DNA of 42,567 nt from a virus. Its lineage: Duplodnaviria; Heunggongvirae; Uroviricota; Caudoviricetes. The DNA lies in the IMG/VR virus record IMGVR_UViG_2534681936_000017, positions 1 to 42,567 of that record; one strand, written 5' to 3'. How positions within the stretch are numbered: the stretch's first letter is position 1; each line of letters opens with the position of its first letter. The notes below the pieces were generated by a model. That model was not told where the DNA came from and did not search any database. It was given only the letters and a program-made list of their open reading frames with translations. This document shows, in pieces, positions 1 through 42,567 of this stretch. The position numbers and the translations under genes are program-made.

Positions 1-144
1 CAGTTTTTTCAGTCCCGGCCTTTCGGACTTTGTACCGCTTATCTTGTCTTCAAAAATCAGCTCGCATCCTGCACAGTTCAGCGCATTACGTTGTAGATCT
101 GTGTTCTGGTCATTTGTTGACACACGTACATAGCCAATAAGCAT
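1..144 (-). CDS. pin: DNA invertase (Pin/Gin/Hin-family serine recombinase), N-terminal 48 codons only; gene runs off the left window edge
   Basis: Reverse-complement of 1-144 translates MLIGYVRVSTNDQNTDLQRNALNCAGCELIFEDKISGTKSERPGLKKL, the typical N-terminus of Pin/Gin/Cin invertases including the catalytic Ser in YVRVST. Not in the ORF track because truncated. Confidence 0.85.
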   Translation of the reverse strand, partial: MLIGYVRVSTNDQNTDLQRNALNCAGCELIFEDKISGTKSERPGLKKL

Positions 145-198
145 GGTAGCTCTCCCTGACAAAAGCAGGAATGATGCCATTTGCTCGTTATTTCTGTA

Positions 199-224
199 TT
201 TTCATAAACGTTGGTTTGGGAGAA
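199..224. repeat. Invertase crossover site (hix/gix-like 26-bp site), distal copy
   Basis: ttttcataaacgttggtttgggagaa; its reverse complement ttctcccaaaccaacgtttatgaaaa shares the first 14 nt with the site at 2069-2094 and fits the Hin/Gin half-site pattern (TTnTCnnAAACC, central AA). Confidence 0.7.
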
Positions 225-584
225 GCGGCAAAACGGGGGGTGGGAACAGGGGAAAATCAGATACCGGACATGGCTTCATTTAGTGGGGTGAGGGATTATT
301 ACGGAAAACAACTTTTGCCAGGAGGGTTGATACTTCAGTGGCTGACGATTCCATCAAGTGCAGCAGCCAAAGCTGTAACACTGAATAATGGTAATTATCA
401 GCTGTCAGGGTATAAATGGCCCCAGTCATTTGGTGTCCTGTTTGCTGTGTTTGCTACAAAAGTTTCTGGCTCGACTAACGAAGCATATGCAATCTCAGTT
501 AATCGTCACTCTACCGATGTAATTGTCACCTGGAATGCCCGTAAGGCTGATGATGTCCACATTTTAGGAATTGGGAAATTATGA
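199..584 (+). CDS. Alternative tail-fibre C-terminal domain (Sv'), promoterless; would fuse to the constant N-terminal part after inversion
   Basis: Frame is open from 150 through the crossover site (track ORF 171-584); no independent expression expected. Architecture inference by analogy to Mu G segment / e14 P segment. Confidence 0.55.
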
Positions 585-1000
585 AAATGAAATGGTCCCC
601 ATCTGTTCAGGGATTTTTCTCTGAAAATAACAGCGATATTCCCGATGATGCTTTCGATATTGAAGATGCTCTTTATTATGAACTTATGAATGGTCAGAGT
701 ACGGGGAAAATTATTATCAATAACCCGGATAACTACCCTGTACTTACTGAATATCCAGCGAAGACACAGGAACAGGAAATAGCTGAAGCGGAGGGAATGA
801 AAAGTATACTTATTGAACAGGCCAACGAATACATGAACAGTAAGCAATGGCCTGGTAAAGCCGCTATTGGTCGTCTGAAAGGTGAGGAACTGGCGCAATA
901 TAATTTGTGGCTGGATTACCTGGACGCACTGGAACTGGTGGATACCTCCAGTGCCCCAGATATTGAATGGCCTACGCCTCCGGCAGTTCAGGCCAGATGA
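581..1000 (+). CDS. Alternative tail-fibre assembly protein (U'-like)
   Basis: 139 aa; C-terminus [14 protein letters not shown] matches the conserved end of the minus-strand Tfa ([14 protein letters not shown]); start overlaps Sv' stop (ATGA). Confidence 0.7.
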
Positions 1001-1574
1001 CATCAGGCGCGGTGCTGGTATCTGTTGCCGCCACCGCGTCAATGTAATCCAGCACAGCGTTAAGCCGGTTTTTTTCTGCCTGCATCAGCTTCCGTCCGGC
1101 CTGTAATTTCAGCTGAATCAGACTAATGGAAGCCATTGCAGCATCAATCAGTGACTGGCGCTGTGCTTCTGCCGCTTCTACTGCGGCGCTATGCTGTGCC
1201 TCGGTATCCGTGACCCATTTCTCACCATCCCATTTATCGTATGGCGTTAACGGGACGATAGTGGTTGTATTTTCAGGGTAATCACCCGGAGCTGTGATTT
1301 CTTTTGATTCTCCCGTTTCGGTGTTATAGACAACTTCTCCGCGATGGTCTGGCACATATTCCCATGAGTTTAAATCTGCCGAACGGCAGATTGCATAACC
1401 AGCCTTATGTGTGCCAGGAGCATCTAAACAGGAATATGCAGGGATACCGACACCCACAGCAAGATATTCAGTTGATGTGGAAATATATTCCCGTGTTTCA
1501 CCATCATAATTATAAACGGTAATATCTCCCGCCTTTGTGGTGATGAGTTCCTTATTTAATATAGCTTTATCCAT
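972..1574 (-). CDS. Tail-fibre assembly protein (Tfa/U-like chaperone)
   Basis: 200 aa, directly after the tail-fibre gene; conserved Tfa C-terminal motif; its 3' end overlaps the 3' end of the convergent U' gene by 29 bp. Confidence 0.8.
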   Translation of the reverse strand: MDKAILNKELITTKAGDITVYNYDGETREYISTSTEYLAVGVGIPAYSCLDAPGTHKAGYAICRSADLNSWEYVPDHRGEVVYNTETGESKEITAPGDYPENTTTIVPLTPYDKWDGEKWVTDTEAQHSAAVEAAEAQRQSLIDAAMASISLIQLKLQAGRKLMQAEKNRLNAVLDYIDAVAATDTSTAPDVIWPELPEA

Positions 1575-2437
1575 CAGGCAGCCCTTACGATATAATTAAA
1601 AGCGATGTTACGAGGACGAGTTTCTGTACCTACATTTCCACTAATTTCGCCAAAACGTTTTACACTACGAGTACTAATAGCTCGTAGTGAGGAAGGTACC
1701 TTAATACCGGGTTCGTCTGTTTTAACTATTCCCCCGTCACCGTATGTAGCCAGTATTCCTGGGTTTACGCCTTCCCGTGCACTTCCTGCGGCGAGTCCGC
1801 CCCCTGTCCATAATTCCATATAGTGTGCATGGTCCAAAATTGTGTGTGGCTGCCAATTAAGCAAAGCGCGACCAGTATCAATCCCGCGACCGTCATCCCA
1901 GCCACGAATAAATTCACCGCGTAAATCAGGCAATTTATTGGTCGGGTAAGCCTTTGCCAGTTCCGGGTATTCTTCAGCAGAAAAAGCCGCACCATTGCAT
2001 TTCAGCCAGCCTGTTGGCGGTGTGGCTGAAGGCCACGGAACAGGTACACCAACGGGTAACGCTGAGCCTTCTCCCAAACCAAGGTTTTCGAGAGCCGTTT
2101 TCACCGTACCATCCGATTTGATATCGCCAAACGGATTTTGGCGACTCAGGTATTCAGCAGCAAACCCCGATCCCAGCAATTCAACAAAACCGGGCAGATC
2201 ACCATTATCAAGCACATCCCGTTGTGTTTTATCACTTACAAACTGGGCCAGAGCTGCAGCAATAAAGCTGGCCTGCCGAATAACCTTATTGACTTGCGCA
2301 CTGGATGCTTTCCCTGCTGTAAATCCGGATAAAAGCGCAGGCAACGCTTCCCATTCCTCCTGCGACATAACATTGGCATTTCGATCAGTTGCAAACGCTT
2401 TAAAGTCATTTTTCGCCATCAGAGTAATACTCCCCAT
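1574..2437 (-). CDS. Tail fibre protein (constant N-terminal part about aa 1-120 plus variable C-terminal part inside the invertible segment)
   Basis: 287 aa; position before Tfa; crossover site lies in-frame at codons 115-123. Confidence 0.75.
   Translation of the reverse strand: MGSITLMAKNDFKAFATDRNANVMSQEEWEALPALLSGFTAGKASSAQVNKVIRQASFIAAALAQFVSDKTQRDVLDNGDLPGFVELLGSGFAAEYLSRQNPFGDIKSDGTVKTALENLGLGEGSALPVGVPVPWPSATPPTGWLKCNGAAFSAEEYPELAKAYPTNKLPDLRGEFIRGWDDGRGIDTGRALLNWQPHTILDHAHYMELWTGGGLAAGSAREGVNPGILATYGDGGIVKTDEPGIKVPSSLRAISTRSVKRFGEISGNVGTETRPRNIAFNYIVRAA
2069..2094. repeat. Invertase crossover site (hix/gix-like), proximal copy inside the tail-fibre gene
   Basis: ttctcccaaaccaaggttttcgagag, imperfect dyad around central AA; resembles hixL TTCTTGAAAACCAAGGTTTTTGATAA from memory. 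Encodes ENLGLGE in the tail fibre; the distal site encodes INVGLGE in the alternate reading frame. Confidence 0.7.
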
Positions 2438-3099
2438 GCCCCTACATCAAAACCACTGATGAATTCGTTATCCATATCAAAACCAAAAAATTTAGAGCCT
2501 TCCGATGGAGTTTCCACCGAAGGTGTTTCAATGCCCCCCGCCCATACCCCGGCGGCTTTTACTGTGAGATACCCCTGTTTAATTGCCGCAATTAACTCAC
2601 GCGATACATCTGAAATATCAGCATCAGGAAAGACCCAGACCGATATCGTCATGTCCTGGTTATCGACTATCTGCATTCGCAGCCCGGATCCTGCTGTTGC
2701 AGCGTCAAGAATTGCTGGAAGCGAATCATTCCGTCCGTCCCAGTTATTAATCGCAATCTTCGCTTTAAGGATGACACGATAAGTTTCATCGCTGAGGTAC
2801 ATGTATCCGGAATCAGGATCGTATGGCCCCTGCCATACACCCTGATCATATCCAAGCCCGTCGGTATCCCAGCTGAAATAGACACCTGAGATAGGCTGGC
2901 TGACAACACGGCTACGCCCGATCCACAATCCCAGAATGTCAAGTTGCACACCAACCGCAGAGTCAATATCAAATGCAGTAATCAGCCCTCTGGTGGCCGC
3001 CGCAACATCAATAAGCGGCCGGGTCATCAGATCAACATGTGCAAGAAATTTAGGTTTGGTGACGTGGTAGTTCGTGATTAGTTCGGTGTATTTGCTCAT
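2419..3099 (-). CDS. Tail/baseplate protein (Mu gp48-like, putative)
   Basis: 226 aa, position between baseplate J-like gene and tail fibre. Confidence 0.5.
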   Translation of the reverse strand: MSKYTELITNYHVTKPKFLAHVDLMTRPLIDVAAATRGLITAFDIDSAVGVQLDILGLWIGRSRVVSQPISGVYFSWDTDGLGYDQGVWQGPYDPDSGYMYLSDETYRVILKAKIAINNWDGRNDSLPAILDAATAGSGLRMQIVDNQDMTISVWVFPDADISDVSRELIAAIKQGYLTVKAAGVWAGGIETPSVETPSEGSKFFGFDMDNEFISGFDVGAWGVLL

Positions 3100-4295
3100 G
3101 ACTCCACCGTTATAACGATATTTTCCGGGGTACAGGACGCAGATTCGTTGTATCTGATATCAATGTTTGATGACGACAAAGCCCCCGGGGATTTCCCAAT
3201 CGTCAGTTCCTGAATATCGTAATAGCGTGCATTCCCGCCACTCACCACGCCAAGATTCGCCGGTGAGTAAATGCGACTTAAAAGGACCGAATCACCAATC
3301 ATCAGACTATTGATATAGTCGGAAATAGCCTGCTGGATCTGCTGCCCTATCTGTGAGGTATAACCCGTAAAAACTTTTAATTTAATCCGGGCATAAACAG
3401 GTACATCACTGGAACGCGAGAATTTGATTACATGGGGATTGCCGTATTTATCCGGAACAGTAACGGATGTTGTACCGTGGGTGGCTGTCCCCTGGCCTTT
3501 ATTCCCTCTGATAGCCTGAGCAATATCCGTCACATCACCGCCATCCACAATTACAGCAACAGAGTGTGGCGGTAACCCGTTACCGTCCTCCGAACCAGTA
3601 TCGTTTTCATAGATTTTGTGGCGGGTTACACCGGTAACATTAGAAACAGCACCATCCAGTGCTTCAAATGGGGTTATTGATGGCAACGCAACACTTTGCG
3701 ACTGACGGATACGTAACTCCGCGTCAGTTTCTGCCGAAGTGCCCACAGTAGCCGCAGCAGGATTAGTTACCGAAACCCAGCCACGGGTTGGCGTATTAAT
3801 TTCAGTGATAGTTCCAGCCAGCGCCGCCACTGCACCACTGACGGAACATGTTGCGGTCGCCATCACTGTACCATCCACGCCGACCACTACTGAAGCAGGC
3901 AAACGCCATATCACATTATTACTGTCTTTCACGCTGCCATTAATGATGGTTGTTCCGGCAGTTCCTGCAAGAAGCAAATCAACCGTAGAGTTCGTCGCGC
4001 CTTTACGTGAAATACCATTTATTTTCACGTTACTGGTCAGTGCAGCCCCATAGCCGGTTGCCGGTGAAAAACAGTTGTAGACAGTTATCGCCATATTATT
4101 GGCATCATGAATCGCCAGCGCCATCAGAGCCACCATCTGGCCGTCTTTGCTGTCCGGTTCGAGGTAGGCATCACTGCCATAAATCTGCTGAAAATAGCTA
4201 ATCAGGGTGCTGAGTATCGTCTGATAATCAGGCGCACTGATCCCCTCCGCGGTTACCTTTGCAGATAAACCGAGAGAATCAAGGTTCAGAGCCAT
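3096..4295 (-). CDS. Baseplate J-like protein
   Basis: 399 aa, synteny within a V-W-J-type baseplate cluster; Ala/Gly/Thr-rich beta-type sequence. Confidence 0.65.
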   Translation of the reverse strand: MALNLDSLGLSAKVTAEGISAPDYQTILSTLISYFQQIYGSDAYLEPDSKDGQMVALMALAIHDANNMAITVYNCFSPATGYGAALTSNVKINGISRKGATNSTVDLLLAGTAGTTIINGSVKDSNNVIWRLPASVVVGVDGTVMATATCSVSGAVAALAGTITEINTPTRGWVSVTNPAAATVGTSAETDAELRIRQSQSVALPSITPFEALDGAVSNVTGVTRHKIYENDTGSEDGNGLPPHSVAVIVDGGDVTDIAQAIRGNKGQGTATHGTTSVTVPDKYGNPHVIKFSRSSDVPVYARIKLKVFTGYTSQIGQQIQQAISDYINSLMIGDSVLLSRIYSPANLGVVSGGNARYYDIQELTIGKSPGALSSSNIDIRYNESASCTPENIVITVES

Positions 4296-4648
4296 TACGC
4301 CTCCGATGTAACAGTCGTTATTCCATAAAGAGTGTCGATTTCAGCGGAAAACATGACACGTCGGGTCGTGGTATCCACCGTCGTATTGAAAGAGAGGATT
4401 GATTTAACGCCCCGCGTTTCGAGGATGCGCTTACGGATCGCCAGGTTGTAGGTTTCAGGCTTCTGCTTACCGAGTACGGACTGGATCCACGGAGTCCCCT
4501 CGGTGGTGTCGAGAAACCATTGCCCATACCACAATTCGAATCGCGTTTTTACCGCCTGCGCCACGGCCTCCGGTGAGTTAATCAGCCAGGTGTCATCACC
4601 GCTGCCAAAGGTGTAATCGCCATCGGCGTCTTCACGTCTGTATCGCAT
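4295..4648 (-). CDS. Baseplate protein (gpW/gp25-like, putative)
   Basis: 117 aa, position between spike/V-like and J-like genes. Confidence 0.5.
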   Translation of the reverse strand: MRYRREDADGDYTFGSGDDTWLINSPEAVAQAVKTRFELWYGQWFLDTTEGTPWIQSVLGKQKPETYNLAIRKRILETRGVKSILSFNTTVDTTTRRVMFSAEIDTLYGITTVTSEA

Positions 4649-5400
4649 CAGTTTACCCCGTCGGTACTGCTTCCACCGCGCTGAACACCACCATGAGTGT
4701 GCGTATCATCGATTGGCTTGCCGTTAGCCTTCACGCTCCCCAAGAACTCAACAGCACCAGTGATTTTTGAAGCCACACCAGAAACCACAGACCCCACCAT
4801 GCCCCCCATCCAGGTTAACAGGCCATGAATGGTTACTTTCTCAGAAAAATCAGCCAGAGGGGCAACCACATCAAGACCACCCGGAGCGACAATTTTAATT
4901 TTCCTGGTATCAGGATTAAGCTCAAAATAGGTGCTGCCGTCGTCACTACGCAACTGTGTGGCACTGGTATTAATACCGCTCATCTTCCTCGCCTGCGACT
5001 GGGGACCGACAATACAAAATGCATCCGATAAATCATGCATTCTGTCATCGACAGGCTCCTGTATCCCGCCACTCTGCCACCAGAAATCAATACAACGATC
5101 GGCAAAAATCACCAGACATTCATCACCGGCTTTAACCGGGAACGTTAGCGTACAGCCTCCGCCGCGCGGAAATACCACTGGCACATCCACCAGCAGGGGT
5201 AATGTCGTCGACTGGTTGATTCCATTTGAGTCCGGCTCATAGCCTTTAATCGCTGGTTGAACAACTACCGTTACCGTGTCCTGATCAAATGACTGGACGA
5301 TACCGGGCATAGAAACACGCAGCACCGACATGACAGAACCAGCAAGTCTTACATCGGCCTGTTCTTTACTGCCGAGTTGAGAGGAAAGTGAAACTGGCAT
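4648..5400 (-). CDS. Baseplate assembly/spike protein (gpV-like)
   Basis: Track ORF starts with GTG at 5445; ATG at 5400 with GGAG 5 nt upstream is the likelier start (MPVSLSSQ...). Confidence 0.55.
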   Translation of the reverse strand: MPVSLSSQLGSKEQADVRLAGSVMSVLRVSMPGIVQSFDQDTVTVVVQPAIKGYEPDSNGINQSTTLPLLVDVPVVFPRGGGCTLTFPVKAGDECLVIFADRCIDFWWQSGGIQEPVDDRMHDLSDAFCIVGPQSQARKMSGINTSATQLRSDDGSTYFELNPDTRKIKIVAPGGLDVVAPLADFSEKVTIHGLLTWMGGMVGSVVSGVASKITGAVEFLGSVKANGKPIDDTHTHGGVQRGGSSTDGVN

Positions 5401-5418
5401 ATTTTCTCCAGACATAAA

Positions 5419-5441
5419 AAACCCGCTCGACGGCGGGTTAT
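5419..5441 (-). terminator. Rho-independent terminator after doc
   Basis: Minus strand cccgc-N6-gcggg hairpin followed by TTTTTT, directly after the doc stop and overlapping the start region of the V-like gene. Confidence 0.5.
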
Positions 5442-5471
5442 ACACATTTTACGTTTACCGTTGATACGCTA

Positions 5472-5879
5472 TCAGTATCCAGTAATCGTGTCTGCCAGCA
5501 GCTCATTCTTATAATCTGACAAGAGTTTTAGTGCCAGTGCAGTATTATCACAATCAGCTTCTCCAGTAGCAGCAAAGATAGTCAACTTCACCAACTCCAT
5601 GGAGGTGTTAAGTTCATAGCCATTCATTAGCAAGAAAATGCTGGTGGCCTGGAAAGCTGTTCGCTTGTTGGCATCGTTAAAAGCGTGAGACTTCGCTATT
5701 GCTACCATATACATAGCGGCAAATTTAAATAAATCCTCACAGCCTTCATATATGTGCAGATTATGCACCCTGTTCAGGGCACCTTCGAGCTTACCTATAT
5801 CAGGCTGCCCGCTGTTCGGCAGCGTACTTTTCTGAATCGCAATAACCTCATCAACCGAAAGAAACGTAATCTCAGCCAT
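5472..5879 (-). CDS. doc: Doc toxin (Fic/Doc family, death-on-curing)
   Basis: 135 aa; contains HAFNDANKRTAF matching the Doc/Fic motif Hx(F)x(D/N)ANKR; start overlaps phd stop (TAATG). Confidence 0.85.
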   Translation of the reverse strand: MAEITFLSVDEVIAIQKSTLPNSGQPDIGKLEGALNRVHNLHIYEGCEDLFKFAAMYMVAIAKSHAFNDANKRTAFQATSIFLLMNGYELNTSMELVKLTIFAATGEADCDNTALALKLLSDYKNELLADTITGY

Positions 5880-6292
5880 TATTTATCTTCCAGTTTTTTT
5901 ATAATTTCCGCATGCTTAGTCTGAGTATGTTGCAAAGCTTTAATAAATGACTCTGATACGCCCTGCAGGGCAAGTGCAGCATTGGCAGCCTTCATCATTG
6001 CCTGGCGCGCCTCATCAGACTGCAGAAGGACATCTAATTGCTTAGTAAACTTCATGACTCCCTCCGTTACCTGTGGGGATAAATTAGATGAAATTAACTG
6101 TGCAAGATGCGCATCTATCGTTTTGTTTTGTGGCTTAATTTCTTTTCCAGACACCACCTTATCAACGGTTTTTGCACTGATAACAGTATCAGGCTTCCCC
6201 CGTTGCGTTACCGTTACACTCTCACCTGAGCGTAACAATTCCAGCGTGGCAGATAAATCCGAACGCATTTGTGTATAAGTAATGGTTTTCAT
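5879..6292 (-). CDS. phd: Phd/YefM-family antitoxin
   Basis: N-terminus MKTITYTQMRSDLSATLELLRSGESVTVTQRGKPDTVISA resembles YefM/Phd; start at 6292 has a GAGAGGG RBS; unusually long (137 aa) for this family. Confidence 0.8.
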   Translation of the reverse strand: MKTITYTQMRSDLSATLELLRSGESVTVTQRGKPDTVISAKTVDKVVSGKEIKPQNKTIDAHLAQLISSNLSPQVTEGVMKFTKQLDVLLQSDEARQAMMKAANAALALQGVSESFIKALQHTQTKHAEIIKKLEDK

Positions 6293-6303
6293 AGCACCCT
6301 CTC

Positions 6304-6315
6304 TGTACATGTACA
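6304..6315. promoter_or_regulatory. Perfect 12-bp palindrome TGTACATGTACA, candidate Phd/Doc operator
   Basis: Lies 12 nt upstream of the phd start codon on the coding strand. Confidence 0.35.
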
Positions 6316-6372
6316 GATTAGCGCATATTCAAGATGAGAGAGCAATGATTAATACAGTTGTGTTGGTAAAGA

Positions 6373-6708
6373 TCACTTCACCTTCCGGCAATCATACGTC
6401 CAGAACTCCCGAGGCTCGTCCATATTTTTGCGGATAACTTCAACGTTGAGGATCGGCTTGCCATTTCTGGCCACAAAATCCATCCCTAACCAACGCCCAT
6501 TACCCGGAATCATCCATTGGATGTTCACATTGTCATAATCACCTTCCTGTTTGAGAAAGATGATTTTCTGTGTCTCCGGTTTCTGTCCATTAATCCTTGC
6601 AAGTCCGTCTTGCGCTTTCCAGTTGATCGTAAATGGTCCGCAACCTGTATCAGCAAAGGAAATGAAGGAGATACAGACAAGTAAAACTGTCAACAATAGT
6701 CTTTTCAT
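6373..6708 (-). CDS. Small secreted (signal-peptide) protein of unknown function
   Basis: 111 aa; N-terminus MKRLLLTVLLVCISFISFA is a signal peptide (not a canonical lipobox); start overlaps the stop of the upstream hub-like gene (ATGA). Confidence 0.55.
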   Translation of the reverse strand: MKRLLLTVLLVCISFISFADTGCGPFTINWKAQDGLARINGQKPETQKIIFLKQEGDYDNVNIQWMIPGNGRWLGMDFVARNGKPILNVEVIRKNMDEPREFWTYDCRKVK

Positions 6709-7736
6709 GTGTATTTCGCCGCATCAATCCCTTTCGAGTTAAGCAATTCTTTGCCACCTTTAGCCAGGCAAAGCAGGTCCATATACCACGCCTGCCCTCG
6801 GGTGTCGCCAGTATAATCAATGCTGCCCACAATGTAATCACCGTCAGTATTAATACTGGCAGGCTGTGACATGCCTGGCAGACCGTTAACGTAGAGATTA
6901 CCGTCGCTTTCAGACTCATCCAGTCGTGCTGGCGATTTCGCTACCAGGTCATTACTCAAAGAGGCACGGTATACAGATGCCTGATCCAGACGAATAAGCC
7001 CACCGAGCTTAATATTTGGGTTAATCAGACATCTGACATTTACGCCAGCTCCCATCGTCTGCTGTGGCATACCGATAAGCCCGGTGTTAGCGTTCAACAC
7101 CGTAGCAACACCAATATATTTATCTTCAGGAACAATATTTACCAGATTATTTTCATACCACCAGTTAGCTTTACACTGCCCTGCGATATGATTCATCAAC
7201 CTTGATGTGTTTTGATAAACAACGCGACCTCGGGGAAATACCGTTTCCGGCATGTCAGGAACTGCGCCGGATTCGATGCCATATGGTTCGAATGATTTCA
7301 TACCCAGACTGAAAAGATCGCTGTACTTCCAGCCAGCGGCCACTGTGGTTTTCACACTTGCGTTCAGGTGGCCTTCCCAGCTGTCAATACACTGCAACAT
7401 GATCCAACTGTCTGTGGCATTATCTTTACCAGTGACAGTAAAACGGATATCTCCATTGAATATCATACCAACGTTTTCATCAGGATAATTACCTGCTGCA
7501 TCCGGTTGCCCCTTGTATCCGGCAATAACCTGTATACGCGAAAACTCCTTCTGCATAATCCGGTTCTGAGTGGTAGGGGATAGGTTATAAACCTTAAAAT
7601 TCCCAACGAATCCATTAAATATGGTCGCAGGCATTTTCTGAATATTGAAAGTGACTTTAAGCTCAGAAATTTTTATCCCGTCGCCCTTATCATCAACAAG
7701 CAATAATTCAAAGTGACGCATCCAGTTTTTCGACAT
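6705..7736 (-). CDS. Baseplate hub / tail protein (gpD-like, putative)
   Basis: 343 aa, between tape-measure-proximal tail genes and the V-W-J cluster. Confidence 0.5.
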   Translation of the reverse strand: MSKNWMRHFELLLVDDKGDGIKISELKVTFNIQKMPATIFNGFVGNFKVYNLSPTTQNRIMQKEFSRIQVIAGYKGQPDAAGNYPDENVGMIFNGDIRFTVTGKDNATDSWIMLQCIDSWEGHLNASVKTTVAAGWKYSDLFSLGMKSFEPYGIESGAVPDMPETVFPRGRVVYQNTSRLMNHIAGQCKANWWYENNLVNIVPEDKYIGVATVLNANTGLIGMPQQTMGAGVNVRCLINPNIKLGGLIRLDQASVYRASLSNDLVAKSPARLDESESDGNLYVNGLPGMSQPASINTDGDYIVGSIDYTGDTRGQAWYMDLLCLAKGGKELLNSKGIDAAKYT

Positions 7737-7738
7737 TG

Positions 7739-8041
7739 TTACTCCGTGAAAACATAGAGGTGTGAGAGCGTTCCAAGATCGAATTGCGTCGGATTCTCCT
7801 GCCCTGCCACATCGCAGAGCACCACCAGAGAAAAACCAAGATCCATATATCGATACTGTGCCAGCAGGTCAGCCCCCGTAATCATCGGTATACCTGATAT
7901 AATGGCGGAGCCATTGCTGTCAGCAAGATCCAGAACCCAGTACTCGCCTCGCCAGATGACAGACAGGTGATAAACCGAACCGTTAATTGTGGTGGCAAAA
8001 GTCTGATTGTCAGCAACCAATGGGATTTCTACGGCTTTCAT
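7739..8041 (-). CDS. Hypothetical tail protein
   Basis: 100 aa ORF tightly packed in the tail operon. Confidence 0.4.
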   Translation of the reverse strand: MKAVEIPLVADNQTFATTINGSVYHLSVIWRGEYWVLDLADSNGSAIISGIPMITGADLLAQYRYMDLGFSLVVLCDVAGQENPTQFDLGTLSHLYVFTE

Positions 8042-8044
8042 GAA

Positions 8045-8698
8045 TCACCTTCCCAGAAATAAATTGCTCAAATACCCATCAACAGTGGAGATACCTTCTT
8101 GCGCCATCTGTGGCAGCGATTTCAGAATGGAATTATTCGGCGGCACCGTTGTTTTGGTGCCTGTATTCTGCACAGCAGACGTTCCGACTCCCTCGGTCAT
8201 ATTGTTTTTCGGGGCAACCCTGACTGACTGCGTGGAGGTAATAATTACTTCTCTGAGGGTAAGTGTCGCCAGAAGCACATTTTCACTACTCTTATCGGTC
8301 GTGACCTCCAGCGTTTTTATCAACATATTGTTGTAAATACGCTTGCCGGTTGTCACATCGAAAGGAATACGATTCCGCTGCAGGTTAAGCAGTTCCTGAT
8401 ACAGTTCTTTCGGGCTCAGCCCCAGTAAACTGGTAGCAGTCAGGTTACTGGCAAAATCAAGCAGCGATCCGCCTCCGGAAAAACCGGTTTCCATCACAAC
8501 CTCAGAAGGGCGCCTGAATGCGTGTTCTGATATGTAACCAGCGCCCTCACCACTGGCACCAGCATTCGTGGGCTGTTCAACCGGATGTTCCGTAATTTCC
8601 AGGGCGTCAGTGTGCTTTTCGGTAATAACCACATCAGGAATAATGATTCCTATTGAGCGGGTTCGCTGCTGCAGTAAAACAGATAAAAAGTCCATCAC
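8045..8698 (-). CDS. Tail protein (putative)
   Basis: 217 aa, immediately after the tape measure gene with a 4-nt overlap. Confidence 0.45.
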   Translation of the reverse strand: MMDFLSVLLQQRTRSIGIIIPDVVITEKHTDALEITEHPVEQPTNAGASGEGAGYISEHAFRRPSEVVMETGFSGGGSLLDFASNLTATSLLGLSPKELYQELLNLQRNRIPFDVTTGKRIYNNMLIKTLEVTTDKSSENVLLATLTLREVIITSTQSVRVAPKNNMTEGVGTSAVQNTGTKTTVPPNNSILKSLPQMAQEGISTVDGYLSNLFLGR

Positions 8699-10701
8699 GC
8701 AGGCCCTTTCAATTGCTGTACCGCCCTGGCATTTACAGCCCCCTGCTTGTCAGCAATCAGATTAGCCGCCTCCTGAGGGTTGTTAACTCCATGAACATTT
8801 ATAACAGTCTGCTGGTTAAGGCTGCCAGCGGCGGCCTGATACGCCAGCGGGCTGTTCCAGTTTGAATAACCTTCTTTGCGCGCCATCGACTGCATCAATG
8901 CTCCCATAGTCCGGGGATCTGTAAGATTCAATATTGCATTCGGTGATACTCCCATCCATTTCGCAACATCCTGTGCATACTTTTTCGGATCGTTGTTATC
9001 ACCTGCCGGGGCCCAGGTACTGACAATATCCTGAATAGTCTGTAATGCCCGTCCGGTTGTTTTCCCGGTAAAGTAACGCATGAGCTGGTTTTTCATCGCC
9101 TCCCAGCCCTCAAGCGCTGATTCGAAAAACCGGAACCCTTTACCGCTCACCGGGCGAATGTTCCCGGGGTTATTGTTGCGATCAGCAAGAGTGCCGCCGC
9201 CGGGGATGTCGGGCTGGACGTTGGAGCCATGCACTACACCGTTACTCTGTCCCTGCCGGATAACTTTACCGGATCCCCCGTGCAACCAGTCCATCCACGC
9301 AGGCCATTCACGGACCTCACTGACATCCCTGCGTCCGATATCTGTTTTTATACCAATAGCAGCCAGCGTGTCGCCGATAATTCGCTTCGTATACATCAGT
9401 GAAGATTTTGCGCTATCGGCAATATTTTCTCTGTCACTAACAATATAGCCCGCGTAAAGCGCCCACAATTTAAGCCAGGGTGGGACCGGTAAACCTGATA
9501 TTTTTCCGAAAGCCCCCAGAACCTTGGATGCCCAGACACCCGCGATGAATGTACCGAGGATTTCCAGTGCATTTTGCCAGCCGCCAACACCATCTTTTAG
9601 TTCCAGAAGGTGATCACGAAGCCAGGTGATCGCATCCTTCGCTTTATCTATTGCCGGTTGCCATTTTTCCCAGTCGATAAGACTGTTACCGCCTTCTTTC
9701 CATGTTTTGTAGTCTTCCCACAAGAGACCGAGAGCCACGATCAGACCGGTAATCAGCCCTATAGGTGACATCCAGAAAGTAGAGTTAAGTATCCGCATGG
9801 CGACAACCAGACCGCCGATAACCTCTATCAGGGTTTTCGTTTCGGCATCCAGTTTCCCCCACCACTCGATGATATCTCCGACACCATCGACTATCCGAAA
9901 TGCTACCCGCCCGACTATCTCACCCAGCCAGAGGATCCCCTTTATGACCTTTGTGATGGTGACTTCAATTTTGGGAAAATTTTCAATTATCTTTTTGCGC
10001 AGGTTATCAATCTGCCCCGCCAGTCCGTCCGCAAGATTCGATCCGATTTTGTCCCGCGCCATCCCGGCCATTTCACCGAGCGATTTCAGCGAGGTCATAA
10101 ACCGGTTTGACGATAAGGCAGCCTGATCGGCATTAAATCCGATCGCTTTCACCATTTCTGAATACTGAGCGCTGAACTGCCCCACTCCGCGACGCATAGC
10201 CATCAGGGTATTTTCGTCAATGCCCAGCATCTGCGCATACTGGTTAGCCCGGTAATACGGCATGCTGCTGAGTTTCTGTCCAACGCCCGTAAAGATAGCA
10301 GCCATGTCACGCATGTTACCGCTGGCATCACGGGTCTGTACGCCCAGGCGATTCAGAAAGCCTTCTGCTCCGGGATTGTTACGAATAAACCGGGAGAGGC
10401 TTTCCAGAGAAGATCGCGCAGCGTCCACGCTGCCGCCAACCTGCGAAACCGCATAGCCAATAGACTGAATTCCCTGGACTGTCGCGCCGGTGCGCTGTGA
10501 CGCCCAGTAAAGATTATCCAGACCGGAGGCGATCTTAGCCGTGAAGGCCACCACGGACAGCGCGGCTCCTTCAACGGCCAGCCCCATTTTGATGACATTT
10601 GCAGTTGTACCGGCGAGGACAGAACCGAATTTTTTCGCTCCTGCATCATCCACACTGAAGCCAAGCGAGACGAGGAAATCTTTAATAGTTTCAGCGTTCA
10701 T
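8695..10701 (-). CDS. Tail tape measure protein
   Basis: 668 aa from ATG 10701 (strong GGAGAGAGGA RBS); long helical Ala/Gly-rich protein with internal hydrophobic segments; located after tube and chaperone genes. Confidence 0.8.
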   Translation of the reverse strand: MNAETIKDFLVSLGFSVDDAGAKKFGSVLAGTTANVIKMGLAVEGAALSVVAFTAKIASGLDNLYWASQRTGATVQGIQSIGYAVSQVGGSVDAARSSLESLSRFIRNNPGAEGFLNRLGVQTRDASGNMRDMAAIFTGVGQKLSSMPYYRANQYAQMLGIDENTLMAMRRGVGQFSAQYSEMVKAIGFNADQAALSSNRFMTSLKSLGEMAGMARDKIGSNLADGLAGQIDNLRKKIIENFPKIEVTITKVIKGILWLGEIVGRVAFRIVDGVGDIIEWWGKLDAETKTLIEVIGGLVVAMRILNSTFWMSPIGLITGLIVALGLLWEDYKTWKEGGNSLIDWEKWQPAIDKAKDAITWLRDHLLELKDGVGGWQNALEILGTFIAGVWASKVLGAFGKISGLPVPPWLKLWALYAGYIVSDRENIADSAKSSLMYTKRIIGDTLAAIGIKTDIGRRDVSEVREWPAWMDWLHGGSGKVIRQGQSNGVVHGSNVQPDIPGGGTLADRNNNPGNIRPVSGKGFRFFESALEGWEAMKNQLMRYFTGKTTGRALQTIQDIVSTWAPAGDNNDPKKYAQDVAKWMGVSPNAILNLTDPRTMGALMQSMARKEGYSNWNSPLAYQAAAGSLNQQTVINVHGVNNPQEAANLIADKQGAVNARAVQQLKGPA

Positions 10702-10878
10702 TATCCTCTCTCCATTTCTCAATGCGCCGCTGGTTATCCGCTTTTACCGCCAGATGGTCATTCAAGAGAGCAATGTCGTACAAATCGACAGAGCCATCTT
10801 TAAGTGCTGTATAAGGAATTAACCCGGCGTCAACCGGATTGAGAAGGTAGGACAGCCCGTCCGGCAGGCTGTTAAACG

Positions 10879-11331
10879 TCAGCCCTGTTGCAGGCTCTGC
10901 GTCGTGCTGGTAAGGGGTGTAGGCAAAAAATTTCCCAGCGAATCGGCGACCACCCGCGCCACCAGATGAAGCATGACCAGCAGGTCAATATCATCAAACA
11001 TCAGTTCGCCCCGGGTAAATACCGGCACCCATCCGTCCATATGACGCCGCGATACCACCGCAAGACAGGGATGAATAATCGCATCGGTGTCATCTTCGGT
11101 CAGGGAAGACAGTTCCTCAGCGATACGCGGGAGCATGGTTTCAAACACCGGTTTTAACTGCTCGAATTTCACGGTGTCGATTTTGCCGTCAGCAGGCAAA
11201 CGGGAGCGAATGCTCCCGAAATCTGACATCATTCCTGCCAGCACCGGCAGAAGTTTGCGGGTCACTTTCAGCTGGTCAAAAACGCTGAGTTTTGCCACGC
11301 GATATTTCACGCCTTTGATTTCGAATTCCAT
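10879..11331 (-). CDS. Tail assembly chaperone (putative)
   Basis: 150 aa between tube and tape measure genes; the 156-bp gap before the tape measure gene could hold a frameshift extension (not verified). Confidence 0.5.
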   Translation of the reverse strand: MEFEIKGVKYRVAKLSVFDQLKVTRKLLPVLAGMMSDFGSIRSRLPADGKIDTVKFEQLKPVFETMLPRIAEELSSLTEDDTDAIIHPCLAVVSRRHMDGWVPVFTRGELMFDDIDLLVMLHLVARVVADSLGNFLPTPLTSTTQSLQQG

Positions 11332-11334
11332 CTA

Positions 11335-11775
11335 TTAAAACTCCCCGAGAACCTGGTCAATCTTGCCGCAGTCAAACACCCACGGCATCGTATTACCGGT
11401 TTTAGCGTTGGCGTTATCCGGTTGTTTCTGGAACGCAACACTGCGTGCCGTGATGATGTCGCCGCTGACCTTGTTGCGGATCACGATAACGTTATTCCCC
11501 CATGTGGCAGAAGACTGGCTCTGTGCGTTATACGCCAGCGACAATTTTTTATTTGTCGGTGATGTCTTCAGAAGGTTAACGGTAATCGTCCCGCTTTTAT
11601 CTGCATGGAGACTGTGCATCACTTCGCCATCAGCACCGATAGTCATGGTGTTTTTAGGACCGCCCATCGCAACCACAATCCCCTCTTCAGAACTTGCCGA
11701 ACCGTACCCGAGGTCAATCGAACCGGTCGGCCCGGTCAGCGTCGCAGTGACATCCATAAAAGAATAGGTAGACAT
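11335..11775 (-). CDS. Tail tube protein (putative)
   Basis: 146 aa directly downstream of the sheath-like gene. Confidence 0.55.
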   Translation of the reverse strand: MSTYSFMDVTATLTGPTGSIDLGYGSASSEEGIVVAMGGPKNTMTIGADGEVMHSLHADKSGTITVNLLKTSPTNKKLSLAYNAQSQSSATWGNNVIVIRNKVSGDIITARSVAFQKQPDNANAKTGNTMPWVFDCGKIDQVLGEF

Positions 11776-11785
11776 TCACTTCCCC

Positions 11786-12931
11786 TTAGCGAACAACGTT
11801 AATCTGTACGTCAGCGTAATGAACCGCGCCTGCAAGTTTTATTGCAGCCTGAATCACCGGAGCCTTACGGGCTTCACGTTCTGATTGTGCCTGTTCATCC
11901 AGCGGCTGGGCGTATACGTAATAACCTTTGGGCAGCGTGTCACCTGATGACAACTGACCAAGGTCGCCACCGTTCCATACGCCCGGAGCAATCAGTCCAT
12001 TCTGAACGGCCTGATCCAGTGATTTTTCAACACTTGATAACAGTCGGGTAATACCGGCTTCAGTCTGGGGAACTTTCGTGGTGCTGGTATAAAGCAGGTT
12101 ATAGAGGTTGGTCTGCACATAATTCTGTAACCAGTCCAGGCCGTGGCGTTCATCAAAGAAATCACCGTTGGCCATCACTCCCTGCTGGAGGATAGCCGTA
12201 TCATTCTGGTAGTACACGAATACATTGCAGTTTTTTGCATCAAGTGCCGATGCCTGGCTGACTGTCAGTGTTTCATACCCGACACCCGGCTCCTGCTTAA
12301 ACTTGAGCGTAATCGCGGTATTACTGCCATTGAAATTAACCGTGAATGCCCGGCCAAATGCAGATAACGCAGCGTATTTATTACCCGATGAATACTGAAT
12401 AAAACTGCGTGAATATCCGGCGGTTTTCAGTTTTGATGCCAAATCATCGCTGGATGCAGTCTGCAGGCATTTCTCATCGCTTGTCGTAATCGCCAGAATA
12501 CGGCTTACAGAAGAGGATTCGATCGCCGCAGCCACTTTCAGCCAGACTGCATCCGGAATATCTTCATCGTCTGCAATCCCCAGCCCATACCATGAAGTAT
12601 AATCAAGCATGGCATTCACAGCCTGCTCCAGCGTCTCAGGCGTGGCCTGTTCGCTGTCTCCCTTCGTTTTCACCCAACGACCAACAAAAACCTCCTGAGG
12701 TTTCGGTGATTGAGAGAAAAACACCTGCGCAGCCTTATATTCTGGTGATTCCACGCCAAAATCTTTTCCAATATCTTCCGCGGCAGAATAACGGCGAATG
12801 CGCTCACTTACCGGAATGATTGTGGACGGGCCGAGAATGAGTAATGCACCAAAATTTCGCCCTGATGCTGCACGCGGCGACATGATCACATCAACATTAA
12901 CAACGTTTGATACAGGCAAGCCCTGTGCCAT
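11786..12931 (-). CDS. Tail sheath protein (putative)
   Basis: 381 aa, upstream of the tube gene; size and position typical of compact sheath proteins. Confidence 0.6.
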
Positions 12932-12934
12932 AGC

Positions 12935-13501
12935 TTAATCTCCGAAAAAGATGACTGGTGCTTCCACCAGCGATTTAATACCGTACTCGCGCACAACCTT
13001 CCGGCGCAGACGCACCGTCATATCGTAGCGGCGGACCCATTGCTGATTAATAAGTTCAGGGAAGGGAGTCAGACCTGTGTAATCGCCAAGAGACAGCCCC
13101 AGCGCATTCAGTGCTGCGTTGTTCTGCGGTACAGATATACCGTCACGAAACCGGGACGCATACACCATCCCCGCCGGACCATAAAACGAAGCCATACACT
13201 CAATCGTTTCATGCCGCCAGAGCTGAGAGCCATCATCGGTCTGTCTGGTGAATGCCGGACTGTCATCACCTGACCATCCGATAACCCCAAACGCACACCA
13301 GTTCGTTTCAGCCGGTAGCAGTGGCGGTTGCTCTTTCTGCCAGCGCGGACGAACCATCCCGGCAGACAGACCGGAAACGTTACGCATCCACTGGCTTAAC
13401 AGCCTGTCGAGCGCTTCGTCATAATCCGGATCGCCACTGGTTGGTATCAGACATCCGCGCTCTGTGCTGGTGTTATTGCTCAACCGGAATTCCCCCATCA
13501 A
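12935..13501 (-). CDS. Virion neck/tail completion protein (hypothetical)
   Basis: 188 aa, between head and tail gene blocks. Confidence 0.4.
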   Translation of the reverse strand: MMGEFRLSNNTSTERGCLIPTSGDPDYDEALDRLLSQWMRNVSGLSAGMVRPRWQKEQPPLLPAETNWCAFGVIGWSGDDSPAFTRQTDDGSQLWRHETIECMASFYGPAGMVYASRFRDGISVPQNNAALNALGLSLGDYTGLTPFPELINQQWVRRYDMTVRLRRKVVREYGIKSLVEAPVIFFGD

Positions 13502-13862
13502 ACGGCATCAACTCACAATGCGCCTGAACGAATCCGGCCCCATAAGCTGTATACGGGTCGACGAAGGTCACACGATAATCACGGCCCTGATACGTCACGA
13601 TATCGGCATCACGGCCAGTCTGTCCCTGCGTCAGTCGCTCAGTCGTCACAATCAGAATTGCACCACTGATTACCTGCCCTGCCTGCATACGGCGGTTTTC
13701 CAGAGAGCGATCAACAGTTACGACTCCGGCAAACTGCTTTTTAACTTCACTGTCGCTGCCGATCCCGTCCTCATCCACCGTTTGCACTCGGCGTGTTACC
13801 CACAAATTGAAGTCGCAAAAATCGGGGTCAAAAAGCACATCTGTTACATCAAGAGTCGGCAT
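13473..13862 (-). CDS. Virion neck protein (hypothetical)
   Basis: 129 aa, overlapping neighbours in the late operon. Confidence 0.4.
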   Translation of the reverse strand: MPTLDVTDVLFDPDFCDFNLWVTRRVQTVDEDGIGSDSEVKKQFAGVVTVDRSLENRRMQAGQVISGAILIVTTERLTQGQTGRDADIVTYQGRDYRVTFVDPYTAYGAGFVQAHCELMPFDGGIPVEQ

Positions 13863-14403
13863 CTTTATCCCTCACTACATGGGTAATCGCTCTGCGATAT
13901 TGCCCGGTGTCAATTAATGGTTTCGCCAGTTCGGTTCCCGGGGATTCGCCAGCAGCACGCCGGGCAAGTTCCAGTGTTGCCCCCTTGCGCCCCCGACGAG
14001 CCCGGGCTTCAACAGTACTGTCAGCAAGCGGCGTAAAGCCGGTAATGGTCATATAACGCCTGACGCCATTAGCGGCCAGCGTTCCGGCACGGTTGAGTGC
14101 GCGTTCTGCTCCCGCAGCATTACCATCAAGTGCAGCCTGCGCCGCGGCTTTGAGCTGCGGCACCGTCTGCTCTTCTGCCGATTTAACGCCGGGGACCAGG
14201 TGAGGTCGTGGCGGGATGTTCTGCTCTGGTGAGCCGTATTCGTTGAGGTAACCGATGCCCGCATTACCAAACGGAACATCATCCCGCCCGCTGTCTTCCG
14301 AAGGGATGCCGACCAGCACATCTTTTTTGGTTAACGACCTGAGCGCATCCAGAATGGCCTTAGCGTTATCCACCCTCGTTGTTACACCGCTTTTGAAACT
14401 CAT
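13849..14403 (-). CDS. Head-tail joining protein (hypothetical)
   Basis: 184 aa in head-tail connector position. Confidence 0.4.
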
Positions 14404-14807
14404 AGCTGGCGACCACCTGCACCGAACATCGTGATCAACTGATAAAATTCAGCGCCATATCGGGTGTTATTCCAGAAACCTGCATCAGGATTCAGCGTCG
14501 CGCTGGTGTCATAACTGACGCTTACCTTATCCACGGACTTTGAGGACTGAACACCATTGGTTGAACCGCCCGGACCACCAGCCAGCATCGCCCGGCTGTC
14601 TGCCGCCCAGAGCGTCATGTAGTGCGCAACGAACAACCCGGCAAAGTACGGAAACAACTTTTTGCCGGTGACGTTTTCGCTCAGCAGTTCATCGGCCAGA
14701 TTCAGACGAAACTGGATTTGCGCTTCGGGATATTTGGCAGGGTCAGCAAACTGCGGGAAGTCGCGGCGAAAATCACTTACCGCTGGCAGACTTTGATTCT
14801 TTGGCAT
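14400..14807 (-). CDS. Head completion protein (hypothetical)
   Basis: 135 aa downstream of the capsid gene. Confidence 0.4.
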
Positions 14808-14994
14808 TTTTTACCTCGTTACGCGCGTCTGTGGCTTTGCCAACGGATACTTCCGCGTGCGCACGAGTGAACCAGTGCGTGGCAACGACTTCCTCCACAG
14901 CATGACGGCCTTTAACAAACTCGCGCCGAGAACCGTCGGGAAGCGTGAGCACAAACGGGGTATGTACGTGTATTACTGCATCATTTTTTGCCAT
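14773..14994 (-). CDS. Small virion-associated protein (hypothetical)
   Basis: 73 aa ORF between the capsid gene and the head-completion gene. Confidence 0.3.
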
Positions 14995-15035
14995 CGGGTC
15001 ATCCTTAATGGCCCCGCCAGGGGGCCATGTGGCTG

Positions 15036-15977
15036 TTAAATGCCATCAACGTACGAAATGGTTTCTTTGTACACTGGCTCGACTGCACCCAGCTTGCCGT
15101 AGTAAGTGACGATCTGATACAGACCGCGATACTGCACCGGCACGCTCTGAAGCGGAACCAGCGGGTAGCGGACGTATTTTTTATCGTTGGTGTACGCAAC
15201 CATGCGATCCTTATTCCCCACACCACGGCCTTTCAGCCATTTAACCGCGCGGATATTCAGCGGAACACCGTTCTGGTGATAGCTGATGGTGTTGGTCTGA
15301 AGGTACGTCAACAGGGACTGGTTACCCGCAGATGAAACGATGATGCTGGACAACAGAGCAAACTGCTCAGGCGGGATCAGCAAATCACGCGGAACCACAG
15401 AGTAACCGGAAGCGGCCCACGCATCAGACAGCACCTGGTTAATGCTTGCGCGGATTTCGTCCGGTGTTGAGGTTGCCCACGTTTTGGCAGCGTTGTTGAC
15501 AGGCACGCCGTCCAGGGTAACAAGGCCTTTCAGGTTTAACGCTGAATCGCCAACATACACCTGTTCATCGTTATCCATCTGCCATTTCAGTTGCATCCCG
15601 TCATACTTCTGCGTATCAATCGGGCGTCCGACCTGCTGAGCAGCCTGCAATTCTATGACCGTCCAGCCAAGTTCCATCCCCCACAGGTTCAGCGGGTTAC
15701 CGGATTTGCCGATATCCACGTTCACGCCAGCAATAGCGGTTGAGTCTTTGCCTACCCAGTTTTTGCCATTCGGATTTGCACCAGTACCCGCAGCAGCGAA
15801 GCTGGTATTCGTCCAGCTGGAAATGTCATCTGCGATAGAGACATCTTCACGCAACTGAATATCGCGGGTCCAGGTGTACCCCACCAGTGGCAGGTTCAGC
15901 GTCTGGTCGAGTCGCTCCAGCTCCCCGATGAGAAAGGCACCAGAGCTGTCAACGGTTGCCTGATCAAAAGTAATCAT
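15036..15977 (-). CDS. Major capsid protein
   Basis: 313 aa; position after scaffold/decoration genes. Confidence 0.6.
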   Translation of the reverse strand: MITFDQATVDSSGAFLIGELERLDQTLNLPLVGYTWTRDIQLREDVSIADDISSWTNTSFAAAGTGANPNGKNWVGKDSTAIAGVNVDIGKSGNPLNLWGMELGWTVIELQAAQQVGRPIDTQKYDGMQLKWQMDNDEQVYVGDSALNLKGLVTLDGVPVNNAAKTWATSTPDEIRASINQVLSDAWAASGYSVVPRDLLIPPEQFALLSSIIVSSAGNQSLLTYLQTNTISYHQNGVPLNIRAVKWLKGRGVGNKDRMVAYTNDKKYVRYPLVPLQSVPVQYRGLYQIVTYYGKLGAVEPVYKETISYVDGI

Positions 15978-15988
15978 TCGTCTGTTCC

Positions 15989-16495
15989 TTAAATCTTCCA
16001 GGAAATTTCTGCATTGCCGTTAGCATCACCGGCACCTGTGAATTCAGCGTTGGTCAGCACCACATTTTTGCCACTGACTGACGTGGACATGAATCCCCCC
16101 AGCGGCACTTTGATGGATTCATCAGTGGAGACGACAACGTATACCGGGTCGCCTTTTTTGATGGTGCTGGCATCAAAATCAGAACCGAGATTAACAGTCA
16201 CATAGCCACGCTTCATGGCGTCGCCCGGGAAGTTCTTGCCTGTTCCCACCTGACGAACCATGTCCGGCTGCGACGTGGTCGGATAAGGGCGCACGTAGAT
16301 CCCCTTCACCTTGTCTGCGGTATCACCATCTGCCAGCGGCACGAAAAAACCGTCATCATCGTATTTACCAGCCAGCCCATAGGCAGCGAAGGCGTTATCG
16401 GATTTAAGGACCACCGGTTCGACGGTTAAGTCCTGCGGGCGAGAGACAGCCCCGGCAATGCCAACAGGCATCCGGTACAGAAATACATTATTCAT
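15989..16495 (-). CDS. Head decoration/structural protein (putative)
   Basis: 168 aa between the scaffold/protease-like gene and the capsid gene. Confidence 0.4.
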   Translation of the reverse strand: MNNVFLYRMPVGIAGAVSRPQDLTVEPVVLKSDNAFAAYGLAGKYDDDGFFVPLADGDTADKVKGIYVRPYPTTSQPDMVRQVGTGKNFPGDAMKRGYVTVNLGSDFDASTIKKGDPVYVVVSTDESIKVPLGGFMSTSVSGKNVVLTNAEFTGAGDANGNAEISWKI

Positions 16496-16498
16496 TTT

Positions 16499-17719
16499 TT
16501 ACCCTTTACGGTTTGCCCAGAATTCAGCGTTTTGTTTGTTCAGGGAAGCGATACTGGTCATGCCCATGTTTGGGCGCTGTGCATCGCCGGTGGTGGCGCG
16601 GGTGTTTCGCCCTTTGGCAATCTCAGACACGGCATTAAACGCCATGTCGACCGATTGTTTCGGTAATTTGCGGATATCCGCATCACCGACTATCTGGCGA
16701 ACCAGCGTTTTGTCAGCAGAAGCCAGAACCTCACGTTTGAACGCGGTCGGTTTCATCTTACGGCTCAGATCGATACCCGGAACGATAACTTCAGCACGCC
16801 AGGCTGAGTCACCAGTAATCGTGGTTTCCTCTTCATCGTCCTCGCCGTCACCGGTCGGATTATCGTCAGGCTTATTGTCGTTATCGCCCGTCGCATTTCC
16901 TTCCAGCTTAGCCAGCAGGGCTTTCAGTAATGTTTTGAGGTCATCATCACTGTCGCCGGTTGGACCTCCGCCCATCTCTGGTGCTTTGTCCGGTAGCGGT
17001 TGCTGCGGGGACAGGTTGATGTTGAGATTAACGCCCTGCGGCAAATCCCCCTCATCTCCTGTAACCGATGCGGGAGCCGACTCCACCAGTTCGTTCATGG
17101 TGTCAGCGTCACCCGTTTTGATGGCCGTGCGCATGCGGGTCCACCAGCTTTTCTTTTGATTTGCCATTGTGTCTCTGTCTCCAATTGCACAACGATTTCC
17201 GGCTCTGCCTTTAGGGACAAGAGCCACATGGTTTCCGGTAATATCGACCTGCTCGGCTTTACCTGGCTCGGTCTGCTCATACTCCGCGTCATAGCCGCAC
17301 GACACTTCGCGCAGGCCATCTTCGATAAGCTGAATGGCGCTTTCGTCTTTGACGATAAGGTCAACCAGCATCAAATCAGACTGCTCACCCGTCCCGCGCC
17401 GGACATTCTGGAGGTGCCCGACAGCAAGCTCTTTCCAGTTCTCGGGATTTACCAGCCGCACATTCCCGTTTTCATCTTCAGGATGCAGAATCGTGATGCT
17501 CATCCCTTCGAATGAGGCAAGCGTGGCCGGATGGAATACCTGCTCAGGAGAACGCGTGACGACTATTTCACCGAACTTATCGGGTTTCAGTTTTGGCAGG
17601 TCATCAGCACCATAGAGCTGCTTACCTGTTCGTCCTATCGGCACGTCTTTGCACAGCAACGAGCCGTCAGCCAGCTGGTAGCGGGTTTCTCCCAGCCGGG
17701 TATTGAAAAAATATTTCAT
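16499..17719 (-). CDS. Head scaffold / maturation protease-like protein
   Basis: 406 aa with an acidic low-complexity central region (DDNPTGDGEDDEEE) and helical C-terminus; follows the head morphogenesis gene. Confidence 0.5.
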   Translation of the reverse strand: MKYFFNTRLGETRYQLADGSLLCKDVPIGRTGKQLYGADDLPKLKPDKFGEIVVTRSPEQVFHPATLASFEGMSITILHPEDENGNVRLVNPENWKELAVGHLQNVRRGTGEQSDLMLVDLIVKDESAIQLIEDGLREVSCGYDAEYEQTEPGKAEQVDITGNHVALVPKGRAGNRCAIGDRDTMANQKKSWWTRMRTAIKTGDADTMNELVESAPASVTGDEGDLPQGVNLNINLSPQQPLPDKAPEMGGGPTGDSDDDLKTLLKALLAKLEGNATGDNDNKPDDNPTGDGEDDEEETTITGDSAWRAEVIVPGIDLSRKMKPTAFKREVLASADKTLVRQIVGDADIRKLPKQSVDMAFNAVSEIAKGRNTRATTGDAQRPNMGMTSIASLNKQNAEFWANRKG

Positions 17720-17733
17720 GGGTTACCTGCGAT

Positions 17734-18507
17734 TCAGGCGGGATAAGATTGGGAAGTGGGAAAAACGATTTCTTTATAACAGCGACAATTCGGGAGCTCG
17801 CCAGCGTGACCGGTCATGCCATCAAGCGTTGGAGGTTTGCCCCATTCGACAAATTTACCTTCCATTTCCCGATGAGAATGCCTGACGTCACCATCTTCGG
17901 CTGTACGCCAGATATAACCATTCGAACCAATTGACAGCGCACGCGCCTGATCCAGCGCGCCGGTTGCACGTCCAAGTTCAGTACGGGCAATCAGGTCAGC
18001 TCTGGACTTTGCTATATCACCCGATGCGGCTATTTCTTCAGCAAAATGTTCTGCTCTCCCGCCGGTCACAACAGCTTCTGTCGCCCGATTCTGGATGTCG
18101 TACACCCTGTCAGCCGCCTCGAGGGGTAGCGATTTGATGTACTTGACCTGTTCGGCGATGATGGATTGCATCACCTGGCCCACAGGAGCGCTTTCCACAA
18201 GATTGCGGAGCTCGCGACTGATGTTCTTGCTGTGTTGCCGCCAAACTTTCTCGTTCTGCCGGGTTAGATCCGCAGTAAAGTTTTCCGCGACCTTTGTCGC
18301 CCAGGGGGTTATGATTTCACTGTAGCGCTCCAGCGCCGCAATAATTTCCGTGATACTGTCATTTGAACCATCGTAGCGACCATTTACGATGTCCCCGACC
18401 GCCCGCGCTATCCTGCGTAGACTGGTTCGATACCGGATTTCCGCCTGACGGTTCCTGCGGTTCGTCATCAGGTTCGCCGATGCCGGGCGGCGCTTCGTCT
18501 TCGGCAT
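17734..18507 (-). CDS. Head morphogenesis protein (Mu F-like / SPP1 gp7-like minor head protein)
   Basis: 257 aa after the portal gene; 5' end overlaps the portal 3' end in another frame. Confidence 0.6.
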   Translation of the reverse strand: MPKTKRRPASANLMTNRRNRQAEIRYRTSLRRIARAVGDIVNGRYDGSNDSITEIIAALERYSEIITPWATKVAENFTADLTRQNEKVWRQHSKNISRELRNLVESAPVGQVMQSIIAEQVKYIKSLPLEAADRVYDIQNRATEAVVTGGRAEHFAEEIAASGDIAKSRADLIARTELGRATGALDQARALSIGSNGYIWRTAEDGDVRHSHREMEGKFVEWGKPPTLDGMTGHAGELPNCRCYKEIVFPTSQSYPA

Positions 18508-19825
18508 TCTCTATGTCCTCGTCGGTAATGGATGCCCCGATGCCGGTTACGTCAGAATTTTCGCGCAAATCAGTCATAGCGGCTTTCAGTGTCATCAGAC
18601 CATCACCCAGCGCTGTACTGATTGCGTTGGTGGTATTTAACGCCACCGTTGAACGATCGACATCAGACATTTGCCAGAGCGGGTTAAACTCAAACGTGAA
18701 ATCATCCGGGAGCGGCTTGCCAAGTTCCGAACGATGCATGATGTCCAGTATCCGCCGCACCGGAAGACGTAAACGCCTCTCCTGCAACGAGCTTACCCGG
18801 TCGTAATAGTTGGCAAGGTCTGCATCGCCGGTAGAAAATCCTTTCGGGGACTGTCCGAACAACCGCACCAGTGGGATACCAACAGCGCCACTAATCTGTT
18901 CTGCAAACTGCGAAAGGATGTCATCCAGACCACTGAAGCTGTACTGATGCGTTTCAAACTTATCCCGCGAGTCCATGAGCGTCATACCTTCATTGCTCTG
19001 GAACTGTCGAATCAGGTCGATATTCTTCAGAAACGCTTCATACGCAGGACCACCAAGTGCGATAAGCTCGCGTAGCTTCTCCACGCTGTAGGTGCGCAGA
19101 TGCGCCTTGTAGACCAGCTGCGCCGCGCCGACAGTAGCGCTGTCGAACGCGGTAAGACGATCCCAGATACGCTCTACAACCGACATTCCCCATTCGTTCT
19201 CGGTCATCTTCTGCTGAAATGGCAGCGTGACGCCATCAAAGCGAATCAGGCGACTGTGATGAATGCGCCAGGCAGGAATTCCCGTTGCTGTGGTCACCAC
19301 ATCGTAAAACTCAGGTTTACCCAGGTCCGGCCCCATATCTTTAATGCGGCGGGTCAGTACCGGGTCGATCATCCAGCGGTCGAGCGGGAGAATCCCCTTA
19401 AACTTGCCCTTACCGATGGTTTCGGGTCGCAGCGGGGTCATTGGTGCCTGCCCCTCAATCATGATGAAACCCACCGCGCCGCCGTAGAGGCGCGACCATT
19501 TCAGCACGTCATTCAGCGCATCCCAGATTTGCAACTCATCCAGTTGTGATTCGAGAATGCCACGATCTTTTGCATCAATTTCCGACGTGATGCGAATGCC
19601 TTTGCGGGTCATATCATCCGGGATAGCATCGACTGCTTCGCCGATGATCCAGGATGAACGATAGGACCATTCCACCAGCATGCGGTTACGACTGGTGAAA
19701 TTAGCCCGGTAGGTGGATGCTGAGTGCTGGTTAGGTGTCTGCATCCCTACGCGGGCAATAAAATTCTCATAACCATCAGCTGTGGCCTGCGCAGTTCGCC
19801 GCAGGGCTTGTTTGTTTCGTGCCAT
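18359..19825 (-). CDS. Portal protein
   Basis: 488 aa directly after the large terminase (ATGA overlap); acidic C-terminus. Confidence 0.75.
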   Translation of the reverse strand: MARNKQALRRTAQATADGYENFIARVGMQTPNQHSASTYRANFTSRNRMLVEWSYRSSWIIGEAVDAIPDDMTRKGIRITSEIDAKDRGILESQLDELQIWDALNDVLKWSRLYGGAVGFIMIEGQAPMTPLRPETIGKGKFKGILPLDRWMIDPVLTRRIKDMGPDLGKPEFYDVVTTATGIPAWRIHHSRLIRFDGVTLPFQQKMTENEWGMSVVERIWDRLTAFDSATVGAAQLVYKAHLRTYSVEKLRELIALGGPAYEAFLKNIDLIRQFQSNEGMTLMDSRDKFETHQYSFSGLDDILSQFAEQISGAVGIPLVRLFGQSPKGFSTGDADLANYYDRVSSLQERRLRLPVRRILDIMHRSELGKPLPDDFTFEFNPLWQMSDVDRSTVALNTTNAISTALGDGLMTLKAAMTDLRENSDVTGIGASITDEDIENAEDEAPPGIGEPDDEPQEPSGGNPVSNQSTQDSAGGRGHRKWSLRWFK

Positions 19826-21447
19826 CAGGCCTGTCTCCCTAGCAGCTCCCAGATGTTCAGGGCTGAATTCATTGGGGCATAGTTGATCATCACCGAGTCG
19901 GCAAGGTTTGGCGATCGGGTTCCATCAGGCTGTTTATCAATAACGATTTTTCCCACACCATTAATGGAATAGGTCGGCTGCGAAAGCTCGATGATGAGTT
20001 TATCTTTGAGTGCCATGCTACTGCTGATTGAGATGATTTCGTCCGGGTTGTAAGCCATACCTTCAACCACGGCGCGCCAGGTATTCTGAAAAAGTTTACG
20101 TAACCGCCACCAGCTCTGGGCTTTGGCGTTAGCGAAGAAGTCCTTGTTCAGACGTGCGGCTTGCCCGTTGTCCCCGCGAACAGCTTCATCATCCGGATCA
20201 AATACCGCGCCACTACCTCGAAACGGTGTGGCAAGTATTGACGGTCGGCGCGCAGCGTTACGCAGTTCGTTGATAGCGCGTGCATCGCCGCGAACGCCAG
20301 CGCCCAGCCCGTCCTCGTCAAAGCGAAACTCTTCGAGGTTGTCCTGTTCGCAAAAGCCGAAAACCTTCTCGACGGACTGATAAATGTCCCTGCCCACACC
20401 GGACCATTCCCGCACATTTTCCAGGAGGAAGCCATGACGGGTGGAAAAGGCATTTTTGTCCCTGCCTTCGTCGGCGACATCCATCGCGCCAAGTCGTTTG
20501 CCTGTTGGCTGGATACCCAGTTTGATATGCGCATCAACGGCAGCCTGTACCCATTCGGATGGAATCAGAACGCCTTCCGCTGATGCGCTGTAGTTCAGAT
20601 CAAGTTCCTGTGCCACCACCACCGGATTATCGATTTTCTCGCATTCCCTGCGATACCACTCTTCATCCTTGCGAGGATCATCCCGCCAGTGGAATGTGAA
20701 TACCGGTATCTTCCCGCCATGACGCTTCTGAGCGAACGGGTTAGCCATGCCGTTAACTGAACTCAGGTCGATACGGCAACGCGTCGTTTGTGACAACGCC
20801 GCATCAATCAGCAGAGGACGCTGAAGGAATGCAGCCTCATCAACCAGATAAAGCGTGGTACGGTCACCACGACCAATATTATCGCCAGCCTCGCCTTTGA
20901 TAACGGCACCAGTTTCAGGAAACTCAACACGCATATATGGCGCGTGCTTCTTCTCGCTCCACGAACCGCGAAACTCTACAGGTAGCGTTTCCACGAACTT
21001 GCGTGCCTTCCAGAACAATGCTTTCGGGTCACCAGTGCTGTCGACGTATTCCTCTTTACGGGAGCCGAAACCGATAACCATTTCTTTGTTGAAGAGACAA
21101 AGCGAGCAGGCCAGTCCGATCGCGGTCCAACTGAGCCCCATTTCACGGGATTTTTCGGTAATACCATTCTCCCGATTGCCCCAGCGTTCCATAATCCAGT
21201 GGATCCACTCCTCCTGCTTAGGGAAGAGTAAAAACGGAATGGTCACCGGCAGGCCATAATCAATATTACGCGGGTCCGTTGTCATGCCCCAGTCGATGAT
21301 GAACTGAGCCGGATTGGTTCGGTAAAACTGCTTCAATACGGGCAATATTTCAGGATTCTGGCGAATGCGCTGTAGGCGTTCCATCCGCCATTCAAAAACC
21401 ATCTGGTAATCAGGATGTTTAAAATCGAAGGGGAATGGTAACGGCAT
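19825..21447 (-). CDS. Terminase large subunit
   Basis: 540 aa; ATPase then nuclease layout with Walker-B-like LYLVDEAA; follows the small subunit. Confidence 0.85.
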
Positions 21448-21449
21448 AC

Positions 21450-22001
21450 TTAGCCCATCATTTTTCTATACGCCTCTGCAGCCTGCTCCGGCGTTAAGTT
21501 GGTAATTTCTGTTCTGACTGGTCCTCCATCAGCGCCAGTCACTTCATTTTTGACGTTGTCTTTAAACGCCTGAACAGAAACATGACGCCCAAGCAACTCA
21601 AGGTTTTTAACCTTATCAGGCCATTTGATTTTCTTCAGAAGTGCGGCGCTATCTGCGGATACCATCTCCACGACATCCATTCCTGATAGCGTTGTGCGCC
21701 ATACCTTAGGCCAGTCTTTAATGGGCTTTAGCTCACCGTTTTGCAGGAGAATGTCGAGCACATCCATCTGGTCGATTTCAATAAGGCGATTAAGTACATA
21801 TTCTGCATTAATACCAACAAGATCATTGCGTTGCGCTTTCAGTTCAGCGATTCTGAATTGTATGTCAGGTTTTGACAGGTTTTCGTATGCGGTACGGTTA
21901 GCTGTCTTTGCGCTGTACCCCGCCCGAATAGCCGCTTGCGTGGCGTTTAAATCGATGAGGTACTCGCGACAGAACATTTCTTGCTTGTCGGTGAGTGCCA
22001 T
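21450..22001 (-). CDS. Terminase small subunit
   Basis: 183 aa; N-terminus [30 protein letters not shown] is typical of one small-terminase family. Confidence 0.8.
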
Positions 22002-22020
22002 TGATATACCTGAGGAAATT

Positions 22021-22569
22021 ATGAAGTTAGAAGATTTCGCAGCTTATAACCGCCCTCAATCTAAGGTGTCCGATGAGAGGAAATTTCTTGATTACATTCA
22101 CAGTCGGAACAGATGGGTTGAGTTTATCAAAAGCATCGATAACGCAAAGCCAGTATCAATTGCCATGAAAAATTCATTCCATAGTCAATGGGTTGAGTCT
22201 GGGGCCTTTATACGTGAAAAGATCAACGACGACTCAATTCTCCTCAAACTATTAACGCTCTTATTGCCAACATATGATGGTGACAGCCTTGTACTTTATC
22301 GGGGAGAAAATAAAGACAGGTTCGATAAAGGGCTCATTGGATTTTGCTGGACAACGGACATTTCAGTCGCCGAGAAGTTTGGTCGTGGATTGAATGCATA
22401 CAAATCACCAGGTTTGCTGTTAAGAGCTGAAGCTCCAGCCTGTTCTATATTAGCTGGCCCCAATGCCCACAGTCGTTATCTTGGTGAAAATGAGTTCACG
22501 GTTAACCCCTCGCGTCTTTCAAACATAACCGTTATTGAAACCTATCCGGACAACTCTTTTTTCAGATGA
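22021..22569 (+). CDS. Putative mono-ADP-ribosyltransferase-like protein (R-S-E type motifs), antisense moron between lysis and terminase genes
   Basis: 182 aa from ATG 22021 (RBS GAGGAAA). Motifs: LYRGE (R94), GFCWTTDISVAEKFG (STS-like, aa 108-121), YLGENEFTV (E156-x-E158). No signal peptide. Family call is motif-based inference only. Confidence 0.4.
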   Translation: MKLEDFAAYNRPQSKVSDERKFLDYIHSRNRWVEFIKSIDNAKPVSIAMKNSFHSQWVESGAFIREKINDDSILLKLLTLLLPTYDGDSLVLYRGENKDRFDKGLIGFCWTTDISVAEKFGRGLNAYKSPGLLLRAEAPACSILAGPNAHSRYLGENEFTVNPSRLSNITVIETYPDNSFFR

Positions 22570-22701
22570 TGAATAAATAGATGCCCTATACTTCACCCGC
22601 CACTGGTACGCCGTTTCGATAGCCTCCCAGTCCGGTTTTGCCATGAATTTTTCCTCTTAGTGACATTATCGAAGCCCCTTATCAAAGGAGCTTCTGTAAT
22701 G

Positions 22702-22887
22702 TCAGTCCCGAACGAACGTAACCTTCGTGTTTGTCGCTCGCCGTACAAGGCGCGCCGCTTCGCGTTGCATTTCATCGATAACTTTTGGCGTCATCGGCTG
22801 ATGCGCATATTTACGTTCAATCTCTGCAAAAATCCCGTTCATCGTTTCGCTGTCTGGTGGGATAACTTCAACGTTTAATCGTGCCAT
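22702..22887 (-). CDS. Small hypothetical protein after Rz1
   Basis: 61 aa with normal composition, in late-operon orientation, convergent on the ART-like gene; weak RBS. Confidence 0.35.
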   Translation of the reverse strand: MARLNVEVIPPDSETMNGIFAEIERKYAHQPMTPKVIDEMQREAARLVRRATNTKVTFVRD

Positions 22888-23146
22888 TGGTTTGTGCTGT
22901 CCTGTTTTTCTCAAAAGTCCTGATATCAGCCTTATCCCTGTTGCACTGTGCTAACGCTGACAGCAACGCAACATTCAGGTTAAGGCTGGCTCCCCACGTA
23001 AACGGGTCGGGTAAATCTGGCTGGGGTGTTTCATCCGTCAGACTGGCTGGTAACGGAACGACCGGCACCGACACGTATACCGTTCGCGTATTCGTGCAAC
23101 CGCTTAACTGCGCCAGAAGGAACGATACGAACAGCGCAATCATCAT
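22868..23146 (-). CDS. o-spanin (Rz1-like outer-membrane lipoprotein)
   Basis: Lipobox LAQLSGC, Pro-rich mature part; overlaps the 3' end of the Rz gene in a different frame. Confidence 0.6.
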   Translation of the reverse strand: MMIALFVSFLLAQLSGCTNTRTVYVSVPVVPLPASLTDETPQPDLPDPFTWGASLNLNVALLSALAQCNRDKADIRTFEKNRTAQTNGTIKR

Positions 23147-23423
23147 CCGCAACAGCCACTTTGATATCTTCCTGGGTTCTCTGTGACTCCAGTGCGATCT
23201 GCTGTTTTGCATGCTGGTTAGCCTCTATAACTGTGTTGATGATTTGCAGTGATTGCAGGACGTTACGGGTAATGGCTGTTGCTGATTCAGCATTTCGTAC
23301 AGCCTCATCAGCGCGCTCCTTTTCATGCTGATATTTGTTGTAGTAATGCCCGGCAGACCAGATGAAAGAACCGATGACGGTAACAAAGAAGGCAACAATA
23401 ACCAGCTTATATCTCAGCTTCAT
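23031..23423 (-). CDS. i-spanin (Rz-like)
   Basis: 130 aa, N-terminal TM helix then charged coiled-coil-like region; directly after the endolysin. Confidence 0.65.
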   Translation of the reverse strand: MKLRYKLVIVAFFVTVIGSFIWSAGHYYNKYQHEKERADEAVRNAESATAITRNVLQSLQIINTVIEANQHAKQQIALESQRTQEDIKVAVADDDCAVRIVPSGAVKRLHEYANGIRVGAGRSVTSQSDG

Positions 23424-23883
23424 TTACCACCCCACCAGCTTCTTTAAATCGGGCAATCAGGTCACCGATTCTATGTTCATACTGACCGTAACCAGCACCC
23501 GGCAACGAAGCCCAGATATTGCTGCACCGGTCGATTGCCTGACGAATATCGCCGCGGTCAATCATCGGTAAAGCGCCACGCTCTTTAATCTGCTGCAGCG
23601 CTACAGCATCCTGACTTTCTGGAGAAAAATCTTTCAGGCCAAGTTGCTTGCGGTAGGCATCCCACCAGCGTGAAAGAAGCTGGTAACGTCCGGCGGCTGT
23701 TGATTTGAGTTTCGGATTTAGCGTGACAAGTTTGCGGGGGTGATCGGAGTAATCAGTGAACAGTTCGCCACCGACAATAACATCATAACCGTGATTTCTG
23801 GTTTTCTGCCGTCCGTTATCTGTTCCTTCTGACCATGCCACCATATCAAGGAAAGCTTTACGCTGGGAATTCAGTGTCTGCAT
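23407..23883 (-). CDS. Endolysin, lambda R-like lytic transglycosylase
   Basis: 158 aa; NSQRKAFLDMVAWSEGTDNGRQKTRNHGYDVIVGGELFTDYSDHPRKLV... is near-identical to lambda R as recalled. Confidence 0.9.
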   Translation of the reverse strand: MQTLNSQRKAFLDMVAWSEGTDNGRQKTRNHGYDVIVGGELFTDYSDHPRKLVTLNPKLKSTAAGRYQLLSRWWDAYRKQLGLKDFSPESQDAVALQQIKERGALPMIDRGDIRQAIDRCSNIWASLPGAGYGQYEHRIGDLIARFKEAGGVVNEAEI

Positions 23884-23886
23884 TAA

Positions 23887-24237
23887 TTACTCCTTATGGG
23901 CACCGAACTTGTTACCGATGACCCTCATTGCCGCACCACGAATAGCATCAACACCAATCAGCCCCACCCCACCACCAATGGCAACAGAAAGTGATTTAGG
24001 CCATCCGACATACTCAAGCGCGGATGCAAAGGTCAGCGTCAGAGCACCACAAAGCAGAATCTCAAGCGTTTTTCGTTTCCAGCCGCCGCCACCGCCAAAA
24101 TAGGCAATGCGCAAACCAGCCATAATAATTGACATAACCACTGCGCCCAGCGGCGTATCTCCACGCCACCAACTTTGTAAGAGCTCCAGTAAGTCAGGCC
24201 AGGAATGAGGGGCATTGTGCATTTTCATAAGCCTCAC
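23887..24237 (-). CDS. Holin (three TM segments, dual-start MRLMKMH)
   Basis: 116 aa, three hydrophobic segments, charged C-terminus, immediately upstream of the endolysin. Confidence 0.75.
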   Translation of the reverse strand: MRLMKMHNAPHSWPDLLELLQSWWRGDTPLGAVVMSIIMAGLRIAYFGGGGGWKRKTLEILLCGALTLTFASALEYVGWPKSLSVAIGGGVGLIGVDAIRGAAMRVIGNKFGAHKE

Positions 24238-24313
24238 CTCCGAGAGTTCGGATGGTGCTAAGTGTAAGATTCAGGCTCTCAGGCTTACTAACAAGAAGTC
24301 GAGGATATTTCCG

Positions 24314-24342
24314 GAGCCTAACAACGAAAAAGCCCCGGGACA
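24314..24342 (-). terminator. Rho-independent terminator (minus strand) between moron and holin
   Basis: gccccgg-N6-ccggggc hairpin followed by TTTTT on the minus strand. Confidence 0.4.
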
Positions 24343-24445
24343 TGCCGGGGCCAGATGGAGTGCCAGATTAAGCTTCTGGCGGTATATACTCGTGTTTGAT
24401 ATCGTTAAATCGCCAAAAGTAACAATTCAAACAAAGAGGATTTTT

Positions 24446-24607
24446 ATGTCTGAAAAAAACAAGCCACAAGGTGAAAATAAACCTCAGCAACCCGTGGCAC
24501 CAAAACCAACTCCAACACAAAGTACTGCAGACTTTGCTACACGTCGTGTTTTTGTTGGAGATTCTGCCGACTCAGTCATTGAACATATAAAAAAACAGCC
24601 GAGATAA
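24446..24607 (+). CDS. Small Pro/Gln-rich hypothetical protein (53 aa), convergent with the membrane protein gene
   Basis: Strong RBS AAGAGGA 5 nt before ATG 24446; MSEKNKPQGENKPQQPVAPKPTPTQ...; 3' end overlaps the 3' end of the minus-strand gene by about 30 bp. Below the track size cut-off as an independent ORF. Confidence 0.45.
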   Translation: MSEKNKPQGENKPQQPVAPKPTPTQSTADFATRRVFVGDSADSVIEHIKKQPR

Positions 24608-25145
24608 ACATCGCAGCTACCGGAGCAAGGATGGTATACATCCTTGCTTTATCGAGACTCGTGCGGATTTTCTCATTTTCCAACAGTAACTCTCTTGCTG
24701 TATCACTCAAGTCAACAAGGCGATACCTTCGTATAAGCGGCAATAACTTATCAGGTCCTAAATATCCTGCATCAGCGAATATTTTAAAGCTCGAGGGCAC
24801 CATATCCTTATATTTTTCATGATATAGATGATCAGGAGGGGCATTGATCAGGCCCCTAACCTTCACAGATAAACCAGTACATACCAAGTAAATGGCGCAC
24901 CATGTCCATAGTAATGTAAATGTGGTAATTCCAGCGGTGAGAAAATCGAAATTAGTTTTCTGTGTCAGCAATAAAAAAGATGAGCCAATTCCAACAATCT
25001 GAATGTTCAGAAGTTTGTATCCATTCTCAACATTGGTTTTGTTAGAAAGATGAATCTCTCGTATCGTCTCTTCCCCTTGTTTTTCAAGGTAATCGACGAG
25101 TTCATCATCTACTCCTAAAAAATAATCTTTAGGTAGTTCTCTCAT
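24576..25145 (-). CDS. Membrane protein of unknown function (moron between Q and holin)
   Basis: 189 aa, strong RBS GGAGGTGA; hydrophobic segments at about aa 45-60, 67-91 and 169-189; AT-rich locus with flanking terminators. Confidence 0.6.
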   Translation of the reverse strand: MRELPKDYFLGVDDELVDYLEKQGEETIREIHLSNKTNVENGYKLLNIQIVGIGSSFLLLTQKTNFDFLTAGITTFTLLWTWCAIYLVCTGLSVKVRGLINAPPDHLYHEKYKDMVPSSFKIFADAGYLGPDKLLPLIRRYRLVDLSDTARELLLENEKIRTSLDKARMYTILAPVAAMFISAVFLYVQ

Positions 25146-25254
25146 CTCACCTCCACATCCTGTACTGAAAACAATTTTACCAGAATGTCTCGATTCCAGG
25201 TATTCCGCCAGGAATCGCGCTCCAGAAATGAAACATCAGGTTCGCCAGTACCAG

Positions 25255-25282
25255 AAACAACAAAACCCGCTCAATGGCGGGT
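25255..25282 (-). terminator. Rho-independent terminator (minus strand) after the ORF6N-like gene
   Basis: cccgc-N6-gcggg hairpin followed by TTTTGTTGTTTCT on the minus strand. Confidence 0.4.
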
Positions 25283-25378
25283 TCTGGTAAAGTTCATGCG
25301 CTTGGTTCGCCTCGCGATACAGCTTTGCGAAGCGTACCGGAATTGAAGCAGTTTATGGCTAAAATTGCAAGAACTTTT

Positions 25379-25990
25379 TTAAAGCTGCATCAGCCTTTCC
25401 ACCAGTTTATCTCTGCGAACAACAAACCAACCATTGGCTCTCGCCAGTTCCAGCCATGACTCAAGGGAAATAACAATATCATCATCCCGCAACTGAATTG
25501 TGGAAACAGTGACACCGCCTCGCTGATAACAGAGAACTCGCGTGTCGTAACTTTTCTGGCATGAAGCTGGCGCTGACGGATCCTTTTGTCTGAAATAGCA
25601 GTCTTCCAGCTTTTCGAACACATCCCACGCCTGATCGGTTTCGAGCATTTTGGCATGACGGGCTGCTCCGCGTTCTGTCCAGAGGATGAGGGAGCGGGCT
25701 TTCGGGGAAATTTGTAACCCTCTTAAAGATGGTTGCAAATTTTGTGAGTTACTTAAAGTAACCCGCAAATTTTGTGAGTAGTTTAAAGCTACCCGCAATT
25801 CTTTAAGGTCATTACCAACAACTTTGAAAAAGTGTTTCCCTTCAACGAAGCGTACTTTGTTCTCATGATGATTCTGGCGAATGCGCACCGGCTCAGTGCC
25901 GTAAAGCTGCGCCAAAAGTTCGGTGGTAATAACAGGAATCTGGTTATGGGTGATCGGGGAGAGAGTTTCAACAGAAATTTGAGTTGTCAT
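25379..25990 (-). CDS. ORF6N/KilA-N-like DNA-binding domain protein (putative antirepressor-type) with internal 10-aa tandem repeats
   Basis: 203 aa; N-terminal IPVITTELLAQLYGTEPVRIRQNHHENKVRFVEGKHFF resembles the ORF6N domain pattern; repeats LRVALNYSQN / LRVTLSNSQN encoded by about 30-bp DNA tandem repeats at 25701-25810. Confidence 0.5.
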   Translation of the reverse strand: MTTQISVETLSPITHNQIPVITTELLAQLYGTEPVRIRQNHHENKVRFVEGKHFFKVVGNDLKELRVALNYSQNLRVTLSNSQNLQPSLRGLQISPKARSLILWTERGAARHAKMLETDQAWDVFEKLEDCYFRQKDPSAPASCQKSYDTRVLCYQRGGVTVSTIQLRDDDIVISLESWLELARANGWFVVRRDKLVERLMQL

Positions 25991-26146
25991 AATGACGCCC
26001 TCTGGTGGTTTCTTAATAACTCACCACCGACGACGCCAATCATCTGGTGGTGAACTGTGCAGGGTTGGCGTAACCGGGAAACCGACCGGCGCGGATCTCT
26101 CCGCCCCCACACAGCCCACCATAATTCAGATGTGCGCGTGCATACG

Positions 26147-26175
26147 ACAATAAAAAACACGCTCGCGGCGTGTAT
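26147..26175 (-). terminator. tR'-like terminator downstream of the late promoter
   Basis: Minus strand acacgc-N5-gcgtgt hairpin followed by TTTTTTATT, about 60-80 nt downstream of the predicted promoter. Confidence 0.5.
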
Positions 26176-26234
26176 CTGTCGCGGTCTCTATCCAGGACGC
26201 CAATCCCGACGCCAGATTTTGCTGACGCGTGAGG

Positions 26235-26264
26235 AATATAGCCCCGGATAACAGATTGAGTCAA
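26235..26264 (-). promoter_or_regulatory. Late promoter pR'-like (-35 TTGACT, 18-bp spacer, -10 TATATT); expected Q-utilisation region
   Basis: Hexamers read on the minus strand; -35 overlaps the Q stop codon, as lambda pR' sits just after Q. Confidence 0.4.
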
Positions 26265-26728
26265 CAGACGGTTTTTAGATCCCCGGAAGAGAATGCATCA
26301 CGCATCGGCAGATAGAGCATAAACTCTGCCATTTTCAACCACGCATCTATGCGATTACGGCACGTGGCGTAACACCACTCAGGGTGTGAATCATTCAGCA
26401 ATTCAGCCATTTTGCGCTTAGTCATCCCCCTCCCTTCATATCGTTGCCGGAGGATACAAATCAATCCTGGGTGTTCTGCCAGCACTTCACTAATCACCCG
26501 ATCAATGCATAACGCCTCTGCATCAGTACAATGCACCAGCCAGCTTTTTTGCTTGCCGTTGATCATATCCCGCAAAAAAGCCTCAAGCTCAGGTTTGTCC
26601 AGACCTGCTTTTTTCATCCTCCGGAGCGCCTCGTTAATTGCCGTTTTTGTCAGCTTTTTAGAGGTCAGCAACTGGTTGAACATATTCCCCGTCTTACCGC
26701 CACCAATATACGACCAGCGCCCCCACAT
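26261..26728 (-). CDS. Late-gene antiterminator Q (putative)
   Basis: Position upstream of pR'/tR' and lysis genes; start set at ATG 26728 (RBS AGGGAAA; MWGRWSY...) because the longer track ORF overlaps the upstream gene with Arg-rich junk. Confidence 0.55.
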   Translation of the reverse strand: MWGRWSYIGGGKTGNMFNQLLTSKKLTKTAINEALRRMKKAGLDKPELEAFLRDMINGKQKSWLVHCTDAEALCIDRVISEVLAEHPGLICILRQRYEGRGMTKRKMAELLNDSHPEWCYATCRNRIDAWLKMAEFMLYLPMRDAFSSGDLKTVC

Positions 26729-26811
26729 ACGTAGTTTTCCCTGAATCCAGACACTTTCCAGCGTAGTGAGACGAAGGTGTTCTCCGCTTTTTCCTGTATT
26801 CGTTGGGTAAA

Positions 26812-27102
26812 TCACAAATATCCCTCCTTTCTCCAGATTTCTTGTGTGCGAAAAACACCTTCTGCATGCATCAGGCGTAATTCTTCTTTGGTGTAATCGC
26901 TGGTTTTTACCCGCCCGTCGATTAGATCGTGGCATGAGCTACAGGCAATCGCCGCCTGCATATCGTGTGGTTTTGTCGCTGTTCCGCACGTTCCCGCCAG
27001 TCGGTAATGCGCCAGCACAGACGTTTCCGGATCGTGATTGCAGTAGCCAGGAATTCTGACGGTGCACATCTGCCCCCGCGCCGCTTTACGTAAATCCACC
27101 AT
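26812..27102 (-). CDS. Small Cys-rich zinc-binding-type Nin-region protein (YbcO-like, putative)
   Basis: 96 aa with several Cys/His (CNH, C..C, CSSCH); position upstream of Q. Confidence 0.45.
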   Translation of the reverse strand: MVDLRKAARGQMCTVRIPGYCNHDPETSVLAHYRLAGTCGTATKPHDMQAAIACSSCHDLIDGRVKTSDYTKEELRLMHAEGVFRTQEIWRKEGYL

Positions 27103-27701
27103 TACGCAAACTCCAGCAGCTGCGCGGCCACATTTTCGACTTCCTCCGGAGAGGAGAATTTACGGAACAGGATCCAGTTCCACAGCACATTCAGTACGGC
27201 TTTATAAACCTGCTGAAACTCGGTTTCGTCCATATTCGCAAAAGCAATGGATTTCGCCCGACGCCCGTGGCTACCGTCCGGATAAATATGCTCGGTGTAA
27301 AATCCGGCCTGAATGGTTACCCATTCGCGGAAAGCGTCAAATGACTTGAGCAATGCCGTATCCCGGGTTCTGCGTGTCGCAACGGCATTCAGATATTGCT
27401 CTGCGGCTTCGCTCAGGGCTGGAGTGTGTTCCCGACCAACTGATTCGCACAGATACTCAACGAAGCCTGATACCAGTTCTCGTTCTCGAGGCGTGATCGC
27501 CCCACCGTTCGGAGTCCAGTAATCGAATCCCAGTTGCAGGAGTTTGAAAAAACGCTTGTGGAACGCGTAGTTACGCACTCGCTTAAAGTCCGCGTGTATC
27601 CACTCACCTATTTTGATTTGATGCAAAAAATCGCAACTCTCCGGCGTCGCCGGGAGAAGTAATCCGGAAGAGGTTTGTTTGACCAGTTGTATGTGCGCCA
27701 T
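27102..27701 (-). CDS. Nin-region hypothetical protein
   Basis: 199 aa, translationally coupled (ATGA) to the downstream gene. Confidence 0.45.
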   Translation of the reverse strand: MAHIQLVKQTSSGLLLPATPESCDFLHQIKIGEWIHADFKRVRNYAFHKRFFKLLQLGFDYWTPNGGAITPRERELVSGFVEYLCESVGREHTPALSEAAEQYLNAVATRRTRDTALLKSFDAFREWVTIQAGFYTEHIYPDGSHGRRAKSIAFANMDETEFQQVYKAVLNVLWNWILFRKFSSPEEVENVAAQLLEFA

Positions 27702-27772
27702 CGTAGTTCTCCGCTGGCGCAGTAGAATGGGTGTTCAGCCCGTTATGTAGTATACCAGAATTAATGCCAATA

Positions 27773-28024
27773 CTAACAGGATGCTCTGACTCGCAATTCA
27801 TCCAGCAGTTTATCATTTCCCATAATGTCACTTACCCTCATCGGTAAAAAAATTGCCTTTCGACCATTACGATACATCATTGATTTTGGGGTTTCAGGAA
27901 AGTAATCCATTTCGACTATAACTGACAGGTCATCACGACGTATGACTGCATATTTACTACTAAATAGTTTCTTTATTTTTTCCACGATGCCTCCAGGTTT
28001 ATAAGTACAAACGGTTATATCCAC
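27773..28024 (-). CDS. Rem-like small protein (Qin prophage rem-like, putative)
   Basis: 83 aa; sits beside hok as rem does beside hokD in Qin; AT-rich upstream region. Confidence 0.45.
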   Translation of the reverse strand: MDITVCTYKPGGIVEKIKKLFSSKYAVIRRDDLSVIVEMDYFPETPKSMMYRNGRKAIFLPMRVSDIMGNDKLLDELRVRASC

Positions 28025-28168
28025 ATAGAGACAAAAATATTAATCTGAAAAATATTTATTTCACGTCGTATATTTGATTATTTAATGTGCAGGTACAATG
28101 ACTTTTATTTTTTGTTGTGTATATAATCAAATATATGGTTATTTTTCACCCTGCGCATTCAGCACGCA

Positions 28169-28193
28169 ACAAAAAACCCGCCGAAACGGGTTA
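28169..28193 (-). terminator. Rho-independent terminator after hok
   Basis: Minus strand aacccg-N6-cgggtt hairpin followed by TTTTTTG, about 70 nt after the hok stop. Confidence 0.4.
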
Positions 28194-28262
28194 AATGCGG
28201 GTGCGTTGAGGATGCCTGACACATCAGAGGTGGCGGGGGATTTCGCCCCCGCCGGGTCACTC

Positions 28263-28418
28263 TTACTTCTCAGATTCGTAGTCTACGAAGACAGCGACCT
28301 CCGTCTGGCCGGTTCGGATTCGTACCTCGCAGAGGTCTTTCCTCGTTACCAGTGCCGTCACAATGACGGTTAAACAGATGACGATCAGGGCGATTAACAT
28401 CGCCTTGTGCTGCTTCAT
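28263..28418 (-). CDS. hok: Hok/Gef-family type I toxin
   Basis: MKQHKAMLIALIVICLTVIVTALVTRKDLCEVRIRTGQTEVAVF... is the Hok/HokD signature. Track ORF 28263-28475 extends upstream in the same frame. Confidence 0.85.
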   Translation of the reverse strand: MKQHKAMLIALIVICLTVIVTALVTRKDLCEVRIRTGQTEVAVFVDYESEK

Positions 28419-28439
28419 AGACTGCTCCTCCTTGCCTTT

Positions 28440-28540
28440 CGGCACGTAAGAGGCTAACCTATGTGTGTAGAGCATAGATATGGCCTCAGATTAATGTTAA
28501 GCGTCTTGCAGGACGCGTAATGTTAACTGGGGCTTTTCTC
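28440..28540 (+). ncRNA. sok: Sok-like antisense RNA (approximate placement only)
   Basis: Inferred from hok/sok locus organisation: antisense to the hok leader around the translation initiation region. Ends not determined. Confidence 0.3.
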
Positions 28541-28708
28541 TGTCTGCCTTACAGTGGCATGCCCGAGGCAGACAGCCTCAAGCACCCGCAGCAATTTTAC
28601 TTAACTCCCCTTTTCCCGCAAACCGTTTTTATCCCCAGCGGCAAATCGAATACACCACCAGCGCCACCGCCATTGCGATTCCTGCCGTTGTGAATGCTTC
28701 AGGCCAGG

Positions 28709-29098
28709 TCATCGCAAAACATCCTCCGCGCTTATCAGTTCGTTCCGCTTCAGGTAGTCCATCGCCTTCTCCGGTAATTTGCAGTCTGGATTAGCTTTTT
28801 TCAGTTGACTGACCAGTCGTTTAACCCACATTGTTAATTCGCCAACCTGGTTGCCAGGTGCTGGTGGAGCTGCATATAACGGCACCCACTTTGGCGCTTT
28901 ATCCCCGACCGAACGCTGATACCAGTCACCCGGTTTGTATTCATAAAACTCACCAACCGGCTCTGCCTCCAGCGATGCCAGTGCAATGTTGAATAACTCA
29001 CCCTCTACCCGTGCCAACCCTGAATTGGGGTGGCATTTCGCAATCGCTATTTTTAATTTGGCCTCTTCGATTAATTGCTCTTTGGTTAATTCAGTCAT
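28709..29098 (-). CDS. Hypothetical protein (Nin-region)
   Basis: 129 aa ORF with coherent composition. Confidence 0.5.
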   Translation of the reverse strand: MTELTKEQLIEEAKLKIAIAKCHPNSGLARVEGELFNIALASLEAEPVGEFYEYKPGDWYQRSVGDKAPKWVPLYAAPPAPGNQVGELTMWVKRLVSQLKKANPDCKLPEKAMDYLKRNELISAEDVLR

Positions 29099-29193
29099 TT
29101 TTCATTACCGCCCTTTCGGGCGGCCTCCTGATGATTTGAGGGTGCAGAAATCCCTCCGGTTAAGGATTAAATTTTTAACAGTGCTAAATTTAA

Positions 29194-29550
29194 TTATTCA
29201 GTTCTGGATTTTGTCGCCCTGCGTATCCGCGCTTTCGCGTTACGCTCAATCTGAATTAACTTTTCTATATTTTTCCGCCTTTCCTGTTCTTCCTGGCGCA
29301 ATAGCTTTACATCATCTGCCAGTCTGGTTTCTCTTTTCGCCACAGAGAGCATCCAGTCAAATGGCTCCACAACTGCACCGCAGATTTTACAGCGGACCTG
29401 GCGCTCTTTTTCGTCAACCCGGACAGAAGCGTGATGGCAATATGGTCTTTCCGATGGCTCATAAAGAAAATTAACCTGATTACGAGGGTCATCCTCTTTT
29501 ATCGGAAATAAAACGATATTGCTTAACTCATCCTCTGGTTTTATTTCCAT
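29194..29550 (-). CDS. Hypothetical protein with CxxC motif
   Basis: Start at ATG 29550 with strong RBS AAGGAGAGGAGC; contains YCHH and CKIC. Confidence 0.5.
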   Translation of the reverse strand: MEIKPEDELSNIVLFPIKEDDPRNQVNFLYEPSERPYCHHASVRVDEKERQVRCKICGAVVEPFDWMLSVAKRETRLADDVKLLRQEEQERRKNIEKLIQIERNAKARIRRATKSRTE

Positions 29551-29607
29551 GCTCCTCTCCTTTGATGCGAATGCCAGCGGCAATTGAAGCCTGATAGCTA
29601 ATTTCAC

Positions 29608-30030
29608 TCACAGTACCGCCTCCTGAAAATTACCCTGATAGAAAGCCAGTACACGCTGCATAGCTTCGCTCTTCCGGCACTCGCGACAGATTATATTCAG
29701 ACGCCTGTCGTAGCGGCGTATCTCTCCATCTGGTAATGACCAGATAAGGTCCGGATCAACCACAGATGGTTTCTTCAGCTTTGCCCTGGATAGTTTTTTG
29801 CGGGCGTTTTGCCAGTCCTTACGGGCCTGTTCAGACGGAAATAACCCGTAACCAGAGTTGTATACATCGCCACTGGCAACAAGCTCTCTGGCGAGAACGC
29901 TCATCAGATATCTTGTCGCACCTGTCTTGGCTTCCAGTTGCCGTAACGTCTCGCGCCCACTCCGGCGTACTAGCTCAACAACCTGCCCTTTAATTTTTTC
30001 CCGCTCTTCTTGTGTAAATACTTTTGCCAT
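29608..30030 (-). CDS. Hypothetical protein
   Basis: About 140 aa, translationally coupled to the upstream gene. Confidence 0.45.
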
Positions 30031-30766
30031 AAGCGCCCCCGGCAATCACTTTTCCGACACAATACGACTGGAGGAATCGACAATCTGTCGGACAATATCC
30101 CGGTGCTTGTTCAGCTCCCGCAGCGCGGCGCAGCTCGCGGTTTGCCATATGCAGCGATGGTAAAATCAGGTCATCCGCTTGCATTTCAGTAAACGATGGC
30201 AACGACTGCACAATGTCCGCCACAGTTTCTGTTTTAATATCTTCCTGTGTTGCCGCTTCCTGTACTGGTAACGCAACACCTGCGGGCTGAGGAAAGGCCT
30301 TACCATCAGTTTCCGTTACCGATGCAGCTTTCGGCTCTGCTGGTAAATTATCGCCCGGTATGCAGTAACGAAATTTACCGTTCTGATTTACGCGAATCAG
30401 ACGCCCCTTGCTGATTGCCATTGCCAGCGTTGAAGCTACTTTGCGTGATGTGGTACCGAACAACGCAGCCAGCTCATCCGCCGTTTGTGGTCCGCGTTGT
30501 TCAATCGTCGCGGTTAAATCGCACTCTGAGATTTTCGCTACTGTTGCCGTGGTGGTTTCTTCCGGCTGTTCTTCCGGCGCTGGCTGTTCCTGCTGAACGT
30601 TGTTATCAGCCACACGCCAGGTGTACGCGCTTTTATCAACGAAACCAGCTTTTTTCAGTTCCCATAGTTCGTTCAGCACTTCTTCACGACTGATATCAAG
30701 TCGCGCAGCAAGTTCTATGGATGTGGCTTTTCCCATTGCTTTCAGTGCGTCAAAAACAGTCTCCAT
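29990..30766 (-). CDS. Hypothetical protein with N-terminal winged-helix-like domain and acidic linker
   Basis: Start ATG 30766 (RBS GGGAG); N-terminus [30 protein letters not shown] is HTH-like; directly after the DnaC-like gene (YdaW position). Confidence 0.5.
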
Positions 30767-30788
30767 TAAATTTTTCTCCCGGTAAAAA

Positions 30789-31535
30789 TTACTTCGCAAT
30801 TCCTGGCTGGACGACATTCGGACGCCAGCTCTCCCAGTTAAAATTCACCCAGCGTCCGCCGTTCATGGTCATGCGATCCATAACCCGCTCGCCGAGCAAT
30901 GTTTTCATGGCCTCATAGTTCAGGTTTGTCAGCATTCCCACGCTGCGCATCGACGCTGTCCGGCGATCAACAATCTGGTGCAGTACCACCTGCTCGTTTT
31001 TCGTCTCGCGCTGAATGCCAATTTCATCAAGAACCAGCAGATCCACTTCGCACAGTTCCCGCAAAAATTTTTCGCCTGACTGCCCGTCGTCATAGCTGGC
31101 GTGCAGGGCGCTCATAACATCAGCCACGGTAACCACAATCACTGTCTGACCGTCTTTCAGCAGGCGATTCCCGATAGCTGCCGCTAAGTGGTTCTTCCCG
31201 GTACCAGGTTTTCCGCTGAACGCAAAATTTGTACACCCGGACATCAGTTCATCAGCGATGGATTTCGCCTGGCTCAACGCGTATCGCTGACCGTCGTTCT
31301 GCACCTGGTAATTCGCAAACGAGCATTTGCGGTGCAACGGCTGGATGCCAGAGCGATTCAGGATTTTTTCCACCCGCAACTGACGATTCAGGCGGTTGAT
31401 CTCCTCGCTACGTTTCTGGCCTTCAGCAAGTTGCCACTCGCGCCACTCCGCAACCGTTCTGAATGGGGCGGTTACATGTGGTGGGGTCAGTCTGCGAATT
31501 CGCTCCAGAACGCCTCCTGTCGCAATATTTTTCAT
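30789..31535 (-). CDS. DnaC-like helicase loader (AAA+ ATPase)
   Basis: 248 aa; Walker [16 protein letters not shown] and Walker B LLVLDEIG. Confidence 0.8.
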
Positions 31536-31541
31536 GGTCTG

Positions 31542-32324
31542 TTACCCCCTGAAGCCTGGCGGGATCGCACTGTCCGGCAACGAGACGGTGTTAACCTGTC
31601 GGAGCAACGTCTCAGGCCGAACACCTTTCGGCGCGAACAGGCCCTGGTATTCATTGGCGATGCTGTGTCGAATCACCTGCTCAGGTGTAAAACCCTGCTG
31701 ACGGAATTTTTCCAGTTCCCGTATCGCCCCGTTAGCGCCCTGCTCCGTTCGAATCGGTTTTCGCAATGCCTGTCTGAACCGGACCCACTCATGCCAGAGT
31801 GTTTCCGGCAACCAATCGGGCAGCTCAATAGCCTCCGGCTCGAACTTTTTAGACGCTCGTTTTTGCCGAGGGGGATTTAGGGGGAGATCAGTATTTATAT
31901 CTTCCTCTTCCTCTGGTAACGCTTTTTGATCCGTTTGTGTAACGCTGACAGCGTTACCTTTTCGTTTCAGTTCGCGTATTTTTGTTACTCGCTCGTTTGT
32001 AACCGCCCGTTTTTTAGAGCTTTTTCCGTTATGACGTTCAAAGTTAGGTAGAGAAAGCCCACCGTCATTTTCGACCAGCCATCCAACCTGAATTAACGCA
32101 TCAGCAAAACCAGCCATAAAAGTAATGCGATCTATTGCACTTTTTGTAACGCCGCGAGCGTTACAATCTGCGTTACCGTCTATCATTTGTTGATCCGCCC
32201 ATGCCCAGAAGCGAATAACCTTCCCTAATGCGGCATCTGGATCAATATTCAGAATCTCAGCAAGCCTGAATATTTCCGGCTTATCCGGCGTAATAACCTC
32301 GAGCTTTATCCAGTTTGAAGCCAT
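31542..32324 (-). CDS. Replication initiator / replisome organiser (O-like, putative)
   Basis: 260 aa immediately upstream of the DnaC-like gene; basic C-terminal half. Confidence 0.6.
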   Translation of the reverse strand: MASNWIKLEVITPDKPEIFRLAEILNIDPDAALGKVIRFWAWADQQMIDGNADCNARGVTKSAIDRITFMAGFADALIQVGWLVENDGGLSLPNFERHNGKSSKKRAVTNERVTKIRELKRKGNAVSVTQTDQKALPEEEEDINTDLPLNPPRQKRASKKFEPEAIELPDWLPETLWHEWVRFRQALRKPIRTEQGANGAIRELEKFRQQGFTPEQVIRHSIANEYQGLFAPKGVRPETLLRQVNTVSLPDSAIPPGFRG

Positions 32325-32401
32325 TTGTTTTCACCTTGTAACGCTCACAGCGTTACATTTAACTGATACCGAACAAAACAATCCGGCACGATTAATTTCA
32401 A

Positions 32402-32824
32402 TCAATGCACTACGACAGAATCGCCGGGCGACCCACCACCGCTGAAATGTGCTTTCCGGTAAACGGCCTGGACTGCATCATCATGCGCATCAATTGCCGT
32501 ACTCAACGCTTCCTGCGCCGCCAGTAATGCACGGCGTTCCAGGGTATCGAAGATGCAGAGTCGGTGACGCAGCTCGCGCGGAAGAATTGCCAGAACCGCA
32601 GGGATCAGTTTCTGAATTTTTTCCCTTTGCGCTTTCGTTTCACCTTTCAACCAACGGTGATAGATATTCTGCTGATTGTTCCAGTCCTTGCCTGGTACCA
32701 GGGGCAATTCGCCGCCCCCCTGGCGCAGATATTCTTCAGTAATTGCGTTAGCGACCCACGCCTGCCCTTTTTCGGCTGCCAGGGCTAACAACACTGATTC
32801 GATGTGCTCATGCCTGATTTTCAT
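32402..32824 (-). CDS. YdaT-like protein (Rac-type cII-position gene)
   Basis: 140 aa directly after the Cro-like gene, overlapping its stop. Confidence 0.5.
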   Translation of the reverse strand: MKIRHEHIESVLLALAAEKGQAWVANAITEEYLRQGGGELPLVPGKDWNNQQNIYHRWLKGETKAQREKIQKLIPAVLAILPRELRHRLCIFDTLERRALLAAQEALSTAIDAHDDAVQAVYRKAHFSGGGSPGDSVVVH

Positions 32825-33063
32825 GAATCAACCGCTCCTATGCTGTTTTCGCTATGCTTACCGTCTGGGGGGAATACATCGTCAAGTCCACAATGAGCGC
32901 CAAGCCGATTAAGGGTAGAAACAATTTTTCTGCACTCCTCTAGTCCTGGGGTACGAAAATTTGCTTCGTAATTTGCCAGTCGGCTTTGTATCCACCCTAA
33001 CTGAACAGCGAGTTGTCTTTGAGACAACCCAAGCTGTTTTCGATATGTTGAAATTTTGTTCAT
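32821..33063 (-). CDS. Cro-like HTH regulator (YdaS-like)
   Basis: 80 aa; HTH QLGLSQRQLAVQLGWIQSRLANYE; divergent from the repressor gene. Confidence 0.7.
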   Translation of the reverse strand: MNKISTYRKQLGLSQRQLAVQLGWIQSRLANYEANFRTPGLEECRKIVSTLNRLGAHCGLDDVFPPDGKHSENSIGAVDS

Positions 33064-33087
33064 TGAAAACCTCCGATGACAATTTTA

Positions 33088-33148
33088 AACACACCTTGTG
33101 TTATATGGTCAAGCTGTTTTGTGTTTTATGTAAATCACGATTCGTGAT
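33088..33148. promoter_or_regulatory. Operator/promoter region: palindromes AACACACCTTGTGTT (33088-33102) and ATCACGATTCGTGAT (33134-33148)
   Basis: Two dyad-symmetric sites in the 96-bp divergent intergenic region between the Cro-like and CI-like genes. Confidence 0.45.
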
Positions 33149-33159
33149 ACAAGGATGCA

Positions 33160-33579
33160 ATGGAAAAAGAAAACGAAAAAATTGCCGCTAGTAGGCTCAA
33201 TGACAAAATTGCAATGCGTCTTAAAGAGCGCAGGCAGAAGCTTGGTTTATCTCAAGGAAAACTTGCTGAAATCTGCGGATGGACGCAATCGCGTATAGGT
33301 AACTATGAGGCGGGCAGCAGAAATGTTGGAGTGCATGACGCTGTCGTATTGGGAAAGGCACTTGGCATATCTCCCCCTGAGCTCCTCTTTGGAGAACAGG
33401 AATCTTCTGAATTGTGGTTAAATGAATCCCAACGAAAACTTCTTGAGTTGTTTAACCAGCTACCGGGCTCAGAACAACAACGAATGATTGAGCTATTTGA
33501 AGTCCGGCTAAAAGAAATCGATGAGTATGTAGAAAAATATTTGAGAGGCAGGCTTAAAGATAATCCCCCACCGGAGTAA
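33160..33579 (+). CDS. CI-like prophage repressor (XRE-family HTH, RacR-like)
   Basis: 139 aa; HTH LGLSQGKLAEICGWTQSRIGNYEAG; divergent from cro-like gene; own terminator downstream. Confidence 0.75.
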   Translation: MEKENEKIAASRLNDKIAMRLKERRQKLGLSQGKLAEICGWTQSRIGNYEAGSRNVGVHDAVVLGKALGISPPELLFGEQESSELWLNESQRKLLELFNQLPGSEQQRMIELFEVRLKEIDEYVEKYLRGRLKDNPPPE

Positions 33580-33608
33580 TGATCTTGCTATCACAGTAAT
33601 ATGCCAAT

Positions 33609-33634
33609 CAGCCCGCTATCAGCGGGCTTTTTTG
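33609..33634 (+). terminator. Rho-independent terminator after the repressor gene
   Basis: gcccgct-atc-agcgggc hairpin followed by TTTTTTG. Confidence 0.6.
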
Positions 33635-33884
33635 TACCATCATCATATGACACTCACCACAAAACACATTTCGTGTTGACATAAGAAAACGCATTGTGTT
33701 TAATAAGCATATCCAAACAACGCCCCACCAGAGAACGGCAGGACAATACCTCGAGTTATCCAGCCACTGAACAGGGCTAAGTAGCCAGCCTGAGGCATAC
33801 GAACATGACGGCAGTTGTTGATTGATACAAAGCGCAGTAGATAAAACGTTCCGCCACCCGGCGTTAAGGGGAAATGAGGTCAAC

Positions 33885-34040
33885 ATGGATACTATCGATC
33901 TTGGCAACAACGAATCTCTGGTATGTGGCGTGTTTCCCAATCAGGACGGCACATTCACCGCCATGACGTATACCAAAAGCAAAACGTTTAAAACCGAAGC
34001 TGGCGCACGTCGTTGGTTGGGAAGACATTCAGGTGAGTAA
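33885..34040 (+). CDS. Small protein (YdaF-like, 51 aa)
   Basis: ATG 33885 with RBS GAGG; MDTIDLGNNESLVCGVFPNQDG... Confidence 0.4.
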   Translation: MDTIDLGNNESLVCGVFPNQDGTFTAMTYTKSKTFKTEAGARRWLGRHSGE

Positions 34041-34041
34041 A

Positions 34042-34245
34042 ATGAACGAGACAGAATTAAAACACGTTATCGCTCTACTCCTGGAAGATGCAAAACGCCT
34101 CCAGCAACTGGAGCCAAATGCAGGCACTGGGGCACGCATCTGGCTGGCTAAAGAAGCACTGGAATCTGGCGATTATGATAGCGAAGAAGCCTTCTACAAA
34201 GCAGAAGGCCGTGCAGGATATTCACCGGGTCTTGGCGGGGTATAA
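34042..34245 (+). CDS. Small acidic hypothetical protein (67 aa)
   Basis: ATG 34042 with RBS AGGTGA; 3' end overlaps the convergent minus-strand gene by 24 bp. Confidence 0.4.
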   Translation: MNETELKHVIALLLEDAKRLQQLEPNAGTGARIWLAKEALESGDYDSEEAFYKAEGRAGYSPGLGGV

Positions 34246-34512
34246 ATACCATGCGCATTGACTGAATTCGCAAACAAAAACAGACGCGCGATACCTGGAT
34301 AGTCGGTCTGCATAGTCAGATATCTGGCTGCGAATTTGATAAATATCACCGCCCTTTTCGGAAACATAAGTTCCGTCCGGGAGTTGATTATACGAACCAT
34401 CTCCATGGGGGATCGTTCTCCTGAATCCTAGTGAGAGCATATATTTATGAAGCCCTTCGTAATCCTCTGGCTCAGCATTATATAGTTCTACTCTGGCGAG
34501 ATACGTTGGCAT
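34222..34512 (-). CDS. VapD/Cas2-like small protein (putative endoribonuclease fold), antisense moron in the sieB position
   Basis: 96 aa from ATG 34512 (RBS AAGGAA, 6-nt spacing). Pattern TYLARVEL...YEGLHKYMLSLGF...HGDGSY resembles the VapD beta1-alpha1-beta2 N-terminus. Weak, motif-level inference. Confidence 0.35.
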   Translation of the reverse strand: MPTYLARVELYNAEPEDYEGLHKYMLSLGFRRTIPHGDGSYNQLPDGTYVSEKGGDIYQIRSQISDYADRLSRYRASVFVCEFSQCAWYLYPAKTR

Positions 34513-34750
34513 ATTCATTTCCTTACTGGTTGTGTGAGAACTTCAGTAAAGATACCACCAAAGCCCGGAGGTGGTGAAATAAAACCGGGCACAACACGAA
34601 GGCGCATTTCCGGTATTCATAAAGAGTCGGTCTTGTCTGTTAAATTTAAATGGTGGGAGTGCGCCTCCGGTTGTAAATAACGACATTGCTGTGTGTAGTC
34701 TTTAGCGGCATCAGTTCTACTCCGTGGCTGCCCTGCCGCCCCTTTTTAAA

Positions 34751-34892
34751 GTGAATTTTGTGATGCGGTGAATGCGGCTAAGCGCACGCGGCACAGTTAA
34801 AAGCATCAGTGTTATGGGTGGATTATCCGGCGTTAATTGTTAACTGGTTAACGTCACCTGGAGGCACCAGGCACCGCATCGACAAAATTCAT
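34751..34892. repeat. Inverted repeat pair (about 20 bp arms, 19/20 with one indel) flanking a 100-bp spacer upstream of kilR
   Basis: gtgaattttgtgatgcggtg (34751-34770) versus reverse complement of caccgcatcgacaaaattcat (34872-34892); right arm ends 20 nt before the kilR RBS. Confidence 0.5.
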
Positions 34893-34912
34893 TTGTAAAA
34901 ATGGAGATAATT

Positions 34913-35134
34913 ATGATTGCTCATCACTTCGGAACTGATGAAATACCACGTCAGTGTGTGACCCCTGGCGATTATGTTCTTCATGAAGGTCGGACATATA
35001 TCGCCTCGGCAAACAATATTAAAAAGCGAAAACTTTATATTCGTAGCCTGACTACAAAAACATGCATTTCTGACTGCATGATTAAAGTCTTCCTCGGTCG
35101 TGATGGTTTACCTGTAAAGGCGGAGTCATGGTAA
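34913..35134 (+). CDS. kilR: KilR-like host-killing protein (cell division inhibitor)
   Basis: 73 aa from ATG 34913 (RBS GGAGA); [26 protein letters not shown]... matches Rac KilR as recalled. Confidence 0.65.
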
Positions 35135-35304
35135 TGACTAAGAAAATAAAATGTGCTTATCACCTTTGCAATAAAGAAATTGAAGAAAGCAAAATCATTA
35201 CAAGACCACTTCATTTCATGCGTGGAGTTATACCAACGACGGAAATGAAAAAATATTGTAGTGAAATCTGTGCCGAAAAAGACCAGATGGCACACGAACT
35301 TTAA
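35134..35304 (+). CDS. YdaE-like small zinc-ribbon protein
   Basis: 56 aa, not in the ORF track (below size cut-off); [18 protein letters not shown]...CSEICAEKDQMAHEL; ATG overlaps kilR stop. Confidence 0.5.
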   Translation: MTKKIKCAYHLCNKEIEESKIITRPLHFMRGVIPTTEMKKYCSEICAEKDQMAHEL

Positions 35305-35378
35305 TTAACTGACTATCCGAAACTGAATTTATGCCAGCAATGGCAGGGATTCGCTCAACCTTAATTAAGGAGAAAAAC

Positions 35379-35654
35379 ATGATTACCAGTTATGAAGCCA
35401 CTGTTGTTACTACTGATGACATTGTTCACGAAGTCAGCCTGGAAGGAAAGCGTATTGGCTACGTGATTAAGACAGAAAATAAAGAAACCCCATTCACTGT
35501 GGTTGATATCGACGGTCCATCAGGCAACGTTAAAACACTTAACGATGGTGTTAAAAAAATGTGTCTGGTGCACATAGGAAAGAATCTGCCCGCAGAAAAA
35601 AAAGCCGAATTTCTGGCAACTCTGATTGCAATGAAATTAAAAGGTGAAATCTGA
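35379..35654 (+). CDS. RacC-like protein
   Basis: 91 aa from ATG 35379 (RBS AAGGAGA); immediately upstream of recE-like gene. Confidence 0.5.
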   Translation: MITSYEATVVTTDDIVHEVSLEGKRIGYVIKTENKETPFTVVDIDGPSGNVKTLNDGVKKMCLVHIGKNLPAEKKAEFLATLIAMKLKGEI

Positions 35655-35753
35655 AAAAAAGAAAGCCTGCACACTGTGCAGGCCTGAGTGAAGAACCTGG
35701 GACATTTATTCATCACTCGCAGTAATTTTAATCTGAGTTGAGGTTAAAAAACA

Positions 35754-38700
35754 ATGAGCACCGATAAACAAGTTTACCCACTGTATTACGAAGCAAAAAA
35801 TGACAAAGTAAGAAAACGTCTCGGTATTAAAGGCGGTTTCTACTGGGCTGAAGCGAAAAAATTATCCATTGCCATCTCCCGTGGTGCTGTTGCGATTGAC
35901 GATGCTGGCTACGATGAAGATGACTTTAAAAAACCTGTTCGCGTCAATTTGCCCGTTGTTGATGACCTTCCACCAGAAGGCGTATTTGATACGGAATTCT
36001 GCAACCGTTACGAAAAAGGCGGGGAAGATGGCATCACAATGGTATTTATCGCGCCCTCATCCTCTGCGCAGGACAAACCAGCCAGCACTGACAATACCAA
36101 TGTTAATGGCGAAGACATGACTGAGATTGAGGAGAATATGCTACTCCCGATTTCTGACCAAGAGCTGCCCATTCGCTGGCTTGCTCAACACGGCAGCGAA
36201 AAACCGGTAACGCACGTTTCACGCGACGAACTCCAGACATTACATATTGCACGGGCTGAAGAACTACCAGCTGTTACTGCCCTGGCTGTTTCCCACAAAA
36301 CCAGCCTGCTCGACCCGCTGGAGATTCGCGATCTTCACAGACTGGTTCGTGATACTGACAAAGTTTTCCCTAATCCAGGCAATTCAAGTCTGGGGCTGAT
36401 GACTGCTTTTTTCGAAGCATACCTGGACGCAGACTACACCGATCGCGGTCTGCTGACAAAAGAGTGGATGAAAGGAAATCGTGTTTCACGCATCACTCGC
36501 ACGGCTTCCGGTGCTAATGCTGGCGGCGGGAACCTCACCGATCGCGGCGAAGGTTTCGTCCACGATCTGACGTCACTGGCACGCGATGTAGCCACTGGCG
36601 TACTGGCCCGTTCAATGGACGTGGACATTTATAACCTTCATCCGGCACACGCTAAACGTGTCGAGGAAATTATCGCTGAAAATAAACCGCCCTTTTCTGT
36701 TTTCCGCGACAAATTCATCGCCATGCCTGGCGGGCTGGATTATTCCCGCGCCATCGTGGTTGCGTCCGTAAAAGAAGCACCAATTGGGATCGAGGTTATC
36801 CCCGCACACGTCACTGAATATCTGAACAAAGTACTGACTGAAACCGATCATGCCAACCCTGATCCGGAAATCGTAGATATTGCCTGCGGTCGCTCCTCTG
36901 CCCCGATGCCGCAGCGGGTAACAGAAGAAGAAAAACAGGATGATGAAGAAAAACCGCAACCATCTTGCGCAATGGCAGATGAACAGGCAACGGCTGAAAC
37001 AGTGGAACCGGATGCAACTGAACATCATCAGGACACGCAGCCGCTGGATGCTCAGTCACAGGTAAATTCTGTTGATGCGAAATATCAGAAACTGCGGGCA
37101 GAACTCCATGAAGCCCGGAAAACCATTCCGCCCAAAAATCCTGTCGATGCCGACAAATTGCTGGCTGCCTCTCGCGGAGAATTTGTTGAGGGGATTAGCG
37201 ACCCGAATGATCCGAAATGGGTGAAGGGGATTGAAACCCGCGATTCAGTGAACCAGAACCAACAAGAATCGGAACAGAACGACCAGAAAGCGGAACAAAA
37301 CAGCCCAAATGCGTTACAAAACGAGCCAGAAACGAAACAGCCTGAACCAGTGGCGCAACAGGAAGTGGAAAAAGTTTGCAATGCCTGCGGTCAGTCTGGC
37401 GGGGATAACTGCCCTGACTGTGGTGCGGTGATGGGCGACGCAACATATCAGGAAACATTCGATGACGAGAATCAGGTTGAAGTTCGGGAAAATGAGCCGG
37501 AGAAAATGGAAGGCGCTGAACATCCGCACAATGAGAATGCTGACAGCGATCCGCATCGCAATTGCAGTGATGAAACTGGCGAAGCGTCAGCTCCTGTAGC
37601 AACTGAAATCATGTGGCCGTCATATTTCGAGCCAGGCCGCTATGAAAACCTCCCGAACGAGGTTTATCACTCCGCCAACGGAATAAGCAGCACGATGCTG
37701 AAGGATGCCCGTATCAGCCTGATGTATTACCACGGGCGGCACATTGCCGGAACTATTCCGAACGAGGAAAGTGATGCACTGCTGCGTGGGCGGATCATTC
37801 ACAGCTATGTTCTGGAAACGGATAAATTCGCTGATGAATATGCCATTCCGGTACCGGTTCCTGAATATGTGGTTACTACTTCTAACGAACTGATCGCCAT
37901 CATTAAAAAACACAATGCCAGTCTGCCAGCACTGATGACACCAGAGCAGATGAAAGAGTGGATCGAAAGCTACAACAGCACTCTTATACAGCCACTGTCT
38001 GTAAGTGCTGGGGCCGAAGAAACAGGCATCCTTTACGGTTCGCTTCCGGTGGAATTTCGGCGTATTCCTGAGGGGGAAAAACACACAGCATCAGCAATGA
38101 AAGCCTGTATTAAAGAATACAACGCAAGCCTCCCTCCTCTGTTGAAAACCAGTGGAGCACGGGAGCAGCTTCTGGATCAAATTGAAACTGTAGATCCAGA
38201 ACTGGCAAAAAAAGAACGTGCTAAATCTTTGCCTTACAACATCAGTGGCACAAAAGAGCAATTAACCGAAATCGCACGGAAAATTCGCCCGGAACTGGTG
38301 ACACTGGAGGACTGGCAAAAACGCCAGCAAGAAGAAAACGCCGGGAAAACGTTTATCAGTCCGGATATGTATGAACAGGCAAAAAATATTCACGCGGCAC
38401 TGCAAAACAATACCGATGCAGCAAGGCTACTCAACCACCCGGATCGCAAATCTGAAATCAGCTATTTCGGGTTTGATGAAGAAACCGGGCTGGAAATCAG
38501 GGTCCGTCCTGATATCGAAATCCGGCTGCCATACGAAAGCATTTGCGCTGACGTGAAGTCAGTCAGCCTCGGTTATGTGCGGCAGGAACGACTTAAAGAT
38601 CGCCTGCACCGTGAAATTATTGAGCGTGATTATCACCTCAGCGCCGCAATGTATTGCGATGTGGCAAACCTGGACAAATTTTTCTGGATCTTCGTCAACA

Positions 38701-38900
38701 AAGATGCTGGCTATCACTGGGTGGCAGTCGTGGAAGCCTCGCAGGAACTCCTTGAACTTGGTCGACAGGAATATCGCCGGACGCTACACCAGATAAACGA
38801 AGCGCTGGAGACAAACAACTGGCCAGCACCGATTACCGAAAGTTATACCGACGAATTAAACGACTTTGATCTTCGTCGTCTTGAAGCACTGAGCATCTGA
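35754..38900 (+). CDS. recE: RecE-family exonuclease (exonuclease VIII-like), mosaic with a divergent C-terminal nuclease domain
   Basis: 1048 aa; central region ([16 protein letters not shown]...[12 protein letters not shown]...[18 protein letters not shown]) matches K-12 RecE as recalled; the C-terminal about 400 aa differ from K-12 RecE. Confidence 0.8.
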
Positions 38901-38911
38901 GGAAGGACACA

Positions 38912-39964
38912 ATGAACGAATTAACTCAACAAGAAAATATTAACTCTAATGTTGCGGTTTTCAGCCCTCAGTCTCTGGCTGCAATTCAGACGTTTTCTCA
39001 GGTAATGGCTTCCGGCATGGCTACTGTACCGGAACACCTCCGGGGAAATCCATCAGACTGCATGGCCATAACCATGCAGGCGATGCAGTGGCAAATGAAC
39101 CCTTACGCAGTAGCTCAGAAAACTTTCGTTGTGAATGGTGTACTCGGATATGAAGCGCAACTGGTTAATGCCGTAATCAGTACTCGTGGGCCGTTAACCG
39201 GGCGTATTGAATATGACTGGTTCGGGCCGTGGGAAAAAATTATCGGGAAATTTGAAATCAGGAAGAACGACAAAGGGAAAGAATATCGTGTACCTGGCTG
39301 GAAGCTGGTCGATGAAAACGGGATCGGAGTTCGCGTCCAGGCAACACTACGCGGAGAGAGCAAACCACGCGTACTGGAGTTACTTCTGGCGCAGGCCAGA
39401 ACACGTAACTCAACGTTATGGGCCGATGATCCTCGTCAGCAGCTTGCCTATCTGGCACTGAAACGCTGGGCGCGCCTTTATTGCCCTGAAGTGATTCTTG
39501 GAGTGTACACCCGGGACGAACTGGACGAACCACAGGAAAAAATCATTAATCCGGTTCAGGAACATAAAAACACATCCGCCTGCCGTGCGGAACGTGAAAC
39601 AACAATTATTGAGCAGGATGTCGGGGAAAACTGGATCAGTGCTTTCCGTGAACGTATTGAGCAGGCACAAAGCACCGGAGAAACAACAGCACTTCGGCAG
39701 GAAGTGGAAGAGCATAAAAATACACTTGGCGCTCTCTATACGGAACTTAAAGGAAAAGTGGTTCAGCGTCATCACCGTCTCAATGCTATTGCCCGTATTG
39801 AGAAGATGATAAATGACCTGCCTTCATCAGGTGATCCGGAAGCAGAACAAAAATTTACTGCTCTGGAAAATACGCTGAATGCTGCACGACCACATCTGGG
39901 AGAATTATATGAGGCGTATAAAACGACACTGACAGATATGAAACCAGAATATATCGGCTCCTGA
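38912..39964 (+). CDS. recT: RecT/Red-beta-family single-strand annealing protein
   Basis: 350 aa directly after recE (RBS GAGGAAGG); segment QLAYLALKRWARLYCPEVILGVYTRDE resembles the conserved Bet/RecT core; not the K-12 RecT sequence. Confidence 0.6.
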   Translation: MNELTQQENINSNVAVFSPQSLAAIQTFSQVMASGMATVPEHLRGNPSDCMAITMQAMQWQMNPYAVAQKTFVVNGVLGYEAQLVNAVISTRGPLTGRIEYDWFGPWEKIIGKFEIRKNDKGKEYRVPGWKLVDENGIGVRVQATLRGESKPRVLELLLAQARTRNSTLWADDPRQQLAYLALKRWARLYCPEVILGVYTRDELDEPQEKIINPVQEHKNTSACRAERETTIIEQDVGENWISAFRERIEQAQSTGETTALRQEVEEHKNTLGALYTELKGKVVQRHHRLNAIARIEKMINDLPSSGDPEAEQKFTALENTLNAARPHLGELYEAYKTTLTDMKPEYIGS

Positions 39965-40027
39965 TATTTACTATGGCGGTGTAGCCTCGCCGCCATAACA
40001 AAACTTTATTTTATGAGAGAAAAGACA

Positions 40028-40222
40028 ATGCGGTATGAAAAAGTCAAACCATGTCCATTTTGTGGTTGTCCATCAGTAACGGTGAAAGCCATTTCAGGAT
40101 ATTACCGAGCGAAGTGTAACGGGTGCGAATCCCGAACCGGCTATAGTGGAAGTGAAAAAGAAGCACTTGCAAGATGGAATAAACGAACTACTGGAAATAA
40201 TAATGGAGGTGTTCATGTATAA
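40028..40222 (+). CDS. lar: Lar/RalR-like restriction alleviation protein
   Basis: 64 aa from ATG 40028; MRYEKVKPCPFCGCPSVTVKAISGYYRAKCNGCESRTGY... with zinc-ribbon cysteines. Confidence 0.65.
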   Translation: MRYEKVKPCPFCGCPSVTVKAISGYYRAKCNGCESRTGYSGSEKEALARWNKRTTGNNNGGVHV

Positions 40223-40403
40223 AATTACCGCCACTATTGAAATGGAAGGTGGCACACCTACTAACTGGACAAGATATTCAAAATCTAAATTAACGAAATC
40301 AGAATGCGAAAAAATGCTCTCAGGGAAAAAAGAAGCAGGCGTTTCCAGAGAGCAGAAAGTAAAACTGATAAATTTTAATTGCGAGAAACTTCTGTCCTCG
40401 TGA
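40215..40403 (+). CDS. Small hypothetical protein (YdaC position)
   Basis: 62 aa, RBS GGAGG 6 nt upstream; overlaps lar stop. Confidence 0.4.
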   Translation: MYKITATIEMEGGTPTNWTRYSKSKLTKSECEKMLSGKKEAGVSREQKVKLINFNCEKLLSS

Positions 40404-40503
40404 GCTGCATTATATACAAATTAGAACTTCATAGCTGATTATTAAAAATCAACCACACCCGCCAGTATTCTGTATATTTACTGGCGGTCATATCGTAAGA
40501 GGT

Positions 40504-40791
40504 ATGGCAATGAATCTTGTGACACTCAAAACGTGGGGAAAACTCAGATATCCGGATAACCCACCATCAATATCAACGCTGAGACGATGGGCAAGGAATG
40601 GAAACATTTATCCTGCACCTGAACTACACGGGAGGAGTTACAGGGTGGTTCCGGAGGCTTTCTATATCAACCCAAATAAGGTTGATACCGATATAACACA
40701 CCATCAGCCTAATGGGCGACAAGGGAGAGACAGTCCGTTACTGGAGAAGTTAAAACATGCAGCGGAAAAAATACGATCCCAATTTGCCTAA
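40504..40791 (+). CDS. xis: Excisionase (Xis-like)
   Basis: LVTLKTWGKLRYPDNPPSISTLRRWARNGNIYPAPELHGRSYRV follows the lambda Xis pattern; 3' end overlaps the int start. Confidence 0.6.
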   Translation: MAMNLVTLKTWGKLRYPDNPPSISTLRRWARNGNIYPAPELHGRSYRVVPEAFYINPNKVDTDITHHQPNGRQGRDSPLLEKLKHAAEKIRSQFA

Positions 40792-41833
40792 AAACTTAAC
40801 ATATCGAAGGAGGGACAAAGCATATTACTGGCGCAACCCTCTGACGAAAGAAGAATTTACACTAGGTAAAATTTCAAGGAGAGATGCAGTAGCGCAGGCA
40901 ATTGAAGCAAATCATTATATATACAAAAACTACTCTCCTGCTGCCTTAATTGAAAAGCTTAAAGGGTTCGACTCATTTACTATGGCAGACTGGATTGAAC
41001 GTTACAAAACGATTCTTATAAGGAGAAAAGTGTCCAGAAATACTTATAAAATTCGGGTAAATCAACTGGAGACAATAAAAGAAAAATTGGGAGAGATTTT
41101 ACTGACAGAAATAACCACTCGCCATATTGCCGAGTTTCTTGATTTGTGGATTGAAGGAGGGAAAAACACAATGGCAGGATCAATGCGTTCTGTGTTGTCT
41201 GATATGTTTCGCGAGGCCATTGTTGAAGGACGTATATCTCAAAATCCAGTAACGCCAACAAGAGCACCGAAAATAGTAGTTACAAGAGAACGACTGAAAC
41301 TAAAGACATACAACTGCATCAGGGAGGCAGCAGATCAACTTCCGGCATGGTTCCCATTAGCTATGGATTTAGCCCTTGTAACAGGACAACGTCGTGAAGA
41401 CATAACGAATATGCGGTTCAGTGATATTTATGATGATCGTCTCCACATCAGGCAAATTAAGACAGGAATGATGATTGCTATCCCCCTGTCACTGAGCCTT
41501 CCTGTCGCTGGTCTACGGCTTGGTACAGTAGTTGAACGGTGCCGCCTGGTAAGCCGGGGAGATTATCTAATCAGTGCCGGAATTAGAAAAAACAGCCCTG
41601 ACGGCAGCATTCACCCGGATGGCCTGACAAAAAAATTTGTCGCAGCCAGAAAATTAACAGGTATCCAGTTCAGTGAAAACCCACCAACTTTTCACGAGAT
41701 CAGAAGTCTGGCTGGACGATTGTACAAAGAAACATGTGGAGAAGAATTTGCTCAGCGTCTACTTGGCCACACATCGGAGAAGACAACAAAAATGTATCTT
41801 GATGAGAGAGAAAAAACGTACTTACTGCTCTGA
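40757..41833 (+). CDS. int: Tyrosine integrase (lambda Int family)
   Basis: 358 aa; resembles lambda Int throughout ([16 protein letters not shown]..., [12 protein letters not shown]..., [13 protein letters not shown]). Confidence 0.9.
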
Positions 41834-41880
41834 TTTTAACGTAAATGGATTGTTAAATGTATTTTGGTTGTGATATAACC

Positions 41881-41998
41881 AAAAAAGACCGGAATACAGA
41901 AATTCGAGTAAATTTCGGGGGATTTCGGGGAGACGTTTGCAACTGATTGATTTTAAATACAATTAAAAAAAGACCGAATACGATTCCTGTATTCGGTC
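41881..41998. repeat. Candidate att arm region: direct repeats AAAAAAGACCGGAATAC (41881-41897) and AAAAAAAGACCGAATAC (41965-41981), tandem ATTTCGGGG x2 (41912-41930), 10-bp-stem hairpin (41972-41998)
   Basis: Repeats lie within 170 bp of the int stop, where arm-type Int sites are expected; core site not identifiable without the other prophage end. Confidence 0.3.
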
Positions 41999-42157
41999 CA
42001 GGGAAATGGCTCTTGGGAGAGAGCCGTGCGCTAAAAGTTGGCATTAATGCAGGCTTAGTTGCCTTGCCCTTTAAGAATAGATGACGACGCCAGGTTTTCC
42101 AGTTTGCGTGCAAAATGGTCAATAAAAAGCGCGGTGGTCATCAGCTTAAATGTTAAA

Positions 42158-42197
42158 AACCGCCCGTTCTGGTGAAAGAACTGAGGCGGTTTTTTTA
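42158..42197. terminator. Bidirectional rho-independent terminator (probably host)
   Basis: A-run, GC-rich hairpin aaccgcc...ggcggtt, then TTTTTTT; just downstream of the minus-strand periplasmic-protein gene. Confidence 0.5.
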
Positions 42198-42225
42198 TTG
42201 GAAATCAAAAGGCTATTTTAGGTAA

Positions 42226-42567
42226 TTAACAGAGTTTTTCAGCTCGTTCTATAAACGGTGCCAGACTCATTTTTTCGCCGGGATTGTTGGGATCATCAAT
42301 CTGAATCACCGAAATGGGTTGGGCTTTAGTCTTCCCACTGGCAACTTCCTTCTGTGCGACATCGTTTAAAGGATACTGCACGAGGGTACTTGGGTTGATG
42401 ACATACAAAGCATTACCCGGTCGGCAAGTCAGCATCACCTCTTCGCGATTAAACGCCCATTTGTCTTTACCCACTTCAAAACGGCTGACGGTAATCACCT
42501 GCGGTGCAGCCAGCGCCGCTGCAGAACTGGTGAGTAACAGAAACGCCAGAATACTTTTTTTCATCAT
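42226..42567 (-). CDS. Host-encoded small periplasmic protein (signal peptide; YebY/DUF-type, tentative)
   Basis: 113 aa with N-terminal signal peptide [22 protein letters not shown]; lies beyond the int/att region, so probably chromosomal flank. Confidence 0.55.

Follow-up and report, generated by a model that had tools for sequence, protein, structure and literature searches.

The first 2437 positions of the window (the whole stretch of viral DNA analysed here, 42,567 nucleotides) hold the 5' end of a DNA invertase gene, two short inverted sites, and two opposed sets of a tail-fibre C-terminus with an assembly chaperone. A sequence-only reading had placed all of these elements in this region, and each of them was found where it had been placed. 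The parts now assigned to the region are these:

1-144, minus strand: 5' end of pin, a serine DNA invertase, first 48 codons (translation, Pfam, PinE identity)
60-123, minus strand: putative recombinational enhancer inside the pin coding sequence (synonymous constraint, Hin-like position)
171-179, minus strand: TGGCATCAT, a candidate for the extended -10 of the pin promoter (suggested by the position of TGGCA in relatives)
199-224, plus strand: 26-bp crossover site next to pin, made up of an outer half (199-210), a TT core (211-212) and an inner half (213-224) (e14 identity, arm of repeat I2, breakpoint)
212-2081, no strand: invertible segment, 1870 bp from core to core (in-silico inversion against DEC5A)
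213-584, plus strand: silent (OFF) alternative fibre C-terminus, 123 codons from GLGE, without the constant N-terminal part (open reading frame listing, DEC5A fusion)
581-1000, plus strand: tail-fibre assembly chaperone of the OFF cassette, 139 aa (Caudo_TAP, TfaP identity)
972-1574, minus strand: chaperone of the expressed (ON) cassette, a TfaE-type tail-fibre assembly protein, 200 aa (Caudo_TAP, TfaE identity)
1574-2080, minus strand: variable C-terminal part of the expressed fibre, residues 114-281, tail-collar domain (Pfam Collar, homology)
2069-2094, minus strand: second 26-bp crossover site, within the tail-fibre gene, made up of an inner half (2069-2080), an AA core (2081-2082) and an outer half (2083-2094) (e14 identity, arm of repeat I2, breakpoint)
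2081-2419, minus strand: constant N-terminal part of the fibre, residues 1-113 (translation, RefSeq start)

The two sites are the arms of one inverted repeat, I2, in which they share 20 nt. Read on the plus strand at 199-224 (TTTTCATAAACGTTGGTTTGGGAGAA) and on the minus strand at 2069-2094 (CTCTCGAAAACCTTGGTTTGGGAGAA), they have the same base at 21 of their 26 positions. The TT core (AA on the opposite strand) is among the matching parts, and their inner half, GGTTTGGGAGAA, is identical. A 19-nt pattern of the shared part has just two matches in the 42.6 kb, both of them at these sites, where 0.04 matches are expected. The reference sites were read straight from the P segment of e14 in the K-12 genome sequence; 199-224 matches the pin-proximal e14 site at 26/26 positions, and 2069-2094 matches the e14 site inside stfP, again at 26/26. 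The proposal of two inverted 26-bp sites with a central AA was thus confirmed (TT at 211-212, AA at 2081-2082), and the alignment to a known consensus type that had been suggested as a check assigns both sites to the pix type of e14.

The expressed fibre gene occupies 1574-2419 on the minus strand and encodes 281 aa with a Collar domain (Pfam Collar at residues 124-171, E=3e-15). Its ATG at 2419 overlaps the stop codon of a DUF2612 baseplate gene, and the RefSeq start is identical in DEC5A and CB9615. Counted from this annotated start the constant part has 113 residues; the 120 aa given before count from an ATG at 2437. The GLGE motif at the junction is indeed shared by both variable parts, as had been noticed, but it comprises residues 114-117 from the annotated start, and because the inner half-sites encode it, it lies within the invertible DNA. 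The likeness of the constant part to K-12 StfP is confined to the last ~30 residues before the crossover (86.7%). The variable part of the expressed fibre is 59% identical to the K-12 StfE fragment, its chaperone (Pfam Caudo_TAP, E=4e-31) is 90.5% identical to K-12 TfaE, and the region 920-2092 is ~92% identical to the HK97 stf/tfa genes.

The cassette on the other strand is of a different kind. Its fibre C-terminus gives a weak match to Gp53-like_C (E=0.0025, below the Pfam cut-off), and blastp found no match between it and the variable part of K-12 StfP. Its chaperone (Pfam Caudo_TAP, E=6e-24) is 49.6% identical to K-12 TfaP, and phage Cartapus has tail-fibre and assembly genes that match the region 208-996 at 95.7% identity. 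The two chaperone genes converge and overlap by 29 bp at 972-1000, exactly as had been described. In the orientation of the window it is the collar-domain (StfE/TfaE-type) cassette that is switched on, the gp53-like one being off; the term "S/U-on" used before is a Mu label by analogy only, meaning the cassette joined to the constant part.

When the inversion was simulated, the OFF C-terminus and the constant part gave an open 236-aa fusion. The in-frame fusion claimed for either variable part accordingly holds, with 281 aa for the expressed form and 236 aa after inversion. At the position of the fusion, the E. coli O55:H7 strain DEC5A carries a 711-bp gene annotated as 'phage tail protein' (WP_171877822.1), of the same length, and in both DEC5A and FDAARGOS_946 the OFF C-terminus is joined to the constant part as a 236-aa protein. 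After in-silico reverse complementation of 212-2081, window positions 1-5087 align to the DEC5A locus without a single mismatch (0 over 5087 bp), and the whole 42.6-kb window equals the DEC5A prophage except for the inversion and one indel in a C-run (homopolymer). This prophage is present in the complete genomes of both DEC5A and FDAARGOS_946, and there the segment is inverted, with the core dinucleotides as its exact limits. Both orientations, the observation proposed earlier as a check, were in this way found by comparison between genomes. Since there is no substitution between the flipped and unflipped versions over 42.6 kb, the inversion must be extremely recent, and finding both states in prophages that are otherwise identical gives a clean natural record of it. 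From these compared sequences, we conclude that the switch was recently active.

Assembly programs may go wrong at inverted repeats, and the site is often broken in the draft assemblies of relatives, so that the difference in orientation between the window and DEC5A/FDAARGOS_946 could in principle be an assembly artefact. We regard this as exceedingly improbable: the shared repeat of 20 nt is too short to trouble a modern assembler, except where the reads come from both orientations; breaks at so short a repeat are themselves evidence of mixed orientation; and the breakpoint lies precisely at the core dinucleotide of sites that are identical to the ones of a system shown by experiment to invert. 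The breaks are frequent: the contig ends just upstream of the invertase in 24 of 80 related loci, and at least 11 loci begin inside the site, as expected if the sequenced cultures contain both orientations. Contig breaks of draft assemblies at this site are a usable marker of active inversion. A census of junctions in 5426 complete E. coli genomes (at least 80% coverage) gave the window-type pin-side junction in 26 and the flipped junction in 931, numbers that are not a clean ratio of orientations because the collar/StfE-type cassette is common to many prophages, including e14, and the gp53-like one is rarer.

The invertase gene runs off the edge of the window, its other 136 codons lying to the left of position 1. 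The part inside, 144 to 1 on the minus strand, translates to MLIGYVRVSTNDQNTDLQRNALNCAGCELIFEDKISGTKSERPGLKKL, matches Pfam Resolvase (E=8e-13), is identical to K-12 PinE at 48 of 48 residues and includes Ser9. Serine invertases carry their catalytic serine in a VRVST motif and combine an N-terminal Resolvase domain with a C-terminal HTH_7 DNA-binding domain. Both domains are found in the pinE of the DEC5A prophage, which has the full 184 aa (Pfam Resolvase E=1.5e-51, HTH_7 E=5e-14), is 96% identical to K-12 PinE over 184 aa, and belongs to a prophage identical to the window over 1-225. Helix B of the invertases has conserved residues Lys47, Lys/Arg48 and Lys/Arg51 in Hin numbering (PMC3798978); of its basic residues in Pin, K46 and K47 are within the window (PGLKKL), and R50 is present in K-12 PinE and the closest relatives (PGLKKLLRTL). 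The description of the switch as "intact" cannot be read from the window as far as the invertase is concerned, since 48 of its 184 codons are inside.

This truncation leaves room for a switch that flipped in the past and is now dead in the source genome, for example through a defect of pin beyond the window edge, with its orientation fixed. The exact pin-side junction of the window was absent from the 5426 complete E. coli genomes, the best match being 98.1%, which also could speak for such a relic. We consider it very unlikely, because the lack of substitutions points to an extremely recent flip, DEC5A, an identical relative, has an intact pinE, and both sites and the enhancer patches described below are without mutation relative to the functional e14 system. 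A single orientation together with a disrupted invertase, which the earlier reading had set against its own proposal, was not found, as DEC5A is identical across the switch and has a 184-aa pinE. Moreover, invertases of the Hin/Gin/Cin/Pin family are able to act on one another's sites. PinQ is reported to invert the e14 P segment in trans (PMC12529663), which also speaks against a relic.

Native invertase systems have a cis-acting enhancer of two Fis sites ~47-48 bp apart, located ~100 bp from the proximal site and within the 5' part of the invertase gene. Among 77 non-redundant relatives, synonymous-codon diversity in pin drops from a background of 0.86 to 0.25 at codons 8-12 and to 0.47 at codons 25-30; a value as low as that of codons 8-12 arises in 2 of 20000 permutations, and one as low as that of codons 25-29 (0.45) in 1788 of 20000. 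Both patches coincide with 15-mers of the form G-N13-C, candidate Fis-binding sequences at 109-123 (GTGTCAACAAATGAC) and 60-74 (GTGCAGGATGCGAGC), whose centres are 49 bp apart, with 95 bp between the nearer one and the middle of the pin-proximal site. The geometry is similar to that of Hin, whose two Fis sites are 47 bp apart, ~100 bp from hixL and inside the invertase gene (PMC3798978). Two constrained patches at the 5' end of pin are what a Fis-binding enhancer would be expected to leave, and we infer one here; against it, the patch at codons 25-30 is, taken alone, only moderately supported, and the 15-mer centres are spaced by 49 bp and not by the 47 bp of Hin.

Upstream of pin, 31 of 66 non-redundant relatives have TGGCA at -35 +/-1 relative to the start of the invertase. 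Read as a -24 element it would suggest a sigma-54 promoter for pin, but just 11 of 66 relatives fit GG-N10-GC and an extended -10 element (TGn-cAnnnT) fits all variants, so that the sigma-54 reading was dropped and 171-179 is put forward as a candidate extended -10. This element was not called by a sigma-70 consensus scan, and in 1-2600 neither sigma-70 promoters nor terminators rose above the expectation from shuffled sequence.

The same nucleotides bear on an open reading frame at 171-584 (137 aa), a stub in front of the silent cassette with in-frame ATG codons at 171 and 174 and an AGGA just before. In e14, StfE2, a protein made by P inversion from the stfE stub and the StfP C-terminus, is reported to lower adsorption of T2 (PMC12529663), and the window has a homologous stub. 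One may thus imagine that the inversion serves mainly the lysogen, the stub frame giving a free receptor-binding fragment that blocks the adsorption of other phages. We hold this to be most improbable. The gp53-like cassette behind the stub has no blastp match to the StfP variable part, and the T2 result is for this reason not transferable to the window. As a conserved gene the stub was rejected: the frame is open with a start in 15 of 47 related loci, which we estimate to be near chance, and in 32 of 47 a stop codon precedes any start. Its ATG codons are supplied by the reverse complement of the candidate -10 element at 171-179, and a role in the pin promoter accounts better for the conserved TGGCAT; the sigma-70 scan of 1-2600 found no promoter directed into the stub. 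The full virion gene set, which e14 does not have, fits the classical role of the switch. By analogy with e14, there is a slender chance that the OFF cassette may be translated from 171-584 in the lysogen, and that the fragment with its chaperone would occupy the receptor and exclude other phages; were it true, the switch would serve phage host range and host defence together. For annotation, we advise treating the 137-aa frame as a promoterless half of the fibre gene and not as a separate gene.

The sites identical to those of e14, the recombinase fragment identical to PinE, and the flipped relatives bear out the Pin-type invertible tail-fibre switch that had been proposed, and positions 1-2437 are very probably a working copy of the Pin/pix site-specific inversion switch as in the P segment of e14. 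The system was first described for the P segment and PinE of the cryptic prophage e14 in E. coli K-12 (Plasterk and van de Putte 1985, as cited in PMC4272514), and sequencing, PCR and qPCR have demonstrated that this segment inverts at these repeats (PMC4272514; PMC12529663). The layout is also the same, with the constant fibre part, a site, cassette 1, convergent chaperones, cassette 2, a site and pin in this order, and K-12 tfaP and tfaE overlap by the same 29 bp. Judged by sequence, the switch module is that of e14, but it resides in another phage, has one cassette of another kind and is not e14 itself, because the gp53-like cassette, the location between yebY/sdsR and pphA and the DUF2612 baseplate neighbour differ. 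The second cassette of e14 is StfP/TfaP, whereas the window has a gp53-like cassette with a chaperone ~50% identical to TfaP; e14 is inserted at icd; its fibre neighbour is YmfQ (DUF2313), and the fibre N-terminus also differs; and e14 is a remnant, whereas the prophage of the window keeps a full virion gene set. Measured core to core in both, the segment is 1870 bp in the window and 1827 bp in K-12 e14; a P segment length of 1797 bp is given in PMC12529663. The anti-phage system of PinQ and e14 (PMC12529663) has the same repeats (TTGGTTTGGGAGAAGG) as the window, and the stub frame beside pin is homologous, but StfE2 uses the StfP tip and the cassette behind the stub of the window is unrelated.

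The G segment with Gin in Mu and the C segment with Cin in P1 follow the same logic, in that a serine invertase gene adjoins a segment swapping the fibre C-terminus and the chaperone. Gin and Cin sites are likewise 26 bp, and the enhancer is in the 5' end of the invertase gene. These segments, which change host range, are longer (G, 3 kb; C, 4.2 kb; PMC12529663) than the 1870 bp of the window, and the fibre sequences differ. Hin/hix of Salmonella shares the recombinase subclass, the mechanism and the two 26-bp sites, but Hin flips a promoter together with its own gene and so switches flagellin, whereas the invertase of the window lies outside the segment and coding sequence is swapped.

By the mechanism established for Hin, Gin, Cin and Pin, Pin dimers would bind the two inverted 26-bp sites and, with Fis bound to the enhancer in the 5' end of pin, would form an invertasome on supercoiled DNA. 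The invertasome would cut the AA/TT cores and a rotation by 180 degrees would follow, leaving the 1870-bp segment flipped. With the split in the fibre gene at codon 113/114, the constant part can be joined to one variable C-terminus or the other, and either one, with its own chaperone gene, would be connected to the baseplate-attached N-terminus and to the late-operon transcript. Progeny phages would then carry one of two receptor-binding tips, a form of host-range bet-hedging. The Fis dependence, the subunit rotation and the effect on host range are those expected by analogy with these systems.

The prophage that carries the switch is ~42.7 kb long, of myovirus type, and lies between yebY and pphA of an E. 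coli O55:H7-like chromosome, as in DEC5A; its yebY end adjoins the sdsR/ryeA sRNA genes. It has a full virion gene set, and the switch stands at the end of the tail operon. The earlier description as an apparently complete phage is plausible from this gene content. The prophage ends are left undefined because the search for an att core gave direct repeats of 11 nt at most between the ends of the DEC5A prophage. We considered vB_EcoM-606R2 and its relatives as proof of virion formation and set them aside, since the record of vB_EcoM-606R2 contains the host gene yfhH and so looks like a predicted prophage; a literature search found no paper on vB_EcoM-606R2. A point against completeness is that one early gene, DUF1627, carries an annotated frameshift in the identical relative.

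The switch of the window is a textbook, already known Pin system and as such ordinary, and with sites identical and a recombinase nearly identical to those of that system, its significance beyond annotation is small. The receptors of the two tips would be of interest for work on phage host range in the O55:H7/O157:H7 lineage. RefSeq already annotates the same prophage, with pinE and tfaE.

At its left end, the window has within 2.4 kb the start of an invertase gene, two crossover sites and two opposed fibre-chaperone cassettes, as the sequence-only reading had described, and its interpretation as a Pin-type tail-fibre switch is supported with small corrections.

Features of the switch region (window coordinates, strand)
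144..1 (-): N-terminal part of pin, 48 codons, MLIGYVRVSTNDQNTDLQRNALNCAGCELIFEDKISGTKSERPGLKKL (translation; Pfam Resolvase, E=8e-13)
199-224 (+): pin-proximal 26-bp site, TTTTCATAAACG-TT-GGTTTGGGAGAA
213-584 (+): silent fibre C-terminus, promoterless (weak Pfam Gp53-like_C match)
581-1000 (+): chaperone, 139 aa (Pfam Caudo_TAP)
972-1574 (-): chaperone, 200 aa (Pfam Caudo_TAP)
1574-2419 (-): expressed fibre gene, spanning the right-hand site (Pfam Collar)
2069-2094 (-): second 26-bp site, inside the fibre gene, CTCTCGAAAACC-TT-GGTTTGGGAGAA

The pin reading frame leaves the window at its edge after codon 48; all 48 Pin residues present are identical to K-12 PinE. Of the basic helix-B residues specific to invertases (criterion from PMC3798978), K46 and K47 are among these 48, and R50 is present in K-12 PinE and the closest relatives. 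The strongest inverted repeat within 1-3000 has 20-nt arms at 206-225 and 2068-2087 (95% complementary), and the two 26-bp sites share 21 of their 26 positions; the core dinucleotide is the same in both, and the inner halves do not differ. A 19-nt pattern of their shared part occurs at only two places in the 42.6 kb, namely the two sites, against 0.04 expected. Four reading frames lie between the sites, and the opposed chaperone genes share 29 bp (972-1000), again as first described. The constant fibre part had been given as 120 aa up to the GLGE motif; this numbering, with GLGE from residue 120 onward, holds only from an ATG at 2437 that lies within the upstream DUF2612 gene. RefSeq starts the gene in identical relatives at the ATG at 2419, overlapping the DUF2612 stop codon, and counted from there GLGE occupies residues 114-117, the constant part is 113 aa, and the crossover point falls in the Leu113 codon. 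The inner half-sites encode GLGE, which is therefore part of the invertible DNA.

Both orientations, which the earlier reading had proposed to seek, were found by comparison. Among the complete E. coli genomes searched, DEC5A (O55:H7) and FDAARGOS_946 match window 206-2087 at 99.9%, the matches ending exactly at the repeats, while the flanks of the segment in DEC5A match at 100% on the opposite strand. When window 212-2081 was reverse-complemented in silico, window 1-5087 showed 0 mismatches to DEC5A, compared with 1342 when left uninverted. The entire window differs from the DEC5A prophage in two respects only, the inversion and one C in a homopolymer at ~32714-32721 within ydaT; FDAARGOS_946 has the same flipped arrangement as DEC5A, and in both genomes a 236-aa fusion of the constant part to the gp53-like tip is annotated. 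A switch frozen in one orientation is unlikely, because zero substitutions separate the flipped and unflipped copies, and it is also unlikely that misassembly produced the difference in orientation, because the repeat is a mere 20 nt long and the break coincides with the core dinucleotide. A single orientation combined with a disrupted invertase had been named as evidence against a switch; both orientations exist, and pinE is full-length in both relatives, encoding 184 aa with Resolvase and HTH_7 domains. The C run itself has 7 C in the window and 8 C in DEC5A; ydaT is an intact 140-aa ORF in the window (32402-32824, -) and is marked as frameshifted in DEC5A by RefSeq, a difference that may stem from a homopolymer sequencing error or from a slippage-prone tract.

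We compared the region with e14, the cryptic prophage fetched from the E. coli K-12 genome. Both e14 crossover sites are identical to those of the window at 26 of 26 positions and lie at equivalent places, one beside pinE and one within the fibre gene, and tfaP and tfaE overlap by 29 bp as the window chaperone genes do. TfaE is 90.5% identical to the 200-aa chaperone and the StfE fragment 59% identical to the collar-type variable part, whereas TfaP is 49.6% identical to the 139-aa chaperone, no similarity to the StfP tip was detected for the silent gp53-like C-terminus, and the likeness of StfP to the constant part is confined to ~30 residues before the crossover. From this match of sites, Pin, chaperones and fibre parts, the system is identified as the Pin/pix switch module carrying a familiar cassette and a different one, grafted onto another fibre N-terminus. 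Pin/pix is a previously known system, and RefSeq already annotates the same prophage. The expressed cassette shares ~92% identity with the HK97 stf/tfa end and the silent one 95.7% with fibre genes of phage Cartapus; to judge from these identities, fibre tips have been exchanged in the usual mosaic fashion.

Whole-genome sequencing and PCR of clonal K-12 cultures revealed inversion of the e14 P segment at the same repeats (PMC4272514), and this inversion, driven by PinE and by PinQ, has been measured by qPCR (PMC12529663). The anatomy and natural inversion of the window switch are best explained by the established invertase mechanism. Pin dimers would bind both crossover sites and Fis an enhancer within pin, an invertasome would assemble on supercoiled DNA, and a staggered Pin cut at the AA/TT core would be followed by 180-degree rotation and religation of the ends, so that either tip-plus-chaperone cassette would be joined to the constant fibre part and the late transcript. 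For the window switch, we infer both the dependence on Fis and an effect on host range.

A putative enhancer, absent from the sequence-only reading, is added here from synonymous constraint within pin. We used 80 loci encoding Pin relatives, one genome per species, of which 77 non-redundant sequences served for synonymous-codon diversity. This diversity fell from a background of 0.86 of the maximum (codons 37-130) to 0.25 at codons 8-12 and 0.47 at codons 25-30; third positions were conserved at 86-97% and 68-95%, respectively, and at ~35-60% elsewhere. The patch value was reached in 2 of 20000 permutations for codons 8-12 and in 1788 of 20000 for codons 25-29. Two G-N13-C 15-mers (window 109-123 and 60-74) coincide with these patches at a centre-to-centre spacing of 49 bp, and the nearer centre lies 95 bp from that of the pin-proximal site. 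In Hin, the two Fis sites of the enhancer are spaced 47 bp apart and lie ~100 bp from hixL (PMC3798978). The case for a putative enhancer at ~60-123 is good, but not conclusive.

TGGCA (window 171-179, -, TGGCATCAT) is conserved in 31 of 66 non-redundant relatives at position -35 +/-1 relative to the invertase start codon; it fits the extended -10 form (TGn-cAnnnT) and is a candidate element of the pin promoter. A sigma-54-like GG-N10-GC form upstream of pin was rejected, being present in only 11 of the 66. A report on StfE2, the e14 stfE stub joined to the StfP C-terminus by P-segment inversion (PMC12529663), suggests that the stub ORF at 171-584 might yield a protein with a role in host defence. 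Such a role is doubtful here, because the tip that follows the stub is not related to StfP, 32 of 47 relatives lack the ORF, its ATG arises as the reverse complement of the conserved TGGCAT that fits the pin extended -10, and a promoter reading into the stub was looked for and not found.

In 24 of the 80 loci (Enterobacterales draft genomes), the contig with the pin-like gene stops 63-262 nt upstream of the start codon, and at least 11 contigs begin within the 26-bp site (L011, L012, L013, L020, L026, L029, L033, L042, L052, L063 and L072). Because the shared repeat is far below assembly k-mer length, these breaks suggest both orientations in the sequenced cultures. In L008 and L009 (one E. 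coli and one Shigella flexneri genome), a ~17-C run (TTCTCCCCCCCCCCCCCCCCCGAC) stands ~40-60 nt upstream of the invertase start, where the pin-proximal site is expected; these genomes may lack the site, or their assembly may be poor.

The window is a prophage, with its right end as follows.

Features of the right end (window coordinates)
40757-41833: integrase gene
41961-42105: SraC/RyeA and SdsR/RyeB, overlapping sRNA genes directly beside the integrase gene
42226-42567: host gene yebY, after the sRNA genes

In DEC5A, pinE is the final phage gene before pphA. One copy of an 11-nt repeat (ACAGGAATCGT) lies at the sRNA terminator and another beyond pinE in DEC5A, which suggests the 3' end of the SdsR/RyeA locus as a candidate integration site. 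Among the annotated genes are integrase, excisionase, a Rac-like recE/recT/ralR/kilR block, several of repressor-like HTH type, those for replication and lysis, and those for terminase, portal, capsid, sheath, tube, tape measure, baseplate and spike. This gene set makes the earlier label of an apparently complete phage reasonable, although the annotation of the identical relative marks one early gene (DUF1627) as frameshifted. The early region also holds several regulatory RNAs, namely C4 antisense RNA with a1/b1 targets, isrK, a hok/sok module, DicF and RalA antitoxin RNA, together with recE (1048 aa), recT (350 aa) and ralR (window 26043-26241, 28413-28587, 34690-34741 and 35754-40399). ON470579.1, deposited in GenBank as 'phage' vB_EcoM-606R2, carries the host gene yfhH, and its DNA invertase CDS is just 315 bp long; the record looks like a predicted prophage region, not a packaged genome. 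Genes for a 143-aa Phd/YefM antitoxin and a 135-aa Doc ('death-on-curing') toxin occupy 5472-6310 (-) within the tail/baseplate block, with the spike gene on one side and the upstream baseplate genes on the other; the pair looks like an inserted accessory module.

Follow-up and report, generated by a model that had tools for sequence, protein, structure and literature searches.

The closest described system is the Phd-Doc module of the temperate phage P1 (PDB 3K33, 3KH2, 3HRY), in which the gene for a 73-aa antitoxin is followed by the toxin gene with overlapping stop and start codons, and the operator consists of two 8-bp palindromes, 13 bp apart, with a GTAC core (PMC1802561). The Doc toxins of P1 and of Salmonella are EF-Tu kinases that act on Thr382 and arrest translation (PMC9207808; PMC10440598), and the Salmonella Typhimurium Doc is neutralised by C-terminal residues 52-73 of a Phd of the short type, a peptide that ends at K73 (PMC9207808). 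Operators of the YefM-YoeB and Axe-Txe systems, whose antitoxins are of the same DNA-binding fold family, hold two copies of the core TGTACA next to the -10 element; in yefM-yoeB, 12 bp separate the centres of the hexamers (PMC1802561). Cargo genes of phages have been described as morons in HK97 and HK022 and as hotspots in P2 and P4, where cargo is present or absent between conserved late genes, runs in the direction of the late operon with a terminator behind it, and is unrelated in close relatives (for the hotspots, PMC9122126).

We find that, in a lambdoid prophage of E. coli O55:H7 whose contractile tail is SEN34-like, the tail operon holds a cargo slot occupied by a phd-doc pair resembling that of P1; this prophage is integrated, in contrast to the plasmid prophage P1. 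The window, that is, the whole stretch of DNA analysed, comprises 42,567 nucleotides, and its relevant features are collected in Table 1. The reading that we favour, at a probability of roughly 0.78, is that the pair is an intact, autoregulated type II cassette, carried as exchangeable moron cargo in a slot whose place in the late operon is fixed. The pair is a real and ordinary toxin-antitoxin module and a classic moron, already annotated as Phd/Doc in RefSeq, and the value of the finding is mostly that of tidying-up, given a standard module and textbook moron behaviour.

Table 1. Position, strand and basis of the features discussed, in coordinates of the window
Feature	Position	Strand	Basis and remarks
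Baseplate spike gene, gpV-like	4648..5400	-	Pfam spike N-terminal domain (E 8.5e-44) and GpV Apex motif; backbone downstream of slot
Intrinsic terminator	5414..5439	-	Terminator scan and fold; 7-bp GC-rich stem, 6-nt loop, T-run
Exchangeable cargo segment (phd-doc and regulatory region)	5440..6372	-	blastn against six related E. coli prophages; alignments agree
doc, Doc (Fic-fold) toxin, 135 aa	5472..5879	-	Pfam, TIGR01550, P1 Doc structure 3K33, phrog_577
phd, long Phd/YefM-family antitoxin, 137 aa	5879..6292	-	Pfam PF02604, family profile, hhalign, AlphaFold2
Putative operator, 16-bp perfect palindrome TCTGTACATGTACAGA	6302..6317	.	Two abutting TGTACA hexamers; conservation
Putative weak promoter	6317..6345	-	Read from sequence; -35 TTGCTC (6345-6340), 17-nt spacer, extended -10 TGcGCTAAT (6325-6317)
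Gene for 111-aa signal-peptide protein	6373..6708	-	ORF list; phrog_3443 (function unknown); upstream flank of slot
Baseplate hub gene	6705..7736	-	Pfam E217_GP41 baseplate hub; conserved backbone upstream of slot
Q-like late antiterminator, same prophage	26261..26815	-	Pfam DUF1133 and Phage_antitermQ; phrog_753 'anti-termination protein Q-like' (E 2e-81)

The pair lies within the late operon for the tail and baseplate, away from the prophage ends, as the first-pass annotation had stated, and the hub gene, the 111-aa gene, phd, doc and the spike gene all run on the minus strand. That annotation had also set the cassette between the hub gene and the gpV-like gene; it had omitted the 111-aa gene, which intervenes between the hub gene and phd. 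The 111-aa gene overlaps the end of the hub gene and is conserved in relatives, and homologues of the hub gene are found in SEN34 and in Klebsiella and Escherichia temperate myoviruses. In RefSeq the spike gene starts at 5400 (MPVS...), with a Shine-Dalgarno sequence GGAGA at 5409-5405. The reported overlap of phd and doc by 1 nt is present (TAATG, 5881-5877), and the same adjacent, co-oriented and overlapping arrangement, antitoxin before toxin, is found in all homologous loci.

The identification of the toxin agrees with what had been read from the letters. Doc scores 42.2 bits against Pfam Fic/DOC (PF02661; E 1.5e-10, cut-off 24) and 81.2 bits against NCBIfam TIGR01550 DOC_P1 (cut-off 38.65), matches phrog_577 'Doc-like toxin' with an E value of 2.4e-32 and aligns with P1 Doc (3K33) over residues 7-119 with an E value of 1.8e-19. 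In this alignment, which had been proposed as a check, the catalytic motif is present and unmutated; H65-AFNDANKR-73 matches the P1 motif HIFNDANKR column for column and is identical in five diverged Doc orthologues. We take the consensus of the Doc-type active-site motif to be HxFx(D/N)(A/G)NKR. From ~40% identity and the conserved motif, we infer that the toxin would have EF-Tu kinase activity. Compared with the copy in E. coli ECONIH5, both phd and doc have a dS of 0.9-1.5, a near-saturated synonymous divergence, with a dN/dS of 0.02 for doc and of 0.12 for phd, for which the values obtained span 0.12-0.14; these ratios show purifying selection on both genes.

The antitoxin had been described as a Phd/YefM-type protein of 137 aa, longer than typical, and the N-terminal domain bears this out. 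The usual layout of this family is compact (about 73-95 aa, with a DNA-binding domain and then a toxin-binding tail), and the protein here departs from it. Pfam PhdYeFM (PF02604) matches residues 1-38 only, at 31.1 bits with a cut-off of 29.8, while the score with NCBIfam TIGR01552 (19.0) is just under the cut-off of 20.8. The family profile matches P1 Phd in the PDB with an E value of 7e-5, and hhalign with P1 Phd gives 93% over residues 1-47, where the alignment stops. AlphaFold2 predicts a strand-helix-helix-strand-strand arrangement for the N-terminal domain, with pLDDT of 92-93 over residues 1-40. The suggested alignment to P1 Phd finds homology for residues 1-47, but the C-terminal 90 residues have no significant similarity to Phd of P1 or Salmonella, including to P1 Phd residues 52-73, and residues 47-137 gave only noise when searched against Pfam at E values up to 10.

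The protein has about 65 residues (about 48-112) that P1 Phd does not have, placed after the DNA-binding domain and before the C-terminal helix; this is a poorly conserved region for which a loop and three helices are predicted with low confidence (pLDDT 43-63) and in which P73, E77-G78, Q85 and S92 are conserved. By contrast with this poorly conserved region, the last helix (pLDDT 77-85) is invariant in the family alignment, as F116...H127..I131..L134.DK. It shows the pattern H-x3-[IL]-x2-L-x-D-K of the Salmonella Phd hot spots, such that H63, L67, L70 and D72-K73 line up with H127, I131, L134 and D136-K137, although this is a likeness of pattern without statistical significance (256 of 2000 shuffles are as good), and the spacing from an F-x-x-[AI]-[LM] element to the His is four residues longer here. 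When residues 48-137 were compared by Smith-Waterman alignment with the Doc-binding peptides of Salmonella and P1 Phd, 256 and 499 of 2000 shuffles, respectively, scored as well. Members of this long-Phd subfamily are mostly 128-157 aa in length and are restricted to Enterobacterales; in the literature searched we found no reports on their toxicity, neutralisation, DNA binding or expression. A fusion or an internal start at M78, an in-frame ATG behind the Shine-Dalgarno-like sequence GGAGGGAG, was considered and rejected, as M78 shows no conservation and the purine run is accounted for as the codons of the conserved E77-G78.

Upstream of phd, the first-pass annotation had reported a perfect 12-bp palindrome at a distance of 12 nt. 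The palindrome is there and is perfect, but it is really 16 bp in length and ends 9 nt before the phd ATG (6292-6290), while its 12-bp core, TGTACATGTACA at 6304-6315, is separated from the ATG by 11 nt. The 12-mer occurs once in the window. Palindromes as such are at chance level in the window, with nine of at least 12 bp (10.8 expected) and one of at least 16 bp (0.8 expected), and so the interpretation as an operator draws on position, on identity to a known operator core and on conservation instead. Indeed, the 16-mer is invariant in seven aligned upstream regions and in Serratia sp. Ag1, and the 12-bp core is unchanged before every homologous cassette examined (E. coli, Klebsiella, Pantoea, Serratia and Morganella, in the last of which the cassette is chromosomal), while the flanks diverge. 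Invariance across diverged cassettes and the YefM core TGTACA (PMC1802561) argue that the palindrome is a probable operator, as had been proposed, with a toxin partner that is Doc rather than YoeB. Its geometry differs from that of the described operators; in place of two sites 12-13 bp apart there is a single palindrome of two directly adjoining hexamers, whose centres are 6 bp apart, and 6293-6372 contains no further GTAC. With this different hexamer spacing, the stoichiometry of Phd binding may also differ.

The putative operator begins at the last base of a putative extended -10 element, and the TTG..., TG and TA.T of the putative promoter are conserved in the aligned upstream regions. A consensus promoter scan of 6293-6372 reported no promoter upstream of phd, and the proposed -10 hexamer, GCTAAT, is without the usual A at position 2; we infer from these letters only a candidate for the phd promoter.

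The proposed comparison with related prophages that lack the cassette yields clear boundaries for it. In six related E. coli prophages, blastn homology stops at about 5439-5442 in five and at 5424 in one (L007), and it resumes at 6373 in four, at 6369 in L007 and at 6757 in another (L006). At this position close E. coli relatives carry other cargo, most commonly a small DUF4282 membrane protein, but also a YafO toxin, Arc/antirepressor genes and other genes, and the same slot is found in Klebsiella, Pantoea and Serratia sp. Ag1. Thus, what had been taken for a one-off insertion of a toxin-antitoxin cassette is a shared cargo slot with differing contents. As expected of a moron, this is extra DNA that is differently filled in related phages; with respect to a moron's own promoter and downstream terminator, the promoter is the candidate given above and the terminator is common to the slot. 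Unlike the precedents in HK97, HK022, P2 and P4, the slot belongs to the lineage of SEN34/Brunovirus-like tail modules. We found no description of this hub-spike slot in the literature searched.

The cassette itself is rare, present in at least 5 of 5,426 complete E. coli genomes, and is known only from prophages and chromosomes; no phd-doc match was obtained in 50,697 phage genomes, either by megablast with 5300-6800 or by tblastn with Phd. A scan of species-representative genomes gave three loci, too few for a quantitative census of contexts.

The terminator, which had been assigned to the cassette, bounds the slot on the spike side and lies a short distance upstream of the spike gene. It consists of the stem AACCCGC/GCGGGTT, the loop CGTCGA and a T-run (5439-5416), with a folding energy of -12.6 kcal/mol (z -1.8). 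It follows doc, as reported, and would overlap the next reading frame only if an upstream ATG at 5415 were used, not with the RefSeq start. That the cassette entered an uninterrupted baseplate operon as a self-contained insertion, with operator and terminator both of its own, is a doubtful explanation. It would account for the loop and inner stem of the hairpin differing by cargo, being CCGCCG[TC/CT]CGAGCGG in carriers of phd-doc (E. coli and Serratia Ag1) and CCGCCACCCGGCGG in E. coli prophages with other cargo, so that the cargo may bring part of the hairpin along with it; in addition, behind a doc gene located outside a tail context (Serratia L013) there is likewise a possible hairpin with a T-run. 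However, a hairpin with a T-run stands before the spike gene, at an unchanged distance from its start codon, with every cargo type in the aligned related prophages, entirely different cargo included, as well as in Klebsiella, Pantoea and Serratia Ag1 relatives, and in L007 the stem holds a compensatory change (CCCAGC/GCTGGG). Furthermore, homology with the prophages that lack phd-doc runs through the hairpin in five of six, and among the relative loci inspected there is no empty, uninterrupted hub-spike junction. It is very improbable that the prophage simply carries the pair along as an inactive or decaying remnant. Its rarity would fit, as would the frameshifted ydaT and DUF1627 genes in the same prophage, but both reading frames are intact and translationally coupled, the catalytic motif and the operator palindrome do not vary among diverged copies, and the low dN/dS values stand against near-saturated synonymous divergence.

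An explanation that deserves more weight than either of these, although we still consider it unlikely, is that the cassette is retained chiefly because it shields the lysogen population by abortive infection, and that the hub-spike slot is a defence hotspot of the P2 and P4 kind. An infecting phage would shut off host transcription, Phd would decay, and Doc would block translation before the invader completes its cycle. Conserved flanks around highly variable cargo, YafO included, are the architecture of phage defence hotspots (PMC9122126); Doc has weak matches to two PADLOC candidate-defence models, PDC-M59B (E 4.8e-6) and PDC-S23; and Fic-domain proteins such as Sofic are reported to act in defence (PMC12249575). 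On the other hand, PADLOC models did not match any of the seven other slot-cargo proteins tested, which sets the slot apart from the P2 and P4 hotspots, and DUF4282 is the commonest cargo, with an Arc/antirepressor module found as well, so that the slot is not obviously specific for defence. The literature searched gave no report of Phd-Doc itself protecting against phage.

For the autoregulated moron cassette that we favour, a mechanism can be outlined by analogy with the Phd-Doc systems of P1 and Salmonella. In the lysogen, the weak promoter directly upstream would drive phd-doc, and Phd dimers would bind through their N-terminal domains to the TGTACA-TGTACA palindrome, within which the predicted transcription start falls, and repress the operon, probably with Doc as corepressor. 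The invariant C-terminal helix of Phd would cover the active site of Doc, and the conserved terminator would end the transcript before the spike gene, while in lytic growth late transcription antiterminated by Q would read through both cassette and terminator. If Phd ceased to be made, because the element was lost or host transcription was shut off, proteolysis of the antitoxin would leave Doc free to phosphorylate EF-Tu, and translation would halt. We give about even odds to addiction as the selected role, in which the cassette would secure its own maintenance and that of its carrier, with any effect against phages a possible by-product. The benefit of post-segregational killing is less obvious for an integrated prophage than for the plasmid prophage P1.

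We also entertain, as a speculative possibility with the odds well against it, that the pair of long Phd and Doc is a regulatory variant in its own right, with a functional insert of about 65 residues in Phd, and that the hub-spike slot of SEN34-like tails is an undescribed, terminator-bounded hotspot that shuttles toxins and regulators between enterobacterial prophages. The insert could act as a sensor or adaptor, a phage or protease trigger being one example, or as a spacer allowing Doc to bridge a pair of Phd dimers on the abutting hexamers, at roughly opposite faces of the DNA. If so, this bridging geometry would differ from that of P1 Phd and YefM, whose sites are spaced 12-13 bp apart. 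The long-Phd subfamily and its invariant operator offer a natural test of linker length and operator spacing in Phd-Doc corepression. The slot itself, a recurrent cargo site with a conserved terminator in the SEN34-like tails of E. coli, Klebsiella, Pantoea and Serratia, can be mined for genes of lysogenic conversion or defence, among them a 190-aa partner of the YafO toxin and several cargo genes without a family match.

The gene pair between the hub gene and the gpV-like spike gene is encoded, like all genes around it, on the minus strand, and the phd stop and doc start codons have one base in common (TAATG), the 1-nt overlap described in the first-pass annotation. The doc product matches Pfam Fic/DOC (E 1.5e-10), NCBIfam TIGR01550 DOC_P1 (81.2 bits, cut-off 38.65) and phrog_577 ‘Doc-like toxin’ (E 2.4e-32), and its residues 7-119 align with the P1 Doc crystal structure 3K33 (E 1.8e-19), with the intact Fic motif HAFNDANKR paired with HIFNDANKR of P1. 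Judged from its sequence, the second protein of the pair is a Doc toxin, as had been proposed. The likeness of the 137-aa antitoxin to Phd/YefM is confined to its N-terminus: PF02604 covers residues 1-38 only (31.1 bits, cut-off 29.8), TIGR01552 falls slightly below its cut-off, and P1 Phd, the top PDB match, aligns by hhalign at 93% over residues 1-47. The names that RefSeq gives both genes are already correct; PHROGs classes Doc-like toxins under morons.

Coordinates of features in and around the cassette, on window numbering
Feature	Position	Strand	Location	Basis
phd ORF, 137 aa, begins MKTITYTQMRSDLS	5879-6292	-		ORF reading
doc ORF, 135 aa	5472-5879	-	downstream of phd	ORF reading
Palindrome core TGTACATGTACA	6304-6315		upstream of phd	sequence reading
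Perfect 16-mer palindrome TCTGTACATGTACAGA	6302-6317		ends 9 nt ahead of phd start codon	sequence reading
Candidate extended -10, TGcGCTAAT	6325-6317	-	TTGCTC 17 nt upstream	sequence reading
Terminator-like hairpin AACCCGC-CGTCGA-GCGGGTT and T-run	5439-5416		downstream of doc	terminator scan and fold
Q-like antiterminator	26261-26815

E. coli O55:H7 DEC5A (and likewise FDAARGOS_946) carries, between yebY and pphA, an integrated 42-kb prophage that matches the window at 100% identity. Its early region is Rac-like, and its contractile tail module is of the type found in Salmonella phage SEN34 (Brunovirus). When the hub-to-spike interval was used as query, 311 of 5,426 complete E. coli genomes matched, and only 3 of those 311 hold phd-doc in this slot at ≥96% identity. 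Close relatives with ∼92-99% identical flanks hold different cargo: most frequently a DUF4282 gene, and otherwise a YafO toxin with a 190-aa upstream gene, a 151-aa gene on the opposite strand, a TPR protein with a 136-aa protein, two Arc repressors with a P22-type antirepressor, or IS elements. The deposited Klebsiella phage ST405-OXA48phi1.2, SEN34 and Escherichia phage vB_EcoM-611R5 likewise have unrelated genes in the interval. Among six relatives compared by blastn, five have the left break at ∼5439-5442, and L007 (from E. coli ES3) has it at 5424; four have the right break at 6373, where a 111-aa gene has its stop codon, against 6369 in L007 and 6757 in L006. Thus, the comparison with prophages lacking the cassette, suggested in the first-pass annotation, places the cargo segment at 5440-6372.

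Several of these cargos merit description. The Arc/antirepressor cargo of E. coli ES3 (L007 1314-2865; likewise hits H47, H60 and H61), two Arc-family repressors with a P22AR-C antirepressor, is an immI-like regulatory module in a tail operon. In E. coli GZ2408P (L002 3144-4134), the 190-aa protein that precedes the YafO-family toxin has no Pfam or PADLOC match and may be a non-YafN antitoxin partner. The cargo of ST405-OXA48phi1.2 (L010 4903-5571), labelled ‘hydrogenase maturation factor’ in that record, is a 222-aa zinc-ribbon and tRNA_anti-like (OB-fold) protein on the opposite strand.

The terminator had been assigned to the cassette itself, which the comparison does not support: in an alignment of the spike-proximal slot edge across relatives, every cargo type has a hairpin and T-run, equally far from the spike Shine-Dalgarno sequence and ATG. 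The Arc/antirepressor variant has the stem CCCAGC/GCTGGG in place of CCCGCC/GGCGGG, a set of compensatory changes by which the pairing is kept, and relatives from Klebsiella, Pantoea and Serratia Ag1 have the same element. Read most simply, the terminator would be a fixed downstream edge common to all versions of the slot. Because the hairpin loop of phd-doc carriers is unlike that found with other cargo, recombination joints may lie inside the hairpin. Such a terminator would shield the spike and baseplate genes from lysogen transcription of any cargo, while Q-type antitermination of the prophage would let late transcription through; such an arrangement would be the classical moron layout.

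This is an old cassette that is under selection. Compared with the E. coli ECONIH5 copy, phd has a dS of 0.87 and a dN/dS of 0.12; for doc, the values are 1.5 and 0.02. Doc identity is 94% in ECONIH5, 86% in Klebsiella, 84% in Pantoea, 75% in Serratia and 68% in Morganella, while that of Phd is 83%, 73%, 51%, 53% and 33%; the toxin is much better conserved than the antitoxin (68-94% versus 33-83%; window 5472-6292 against L005, L016, L018, L013 and L021), and Phd diverges mostly in its middle insert. The sequence SHAFNDANKRTAFQA is identical in 5/5 translated copies (window, ECONIH5, Klebsiella, Pantoea and Serratia). The same slot holds the pair in ECONIH5, Klebsiella, Pantoea and Serratia sp. 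Ag1, whose tail modules have diverged; in another Serratia phage, the pair lies between Q-like antiterminator and HNH/terminase genes, another typical moron position, and the Morganella copy is chromosomal. The latter (M. psychrotolerans, L021 3920-4821) has a non-phage setting, with a GntR/aminotransferase-type regulator and a LysE-type exporter as neighbours. From its low dN/dS, conservation and spread, the pair is a mobile, mostly phage-borne cassette; a decaying remnant is very unlikely.

A palindrome reported upstream of phd is present and extends to 16 bp. As a mere palindrome, TCTGTACATGTACAGA is no more than expected by chance, since perfect palindromes of ≥12 bp number 9 in the window where 10.8 would be expected, and the single one of ≥16 bp compares with an expectation of 0.8. 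Others near the cassette are GCCCTGCAGGGC and AGATGCGCATCT in phd (5960-5971 and 6105-6116) and a 14-mer in the hub gene (6845-6858). The site is meaningful because of its core, position and conservation. TGTACA, the core of the YefM operator as established by experiment, makes up the site in two copies, and P1 Phd operators have the same GTAC centre (PMC1802561). It lies between the candidate extended -10 and the phd ribosome-binding site; a consensus promoter scan made no call for the proposed phd promoter, which we infer and whose extended -10 is plausible. The 16-mer is identical in 7/7 aligned upstream regions while their surroundings diverge; these come from E. coli ECONIH5 (cassette 82% identical in nucleotides), Klebsiella (Phd 73% identical), Pantoea (∼51%) and the Serratia phage of different genomic context (∼51%). 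It is also unchanged in Serratia sp. Ag1, and the 12-bp core TGTACATGTACA is retained ahead of the chromosomal Morganella phd, although that Phd is just 33% identical. This good phylogenetic-footprint evidence points to a putative cis-regulatory site, consistent with the proposal that the cassette has its own operator. In M. psychrotolerans, a further TGTACA occurs ∼45 bp upstream.

The antitoxin is indeed of a long type, with an insert of ∼65 residues, and belongs to a small family, almost wholly of Enterobacterales, whose 70 clusters (90% identity) are mostly 128-157 aa long. In the family alignment, a highly conserved DNA-binding domain (residues 1-40) is followed by a variable, gap-rich loop (∼41-70), a moderately conserved region with P73, E77-G78, Q85 and S92, and a nearly invariant C-terminal end, SF.KAL.HTQ.KHA.IIKKLEDK. 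AlphaFold2 predicts the Phd fold confidently for residues 1-40 (pLDDT 92-93), disorder for 45-59, three low-confidence helices in 57-109, and a better supported terminal helix at 114-136 (pLDDT 77-85). In Salmonella Phd, Doc is held and inhibited by F56, I59, M60, H63, L67 and L70, and the peptide ends ...ADK (PMC9207808). The end of the long Phd, H127-AEI-I131-KK-L134-E-D136-K137 with F116-IK-A119-L120 further upstream, fits this pattern, the two elements lying four residues further apart, in an alignment without statistical significance. Neutralisation of Doc by the terminal helix is a reasoned inference, consistent with the modular ‘Phd-C’ concept (PMC10440598). Within phd, the SD-like GGAGGGAG precedes an in-frame ATG by 4 nt (M78; window 6053-6067, minus strand). 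We rejected an internal start or past gene fusion at this point; since the family does not conserve M78 and the purines code for the conserved E77-G78, the SD-like sequence is probably incidental.

Homology lends good support to a P1-like molecular model, in which Phd would repress its own operon at the palindrome, its C-terminus would hold Doc and, upon loss of Phd, Doc would phosphorylate EF-Tu; the long antitoxin and abutting operator hexamers are variant features. Selection may act through addiction, of prophage or cassette, or through abortive infection. The hotspot-like slot architecture and two weak PADLOC candidate matches of Doc favour a defence role, but the other cargos tested lack defence signatures and one alternative cargo is the immI-like module, which argues against a dedicated defence slot. 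A literature search of partial reach found no paper on the long-Phd subfamily or the hub-spike slot.

The cassette does lie between the hub and gpV-like genes, as first described, but that description overlooked the 111-aa gene (6373-6708, minus strand) that separates the hub gene from phd and whose start overlaps the hub gene stop. Its product has an N-terminal signal peptide (MKRLLLTVLLVCISFISFA/DTG...) and matches phrog_3443, with no match in Pfam or NCBIfam; the gene is kept beside the hub gene in most relatives and replaced in some (L006 and L018). The gene would place a putative secreted protein inside a baseplate block. Further genes of toxic or TA type in this prophage are ralR, kilR, a frameshifted ydaT and hok/gef (window ∼27700-42000; L009 2345-14305), and at the window start the pinE invertase adjoins an invertible tail-fibre segment.

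Follow-up and report, generated by a model that had tools for sequence, protein, structure and literature searches.

Cor and Llp are small exported lipoproteins from the tail-gene region that block receptors and confer exclusion. The tape measure protein (TMP) is what a contractile tail discharges into the periplasm, and HK97 gp15, an inner-membrane moron in the tail operon, is responsible for TMP-directed exclusion. T4 Spackle (Sp) is a helical protein and the product of an early gene. In S. thermophilus phage TP-J34, TMP-directed exclusion is carried out by the lipoprotein Ltp (PMC3952083). Both Ltp and HK97 gp15 are phage-encoded envelope proteins whose genes lie among or close to tail genes, and both block DNA entry through the TMP. 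Spackle resides in the periplasm, where it inhibits the tail lysozyme gp5 (PMC7677548). The periplasmic lysozyme inhibitors MliC, PliC and ACP are 8-stranded barrels with a disulfide between beta1 and beta8, and they occur in soluble and lipoprotein forms (PMC5507604; see also PMC2267010). On the structural side, the minimal solved relative of the baseplate considered here is that of Pam3, in which plug, hub and spike are encoded consecutively as gp18-19-20 (PMC11633184).

This study examined X111, the label used here for the 111-aa protein of the ORF at 6373..6708 on the minus strand of a prophage; "the window" denotes the whole 42,567-nucleotide stretch of DNA that was analysed. Like Spackle, X111 is a small phage protein with a predicted signal peptide for export and presumably does not belong to the virion. 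For a Spackle-type protein, the logical target would be the muralytic equipment that an incoming contractile tail brings along; the TMP of the window carries such a domain. However, X111 has no sequence or fold relationship to Spackle; it is predicted to be an all-beta barrel and, unlike Spackle, is coupled to a late baseplate gene. Ltp finds its closest parallel in fused relatives of X111, which are also lipoproteins and carry a TMP-derived motif, whereas X111 itself differs from Ltp and HK97 gp15 in being soluble by prediction and in having no promoter of its own, and any interaction with the TMP is proposed from the motif of its relatives. X111 also differs from Cor and Llp in its lack of a lipobox (0/67 homologs) and in its predicted periplasmic rather than outer-membrane location. 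No homology was detected between X111 and any known exclusion protein, including Ltp, HK97 gp15, Cor and Llp. Like MliC, PliC and ACP, which have ~90-110 aa, it is predicted to be an exported 8-stranded antiparallel barrel whose first and last strands bear cysteines, and the pair of soluble PliC and lipoprotein MliC is paralleled by soluble X111 and its fused lipoprotein relatives. The solved hub complex of Pam3 has no X111 counterpart. X111 is very probably an exported non-virion accessory protein.

Prophage and tail module

The window represents a lambdoid, SEN34-like contractile-tail prophage of E. coli O55:H7, and the chromosomes of E. coli O55:H7 DEC5A and of FDAARGOS_946 carry a prophage that matches the region at 100% identity. 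Its closest named relative is Salmonella phage SEN34, described as a 'lambdoid myovirus' in a paper that contains no virion proteomics (PMC5261728). Serratia BZS1, a phage with proteomics, was not among the phage records matching X111. ST64B was rejected as a characterised relative; its Mu-type baseplate is unrelated. The window also carries RecE/RecT and an integrase. The following genes are relevant to the position and expression of X111.

8695..10722, minus strand: tape measure protein (TMP), 675 aa counted from the TTG at 10722
8045-8698, minus strand: Dit-like protein
7739-8041, minus strand: plug resembling Pam3 gp18
6705..7736, minus strand: baseplate hub, 343 aa, directly upstream of X111 (PF22759 E217_GP41; phrog_196)
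4648..5400, minus strand: membrane-puncturing spike, 250 aa from the RefSeq start (PF18352 and Apex motif; RefSeq)
4295-4648, minus strand: sheath-initiator-like protein
3096-4295, minus strand: Baseplate_J protein
2419-3099, minus strand: wedge protein with DUF2612
26261-26935: Q-family antiterminator
23887-24237: holin, lambda-S-type
23407-23883: ORF between holin and Rz, the usual endolysin position, with no family match
23031-23423: Rz-like protein
22868-23212: Rz1/LysC

Fibre and fibre chaperone genes complete the minus-strand tail module, and the lysis cassette (22868-24237) sits 16 kb from X111. By their domain and profile matches, the minus-strand genes around X111 form a Pam3/E217-type baseplate and tail module. 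For the hub, the match to PF22759 E217_GP41 (E 1.3e-07) exceeds the gathering score, and phrog_196 'baseplate hub' matches at E 4.5e-80.

The X111 gene and its coupling to the hub

6373..6708, minus strand: X111 gene (ORF translation; phrog_3443 match; homologs; RefSeq WP_000826144.1)
6705..6708, minus strand: ATGA overlap of the X111 start and the hub stop (sequence; overlap type kept in other alleles and genera)

The X111 gene translates into 111 aa, MKRLLLTVLLVCISFISFADTGCGPF...YDCRKVK. On the minus strand, the hub/X111 junction reads ...cacATGAaaaga, with the X111 ATG at 6708-6706 and the hub TGA at 6707-6705, an exact ATGA overlap that leaves no intergenic space 5' of X111. Across X111 alleles and genera, the overlap takes the forms ATGA, GTGA, TAATG and TAGTG. 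A good Shine-Dalgarno sequence ahead of X111 was not evident in the junction sequence. Because the overlap is conserved and such a site is lacking, X111 is probably translated by re-initiation after the hub. A consensus scan for an X111 promoter gave 5 sites against 5.1 expected from shuffles, and the sole candidate upstream of X111 (6838-6810) falls inside the conserved hub motif IDYTGDTRG. This is no accidental ORF: it has 84 homologs at E<=1e-3 and a RefSeq annotation. The first-pass annotation had described, without naming a strand, a 111-aa ORF starting in an ATGA overlap with the stop of a hub-like gene and made along with the late baseplate genes; the ORF is real, the upstream gene is a hub by both matches given above, and the conserved overlap agrees with shared expression.

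Family membership and genomic position

X111 matches phrog_3443 (PHROG 3443) at E 2.1e-42 over residues 5-111 and is 63% identical to WP_000755137.1, a RefSeq 'STY1065/STY2022 family phage-derived protein' encoded at the same position. Neither family label carries a function, and a literature search returned no paper mentioning STY1065/STY2022. No match to X111 was found in Pfam (E<=0.01), NCBIfam, the PADLOC defence models or PDB sequences, and the NCBIfam release searched had no model matching the STY1065/STY2022 family. The homology search proposed in the first-pass annotation has accordingly placed X111 in an uncharacterised family, one so far known only as an unnamed 'hypothetical' family. 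The family is small, since an exhaustive profile search of 1.8 billion representatives yielded only 53 clusters. All named members of the first homology search belong to Enterobacterales, and the family is confined to one phage tail type.

Loci for comparison were fetched via the X111 protein itself, and the upstream gene was checked afterwards. The hub lies directly upstream of X111 in 97/98 loci, comprising 80/80 IMG/VR contigs, 13/14 loci from a one-genome-per-species collection and 4/4 phage records (Klebsiella ST405-OXA48phi1.2, Klebsiella Mulock, Escherichia vB_EcoM-683R1 and Salmonella SEN34). This adjacency is kept at identities as low as 28%. Between X111 and the spike lie 64 to 2,422 bp, with a median of 898 bp in 78 viral contigs. 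Pantoea sp. C3 has a stand-alone, divergent X111 copy that keeps the signal peptide and both cysteines and adjoins an integrase remnant far from tail genes; in Hafnia psychrotolerans, just the last 24 X111 codons are left after the hub. Across Enterobacterales phages, X111 thus keeps a fixed, syntenic place in the hub region, and it borders an insertion slot. It is not a typical moron, given its presence after the hub in nearly all loci and the failure to find a promoter of its own. Nor is it an extra gene inserted into this phage; the real slot starts at the X111 stop codon.

Two apparent links between X111 and the hub protein were discarded. A 516-aa 'hub-X111 fusion' ORF in one locus (L022) is an artefact of a masked N run at 4574-4999. 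Derivation of X111 by duplication of the hub C-terminal domain was likewise rejected (tblastn 27% over 70 aa, E 0.16; hhalign probability 0.5%).

The variable slot downstream of X111

5440..6372, minus strand: cargo slot of 933 bp starting at the X111 stop codon (homology breaks against relatives)
RefSeq start 6292 (longest ORF from 6310) to 5879, minus strand: Phd/YefM antitoxin (Phd match)
5472-5879, minus strand: Doc toxin (Doc match)
5420..5439, minus strand: terminator-like hairpin and T-run at the end of the cargo slot, 20 nt ahead of the spike start codon (ATG, 5400)

Homology with close E. coli relatives breaks exactly at 6372/6373 and 5439/5440. The hairpin, with the stem AACCCGC/GCGGGTT followed by TTTTAT, lies inside a block conserved in all relatives and belongs to the backbone, not to the cargo. 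In relatives, the slot holds DUF4282, a pair of TPR-like and HEPN-like proteins (the HEPN-like label is a reading of the sequence, as Pfam gave that protein no family), Arc/P22-antirepressor modules, a T5orf172 protein and others. In relatives, X111 is often followed by other small proteins that are membrane-bound or secreted. The Phd/Doc segment has the promoter, the terminator and the presence/absence polymorphism of a moron. The moron at this locus is the Phd/Doc module, not X111.

Predicted export signal, cysteines and fold

6652..6708, minus strand: predicted Sec signal peptide, X111 codons 1-19 (MKRLLLTVLLVCISFISFA; predicted cut after SFA; rule-based)
6376..6651, minus strand: X111 mature domain, aa 20-111, predicted 8-stranded up-and-down beta-barrel (AlphaFold2)

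The signal peptide was called by rules covering charge, hydrophobicity, the -3/-1 site and the lipobox. The N-terminus consists of an n-region MKR, then LLLTVLLVCISFI, then SFA/D, where the slash marks the predicted cut; the (-3,-1) site is SFA/DT, and the sequence across it reads MKRLLLTVLLVCISFISFA/DTGCGPF.... The best 19-residue Kyte-Doolittle mean is 2.07 (residues 4-22), as compared with <=0.57 in the mature part. In the 67 full-length homologs, K/R occurs in the n-region of 65, and a (-3,-1) site lies <=6 residues from the conserved Cys in 60. The lipobox [LVI][ASTVI][GAS]C was found in 0/67 of them, and the residues ahead of Cys23 in X111 are D-T-G, which is not a lipobox. The N-terminal 19 residues are the most variable stretch of the family alignment, with a column entropy of 2.78 bits in the signal peptide vs 1.2-1.8 in the mature part. 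The export features are thus conserved while the N-terminal sequence drifts, which argues for a real signal peptide.

X111 has cysteines at residues 12, 23 and 107, the first of which belongs to the signal peptide. Both C23 and C107 are conserved without exception in an alignment of 32 homologs and are found in the first and the last predicted strand of the AlphaFold2 model, an up-and-down beta-barrel with a mean pLDDT of 87.7 and a pTM of 0.74. Sequence variability is concentrated in the signal peptide and the first strands, and the last ~25 residues are nearly invariant. We infer that X111 is periplasmic and carries a C23-C107 disulfide. A Foldseek search of the model against PDB gave nothing below E 0.44 and generic small barrels only; against viral models (BFVD), nothing fell below E 0.07 and no match was significant. 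From the sequence, X111 had been read in the first pass as a protein with a cleavable-looking signal peptide and two cysteines in its mature part that is not a lipoprotein. All of these features are borne out by the rules and the homologs, and the structure search suggested with them points to no specific relative.

Allelic reassortment

Some E. coli prophages have a TMP, Dit, plug, hub, spike, sheath initiator, J and wedge that are 97-100% identical to those of the window. In these prophages, X111 is 99-100%, 65% or 60% identical to that of the window at the amino acid level. A similar picture was obtained from 27 viral contigs with a hub >=93% identical, where X111 identity is 88-100% in 10 and 59-70% in 17. 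The last ~12 hub residues alone travel with the X111 allele. One kind of downstream cargo is found with several alleles, and one allele with several kinds of cargo: Phd/Doc occurs with allele A (that of the window) and with a 60% allele (Br_190), and DUF4282 occurs with allele A (R1) and with the 65% allele (EC20017429). No co-variation of the X111 allele was seen with spike, TMP, Dit, plug, gp25, J, wedge or fibre. Such swapping of alleles in a frozen module, with no virion partner that co-varies, argues against a structural role. Because the alleles reassort inside otherwise near-identical modules, an antagonistic interaction is suggested.

Fused lipoprotein relatives and the tape measure motif

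The post-hub position of X111 is occupied in some phages by fused relatives of ~290 aa (11-12 clusters; Serratia and metagenomes), which consist of a lipoprotein signal (lipobox xSGC), a ~170-aa N-domain and the X111 barrel. Since these relatives have a lipobox instead of a Sec-type signal, the barrel appears to be exported by two routes. Conservation in the N-domain peaks at L-A-x-DDC-x-TWK-x-x-GKSLI-[DN]-W-x-G-E-x-C, in which both cysteines are invariant and bracket the TMP-like residues. It matches a motif of the TMP, EDYKTWKEGG(N/K)SLIDW (tblastn E 3e-5). An HMM of the N-domain matches all TMPs of the set, each time in one location (aa ~330-379), with E 1.3e-6 to 0.03, including the TMP of the window at E 0.026; among 4,710 ORFs it had no non-TMP match, and the next best hit was at E 1.5.

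In the TMP of the window, the motif at E336-W351, EDYKTWKEGGNSLIDW (nt 9670-9717), comes directly after a TM-like helix (aa 316-334). The C-terminal muralytic domain of this protein comprises aa 513-636 (nt 8815-9186), with matches to the PDB endolysin 7q47 (E 1.6e-4) and to gp29 (E 1.3e-5). The TMP of relatives is annotated in RefSeq as 'lytic transglycosylase catalytic', and PF01464 SLT was found in the TMP of one relative. AlphaFold2 modelling of a fused relative from a 10-sequence alignment gave a confident all-alpha N-domain and a poor barrel, and the TMP-like motif forms a helix end and loop of the all-alpha domain. The motif sits in the extra domain of the fused relatives and is absent from X111 itself. 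It is the only functional lead, and it ties exported proteins at this position to the TMP.

Discussion

The comparison of homologs supports the export and the non-virion status of X111. Tentatively, X111 may be a periplasmic factor against penetration by the tail or its TMP, with superinfection exclusion or protection from lysis from without as the phenotype. For the non-virion status, the target and the phenotype, we infer the following course of events. X111 would be produced only when the Q-dependent late operon is read, via re-initiation at the hub stop, and would be exported by Sec to become a small periplasmic beta-barrel, probably stapled by a disulfide. It would act in the periplasm of the infected cell, or of a lysogen if it is leakily expressed there. 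The step targeted would be envelope penetration by incoming contractile-tail phages of the same broad family, with X111 binding the muralytic domain of the TMP or its membrane-proximal loop once the TMP leaves the tail tip. The outcome may be superinfection exclusion, or a shield from 'lysis from without' as with T4 Spackle.

The exclusion hypothesis, put forward in the first-pass annotation, now has a concrete candidate target, the TMP, and its main new support is the TMP-like motif of the fused relatives. It is weakened by the expression of X111: no promoter signal above chance was detected for it, and a tie to a late protein of low copy number would be a strange arrangement for exclusion, which as a rule requires that the gene be expressed in lysogens or at an early stage of infection. 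Late, hub-coupled expression suits the protection of an already infected cell better than that of a lysogen. In addition, no X111/TMP allele co-variation was seen, and if the TMP is the target, X111 would have to recognize conserved surfaces only. If X111 is an exclusion factor, it represents a new fold and a new wiring, possibly with TMP mimicry in its relatives.

A more far-reaching and unlikely extension of this reading would be that X111 and its fused relatives constitute an unrecognised class of periplasmic gatekeepers that target the incoming TMP. The barrel would bind the muralytic domain of the TMP or its juxtamembrane loop, EDYKTWKEGGxSLIDW, and the lipoprotein variants would show a disulfide-locked copy of the TMP loop as a decoy. 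If true, this would be the first TMP-mimicking exclusion device, and the first exclusion gene hard-wired to a baseplate hub by translational coupling.

A benefit to the host is another explanation, with X111 as a lysogenic-conversion factor that inhibits animal lysozyme, colicin or T6SS peptidoglycan hydrolases in the periplasm, in the manner of MliC, PliC and ACP or of an orphan immunity protein. The predicted architecture, an exported 8-stranded barrel of ~90 aa that bears cysteines in its first and last strands and occurs in soluble and lipoprotein forms, matches that of these inhibitors, a stand-alone copy has been retained in the chromosome of Pantoea sp. C3, and X111 borders a slot rich in accessory and defence cargo. 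However, the MliC/PliC motifs SxSGAxY (loop 4) and YxxxTKG (strand 6) occur in 0/85 X111 family members, Pfam gives no MliC match, and MliC, PliC and ACP are not the top structural neighbours of the model; X111 was rejected as a member of the MliC/PliC/ACP group on these three counts. It would also be unusual for a conversion gene to lack a separate promoter and to be translated in step with a late structural gene, and the family is limited to one phage tail type. We regard this explanation as rather improbable.

A lower probability still is given to an accessory role in lysis or egress, in which a late periplasmic protein would adjust the timing of lysis or the dismantling of the envelope, for instance through attachment to peptidoglycan, Lpp or a component of the outer membrane. 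Late expression and the rule-based prediction of export fit such a role; the strongly conserved polar surface residues in the C-terminal half of X111 suggest a conserved host partner, and the frequent small membrane or secreted proteins behind X111 in relatives count in its favour. The first-pass annotation had listed a lysis-associated factor among its candidates, but this has become less likely given the complete holin/Rz/Rz1 cassette 16 kb away. The invariant neighbour of X111 is the hub and not a lysis gene, and a lysis helper with a housekeeping task would not be expected to reassort its alleles. Masking of a receptor in the manner of Cor and Llp, raised in the same annotation, has also lost ground, as a soluble periplasmic protein cannot mask the cell surface.

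E217 provides a case that bears on a structural role. Its gp42 lies between gp41 and gp43 and overlaps the hub stop, and the E217 virion map has gp41 (hub) and gp43 (tip) and not gp42. This protein was rejected as an X111 counterpart, as it has no signal peptide and no similarity to X111. It is highly improbable that X111 is a virion or assembly component, either a tail-tip protein whose N-terminus is a membrane-insertion or tethering helix or a hub/spike assembly factor: its invariant coupling to the hub, its place between hub and spike and the existence of a hub-coupled helper gene in E217 are outweighed by the Sec features and lipoprotein variants, which argue for export from the cytoplasmic assembly site, by the absence of a co-varying baseplate protein, by the consecutive plug, hub and spike genes of Pam3 with no such gene among them, by the dissimilarity of E217 gp42, by the artefactual nature of the L022 fusion and by the stand-alone Pantoea copy. 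The first-pass expectation that X111 is not part of the virion agrees with this.

In sum, X111 very likely acts outside the virion, and a block to tail or TMP penetration is the reading tentatively preferred here. SEN34-like lambdoid myoviruses are found in E. coli, Salmonella, Klebsiella, Pantoea, Pectobacterium, Erwinia and Serratia. Whatever X111 does, the locus defines a precise insertion slot for accessory genes, from the X111 stop codon to the pre-spike terminator, which holds toxin-antitoxin, antirepressor and candidate defence cargo. Should the exclusion reading prove true, a very common enterobacterial prophage family carries a dedicated periplasmic block to tail penetration, located inside the baseplate operon and with interchangeable alleles. 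This would explain a conserved 'hypothetical protein' of hundreds of genomes and would offer a new handle on the periplasmic role of the TMP. It would also matter for predicting phage-phage interference and the host range of phage therapy in Klebsiella and E. coli.

Accessory-gene slot and hairpin ahead of the spike gene

The gene of X111, the predicted exported protein of 111 aa, is followed by an accessory-gene slot with sharp borders, which ends at a hairpin before the spike gene.

5440-6372, minus strand: accessory-gene slot, bounded by the X111 stop codon and the conserved hairpin
5420-5439, minus strand: terminator-like hairpin (AACCCGC...GCGGGTT, then a T-run), within the late operon, 20 nt 5' of the spike ATG

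The cargo of this slot is Phd/Doc in the window; in relatives, it is replaced by DUF4282, a TPR-like and HEPN-like pair, Arc/P22-antirepressor modules, a T5orf172 protein, or DUF7946, and in the Pantoea locus L015 the slot is empty (64 bp). A perfect 16-bp palindrome, TCTGTACATGTACAGA (6302-6317), lies immediately 5' of the Phd gene (start codon at 6292 in RefSeq) and is a likely operator through which the Phd/Doc module would regulate its own expression. The hairpin is kept in all close relatives, and the Q-modified polymerase presumably reads past it. Its position upstream of the spike ATG indicates that the GTG at 5445, which opens the longest spike ORF, is not the real start; the RefSeq spike start is the ATG at 5400. 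Among the viral loci L035-L114 and L029, two spike alleles were found (with ~97% and ~66-68% identity to the spike of the window) in modules that are otherwise near-identical, and these alleles reassort independently of the X111 alleles.

Stand-alone and degraded copies of X111

A divergent X111 copy of 116 aa stands alone in the chromosome of Pantoea sp. C3 (L021 4989-5339), where tail genes are absent nearby and an integrase fragment adjoins; this copy retains the predicted signal peptide and both cysteines. In Hafnia psychrotolerans (L023 4692-5072), the homolog after the hub gene is reduced to its last ~24 codons, and 2.2 kb of cargo, including Arc/antirepressor-like ORFs, lies 3' of the remnant. 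Since this locus contains no masked bases, the remnant indicates that the X111 gene can be lost from a prophage.

A look-up of window 6373-6708 placed X111 in a 90%-identity cluster represented by a 344-aa hub protein, with many members of 343-344 aa. The hub-length members look like a clustering oddity, perhaps due to overlapping or read-through gene calls.

Lipoprotein relatives and the tape measure protein

Relatives of X111 also include lipoproteins of ~290 aa, which are likewise positioned after the hub gene. Their N-domain carries a copy of the tape measure protein motif EDYKTWKEGGxSLIDW, bracketed by cysteines, and an HMM built from this domain matched all tape measure proteins in the set and no other protein.

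L024 6001-6879, also in L025 and L026: ~290-aa lipoprotein relatives of X111 (proteins P0091, P0100, P0179-P0188)
8695-10722, minus strand: tape measure protein of the window, with a TM-like helix (aa 316-334), the same conserved motif in juxtamembrane position (aa 336-351), and, towards the C-terminus, a muralytic domain (aa 513-636)

Of these parts, the muralytic domain goes undetected by Pfam at E<=0.01 in this copy.

Other genes beside the hub and fibre genes

Like X111, gp42 of Pseudomonas phage E217 (L027 9595-10128) starts in an overlap with the hub stop codon, and the tail-tip gene lies 3' of it; gp42 has no signal peptide. The published virion structure does not mention gp42, which may be an assembly helper.

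In the relatives L030 (1-1533) and L031 (1-1693), a pinE invertase and alternative fibre and fibre-chaperone segments lie beside the fibre genes. Two ORFs of the window may form an alternative fibre/chaperone cassette.

171-584 and 581-1000 (within 171-1000), plus strand: ORFs opposite the fibre chaperone

A second small gene recurs in L006 (4339-4785), L013, L023, and L007, starting 2-5 nt 3' of the X111 homolog. Its product carries a TM helix at the N-terminus and a basic stretch, and its C-terminus is rich in Cys and weakly matches Phage_Mu_F-like (E 0.009); in L012 and L017, a different signal-peptide protein takes its place. The hub-spike interval is enriched in envelope-targeted small proteins.

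Follow-up and report, generated by a model that had tools for sequence, protein, structure and literature searches.

An Enc34-type lysozyme-like domain near the C-terminus of an Escherichia coli prophage tape measure protein, a probable virion-associated peptidoglycan hydrolase

Does the tape measure protein (TMP) encoded by an Escherichia coli prophage have a separate domain in its C-terminal part, and what might such a domain do? A sequence-only reading of the 42,567-nucleotide stretch analysed here (IMG/VR record IMGVR_UViG_2534681936_000017, positions 1 to 42,567; hereafter the window) had proposed that the last ~200 residues are globular and differ from a helical, Ala/Gly-rich body, and that they may be either enzymatic, possibly peptidoglycan-active, or a receptor-interaction module.

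Judged by its sequence and its neighbours, the gene is that of a tape measure protein. The product matches phrog_2276, 'tail length tape measure protein', over residues 8-673 (E 3e-248), and the genes on the minus strand are ordered sheath, tube, tail assembly chaperone (PF21822), DUF6889, TMP, Dit-like tube initiator (PF21821), Pam3 gp18-like plug and hub, which places the TMP after the tube and chaperone genes and ahead of those for the baseplate/tip. Matches to Pfam PhageMin_Tail (22.6 bits, curated cutoff 33.2) and to TIGR01760 (18.5, curated cutoff 28.8) were weak and fell under the cutoffs. In RefSeq the gene is named either 'hypothetical protein' or 'lytic transglycosylase catalytic', the latter on 99%-identical E. 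coli genes. The mechanical open reading frame (8695..10722, minus strand) opens with a TTG at 10722 and encodes 675 residues, and its numbering is used throughout. Translation probably begins at the ATG at 10701, which has a Shine-Dalgarno sequence (GGAGAGAGGA) just 5' of it and coincides with the start of the RefSeq CDS WP_000990888.1 (668 aa).

Re-translation of positions 8698-9300 on the minus strand gave the last 201 residues of this frame, and the peptides ADRNNNPGNIRP and GFRFFESALEGWEAMKNQLMRYFTGK are both found in its translation. The stretch consists of three pieces, a linker, a domain and a tail (Table 1). AlphaFold2, run from residue 495 with an alignment of 47 sequences, returned a model with a mean pLDDT of 90.5 and a pTM of 0.76; the single-sequence model (pLDDT 40.4) was set aside in its favour. 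The linker has a low pLDDT (52-73 over the first 20 modelled residues) and is poorly conserved in the alignment, while the domain that follows is predicted to be all-helical. In the tail, an extended stretch, QQTVINVHG, is modelled without regular secondary structure, and the helix after it is predicted with a pLDDT of 80-94. The folded domain that had been proposed is therefore real, but it occupies only residues 511-632 and is flanked by other elements; we dropped the reading of the last 200 residues as one domain because the final ~43 form a separate element common to TMPs of the SLT type. The supposed contrast with the body did not hold up, since Ala and Gly make up ~11% each in both parts and the C-terminal domain is itself all-helical. 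The two parts do differ in Asn (9.5 versus 5.2% in the body) and Pro (5.5 versus 1.0%). We also considered whether the domain boundary bears a mark of horizontal transfer or a change in composition, and rejected this, as the GC profile across the gene has no clear break.

Table 1. Features of the tape measure gene and its product. Residues are numbered in the 675-residue frame, and positions are those of the window.
Feature	Residues	Position	Strand	Remarks
Tape measure protein gene		8695..10701	-	668 aa, ATG at 10701
N-terminal TMP body	8-361	9640..10701	-	common to TMPs with a different lytic domain
Hydrophobic segment	297-336	9715..9834	-	Kyte-Doolittle 19-residue window maximum 2.0
Second, weaker hydrophobic segment	388-406	9505..9561	-	Kyte-Doolittle maximum 1.48; putative role only
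Gly/Ser/Asn-rich linker	475-510	9193..9300	-	low pLDDT, poor conservation
Enc34-type (PHA02564) lysozyme-like enzymatically active domain (putative), ~122 aa	511-632	8827..9192	-	
Family signature N-N-N-P-G-N	516-521	9160..9177	-	shared with Enc34 and Kayfunavirus Gp29
W570, counterpart of Enc34 Trp79, a substrate-positioning aromatic	570	9013..9015	-	aligns with 7q47 chain W80; codon checked
Y582, counterpart of Enc34 Tyr95	582	8977..8979	-	aligns with 7q47 chain Y96
E617, counterpart of the proposed catalytic Glu131 of Enc34	617	8872..8874	-	aligns with 7q47 chain E132; codon checked
Conserved C-terminal tail, ~43 aa	633-675	8698..8826	-	extended stretch, then helix 649-671

The C-terminal 201 residues have no match in Pfam or NCBIfam (Pfam to E<=1), and a Pfam scan of the 47 aligned homologues gave scattered chance matches only, among them a weak one to GH73 Glucosaminidase at E 0.047. 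A domain search had been suggested, with the absence of any hit counting against the proposal; here such a test would give a false negative, because both libraries lack a model for this domain. [quoted passage not shown] The similarity in sequence is far beyond chance, and on sequence and predicted fold together domain 511-632 is homologous to the Enc34 catalytic domain. The predicted fold is all-helical, like the alpha lobe of lysozyme, without the beta lobe; the best fold neighbours outside the Enc34 family are GH73 glucosaminidases, not transglycosylases, MltE being reached at a Foldseek E of ~5 only. Hits from a word-indexed protein search were for the most part fragments or close relatives; diversity came from an exhaustive HMMER search, in which 4019 representatives of clusters at 50% identity matched at E<=1e-3, 498 of them at E<=1e-10. 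The Enc34-type family is very large (about 4000 such clusters); Pfam has no model for it, and RefSeq names it inconsistently. The Enc34 catalytic domain is experimentally muralytic, on Gram-negative peptidoglycan (PMC8943055); its catalytic residues were assigned by structural superposition, not mutagenesis, co-crystallisation with sugars failed, and its authors conclude a glucosaminidase-like mechanism. M4Lys of phage BSPM4, a relative, is reported as a glucosaminidase and endopeptidase, and bond specificity across the family is unsettled.

The residues proposed for catalysis in Enc34 have their counterparts here: E617, Y582 and W570 align with Glu131, Tyr95 and Trp79, if the numbering of the 7q47 chain runs, as we take it to, one higher (+1) than that of the Enc34 paper. 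In 150 domain sequences the Glu is 99% conserved (it is invariant in alignment A1) and the Tyr 97%, and the Trp column holds W in 73% and Y in 25%; within the N-N-N-P-G-N signature, N518 is invariant and P519, G520 and N521 are conserved at 92-96%. E617, which is E610 in the 668-residue numbering, is the final residue of a predicted helix, 603-617. Near-invariance of the Glu, the Tyr and NNNPGN across sequences this diverse points to active-site selection, and the assignment offers a specific putative active site, E617.

The TMP of the Salmonella phage SEN34 (Brunovirus) is an ortholog, 79% identical over residues 8-361 here (SEN34 1-354), with similarity stopping beyond. The two proteins are of nearly the same length (669 in SEN34 versus 668 aa), lie in the same gene neighbourhood, share homologous C-terminal tails and carry a lytic domain in the same place (residues ~510-605). 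In SEN34, however, the module is Pfam SLT (PF01464, a GH23 lytic transglycosylase; residues 510-604, E 1.9e-23). With that match as the positive control, SLT was found neither in the domain studied here nor in any of the 47 family members, and no sequence similarity between the two modules was detectable. DNA of the TMP body occurs in 311 E. coli genomes, versus 50 for the DNA of the domain. An HMM of the tail matches residues 623-668 of the SEN34 TMP (E 5.6e-18), and the tail motif is present in 53 of the 80 homologues that reach that far; as judged from these comparisons, the tail does not depend on which type of lytic domain is present. TMPs of Klebsiella and Hafnia phages are similar to the SLT-carrying TMP of SEN34.

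Homology to Enc34, the kept Glu/Tyr/Trp and the position held by SLT in the SEN34 TMP lend the enzymatic option of the sequence-only reading support at the level of sequence and model, and nothing supports a receptor-binding role. Most probably, then, the C-terminal part of the TMP carries a virion-associated peptidoglycan hydrolase, an Enc34/PHA02564 lysozyme-like domain that would cut the cell wall during genome delivery. The domain lies in frame within the TMP and is separate from the endolysin of the phage. Its presence in particles is assumed from the identity of the TMP, and its enzymatic activity, bond specificity, timing and location in the virion are what we infer.

The same biological role could be served with other chemistry by another family if the domain were a lytic transglycosylase, GH23/SLT-like and yielding 1,6-anhydro-MurNAc products, which we consider unlikely. 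The RefSeq name on the 99%-identical genes, the annotation of PHROG relatives as 'tail injection transglycosylase', the fact that the domain stands in for the SLT domain of SEN34, and the distant similarity of Enc34 to the GH23 enzymes gp144 and MltC would all agree with it. The SLT-negative scans, the ranking of GH73 glucosaminidases above MltE among the fold neighbours and the mechanism concluded for Enc34 nevertheless argue for a different enzyme.

We find it improbable that the domain is inert as an enzyme and serves structure or binding instead, for example as a peptidoglycan-binding, baseplate-docking or receptor-interaction module. Such a module would fit a region that includes a conserved, probably structural tail, and activity of the TMP-borne copies is deduced from their sequences; but an inert module would hardly account for the near-invariant residues described above, the docking tail is an element separate from the domain and common to SLT-type TMPs, and a TMP enclosed in the tube cannot touch a surface receptor before ejection (general tail architecture; Pam3 structure).

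The prophage has its own lysis cassette at positions 22868-24237 of the window, 14 kb away, with a holin (phrog_126), a GH24 endolysin (phrog_90, E 5e-63) and an Rz-like spanin, so the TMP domain is not needed for lysis. That it is an extra endolysin for lysis from within, freed by proteolysis or made from an internal start, is very improbable: the free-standing members of the family (Enc34, M4Lys, Chi-like phages, MP22 'V: endolysin') are endolysins and many short database entries hold this region alone, but several of these are 'partial' or lie on ~1-2 kb contigs (others are on long contigs), the cassette is complete, and the domain is encoded in frame within a late structural gene, with the TMP tail after it. 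The Enc34 ORF39 endolysin itself is a free 26-kDa protein of a lysis cassette, with the domain at its N-terminus and a two-helix membrane domain at its C-terminus, whereas here the domain is part of a 675-residue tail protein, near the C-terminus and ahead of the TMP tail, in a phage with a separate endolysin. Kyte-Doolittle analysis of the TMP revealed no hydrophobic segment C-terminal of the domain. As the domain is embedded in the TMP and the lysis cassette lies elsewhere, the TMP shares the family and is not an Enc34-type endolysin.

A virion-associated hydrolase of this kind could act as follows. The conserved tail, on the far side of a domain preceded by a flexible linker, probably anchors or docks the TMP at the tube-initiator/hub end, in the baseplate core. 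Once the sheath contracts and the spike and hub are lost, the TMP would exit the tube C-terminus first, and the domain, then exposed in the periplasm, would cleave glycan strands locally. E617 would act as the general acid, with Y582 and W570 positioning the glycan; the most likely chemistry would be the one put forward for Enc34, that of a beta-N-acetylglucosaminidase-type glycosidase. The hydrophobic segments N-terminal of the domain might help to build a conduit across the inner membrane, residues 297-336 offering room for about two membrane-spanning helices and being a candidate membrane-insertion region on sequence grounds. A point against this scheme is that three to six folded domains of ~14 kDa are hard to fit in the lumen of the tail tube.

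TMPs with a peptidoglycan-degrading module that are ejected ahead of the DNA are familiar from T5 (Pb2) and mycobacteriophage TM4 (Tmp); these phages are siphoviruses, and their modules belong to other enzyme families (a metallopeptidase; Rpf-like or peptidase motifs). Our literature search, which was limited and is not proof of absence, found no report of Enc34/PHA02564 domains in tape measure or virion-associated proteins. The same domain occurs in Kayfunavirus Gp29 (PDB 9VVP chain L, assigned through tblastn; profile E 1.4e-32), an ejected virion protein annotated as 'DNA ejectosome component' or 'internal virion protein D'. There it is the N-terminal domain of a 1295-aa podovirus internal core protein, whereas the TMP described here belongs to a myovirus. 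Its length and annotations make Gp29 the likely counterpart of gp16 (internal virion protein D) in T7. The N-terminus of T7 gp16 is reportedly an SLT-type domain (work by Moak and Molineux, 2000, 2004), and Gp29 appears to be a second case of an Enc34-type module standing where other phages have SLT. The domain is also found fused to PG_binding_1 in proteins of ~250 aa, and tblastn with it reaches genes of Vibrio phages (Autolykiviridae-like) and, in a Pseudomonas phage, a gene with the annotation 'protein P5'. [quoted passage not shown]

The feature is sound but fairly ordinary, a module of a known kind, and it leaves current concepts of phage entry unchanged. With it, the Enc34 family comes to include ejected tail proteins besides endolysins, and the TMP-borne members may, on sequence, represent a large unexplored pool of small lysin domains active on Gram-negative bacteria, with potential for use. 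It also provides a clear example of wall-degrading cassettes, SLT and Enc34-type, exchanged at a single, fixed site in TMPs that are otherwise orthologous. A broader reading, which we regard as speculative and on balance doubtful, is that Enc34-type domains are cell-wall enzymes of the injection stage, a very large class for which models are lacking, and that they replaced SLT modules on more than one occasion, as exchangeable cassettes, in myovirus TMPs and podovirus ejectosome proteins, with a bond specificity (glucosaminidase, or dual glucosaminidase/endopeptidase as in M4Lys) unlike that of all virion-associated lysins characterised so far. If true, it would mean a distinct way to breach peptidoglycan at entry.

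The C-terminal part of the tape measure protein (TMP) of this E. coli prophage contains an Enc34-type (PHA02564) lysozyme-like domain, and the best-supported reading is that this domain acts as a virion-associated peptidoglycan glycosidase, as suggested by homology, predicted fold, active-site conservation, the swapping of the lytic cassette and redundancy with the lysis genes. Judged by sequence, the product of the 675-aa ORF is the TMP; it matches phrog_2276 (E 3e-248), in which PHROGs already groups this architecture, and matches Pfam PhageMin_Tail and TIGR01760 weakly, under their curated cutoffs. The surrounding genes run sheath (DUF3383), tube (DUF3277), tail assembly chaperone, DUF6889, TMP, Dit-like tube initiator, Pam3-gp18-like plug and E217-gp41-like hub, and the tail is of the Pam3/SEN34 simple contractile type. 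The true start is likely the ATG at 10701, eight codons into the ORF; it is preceded by GGAGAGAGGA, and an identical E. coli protein, RefSeq WP_000990888.1 (668 aa), begins at the same ATG. Residues are numbered here on the ORF (RefSeq number = ORF number minus 7). Over the TMP gene the window is 100% identical to the prophage of E. coli FDAARGOS_946 and O55:H7 DEC5A.

Features of the prophage, with positions in the window
Feature	Position	Strand	Remarks
Putative invertible region	~1-2440		pinE ends near 144 (RefSeq annotation)
Spike gene	4648-5445		
Doc/Fic toxin	5472-5879	minus	
Phd/YefM antitoxin	5879-6310	minus	
111-aa protein	6373-6708	minus	phrog_3443 (unknown function), E 2e-42
TMP ORF	8695..10722	minus	675 aa, TTG start
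Last 201 TMP residues	8698-9300	minus	from translation
DUF6889 ORF	10691-10855	minus	overlaps TMP start
Tail assembly chaperone	10879-11331	minus	PF21822
Lysis cassette	22868-24237		holin (phrog_126), endolysin, Rz/Rz1
Prophage endolysin	23407-23883	minus	RefSeq 'glycoside hydrolase family 24 protein' (GH24); phrog_90, E 5e-63
Hok/Gef family toxin gene	~28263-28418	minus	RefSeq coordinates converted by +85
RecE, Rac-like	within right arm 35754-41833	plus	1048 aa; Exonuc_VIII + PDDEXK domain
RecT	38912-39964	plus	
Lambda-type integrase	40757-41833	plus	

The sequence-only reading had proposed a distinct globular domain in the last ~200 aa, and the peptides it quoted are present within the last 201 residues of the translation. 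AlphaFold2, run from residue 495 with an alignment of 47 domain homologues, gave a pLDDT of 90.5 and a pTM of 0.76 (a single-sequence run, with a pLDDT of 40, was not the model used). The first ~15 modelled residues show little order (mean pLDDT 52 for 495-504 and 73 for 505-514); residues ~511-632, encoded at window 8827-9192, are predicted to form a compact, all-helical core (pLDDT 93-98), followed by a stretch without regular secondary structure and a long helix, 649-671. A folded core is thus present, but the region comprises three elements, not one. Nor did the supposed contrast with an Ala/Gly-rich body hold, Ala and Gly each making up about 11% of both parts; what sets the C-terminal region apart is more Asn and Pro. 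The last ~46 residues (…NQQTVINVHG…NARAVQQLKGPA) form a conserved element of their own, whose motif recurs in 53 of the 80 homologues reaching that far. Hydrophobic segments lie upstream (residues 297-336 and 388-406).

The domain search proposed in the same reading was empty in Pfam and NCBIfam, and a Pfam scan of the 47 homologues returned no family matching in a meaningful way; PHROGs and PDB sequences, however, gave matches. These were phrog_873 'endolysin' (E 8e-48), phrog_7182 'tail injection transglycosylase' (E 4e-16) and two PDB chains, 7q47_A (E 2e-5) and 9vvp_L 'Gp29' (E 1.9e-6), improved by the family profile to E 1e-26 and 1.4e-32. 7q47_A is the catalytic domain of the phage Enc34 endolysin, a family described in 2022. 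According to the paper on this domain (PMC8943055), its all-helical fold recalls the alpha lobe of lysozyme, and it lyses cells of E. coli, P. aeruginosa and H. alvei once their outer membrane is permeabilised. In superpositions Glu131 (its proposed catalytic residue), Tyr95 and Trp79 coincide with catalytic residues of GH73 and GH23 enzymes; the authors infer a beta-N-acetylglucosaminidase mechanism. In a 150-sequence alignment TMP E617, Y582 and W570 share columns with E132, Y96 and W80 of the 7q47 chain, whose numbering is probably that of the paper +1, as the construct spans 1-169 but the chain counts 170 residues. E617 is conserved in 99%, Y582 in 97% and W570 in 73% (+25% Tyr) of these sequences; N518 and G539 never vary, and conservation of A571, P572 and N577 reaches about 99%.

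The family is large (a search of 1.84 billion clusters made at 50% identity yielded 4019 representatives at E<=1e-3) and has no model in the Pfam-A and NCBIfam copies searched: curated domain libraries miss it. Among the 100 large top matches with a C-proximal domain, 52 resemble this TMP N-terminally. The domain also occurs as free endolysins (Chi-like phages, MP22), fused to PG_binding_1 (homologues P0036 and P0037) and internally in large virion proteins; it has been reported from PM2 P5 and a T6SS effector as well. It forms the N-terminus of 9VVP Gp29, a Kayfunavirus (T7-like) protein of 1295 aa whose annotations are 'DNA ejectosome component' and 'internal virion protein D' and which we regard as the T7 gp16 counterpart. 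T7 gp16 itself reportedly (Moak and Molineux 2000, 2004) has at its N-terminus an SLT-type transglycosylase that helps entry into cells with a more cross-linked wall.

In Salmonella phage SEN34 the TMP (669 aa) shares 79% identity with residues 8-361 and diverges thereafter; it carries Pfam SLT (residues 510-604, E 1.9e-23) in the same position, and both proteins end in a homologous tail (tail HMM against the SEN34 C-terminus, E 5.6e-18). Among complete E. coli genomes, DNA of the N-terminal half is found in 311 and that of the domain plus tail in only 50, other versions being annotated SLT or lytic transglycosylase. Some homologues (P0005, P0007, P0008 and P0013) join the Enc34-type domain to a tail that hardly differs from that of the SLT-type SEN34 TMP (…QQQNTYNIYGG…ANARVLRNNQTGA); recombination breakpoints therefore appear to flank the lytic cassette on both sides.

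RefSeq names the gene inconsistently, 'hypothetical protein' for the identical copies in FDAARGOS_946 and DEC5A and 'lytic transglycosylase catalytic' for 99%-identical genes elsewhere. The latter name implies the same role by another family, an assignment not supported here: neither the domain nor its 47 homologues match SLT, and among fold neighbours GH73 enzymes come ahead of GH23 enzymes. An inert structural or binding module is unlikely, because the active-site residues are conserved and the probable docking tail is a separate element. An additional endolysin is likewise unlikely, since the domain is in frame within the TMP and the prophage lysis cassette is complete (its endolysin had no Pfam match at E<=1e-3, odd for a GH24 lysozyme).

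The prophage is a mosaic of a lambdoid early region and a Pam3/SEN34-like contractile tail, and the presence of RecE, RecT and integrase in the right arm indicates that the window covers most of it. The DUF6889 ORF, directly downstream of the chaperone, may be its frameshift extension, like G/GT in lambda. The Phd/YefM-Doc/Fic pair sits within the tail/baseplate operon, between hub and spike genes, an unusual location for a toxin-antitoxin 'moron'. Between it and the hub gene lies the gene for the 111-aa protein, which has a hydrophobic, signal-like stretch at its N-terminus (MKRLLLTVLLVCISFISFA...), a sole PHROGs match and no Pfam match; this may be a moron whose product is periplasmic or a lipoprotein, with a role such as superinfection exclusion. 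As RefSeq annotates the identical region in E. coli, the Pin-type invertase gene is followed by tail-fibre C-terminal segments in opposite orientations and tail-fibre assembly genes, an arrangement suggestive of a host-range switch by inversion of the Mu Gin/e14 Pin kind. RefSeq places the Hok/Gef gene of the identical prophage in the early/late junction region.

That TMPs and other ejected proteins can carry wall hydrolases is well established, and the sequence-only reading was correct about what is an ordinary feature; our literature search found no paper linking the Enc34-type domain to TMPs. The TMP C-terminus lies at the baseplate end of the tail, and on ejection the protein leaves before the DNA. 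In the Pam3 structure the TMP bundle is inside the tube, fixed on the baseplate. Upon contraction and release of the spike and hub, the C-terminal tail would let go, and the putative glycosidase domain would then reach the periplasm and open the sacculus locally, while the hydrophobic segments may contribute to the inner-membrane conduit.

What the first reader, a model, noticed from the sequence alone, without database searches (positions are those of the whole stretch)
22021..22887. Antisense moron between lysis cassette and terminase encodes a compact protein with ADP-ribosyltransferase-like R / STS / ExE motifs
The 182-aa plus-strand product (ATG 22021) carries, in the correct order, an aromatic-Arg motif (VLYRGE, R94), a GFCWTTDISVAEKFG block resembling the STS region of C3/iota/VIP2-type toxins, and YLGENEFTV (E156-x-E158 followed by hydrophobics) resembling the ARTT-loop catalytic motif. 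It has no signal peptide, and it is the only gene in the late region transcribed against the late operon, the slot lambda uses for bor. A cytoplasmic ART expressed from a lysogen could be a defence or abortive-infection effector, an anti-defence factor, or a toxin; the convergent 61-aa ORF (22702-22887) is a candidate partner. I could not match it to a named enzyme.
Basis: partly seen in the sequence, partly recalled or inferred. Interest (0 to 1): 0.8.

Follow-up and report, generated by a model that had tools for sequence, protein, structure and literature searches.

The report
Solitary ADP-ribosyltransferase-like prophage moron gene
A small gene that reads against the late genes of an E. 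coli prophage very probably encodes an NAD-using protein-modifying enzyme from a large family no database annotates, found alone on phages, plasmids and genomic islands, so it is a good but untested candidate weapon in conflicts between bacteria and mobile elements.

Summary
ORF 22021-22569 (+) is a real 182-aa gene (RefSeq WP_000762847.1, "hypothetical protein"). It is under purifying selection (dN/dS 0.13-0.31), has low GC, and lies 19 nt from the divergent terS start.

The ART reading is supported.
- In 62 homologues down to 25% identity, R94, W110 and [ST]111 are invariant. E156 is kept in 60/62 and E158 in 57/62.
- These residues sit on predicted β1, β2 and the start of β5, as in R-S-ExE ARTs.

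No Pfam, NCBIfam, PADLOC or PDB-sequence model detects the protein. The family has about 1000 clusters at 50% identity, almost all single-domain proteins of 160-280 aa.

There is no conserved partner in 43 loci. The 61-aa ORF belongs to the lysis module and occurs without the ART gene. In enterobacterial prophages the gene always travels with the Terminase_2 terS. Elsewhere it sits in phage early regions, plasmid and ICE arrays of small ORFs, or beside R-M, SIR2, Mrr, CBASS and Abi genes.

Whether it acts in defence or counter-defence is unresolved. It is a new, unannotated family of a known enzyme kind. A copy identical at 181 of 182 residues is present in E. coli B derivative strains.

The parts
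22021..22569 (+). CDS of the 182-aa ART-like protein (WP_000762847.1); stop codon included
   Evidence: dN/dS 0.13-0.31. AF2 pLDDT 91.8. ART-fold hits.
22021..22284 (+). N-terminal all-helical region (residues 1-88) with conserved W32, W57, R65, D71, L78, P83, Y85 and G87. Presumed to support the active site or recognise the target.
   Evidence: Helices 4-9, 18-28, 32-40, 47-68 and 71-81 in the model. Conservation.
22285..22566 (+). ART-fold core (residues 89-182): β1 90-97, β2 109-111, helix 114-122, β3 131-138, β4 143-145, β5 158-161, β6 167-175
22300..22302 (+). R94 codon ([YF]-R-G-[ED] motif on β1)
   Evidence: R in 62/62 and G95 in 61/62 homologues. hhalign lines it up with the R of ModA's LWRG motif.
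22348..22353 (+). W110-T111 codons (W-[TS] at the end of β2, the 'STS' equivalent), followed by the helix carrying A117 and F120
   Evidence: W 62/62; T 42 + S 20 = 62/62; A117 62/62; F120 56/62.
22486..22494 (+). E156-N157-E158 codons (ExE at the loop/β5 junction)
   Evidence: E156 60/62 and E158 57/62 in the wide family. In the close subfamily E156 is 40/40 and position 158 is E or Q.
22012..22016 (+). Shine-Dalgarno-like GAGGA, 5-9 nt before the ATG
   Evidence: Read from the sequence. It is retained, with ATGAAG, in the deletion variant L040.
21450..22001 (-). Terminase small subunit (Terminase_2), divergent from the ART gene with a 19-nt gap. This is the only recurrent neighbour, and only in enterobacterial prophages.
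   Evidence: Pfam 1.2e-39. The same divergent pairing at about 20 nt is seen in loci L008, L020, L023, L056, L062 and L064.
22605..22644 (-). 5' remnant (MAKPDWEAIE.AY) of a different 249-aa terS. It marks the recombination joint between the lysis module and the ART+terS packaging module.
   Evidence: (H73).
22702..22887 (-). 61-aa late-operon ORF (WP_000113283.1, phrog_12811). It belongs to the lysis module and is not a partner of the ART gene.
   Evidence: It is present without the ART gene in L076, is truncated by the ART deletion in L040, and is absent next to homologues elsewhere.

Best explanation
**What it is.** The gene encodes a solitary, cytoplasmic mono-ADP-ribosyltransferase of the R-S-ExE type. 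It belongs to a large protein family that no public profile library annotates.

**How it should work (inferred from the R-S-E clade).** R94 on β1 and [ST]111 on β2 hold NAD+. The E156-x-E158 pair at the start of β5 activates the ribose-nicotinamide bond. ADP-ribose is then transferred to a macromolecule; an ExE pair usually means an arginine on a protein. The conserved N-terminal helical bundle probably completes the pocket or selects the target.

**How it is carried here.** The gene is accessory cargo. It sits at the outer edge of a terS (Terminase_2) packaging module and reads against the late operon. It must therefore be transcribed on its own, in the lysogen or immediately after DNA entry. 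Late transcripts would run antisense across it.

**Likely role.** No immunity or antitoxin gene accompanies it in any context. Its target is therefore probably not an essential protein of the carrier cell, but a component used in conflicts between the cell and mobile elements. My committed reading is that it benefits the resident element and its host, by ADP-ribosylating a factor that an incoming phage or plasmid needs (exclusion or defence).

**Shown versus inferred.** Shown: the ORF, selection on it, motif conservation, predicted fold class, absence of a partner, and mobility of the gene. Inferred: NAD+ use, transfer chemistry, acceptor type, timing of expression and biological role.

**Confidence by level.** About 0.8 that it is a catalytically competent ART-fold enzyme. 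About 0.6 that it is a conflict effector. About 0.4 that the direction is defence or exclusion.

For: **Motifs.** R94 62/62, G95 61/62, W110 62/62, [TS]111 62/62, A117 62/62, E156 60/62, E158 57/62. They fall on β1, on β2 plus the following helix, and at the start of β5. hhalign places LYRGE on the LWRG of T4 ModA and sWT..vAemFArGL on ModA SASYDKNIALHFASGL, at E 0.012-0.039.

**Real, selected gene.** dN/dS is 0.13-0.31. The family has 1009 clusters at E<=1e-3 and 679 at <=1e-10.

**Solitary.** Clustering of neighbours over 23 loci, plus inspection of neighbours at 20 viral loci, finds no recurrent partner except terS in enterobacterial prophages.

**Mobile accessory cargo.**
- It is present in about 91 of 5426 complete E. 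coli genomes.
- One strain has a clean 730-bp deletion.
- Another strain has different cargo in the same slot.
- Low GC.
- It occurs on plasmids, ICE or island arrays and IMG/VR prophages.

**Leaning towards defence.**
- It lies next to type I R-M in two loci, an MmeI-like enzyme, SIR2_2 plus Mrr, CBASS, Abi_2 and SLFN_AlbA_2.
- It is a lone insertion among housekeeping genes in three chromosomes.
- It is kept intact (181/182) in a defective prophage of E. coli B derivatives.
- It is absent from 50,697 sequenced phage genomes.
- It is antisense to the late operon.
Against: - No sequence profile (Pfam including the Mod family PF26816, NCBIfam, PADLOC, PDB sequences) detects the protein.
- In 13 of 40 close relatives E158 is Q while E156 is invariant. 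This is the reverse of the classical [QE]-x-E rule, so the assignment of the catalytic Glu is uncertain.
- No promoter was found, so expression in the lysogen is an inference.
- To my knowledge, all characterised defence ARTs (DarT, CmdT, ParT) have an antitoxin, whereas solitary phage ARTs (Alt, ModA, ModB, AcrIF11) are offensive.
- In a second phage group the gene sits in the early operon after the DnaB-like helicase, near an orphan DNA methyltransferase. In plasmids and ICEs it sits in co-directional arrays of small ORFs. Both fit counter-defence better.
- Only about 6 of 22 non-prophage loci showed recognised defence genes, and I have no background rate.
Confidence: 0.45

Rival explanations
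1. Counter-defence or host-takeover effector. Like T4 Alt/ModA/ModB or the anti-CRISPR AcrIF11, the enzyme would ADP-ribosylate a host protein, either a defence component or the transcription/translation machinery. This would help the incoming phage, plasmid or ICE establish itself. A constitutive promoter would fire on DNA entry, before late transcription.
For: - It is solitary with no immunity gene, as in all characterised offensive phage ARTs (my knowledge; Iyer et al. 2022, PMC9503650).
- Its size and layout resemble ModA (200 aa: N-terminal helices, then LWRG, SAS, EQE), with weak hhalign support.
- In IMG/VR phages L068-L075 it is co-oriented in the early region after the DnaB-like helicase, near an orphan DNA methyltransferase.
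- It sits in co-directional arrays of small unknown ORFs beside integrases on ICEs and on IncP-like and Burkholderia plasmids, with two paralogues on pPA35.
- An Acb2/Tad1-hairpin anti-defence gene occupies the adjacent slot in a Pantoea prophage.
Against: - It is absent from all 50,697 sequenced phage genomes, virulent ones included.
- It occurs as a lone chromosomal gene with no mobile-element hallmarks nearby.
- It lies next to or downstream of R-M, SIR2/Mrr and CBASS genes.
- It is intact in a defective prophage.
- No Aca-like regulator is adjacent.
- On pPA35 the array lies downstream of the relaxase operon rather than on the traK side of oriT. By analogy with RP4, from my memory, that is not the leading side.
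Confidence: 0.3
2. NAD+-consuming toxin (NADase or abortive-infection effector). It would be held inactive by its own N-terminal domain or by a non-adjacent factor, and released on phage infection to deplete NAD+ or poison the cell.
For: - The NADase toxins Tse6 and Tne2 and the ART toxins TreX, TreTu, RhsP2 and Tre1 are among the structural hits.
- The N-terminal domain is conserved.
- Some loci have defence-island neighbours.
Against: - There is no immunity or antitoxin in 43 loci.
- The complete R / [ST] / ExE set is typical of transferases rather than pure NADases.
- The gene persists at 99-100% identity in many E. coli genomes, including laboratory B strains, without an obvious cost.
- There is no PADLOC hit.
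Confidence: 0.1
3. A non-catalytic or differently catalytic ART-fold protein, for example a binding or decoy protein, or an enzyme acting on a small molecule or nucleic acid, as Arr, DarT, Scabin or Tpt1 do.
For: - The E158Q subfamily shows that the classical catalytic position can change.
- No sequence model of any protein-modifying ART family matches.
Against: - The H-H-h and H-Y-E signatures of Tpt1, Arr and DarT-type enzymes are absent, while the R-[ST]-ExE set is near-invariant.
- R-S-E-clade structures align over the longest stretches, 103-119 residues.
Confidence: 0.1
4. A secreted or injected virulence toxin aimed at eukaryotic cells, like the phage-borne CT, LT-II, C3 or ArtAB.
For: - Phage-borne ART toxins are often encoded near the lysis and terminase genes (PMC9503650).
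- The window comes from an O55:H7 EPEC-lineage strain.
Against: - There is no signal peptide and no B subunit or translocation partner.
- The family is spread over environmental Proteobacteria (Methylomonas, Polaromonas, Desulfobotulus, Pandoraea, Acetobacter, Enterovibrio) and is present in E. coli B laboratory strains.
Confidence: 0.03

Closest known systems
T4 ModA / ModB (Mod family of R-S-E ARTs, Pfam PF26816)
   Same: - Phage-encoded, solitary and cytoplasmic, about 200 aa.
- N-terminal helices followed by [LW/LY]RG on β1, an S/T motif followed by an A..F helix, and ExE followed by hydrophobic residues and P (ModA EQEVMIP; here ENEFTVNP).
- hhalign puts the first two motifs in register.
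   Different: - The Pfam model for Mod does not hit it, and hhalign E is only 0.012-0.039, with ModB not significant.
- Mod genes are early genes of virulent T-even phages. This gene is an antisense moron of a temperate prophage and also lives on plasmids, ICEs and chromosomes.
- ModA has a long insertion before the ExE.
C3 / VIP2 / iota / Vis / Certhrax-type R-S-ExE mono-ARTs (Pfam ADPrib_exo_Tox)
   Same: - Same predicted fold class, with the longest structural alignments (Vis 115, C3 106, VIP2 104, HopU1 119 residues).
- Same order and placement of R, S/T and ExE, with an aromatic residue (Y153) three positions before E156, as in ARTT loops. The ARTT comparison is from my memory of those families.
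   Different: - No signal peptide, no binding component and no eukaryotic target context.
- W-[TS] replaces S-T-S.
- E156 is more strictly conserved than E158.
AcrIF11 (anti-CRISPR ADP-ribosyltransferase)
   Different: - Only 60 residues align, with 15% identity.
- To my knowledge AcrIF11 is a diphtheria-toxin-like ART without the R-S-ExE set.
- No aca-type regulator lies next to this gene, and no CRISPR link was seen.
ART toxins with cognate immunity or antitoxin (TreX/TriX, TreTu/TriTu, Tre1/Tri1, DarTG, CmdTAC, ParST)
   Same: ART fold, with TreX and TreTu among the best structural hits. They also take part in bacterial and phage conflict.
   Different: Each of those has an adjacent neutralising gene or a delivery domain (Rhs/PAAR). 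This family has neither in 43 loci, and PADLOC finds nothing.
Lambda bor-type morons (antisense genes in the late region)
   Same: An independently oriented, low-GC, dispensable gene between the lysis and packaging genes of a lambdoid prophage.
   Different: It is not homologous to Bor, which is a lipoprotein. This gene is attached to the terS module with a fixed 19-20 nt divergent junction, conserved down to 47% protein identity.

Membership tests
ADP-ribosyltransferase superfamily (fold level) | Split β-sheet NAD+-binding core recognisable by structure comparison | tested here: met
   [not shown]
R-S-E clade of ARTs | Conserved Arg on β1 (aromatic-R-G) | tested here: met
   R94 62/62, preceded by Y/F/W in 62/62 and followed by G in 61/62. 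It lies within strand 90-97.
R-S-E clade of ARTs | Conserved Ser/Thr (STS motif) at the end of β2, followed by a helix | tested here: met
   [TS]111 62/62 after invariant W110, in strand 109-111. Helix 114-122 carries A117 (62/62) and F120. Only one S/T is conserved, not three.
R-S-E clade of ARTs | Catalytic Glu ([QE]-x-E) at the ARTT loop/β5 junction | tested here: inconclusive
   E156 is 60/62 and E158 is 57/62 at the start of strand 158-161. In 13 of 40 close relatives position 158 is Q while E156 is invariant. This is the opposite of the classical pattern, so which Glu is catalytic is unclear.
R-S-E clade of ARTs | The three motifs converge on one NAD+ pocket; NAD+ binding and ADP-ribose transfer | not testable with these tools
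C3/VIP2-type exotoxins (Pfam PF03496) and other Pfam ART families | Match to the family HMM above the gathering score | tested here: not met
   No Pfam family at E<=1 for the protein. No ART-related family matched any of the 40 + 62 homologues; the only matches were isolated weak hits to unrelated families. No hit had a precomputed Pfam domain.
T4 Mod family (PF26816) | Sequence or profile homology to ModA/ModB | tested here: inconclusive
   The Pfam model is not matched, while ModA homologues do carry PF26816. hhalign against ModA gives E 0.012-0.039 with the R and S motifs in register. ModB gives E 0.24.
Toxin-antitoxin / toxin-immunity ART systems (DarTG, CmdTAC, ParST, Tre1-Tri1, Rhs-ART) | Adjacent conserved neutralising gene (macrodomain, ARH, antitoxin, chaperone) or a delivery domain | tested here: not met
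   All-against-all clustering of neighbours in 23 loci, plus inspection of neighbours at 20 viral loci, finds no recurrent partner. Longer family members carry no known extra domain.
Catalogued anti-phage defence systems (PADLOC-DB 2.0.0) | Match to a defence-protein HMM | tested here: not met
   The only hit is a chance-level RT_UG26 match at E 0.024.
Defence-island resident genes | Enrichment next to known defence genes | tested here: inconclusive
   About 6 of 22 non-prophage loci have R-M, SIR2/Mrr, CBASS, Abi_2 or SLFN_AlbA_2 within 6 kb. The sample is small and I have no background rate.

The most novel reading that the evidence does not exclude
A single-gene defence system made of an ADP-ribosyltransferase alone, with no antitoxin. 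Carried by prophages, plasmids and defence islands, and sometimes wired next to type I R-M, it would protect the cell by ADP-ribosylating an invader's protein or nucleic acid, or a dispensable host factor that invaders need. The fixed divergent junction with terS would place it so that the prophage's own late transcription silences it during induction. To my knowledge this would be the first solitary ART immune effector. It would also mean that a natural defence gene sits unnoticed in E. coli B derivative laboratory strains.
Probability: 0.3. Interest if true: 0.8.

Novelty: new member of a known kind. Interest (0 to 1): 0.55.

Why it matters
[quoted passage not shown] Known examples are Alt/Mod, DarTG, CmdTAC and AcrIF11.

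This is a large family (about 1000 clusters at 50% identity) of compact, solitary ART-like proteins. Pfam, NCBIfam, PHROGs annotation and PADLOC all miss it. It rides on prophages, plasmids, ICEs and defence islands across Proteobacteria.

If it is active, it adds a new ART family. It would also be either a new partner-less kind of defence effector or a new counter-defence enzyme.

It is unusually easy to test. An orthologue identical at 181 of 182 residues sits in E. coli B derivative laboratory strains such as T7 Express. A natural clean-deletion allele also exists.

Tried and rejected
**Searches that found nothing.**
- Sequence-profile searches gave no ART or other meaningful hit: Pfam on the protein and on 40 + 62 homologues, NCBIfam, PADLOC, and phmmer/hmmsearch against PDB sequences. 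The protein A and DUF1778 matches to the A2 profile fall in gappy N-terminal columns and were discarded as compositional.
- The afdb50 fold library was unavailable.
- A profile search with A2 to bridge to annotated ART families found only more unannotated members.
- The ModA homologue search gave only three proteins, too few for a strong profile-profile test.
- tblastn against 50,697 phage records gave no match.
- Literature searches for both RefSeq accessions, and for prophage or plasmid ARTs, found no description of this family.

**Technical dead ends.**
- The search for related loci with A1 failed because no conserved stretch was available. It worked with the smaller alignment A3.
- The mass PADLOC scan of 104 neighbour proteins was dominated by redundant type I R-M models. 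It added little beyond confirming R-M at two or three loci.

**Ideas rejected.**
- The 61-aa ORF as a partner.
- The plasmid "leading region" idea for pPA35. The array lies downstream of the relaxase operon.
- A specific promoter call. The strict scan found none. A relaxed scan found only a TTGTTT-16-TATATT element, in the Pantoea-type loci, that overlaps the terS start codon. It would leave almost no leader.
Full report
**1. The observation**

- The window is an E. coli prophage, 100% identical to strains O55:H7 DEC5A and FDAARGOS_946. RefSeq annotates the same CDS there as WP_000762847.1, "hypothetical protein".
- The gene lies 19 nt from the divergent start codon of the small terminase subunit (21450-22001, -; Pfam Terminase_2, 1e-39).
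- Downstream of the gene's stop codon, all on the - strand, lie a 61-aa ORF, Rz1/LysC, Rz, endolysin and holin.
- GC falls to 0.39-0.44 over the gene, against 0.50-0.56 in the flanking genes.
- dN/dS against orthologues of 88% and 82% identity is 0.31 and 0.14. It is a real gene under selection.

There are small corrections. RefSeq annotates another antisense CDS, at 24392-24607, so this is not the only one. No consensus promoter or terminator was found.

**2. Is it an ADP-ribosyltransferase?**

Sequence profiles are silent. Pfam, NCBIfam, PADLOC and PDB sequences give nothing. PHROGs gives only phrog_30882, "unknown function".

*Family size.* There are 49 relatives in the 90%-clustered database and 1009 clusters at 50% identity with E<=1e-3. 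Almost all are single-domain proteins of 160-280 aa, and none has a Pfam domain or an informative name.

*Predicted fold.* An AlphaFold2 model built on 40 homologues is confident (pLDDT 91.8, pTM 0.84). It has five N-terminal helices (to residue 81), followed by a β-rich core:
- β1 90-97
- β2 109-111
- helix 114-122
- β3 131-138
- β4 143-145
- β5 158-161
- β6 167-175

*Motif conservation.* The table gives counts in 62 homologues down to 25% identity.

| Residue | Conserved in |
|---|---|
| R94 | 62/62 |
| G95 | 61/62 |
| G107 | 62/62 |
| W110 | 62/62 |
| [TS]111 | 62/62 |
| A117 | 62/62 |
| E156 | 60/62 |
| E158 | 57/62 |

- These are the most conserved positions of the protein. They sit where the R, STS and ExE motifs of R-S-E ARTs sit.
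- T112 is not conserved.
- One anomaly stands out. In 13 of 40 closer relatives position 158 is Q while E156 is invariant. This is the reverse of the classical [QE]-x-E rule.

*Comparison with T4 ModA.* hhalign against ModA, taken from the T4 record, aligns LYRGE with LWRGV and the W-T..A..F block with SASYDKNIALHF. E is only 0.012-0.039, and ModB is not significant. The Mod Pfam model (PF26816) does not hit this protein.

I conclude that this is a new, unannotated family of the R-S-E ART clade, with Mod-like size and layout. Membership of any named family is not established.

**3. Anatomy of the locus**

*Link to terS.* In every enterobacterial prophage that carries a homologue, the gene is divergent from a Terminase_2 terS with a gap of about 20 nt. 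This holds for loci L008 (47% identity), L020 (82%), L023, L056, L062 and L064, even where terL and the portal differ.

*The module joint.* Just past the gene's stop codon, 22605-22644 (-) encodes MAKPDWEAIE.AY. This is the first 13 residues of a different 249-aa terS that follows the same lysis module and the same 61-aa ORF in E. coli FDAARGOS_1289. The ART gene is therefore the outermost gene of a packaging module that recombined in at about 22605. The 61-aa ORF belongs to the lysis module, not to the ART.

*The slot is variable.*
- Strain FDAARGOS_1059 has a clean deletion of 22027-22756 that keeps the SD and ATGAAG.
- Strain KSC64 has an unrelated 90-aa + strand gene in the slot.
- Strain NRZ14408 has no divergent gene at all in the slot.

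*Prevalence.* About 91 of 5426 complete E. coli genomes carry the gene. These include the E. coli B derivatives T7 Express Crystal and B-RalR. In T7 Express Crystal the protein is 181/182 identical and sits in a visibly degraded prophage.

*Consequence for expression.* The late operon must read through this region to reach terS, and no terminator was detected. Late transcripts would therefore be antisense to the ART mRNA. This is an inference.

**4. Contexts elsewhere**

No neighbour recurs across 23 loci, nor across the 20 further viral loci whose neighbours I inspected, apart from terS in the prophage group.

| Context | Example loci |
|---|---|
| Phage early region, co-oriented after a DnaB-like helicase, near an orphan DNA methyltransferase | IMG/VR L068-L075 |
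| Long co-directional arrays of small unknown ORFs beside integrases (ICEs), or on IncP-like and Burkholderia plasmids; two paralogues on pPA35 | L003, L004, L011, L014 |
| Beside defence genes: type I R-M | L005 (47 nt downstream of hsdR, CBASS nearby), L029 |
| Beside defence genes: an MmeI-like enzyme | L028 |
| Beside defence genes: SIR2_2 plus Mrr_cat | L025 |
| Beside defence genes: Abi_2 | L018 |
| Beside defence genes: SLFN_AlbA_2 | L007 |
| Lone insertion among housekeeping genes | L006, L033, L034 |

- The gene is absent from 50,697 sequenced phage genomes.
- In one Pantoea prophage, the slot beside it holds an Acb2/Tad1-hairpin anti-defence gene.

**5. Mechanism and role**

*Enzyme (about 0.8).* It is most likely an NAD+-dependent mono-ART, with R94 and [ST]111 holding NAD+ and E156/E158 catalysing transfer. 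By analogy with ExE enzymes, the acceptor would be a protein arginine.

*Role.* It has no immunity gene anywhere and sits intact in many genomes. It is therefore unlikely to hit an essential target of its carrier. I read it as a conflict effector (about 0.6).

The direction is open.
- **For defence or exclusion (about 0.4):** the antisense, low-GC moron position; the neighbouring defence genes; solitary chromosomal copies; retention in a defective prophage; and absence from virulent phages.
- **For counter-defence or host takeover (about 0.3):** its solitary nature, as in Alt, Mod and AcrIF11; the early-operon and ICE- or plasmid-array contexts; and the ModA resemblance.
- **Less likely:** a gated NADase or Abi toxin (about 0.1), a non-protein-modifying or non-catalytic ART fold (about 0.1), or a eukaryote-directed toxin (about 0.03).

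**6. Known background**

Iyer et al. 2022 (PMC9503650) already noted that phage ARTs are often encoded next to terminase and portal genes. Their examples include LT-IIa in phage Rac-SA53. They proposed co-packaging or action against immunity that targets the packaging apparatus. An ART beside terS is therefore a known theme.

What is new here:
- the family itself, which no public model covers;
- its antisense, independently transcribed arrangement, with a fixed 19-20 nt junction to terS;
- its wide spread as a solitary gene.

**7. Verdict**

- The proposed 61-aa partner is rejected.
- The function is unresolved but readily testable.
- Novelty: a new member (family) of a known kind.
- Interest: 0.55.

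Noticed in passing
window 22519-22644 (-), joint near 22605: A 41-aa ORF starts MAKPDWEAIETAY, matching the first 13 residues of a 249-aa alternative terS. That terS follows the same lysis module in E. coli FDAARGOS_1289 (L076 1791-2540). It is a recombination scar and shows that the ART + Terminase_2 packaging module replaced another terminase module.
   Followed up: yes
L040 (E. coli FDAARGOS_1059) compared with window 22027-22756: A natural clean 730-bp deletion removes the ART gene except for SD + ATGAAG, together with the C-terminal part of the 61-aa ORF. It is a ready-made isogenic control and shows the gene is dispensable to the prophage.
   Followed up: yes
L041 (E. coli T7Express_Crystal, NZ_CP053594.1 3652962-3653510); also strain B-RalR: E. 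coli B derivative laboratory strains carry the gene (WP_000762846.1 in T7Express_Crystal, 181/182 identical). There it sits in a degraded prophage whose lysis region is broken after lysC.
   Followed up: partly
L039 (E. coli KSC64) 3077-3349 (+); L038 (NRZ14408): With a 97-99% identical terS, the slot divergent from terS holds an unrelated 90-aa + strand gene in KSC64. NRZ14408 has no divergent gene there. The position is a small cargo hotspot.
   Followed up: partly
L008 6638-6919 (-), Pantoea prophage: The late-operon gene between the lysis genes and the ART homologue is an Acb2/Tad1-hairpin protein (Pfam 4e-19), a known anti-CBASS/anti-Thoeris sponge family. It occupies the position that the 61-aa ORF holds in the window.
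   Followed up: partly
A1 alignment, position 158 (members such as P0029, P0031, P0032, P0034, P0038-P0044): A clade of homologues, many in ICE arrays, has E-x-Q instead of E-x-E, with E156 invariant. This is the reverse of the classical [QE]-x-E pattern of R-S-E ARTs.
   Followed up: no
L068-L075 (IMG/VR contigs), around 5900-6400 in each: A second phage lineage carries a 46%-identical homologue co-oriented in the early region. It follows a DnaB-like helicase and phrog_35346, lies near an orphan DNA methyltransferase, and precedes a lysozyme 66-70% identical to the window's in most of these loci.
   Followed up: partly
L003/L017 (Pandoraea apista plasmid pPA35) 4962-5465 and 7305-7805: tblastn finds two matches to the ART protein on this IncP-like plasmid. 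They probably correspond to these two similar-sized genes, which lie within one co-directional array of small hypothetical genes downstream of the traJ-traI-traG-traF-topoisomerase operon.
   Followed up: partly
window 24576-25145 (-) and 24392-24607 (+): A low-GC (0.37-0.41) 189-aa gene (phrog_11870, no Pfam, NCBIfam or PADLOC hit) sits on the upstream side of the holin gene. A RefSeq-annotated 71-aa antisense CDS overlaps it by 32 nt. This is another unexplained moron pair in the same prophage.
   Followed up: partly
window 5472-6310 (-): A Phd/YefM-Doc type II toxin-antitoxin pair is embedded among the baseplate and tail genes, in late-operon orientation (RefSeq annotation of the identical DEC5A prophage).
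   Followed up: no
window about 26800-42000: The prophage is a mosaic. It has a Rac-like early region (integrase next to yebY, recE/recT, kilR, ralR, a frameshifted ydaT and a Hok/Gef gene). This is joined to a Mu- or SfV-like myovirus tail module with a Pin-invertible tail-fibre segment at window 1-1600.
   Followed up: no

Follow-up and report, generated by a model that had tools for sequence, protein, structure and literature searches.

A conserved convergent gene pair directly upstream of the holin gene in temperate phages and prophages of Enterobacterales: a candidate membrane effector with an antisense-encoded small partner

The concept of the moron in lambdoid phages was established with HK97 and HK022, and stx is an example of the conversion genes that occupy the slot between Q and the holin gene in these phages. 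Prophage-like elements of Bacillus subtilis contain type I toxin-antitoxin pairs that converge and overlap at their 3' ends (txpA/RatA and bsrG/SR4), and the toxin of a type I pair is a small hydrophobic peptide, typically of less than 60 amino acids. In phage phi80, the taiEcA/atiEcA pair constitutes a 'noncontiguous operon', in which a gene on the opposite strand interrupts a Q-driven operon (PMC11364771). In the Gifsy-1 locus, the order antQ-isrK-orf45-anrP-isrJ was described (PMC4825925).

The locus of this study is situated in a stretch of phage DNA of 42,567 nucleotides (IMG/VR record IMGVR_UViG_2534681936_000017), which was analysed as a whole and is referred to as the window. It is a cassette at about positions 24321-25251, which consists of a convergent gene pair directly upstream of the holin gene and between two terminator-like hairpins of the late strand. 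The genes, the terminators and the neighbours are as follows:

Positions 23887 to 24228, minus strand: lambda-family holin (Pfam Phage_holin_3_1, E = 2e-27; also called by PGAP), the first gene of the lysis cassette and the downstream neighbour
Positions 24321 to 24352, minus strand: downstream intrinsic terminator (stem 24331-24352, 8 bp with 7 GC pairs, T tail), which separates the cassette from the holin gene
Positions 24446 to 24607, plus strand: small gene, encoding a Pro/Gln/Lys-rich protein of 53 amino acids (phrog_14506)
Positions 24576 to 25145, minus strand: large gene, encoding a predicted inner-membrane protein of 189 amino acids (PGAP WP_001208723.1; phrog_11870)
Positions 25251 to 25286, minus strand: upstream intrinsic terminator (stem 25261-25286, 10 bp with 6 GC pairs, T-rich tail)
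Positions 25379 to 26241, minus strand: isrK/C4-ORF6N unit, the upstream neighbour, outside the cassette

The cassette is a true moron, i.e. a mobile accessory unit, because its site is empty in a closely related prophage of E. coli (L091), which possesses the same Q, the same isrK/ORF6N unit and a lambda-family holin and lacks the cassette. Identity between this prophage and the window resumes at position 25252. The original prediction of an accessory unit in the slot between Q and holin was confirmed by this empty site, and the AT-rich character that had been ascribed to the stretch was found as well (GC 0.38-0.43 at positions 24350-25249 in comparison to about 0.50 in the flanks). Presence or absence at the same position, a downstream terminator and a GC content differing from that of the flanks are thus all features which the cassette shares with morons. 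Regarding a promoter of its own, 31 of 35 loci have a putative -10-like element at constant spacing, of the extended type in the window, with no -35 region; the element is absent from L002, L059 and L005.

The position in relation to Q required a correction: the cassette is located upstream of the holin gene as predicted, but it does not follow Q directly, as an isrK/C4-like RNA and an ORF6N gene intervene. In this upstream unit, isrK, C4 and c4-a1b1-like RNAs were detected at positions 26043-26241 (Rfam, above the gathering scores), beside an ORF6N anti-repressor gene at positions 25379-25990 (Pfam ORF6N, E = 5e-19). The order of Q, isrK/C4-like RNA, ORF6N anti-repressor and terminator is the same as in the Gifsy-1 locus (PMC4825925); this Gifsy-1-like unit is, however, only a neighbour, and the cassette starts past its terminator. 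Since the identity with the cassette-less prophage resumes at position 25252, the upstream terminator was assigned to the neighbouring unit. To judge from this alignment, it is the end of the isrK/C4-ORF6N unit or of a tR'-like late leader, and it represents the boundary of the cassette and not a part of it. In one locus (L093), in which the cassette is present and the isrK/ORF6N unit is missing, the same terminator follows a promoter-like site (TTGGCT-18-TATATT) at the end of Q. The proposed insulation of the unit consequently holds only in part: terminator-like hairpins are present on both sides and a -10 element is predicted for each gene, but the hairpin on the upstream side is the terminator of the isrK/ORF6N unit or of a tR'-like leader. 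Both minus-strand terminators, which had been placed at 25255-25282 and 24314-24342, do exist, with their coordinates shifted to 25286-25261 and 24352-24331. Of the downstream terminator, the earlier span of 24314-24342 includes the T tail (24321-24330) and one half of the stem. Among the 35 distinct loci, a late-strand terminator was found upstream of the cassette in 25 and its downstream equivalent in 26.

A protein of 189 amino acids with a strong ribosome-binding site had been predicted, and this agrees with the GGAGG located 4 nt before the ATG and with PGAP, which calls the same ORF (24576-25145, minus strand). For this protein, an N-in topology was predicted with transmembrane (TM) helices at about residues 45-62, 69-92 and 169-188. 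In the cytoplasm, the protein would have an acidic N-terminal helix and a helical stalk. The AlphaFold2 model (pLDDT 84.7) comprises helices at residues 14-62, 68-92 and 134-188. All three of the hydrophobic segments claimed originally appear as TM helices in the predicted topology, but only TM2 and TM3 passed a strict Kyte-Doolittle cut; the Gly/Ser-rich TM1 (about residues 45-62) failed it and lies inside a long helix, which was modelled with confidence. Residues 1-44 carry a net charge of -4 to -11 in 35 of 35 loci. According to the model, the protein is predicted to reside almost wholly in the membrane and the cytoplasm, with three TM helices, about 120 cytoplasmic residues and almost no periplasmic exposure. 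Homologues fall into 104 clusters, nearly all of 189 amino acids. Longer members of the family (215-390 amino acids) were considered as domain fusions and rejected, as they represent mis-called extensions or repeats.

The second part of the prediction, a plus-strand ORF of 53 codons with a near-consensus ribosome-binding site and an overlap of about 30 bp, was likewise borne out: the sequence AAGAGG (24434-24439) is located 6 nt before the ATG of the small gene, and the 3' ends of both genes overlap by 32 nt (24576-24607). The ATG at position 24446 is the conserved start, whereas the GTG at position 24392, which was chosen by PGAP, is not conserved. The small protein consists of a Pro/Gln/Lys-rich disordered N-terminal part, the motif DFxxxR-x-x-VGDSA(D/E) and a Lys-rich tail; it is basic (net charge +1 to +6), and its model (pTM 0.22) consists chiefly of coil, with a single short helix at residues 41-50. 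Although the length varies from 47 to 56 amino acids, reading frame and motif are kept in 86 of 88 loci. Together with a dN/dS of about 0.35 and the third codon position being the most variable one, the codon pattern indicates purifying selection on the small protein. Both genes are genuine and exceed what chance would produce, because the large protein forms so many homologous clusters and because the frame, the motif and the dN/dS value of the small one are those given above.

These findings also bear on the view that the small ORF is untranslated and that the antisense RNA alone matters, as a pure type I-like regulator of the large gene. A peptide of low complexity and with predicted disorder would suit such a role, as would the conserved convergent overlap and a conserved hairpin on the strand of the small gene (see below). 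However, the frame is retained despite the variable length, the codon statistics are those of a protein, the ribosome-binding site has the right spacing in all loci, and the VGDSA motif and the Lys-rich tail are kept even in a relative whose large protein is only 34% identical. An effect of the RNA alone is hence very improbable.

Beside two families of unknown function in the PHROG collection (large protein, phrog_11870, E = 3.7e-107 over residues 1-189; small protein, phrog_14506, E = 6.1e-33), the database searches yielded no relatives of known function, and in particular the check for remote homology that had been recommended matched no housekeeping or structural family in Pfam, NCBIfam, PADLOC or the PDB. 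No Pfam or NCBIfam family was matched by either protein, and neither had a match in PADLOC-DB v2.0.0 at E ≤ 1. Sequence and profile searches against the PDB gave chance-level matches only, and Foldseek against BFVD nothing with E < 0.1. Of the distant relatives of the large protein, 23 of 23 tested match phrog_11870, and none of the 68 searched belongs to a family of Pfam, NCBIfam or PADLOC, aside from scattered Pfam matches at chance level in a few of them. Pfam holin profiles matched neither the window protein nor these 68 relatives, and no transporter or enzyme family was matched by the large protein. A DNA-binding fold was not recognised in the small protein, which is predicted to be disordered. 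No papers on the pair were retrieved when the literature was searched by accession, by PHROG identifier and by peptide string.

The small ORF adjoins the large gene in 86 of 88 loci and always converges on it; the two exceptions differ only within an A7 homopolymer run. In all 35 distinct enterobacterial loci, the 3' ends overlap by 20-35 nt, and large and small proteins diverge together (r = 0.81). The pair occurs also in relatives with 24-36% identity (L089, L094 and L097), which carry it in other accessory slots. Distant relatives are situated in a moron slot among tail genes and in early or immunity-type regions, not next to lysis genes. As judged by comparison of the loci, the two genes are thus shown to be inherited together in a fixed convergent layout. 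Such a tight coupling is what a reading of the small gene as regulator or antidote requires.

About 223 of 5426 complete E. coli genomes (approximately 4%), from many hosts, carry the cassette, and relatives were detected in Klebsiella, Citrobacter, Salmonella, Serratia, Yersinia, Proteus, Morganella, Providencia and Pantoea. Among 50,697 phage records, the cassette is present in five, and it was additionally found on two plasmids; its carriers are almost only temperate phages and prophages, and it is absent from the virulent phages of this collection. The wide distribution in E. coli, the well-known use of the Q-to-holin slot for conversion genes such as stx and the lack of a match to any defence model would all be in line with a lysogenic-conversion cargo that is not engaged in conflicts between phages. 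The membrane protein would then change the physiology of the host envelope, with effects on stress tolerance, transport or traits related to virulence, and the small gene would be an ordinary regulator. Nevertheless, the large protein hardly reaches the periplasm in the model and belongs to no transporter or enzyme family matched here, and a strict convergent pair with antisense overlap would be unusual for simple cargo, which makes this explanation quite improbable.

For the expression of the two genes, the following elements in the non-coding parts of the cassette have to be considered:

Positions 24362 to 24380, no strand assigned: palindrome GCCAGA-N7-TCTGGC, between the small-gene promoter and the downstream terminator
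Positions 24397 to 24439, plus strand: predicted promoter and leader of the small gene, with an extended -10 type element TGATATCGT at 24397-24405, the block TAAATCGCCAAAAGTAAC up to 24424 and the AAGAGG at 24434-24439
Positions 25174 to 25182, minus strand: predicted promoter of the large gene, an extended -10 element TGGTAAAAT 28 nt upstream of the ATG, lacking a good -35 region

A promoter-like -10 element is thus predicted for each gene, and its spacing to the start codon is constant. For the large gene, 31 loci were scored positive, and nearly all of these have a TAAAAT-like hexamer 33-41 nt ahead of the ATG. For the small gene, TGnTATnnT was found 46-53 nt upstream of the ATG in 29 of the 35 distinct loci, and its promoter and leader form the best-conserved non-coding stretch among loci whose large proteins share only 50-60% identity. 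The conserved block was also inspected by eye as a late-strand promoter or qut-like element, and no acceptable -10/-35 pair was found on that strand. The arms of the palindrome are altered in other loci and still complementary (GCCAGT/ACTGGC and GCCGC/GCGGC); this element might serve as an operator, or it might form a second hairpin in the 3' untranslated region of the large-gene transcript.

All enterobacterial loci examined have the cassette in the same slot directly upstream of the lysis genes and with the large gene in the orientation of the late operon, and most loci, distant ones among them, have a terminator immediately before the large gene. In L002, L059 and L005, this terminator abuts the ribosome-binding site and leaves no -10 element in between, and in L089 a complete promoter, followed at once by a terminator, precedes the large gene, which is a layout typical of antitermination control. 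The constant slot and orientation and the loci with no -10 element fit a protein that is made mainly late in lytic growth. The large protein might accordingly be produced from Q-antiterminated transcripts together with the holin and might tune the timing of lysis or the triggering of the holin, or block DNA entry or re-adsorption late in infection, while the small gene would silence leaky expression in the lysogen. On the other hand, the antiterminators on one side of the enterobacterial cassettes belong to three different families and the holins on the other side to at least five unrelated ones, with several types of endolysin, which argues against co-evolution with one lysis system. Related prophages manage without the cassette, the distant relatives have it away from lysis genes, and virulent phages of the collection lack it. 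Furthermore, 31 of 35 loci retain the -10 element at a constant spacing, and this argues for transcription independent of Q. An accessory role of this kind in the late phase is unlikely.

The alignment of the loci revealed one further element, which lies within the coding sequence of the large gene:

Positions 24624 to 24648, plus strand: RNA stem-loop, 17 nt past the stop codon of the small ORF, inside the TM3-coding region of the large gene

In the alignment, 92% of the cells are paired in comparison to 35-54% when the partners are slid, compensatory changes occur in 5 of 10 pairs, and the observed covariation was reached by none of 500 shuffles. The hairpin columns contain 26 G-U against 5 A-C combinations, and in 26 of 28 sequences the hairpin is more stable on the strand of the small gene (-16.2 vs -11.8 kcal/mol, z = -4.8). 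Because the hairpin covaries, the alignment shows the antisense strand to be, as far as can be told from base substitutions, functional as RNA, with a stem-loop under selection inside the large coding sequence. The small-gene RNA probably has this element as its 3' stem-loop. In the aligned loci it is not followed by a consistent U tract, a canonical intrinsic terminator for the small gene was not found in most loci, and in three distant loci no equivalent was matched by position. Rfam at a permissive threshold (24150-26300) gave no match inside the cassette. Base-pairing in trans between the leader of the small mRNA and the 5' region of the large gene was rejected (median z = 0.08).

We consider it most probable, with a probability of roughly 35%, that the cassette encodes a membrane effector, which may be restrained by an antisense-encoded peptide and RNA and would act in exclusion, in abortive infection or as an addiction module. 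Transcription from the two promoters would be weak in the lysogen, and each would be directed toward the other. The large transcript would reach the terminator at 24331-24352 and would thus be fully antisense to the small mRNA, and the small RNA would cover the last approximately 73 nt of the large coding sequence. The effector could then be kept low or inactive by the RNA duplex, by transcriptional collision and by the basic peptide, which would bind the acidic portion of the large protein in the cytoplasm. This balance might be tipped by Q-antiterminated late transcription, or by an infecting phage that shuts off host transcription, whereupon the labile peptide and RNA would decay. The freed membrane protein would act on the inner membrane; superinfecting phages might thereby be excluded or their infection aborted, or post-segregational addiction might result.

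This reading is favoured because of the pairing in 86 of 88 loci, the co-divergence and the persistence of the pair at 24-36% identity, and because of the accessory status (empty site, low GC, varied slots) and the bias to temperate phages. The predicted -10 elements, the flanking terminators and the covarying hairpin on the small-gene strand point to the same direction, as does the contrast of a basic, disordered small protein with a dN/dS of about 0.35 and an acidic N-terminus of the large one. Further arguments are the confident model with three TM helices and a Gly/Ser-rich TM1, and the precedents of the convergent type I pairs of B. subtilis and of tai/ati of phi80. The reading is weakened because the large protein has no homology to a known toxin, defence or holin family and with 189 amino acids far exceeds type I toxins, and because the hairpin lacks a consistent U tract; the constant slot and the loci devoid of a -10 element, which were discussed above, count against it as well.

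The phi80 precedent suggests also that the roles might be reversed. The small protein would then be a defence or host-modulating peptide that is active in the lysogen, and the large protein a lytic counter-measure, which is switched on while the small gene is silenced. The layout matches the 'noncontiguous operon' of taiEcA/atiEcA (PMC11364771), the promoter and leader of the small gene are the most conserved non-coding element of the cassette, and its RNA bears a 3' stem-loop that seems to be selected. However, a disordered peptide of about 50 amino acids has no fold of its own, it has no sequence relation to known defence proteins, a membrane protein would be an odd antidote for a cytoplasmic peptide, and the large gene seems to have its own predicted promoter. 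Such a reversal is distinctly improbable.

If the effector restrained by its antisense partner is taken further, the cassette may be the founding member of a new prophage-borne toxin/antidote or abortive-infection system of Enterobacterales with related pairs in other bacteria. The convergent gene would control the effector with its three TM helices in a dual manner, by a 3'-overlapping antisense RNA and by a basic, disordered peptide antidote of about 50 amino acids. Features of type I and type II would thus be combined in one hybrid system, which is tied to Q-dependent late transcription. This extension is possible but rather doubtful.

The cassette is common in E. coli, yet both proteins are annotated as 'hypothetical' only. 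A compact and clonable unit of about 0.9 kb, it has an unusually clear architecture: two conserved promoter-like elements, a coding sequence with a covarying hairpin in it, and an antisense partner that codes for a protein. A defence or addiction module, if confirmed, would mean a new family of membrane effectors and a clear case of a dual-function antisense gene, whereas a late accessory of lysis would be a widespread and unrecognised player upstream of holins from many families. Whichever reading holds, the annotated start of the small ORF should be shifted from GTG 24392 to ATG 24446.

Among the known systems, RexB of lambda and SieB are likewise small multi-pass inner-membrane proteins of temperate phages, but their gene context and partner genes differ from those of the cassette, and a kinship was rejected (hhalign probability 1% for RexB and 0.1% for SieB). 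Like the lambdoid morons, the cassette is an extra unit between genes that are adjacent in relatives, with lower GC, promoter-like and terminator-like elements and a presence/absence polymorphism, and it occupies the same slot between Q and holin as stx. It differs in that its cargo is a strictly paired convergent couple and not a single gene, in that its products have no homology to characterised moron products, and in that its upstream terminator belongs to the neighbouring unit.

With txpA/RatA and bsrG/SR4, the cassette has in common that it is prophage-borne and combines a gene for a membrane protein with a convergent, 3'-overlapping transcript and a 3' stem-loop in the overlap. Of the characteristics of type I systems, the convergent 3' overlap was found, but not the small toxin peptide and the non-coding antitoxin: in place of a peptide of less than 60 amino acids, the large protein has three TM helices and a cytoplasmic stalk, and whereas the type I antitoxin is a non-coding RNA, the antisense transcript of the cassette contains a conserved ORF under constraint; the hairpin supports a role as RNA in addition. 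A type II system with a co-directional operon and a DNA-binding antitoxin does not correspond to the locus either, as the genes converge.

The layout of phi80 taiEcA/atiEcA (PMC11364771) is comparable in that one member of the pair is directed against the late operon and the other one with it, with opposite expression in lysogeny and lytic growth. The two loci share no sequence similarity; taiEcA/atiEcA is located upstream of the packaging genes, whereas the cassette described here lies upstream of the holin gene and combines an antisense disordered peptide of 53 amino acids with a membrane protein encoded in the sense direction.

The region upstream of the holin gene contains everything the original prediction described, namely two convergent ORFs with ribosome-binding sites, an overlap of about 30 bp (32 nt in the window), terminators and an AT-rich stretch (GC content 0.38–0.43 in comparison to ~0.50 outside). 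The features are listed in the direction of late transcription.

Features of the cassette and its surroundings
Upstream of Q in the late direction, minus strand: DUF1367 and DUF1364 genes
26261-26935, minus strand: DUF1133/Q-type antiterminator gene
26043-26241, minus strand: isrK/C4/c4-a1b1-like RNAs, preceded by a promoter-like site (TTGACT-18-TATATT)
26157-26173, minus strand: terminator within the isrK-type unit
25379-25990, minus strand: ORF6N anti-repressor gene (203 aa)
25286-25261, late (minus) strand: upstream terminator-like hairpin
25174-25182: putative extended -10 element of the large gene, read from the sequence (TGGTAAAAT)
24576-25145, minus strand: large gene (189 aa), GGAGG 4 nt ahead of the ATG
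24624-24648, small-gene (plus) strand: stem-loop, 17 nt past the small ORF stop and within the TM3-coding part of the large gene
24446-24607, plus strand: small gene (53 aa), AAGAGG 6 nt ahead of the ATG
24352-24331, late (minus) strand: downstream terminator-like hairpin
Thereafter on the late strand: lambda-family holin, GH24 lysozyme and spanin genes

Both cassette genes are annotated as hypothetical by PGAP, which places the small-gene start at a GTG at 24392 (71 aa); the start conserved across loci is the ATG at 24446 (53 aa). The 18 additional PGAP codons (24392-24445, plus strand) overlie conserved DNA of the putative promoter and leader, and phrog_14506 (71 aa) carries the same extension. 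For the large protein, 104 homologous clusters at 90% identity were found in Escherichia, Klebsiella, Citrobacter, Salmonella, Serratia, Yersinia, Proteus, Morganella, Providencia and Pantoea, nearly all of exactly 189 aa and with a lowest identity of 42%. When 1.8 billion representatives were searched exhaustively with a profile, only 98 clusters were obtained, all of single-domain proteins of ~160–200 aa. In 86 of 88 loci (genomes and viral contigs), the large gene has a convergent small ORF at its 3' end, which bears out the predicted regulator-like antisense partner. The only differences in the two exceptions (L016 and L028) are an N or the loss of 1 nt within an A7 run, and as they are confined to this run, the disrupted ORFs are probably sequencing errors. 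The run forms codons 3–5 of the small ORF (24452-24458, plus strand) and could be a slippage site.

In 35 distinct enterobacterial loci the genes overlap by 20–35 nt. The small proteins (47–56 aa) have a common build: they start with MS-x-x-NKP, contain a Pro/Gln/Lys-rich stretch and the motif DFxxxR-x-x-VGDSA(D/E), and end in a Lys-rich tail. Counterparts also occur beside distant relatives of the large protein: MSNQKPSQPQPTPSKPQQPAYKKPEPVFVGDSVDIPKKK in locus L089 (34% identical), and Pro/Lys-rich convergent ORFs in the matching place in L097 (24%) and L094 (36%). The large and the small proteins diverge together, with correlated pairwise identities (r = 0.81). Judged from these comparisons, both genes are real and form a pair.

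The median pairwise dN/dS of the small gene is 0.35, and the third codon position is the most variable. Since the conserved motif lies outside the overlap, in a part of the ORF free of other overlapping genes, the constraint acts on the small protein itself. Beside this constraint, an action of the small gene as RNA only is very improbable; what speaks for an RNA is the stem-loop. There, 92% of the cells are paired in comparison to 35–54% in slid controls, compensatory changes occur at five of ten pairs (some at synonymous sites), and the covariation score was reached by none of 500 shuffles. G-U pairs outnumber A-C mismatches (26 vs 5), and in 26 of 28 sequences the small-gene strand gives the more stable structure (-16.2 vs -11.8 kcal/mol, z = -4.8). 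At the level of sequence, this is evidence that transcription of the small-gene strand runs on beyond the stop codon into the large gene and that selection acts on the RNA structure. As no consistent U tract was found 3' of the hairpin, it is referred to as a 3' stem-loop and not as a proven terminator.

Of the 35 distinct loci, 31 were scored positive for a promoter-like -10 element of the large gene, and nearly all of these 31 have a TAAAAT-like hexamer 33–41 nt ahead of the ATG. In 29 of 35 loci, TGnTATnnT occurs 46–53 nt ahead of the small-gene ATG (in the window at 24397-24405), followed by the strongly conserved block TAAATCGCCAAAAGTAAC. Late-strand terminators precede the large gene in 25 of 35 loci and follow the putative small-gene promoter in 26 of 35. 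A large transcript with its end at 24331-24352 would have a 3' UTR fully antisense to the small mRNA. In L089, near-identical units (3440-3520 and 4260-4380), each consisting of a full promoter (TTGACA-17-TAAGAT) and immediately thereafter an intrinsic terminator, precede the large-gene homologue and the next gene, which suggests expression under antitermination control.

The window prophage is a lambdoid (Rac-like) E. coli prophage with its phage genes on the minus strand, and the cassette region is 100% identical in strains FDAARGOS_946 and O55:H7 DEC5A. The gap between Q and the cassette is filled by a P1 c4/Gifsy-1 isrK-type unit (25379-26264, minus strand), which may double as a pR'-tR' late leader for DUF1133-type Q proteins. 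The organisation of Q, isrK, ORF6N and terminator equals that of antQ-isrK-orf45-anrP-isrJ in Gifsy-1 (PMC4825925). The holin ORF starts with MRLMKMH (24222-24237, minus strand; PGAP start MKM), a dual-start motif like that of lambda S107/S105. A lone plus-strand gene (182 aa, 22021-22569; 'hypothetical' in PGAP) separates the lysis/spanin genes from the small terminase gene and so breaks the late operon shortly ahead of the packaging genes; its layout equals that of phi80 taiEcA (PMC11364771), and it had no match in Pfam and only a chance-level match in PADLOC. Further regulatory RNAs in the prophage or at its edge are a hok/sok module (28263-28587, minus strand), DicF (34690-34741, plus strand), the RalA antitoxin RNA (40221-40399, minus strand) and SraC/RyeA with SdsR/RyeB (41961-42105, both strands).

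The proposed moron status was confirmed by an empty site: E. coli AH19B041 (L091) has the same Q, isrK/ORF6N unit and lambda-family holin, and ~350 nt of unrelated sequence replace the cassette. As identity with the window restarts at 25252, just past the T tail of the upstream terminator, this terminator is part of the isrK/ORF6N unit, which leaves ~24321-25251 for the cassette itself. Strain HN68 has a Rac-like prophage (L093) in which the cassette directly follows Q, separated only by a promoter-like TTGGCT-18-TATATT and the upstream terminator, which looks like a pR'-tR' leader. A shortened copy in E. coli NCTC9041 (L092) lacks the large gene; at 3104, identity with the window stops (24493, inside the small ORF) and a DUF1367 pseudogene is joined.

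The cassette is carried by ~223 of 5426 complete E. coli genomes, only two plasmids and only 5 of 50,697 phage records, four of which are E. coli phages with ~98.6% identical cassette regions. In Enterobacterales it always occupies the gap between antiterminator and lysis genes, beside antiterminators of three families (DUF1133, Phage_antitermQ and Antiterm), holins of at least five Pfam families (holin_2_1, holin_8, holin_3_1, holin_3_7 and holin_3_3) and varying endolysins. Its fixed slot and late orientation, together with the terminator just upstream, would also fit an accessory of late lytic growth, a possible but rather doubtful explanation. Distant relatives occupy other accessory slots: L094 lies among the tail genes, where the tail-assembly chaperone gene precedes it and the tape-measure gene follows, together with a PemK toxin gene and a lipoprotein gene, and L089 and L097 lie in early or immunity-type regions. 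The cassette is thus an accessory unit, a mobile gene couple.

In a confident AlphaFold2 model (pLDDT 84.7), the large protein comprises a long helix from a cytoplasmic part into TM1 (14–62), TM2 (68–92), short helices (104–125) and a long helix ending in TM3 (134–188). The distribution of charges points to an N-in, C-out topology that would expose almost nothing to the periplasm. Best conserved are the acidic N-terminal helix (DYFLxxDDxLVxFLEKQGE), the Gly/Ser-rich TM1 (IVGIGSSFLLLTQ), PxxLY and RRYRL. The small protein is modelled mostly as coil with one short helix (41–50; pTM 0.22). In all 35 loci its net charge is positive (+1 to +6) and that of large-protein residues 1–44 negative (-4 to -11). 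Reversed roles of the two genes are unlikely. Neither protein matched a family in Pfam, NCBIfam, PADLOC or PDB, PHROGs placed them only in phrog_11870 and phrog_14506, both of unknown function, and fold searches returned generic helical matches only. Kinship of the large protein with lambda RexB or SieB was excluded by profile comparison. A lysogenic conversion function unrelated to exclusion or addiction is improbable as well.

A strictly paired mobile couple with a fixed convergent layout (overlapping in enterobacterial loci) and flanking terminators is established. At the level of sequence, each gene has a promoter-like element, the overlap contains an RNA element under selection, and the small ORF looks translated. 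Tentatively, with a probability of about 0.35, the cassette is a self-restrained membrane effector for exclusion, abortive infection or addiction. Two transcripts and a peptide would restrain the effector, and the balance would flip once Q drives late transcription or transcription is switched off. The cassette represents a widespread prophage moron of two uncharacterised genes with an unusual dual-function antisense architecture, directly testable as a 0.9-kb clone.

The cassette does not qualify as a type II toxin-antitoxin system. Convergent type I toxin-antitoxin pairs with overlapping 3' ends occur in Bacillus prophage-like elements; the cassette is likewise convergent with a 3' overlap, yet does not qualify as one of them. 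Nor does it qualify as a member of the taiEcA/atiEcA type of phi80, whose logic of an antisense gene inside the late operon is similar to that of the cassette (PMC11364771).
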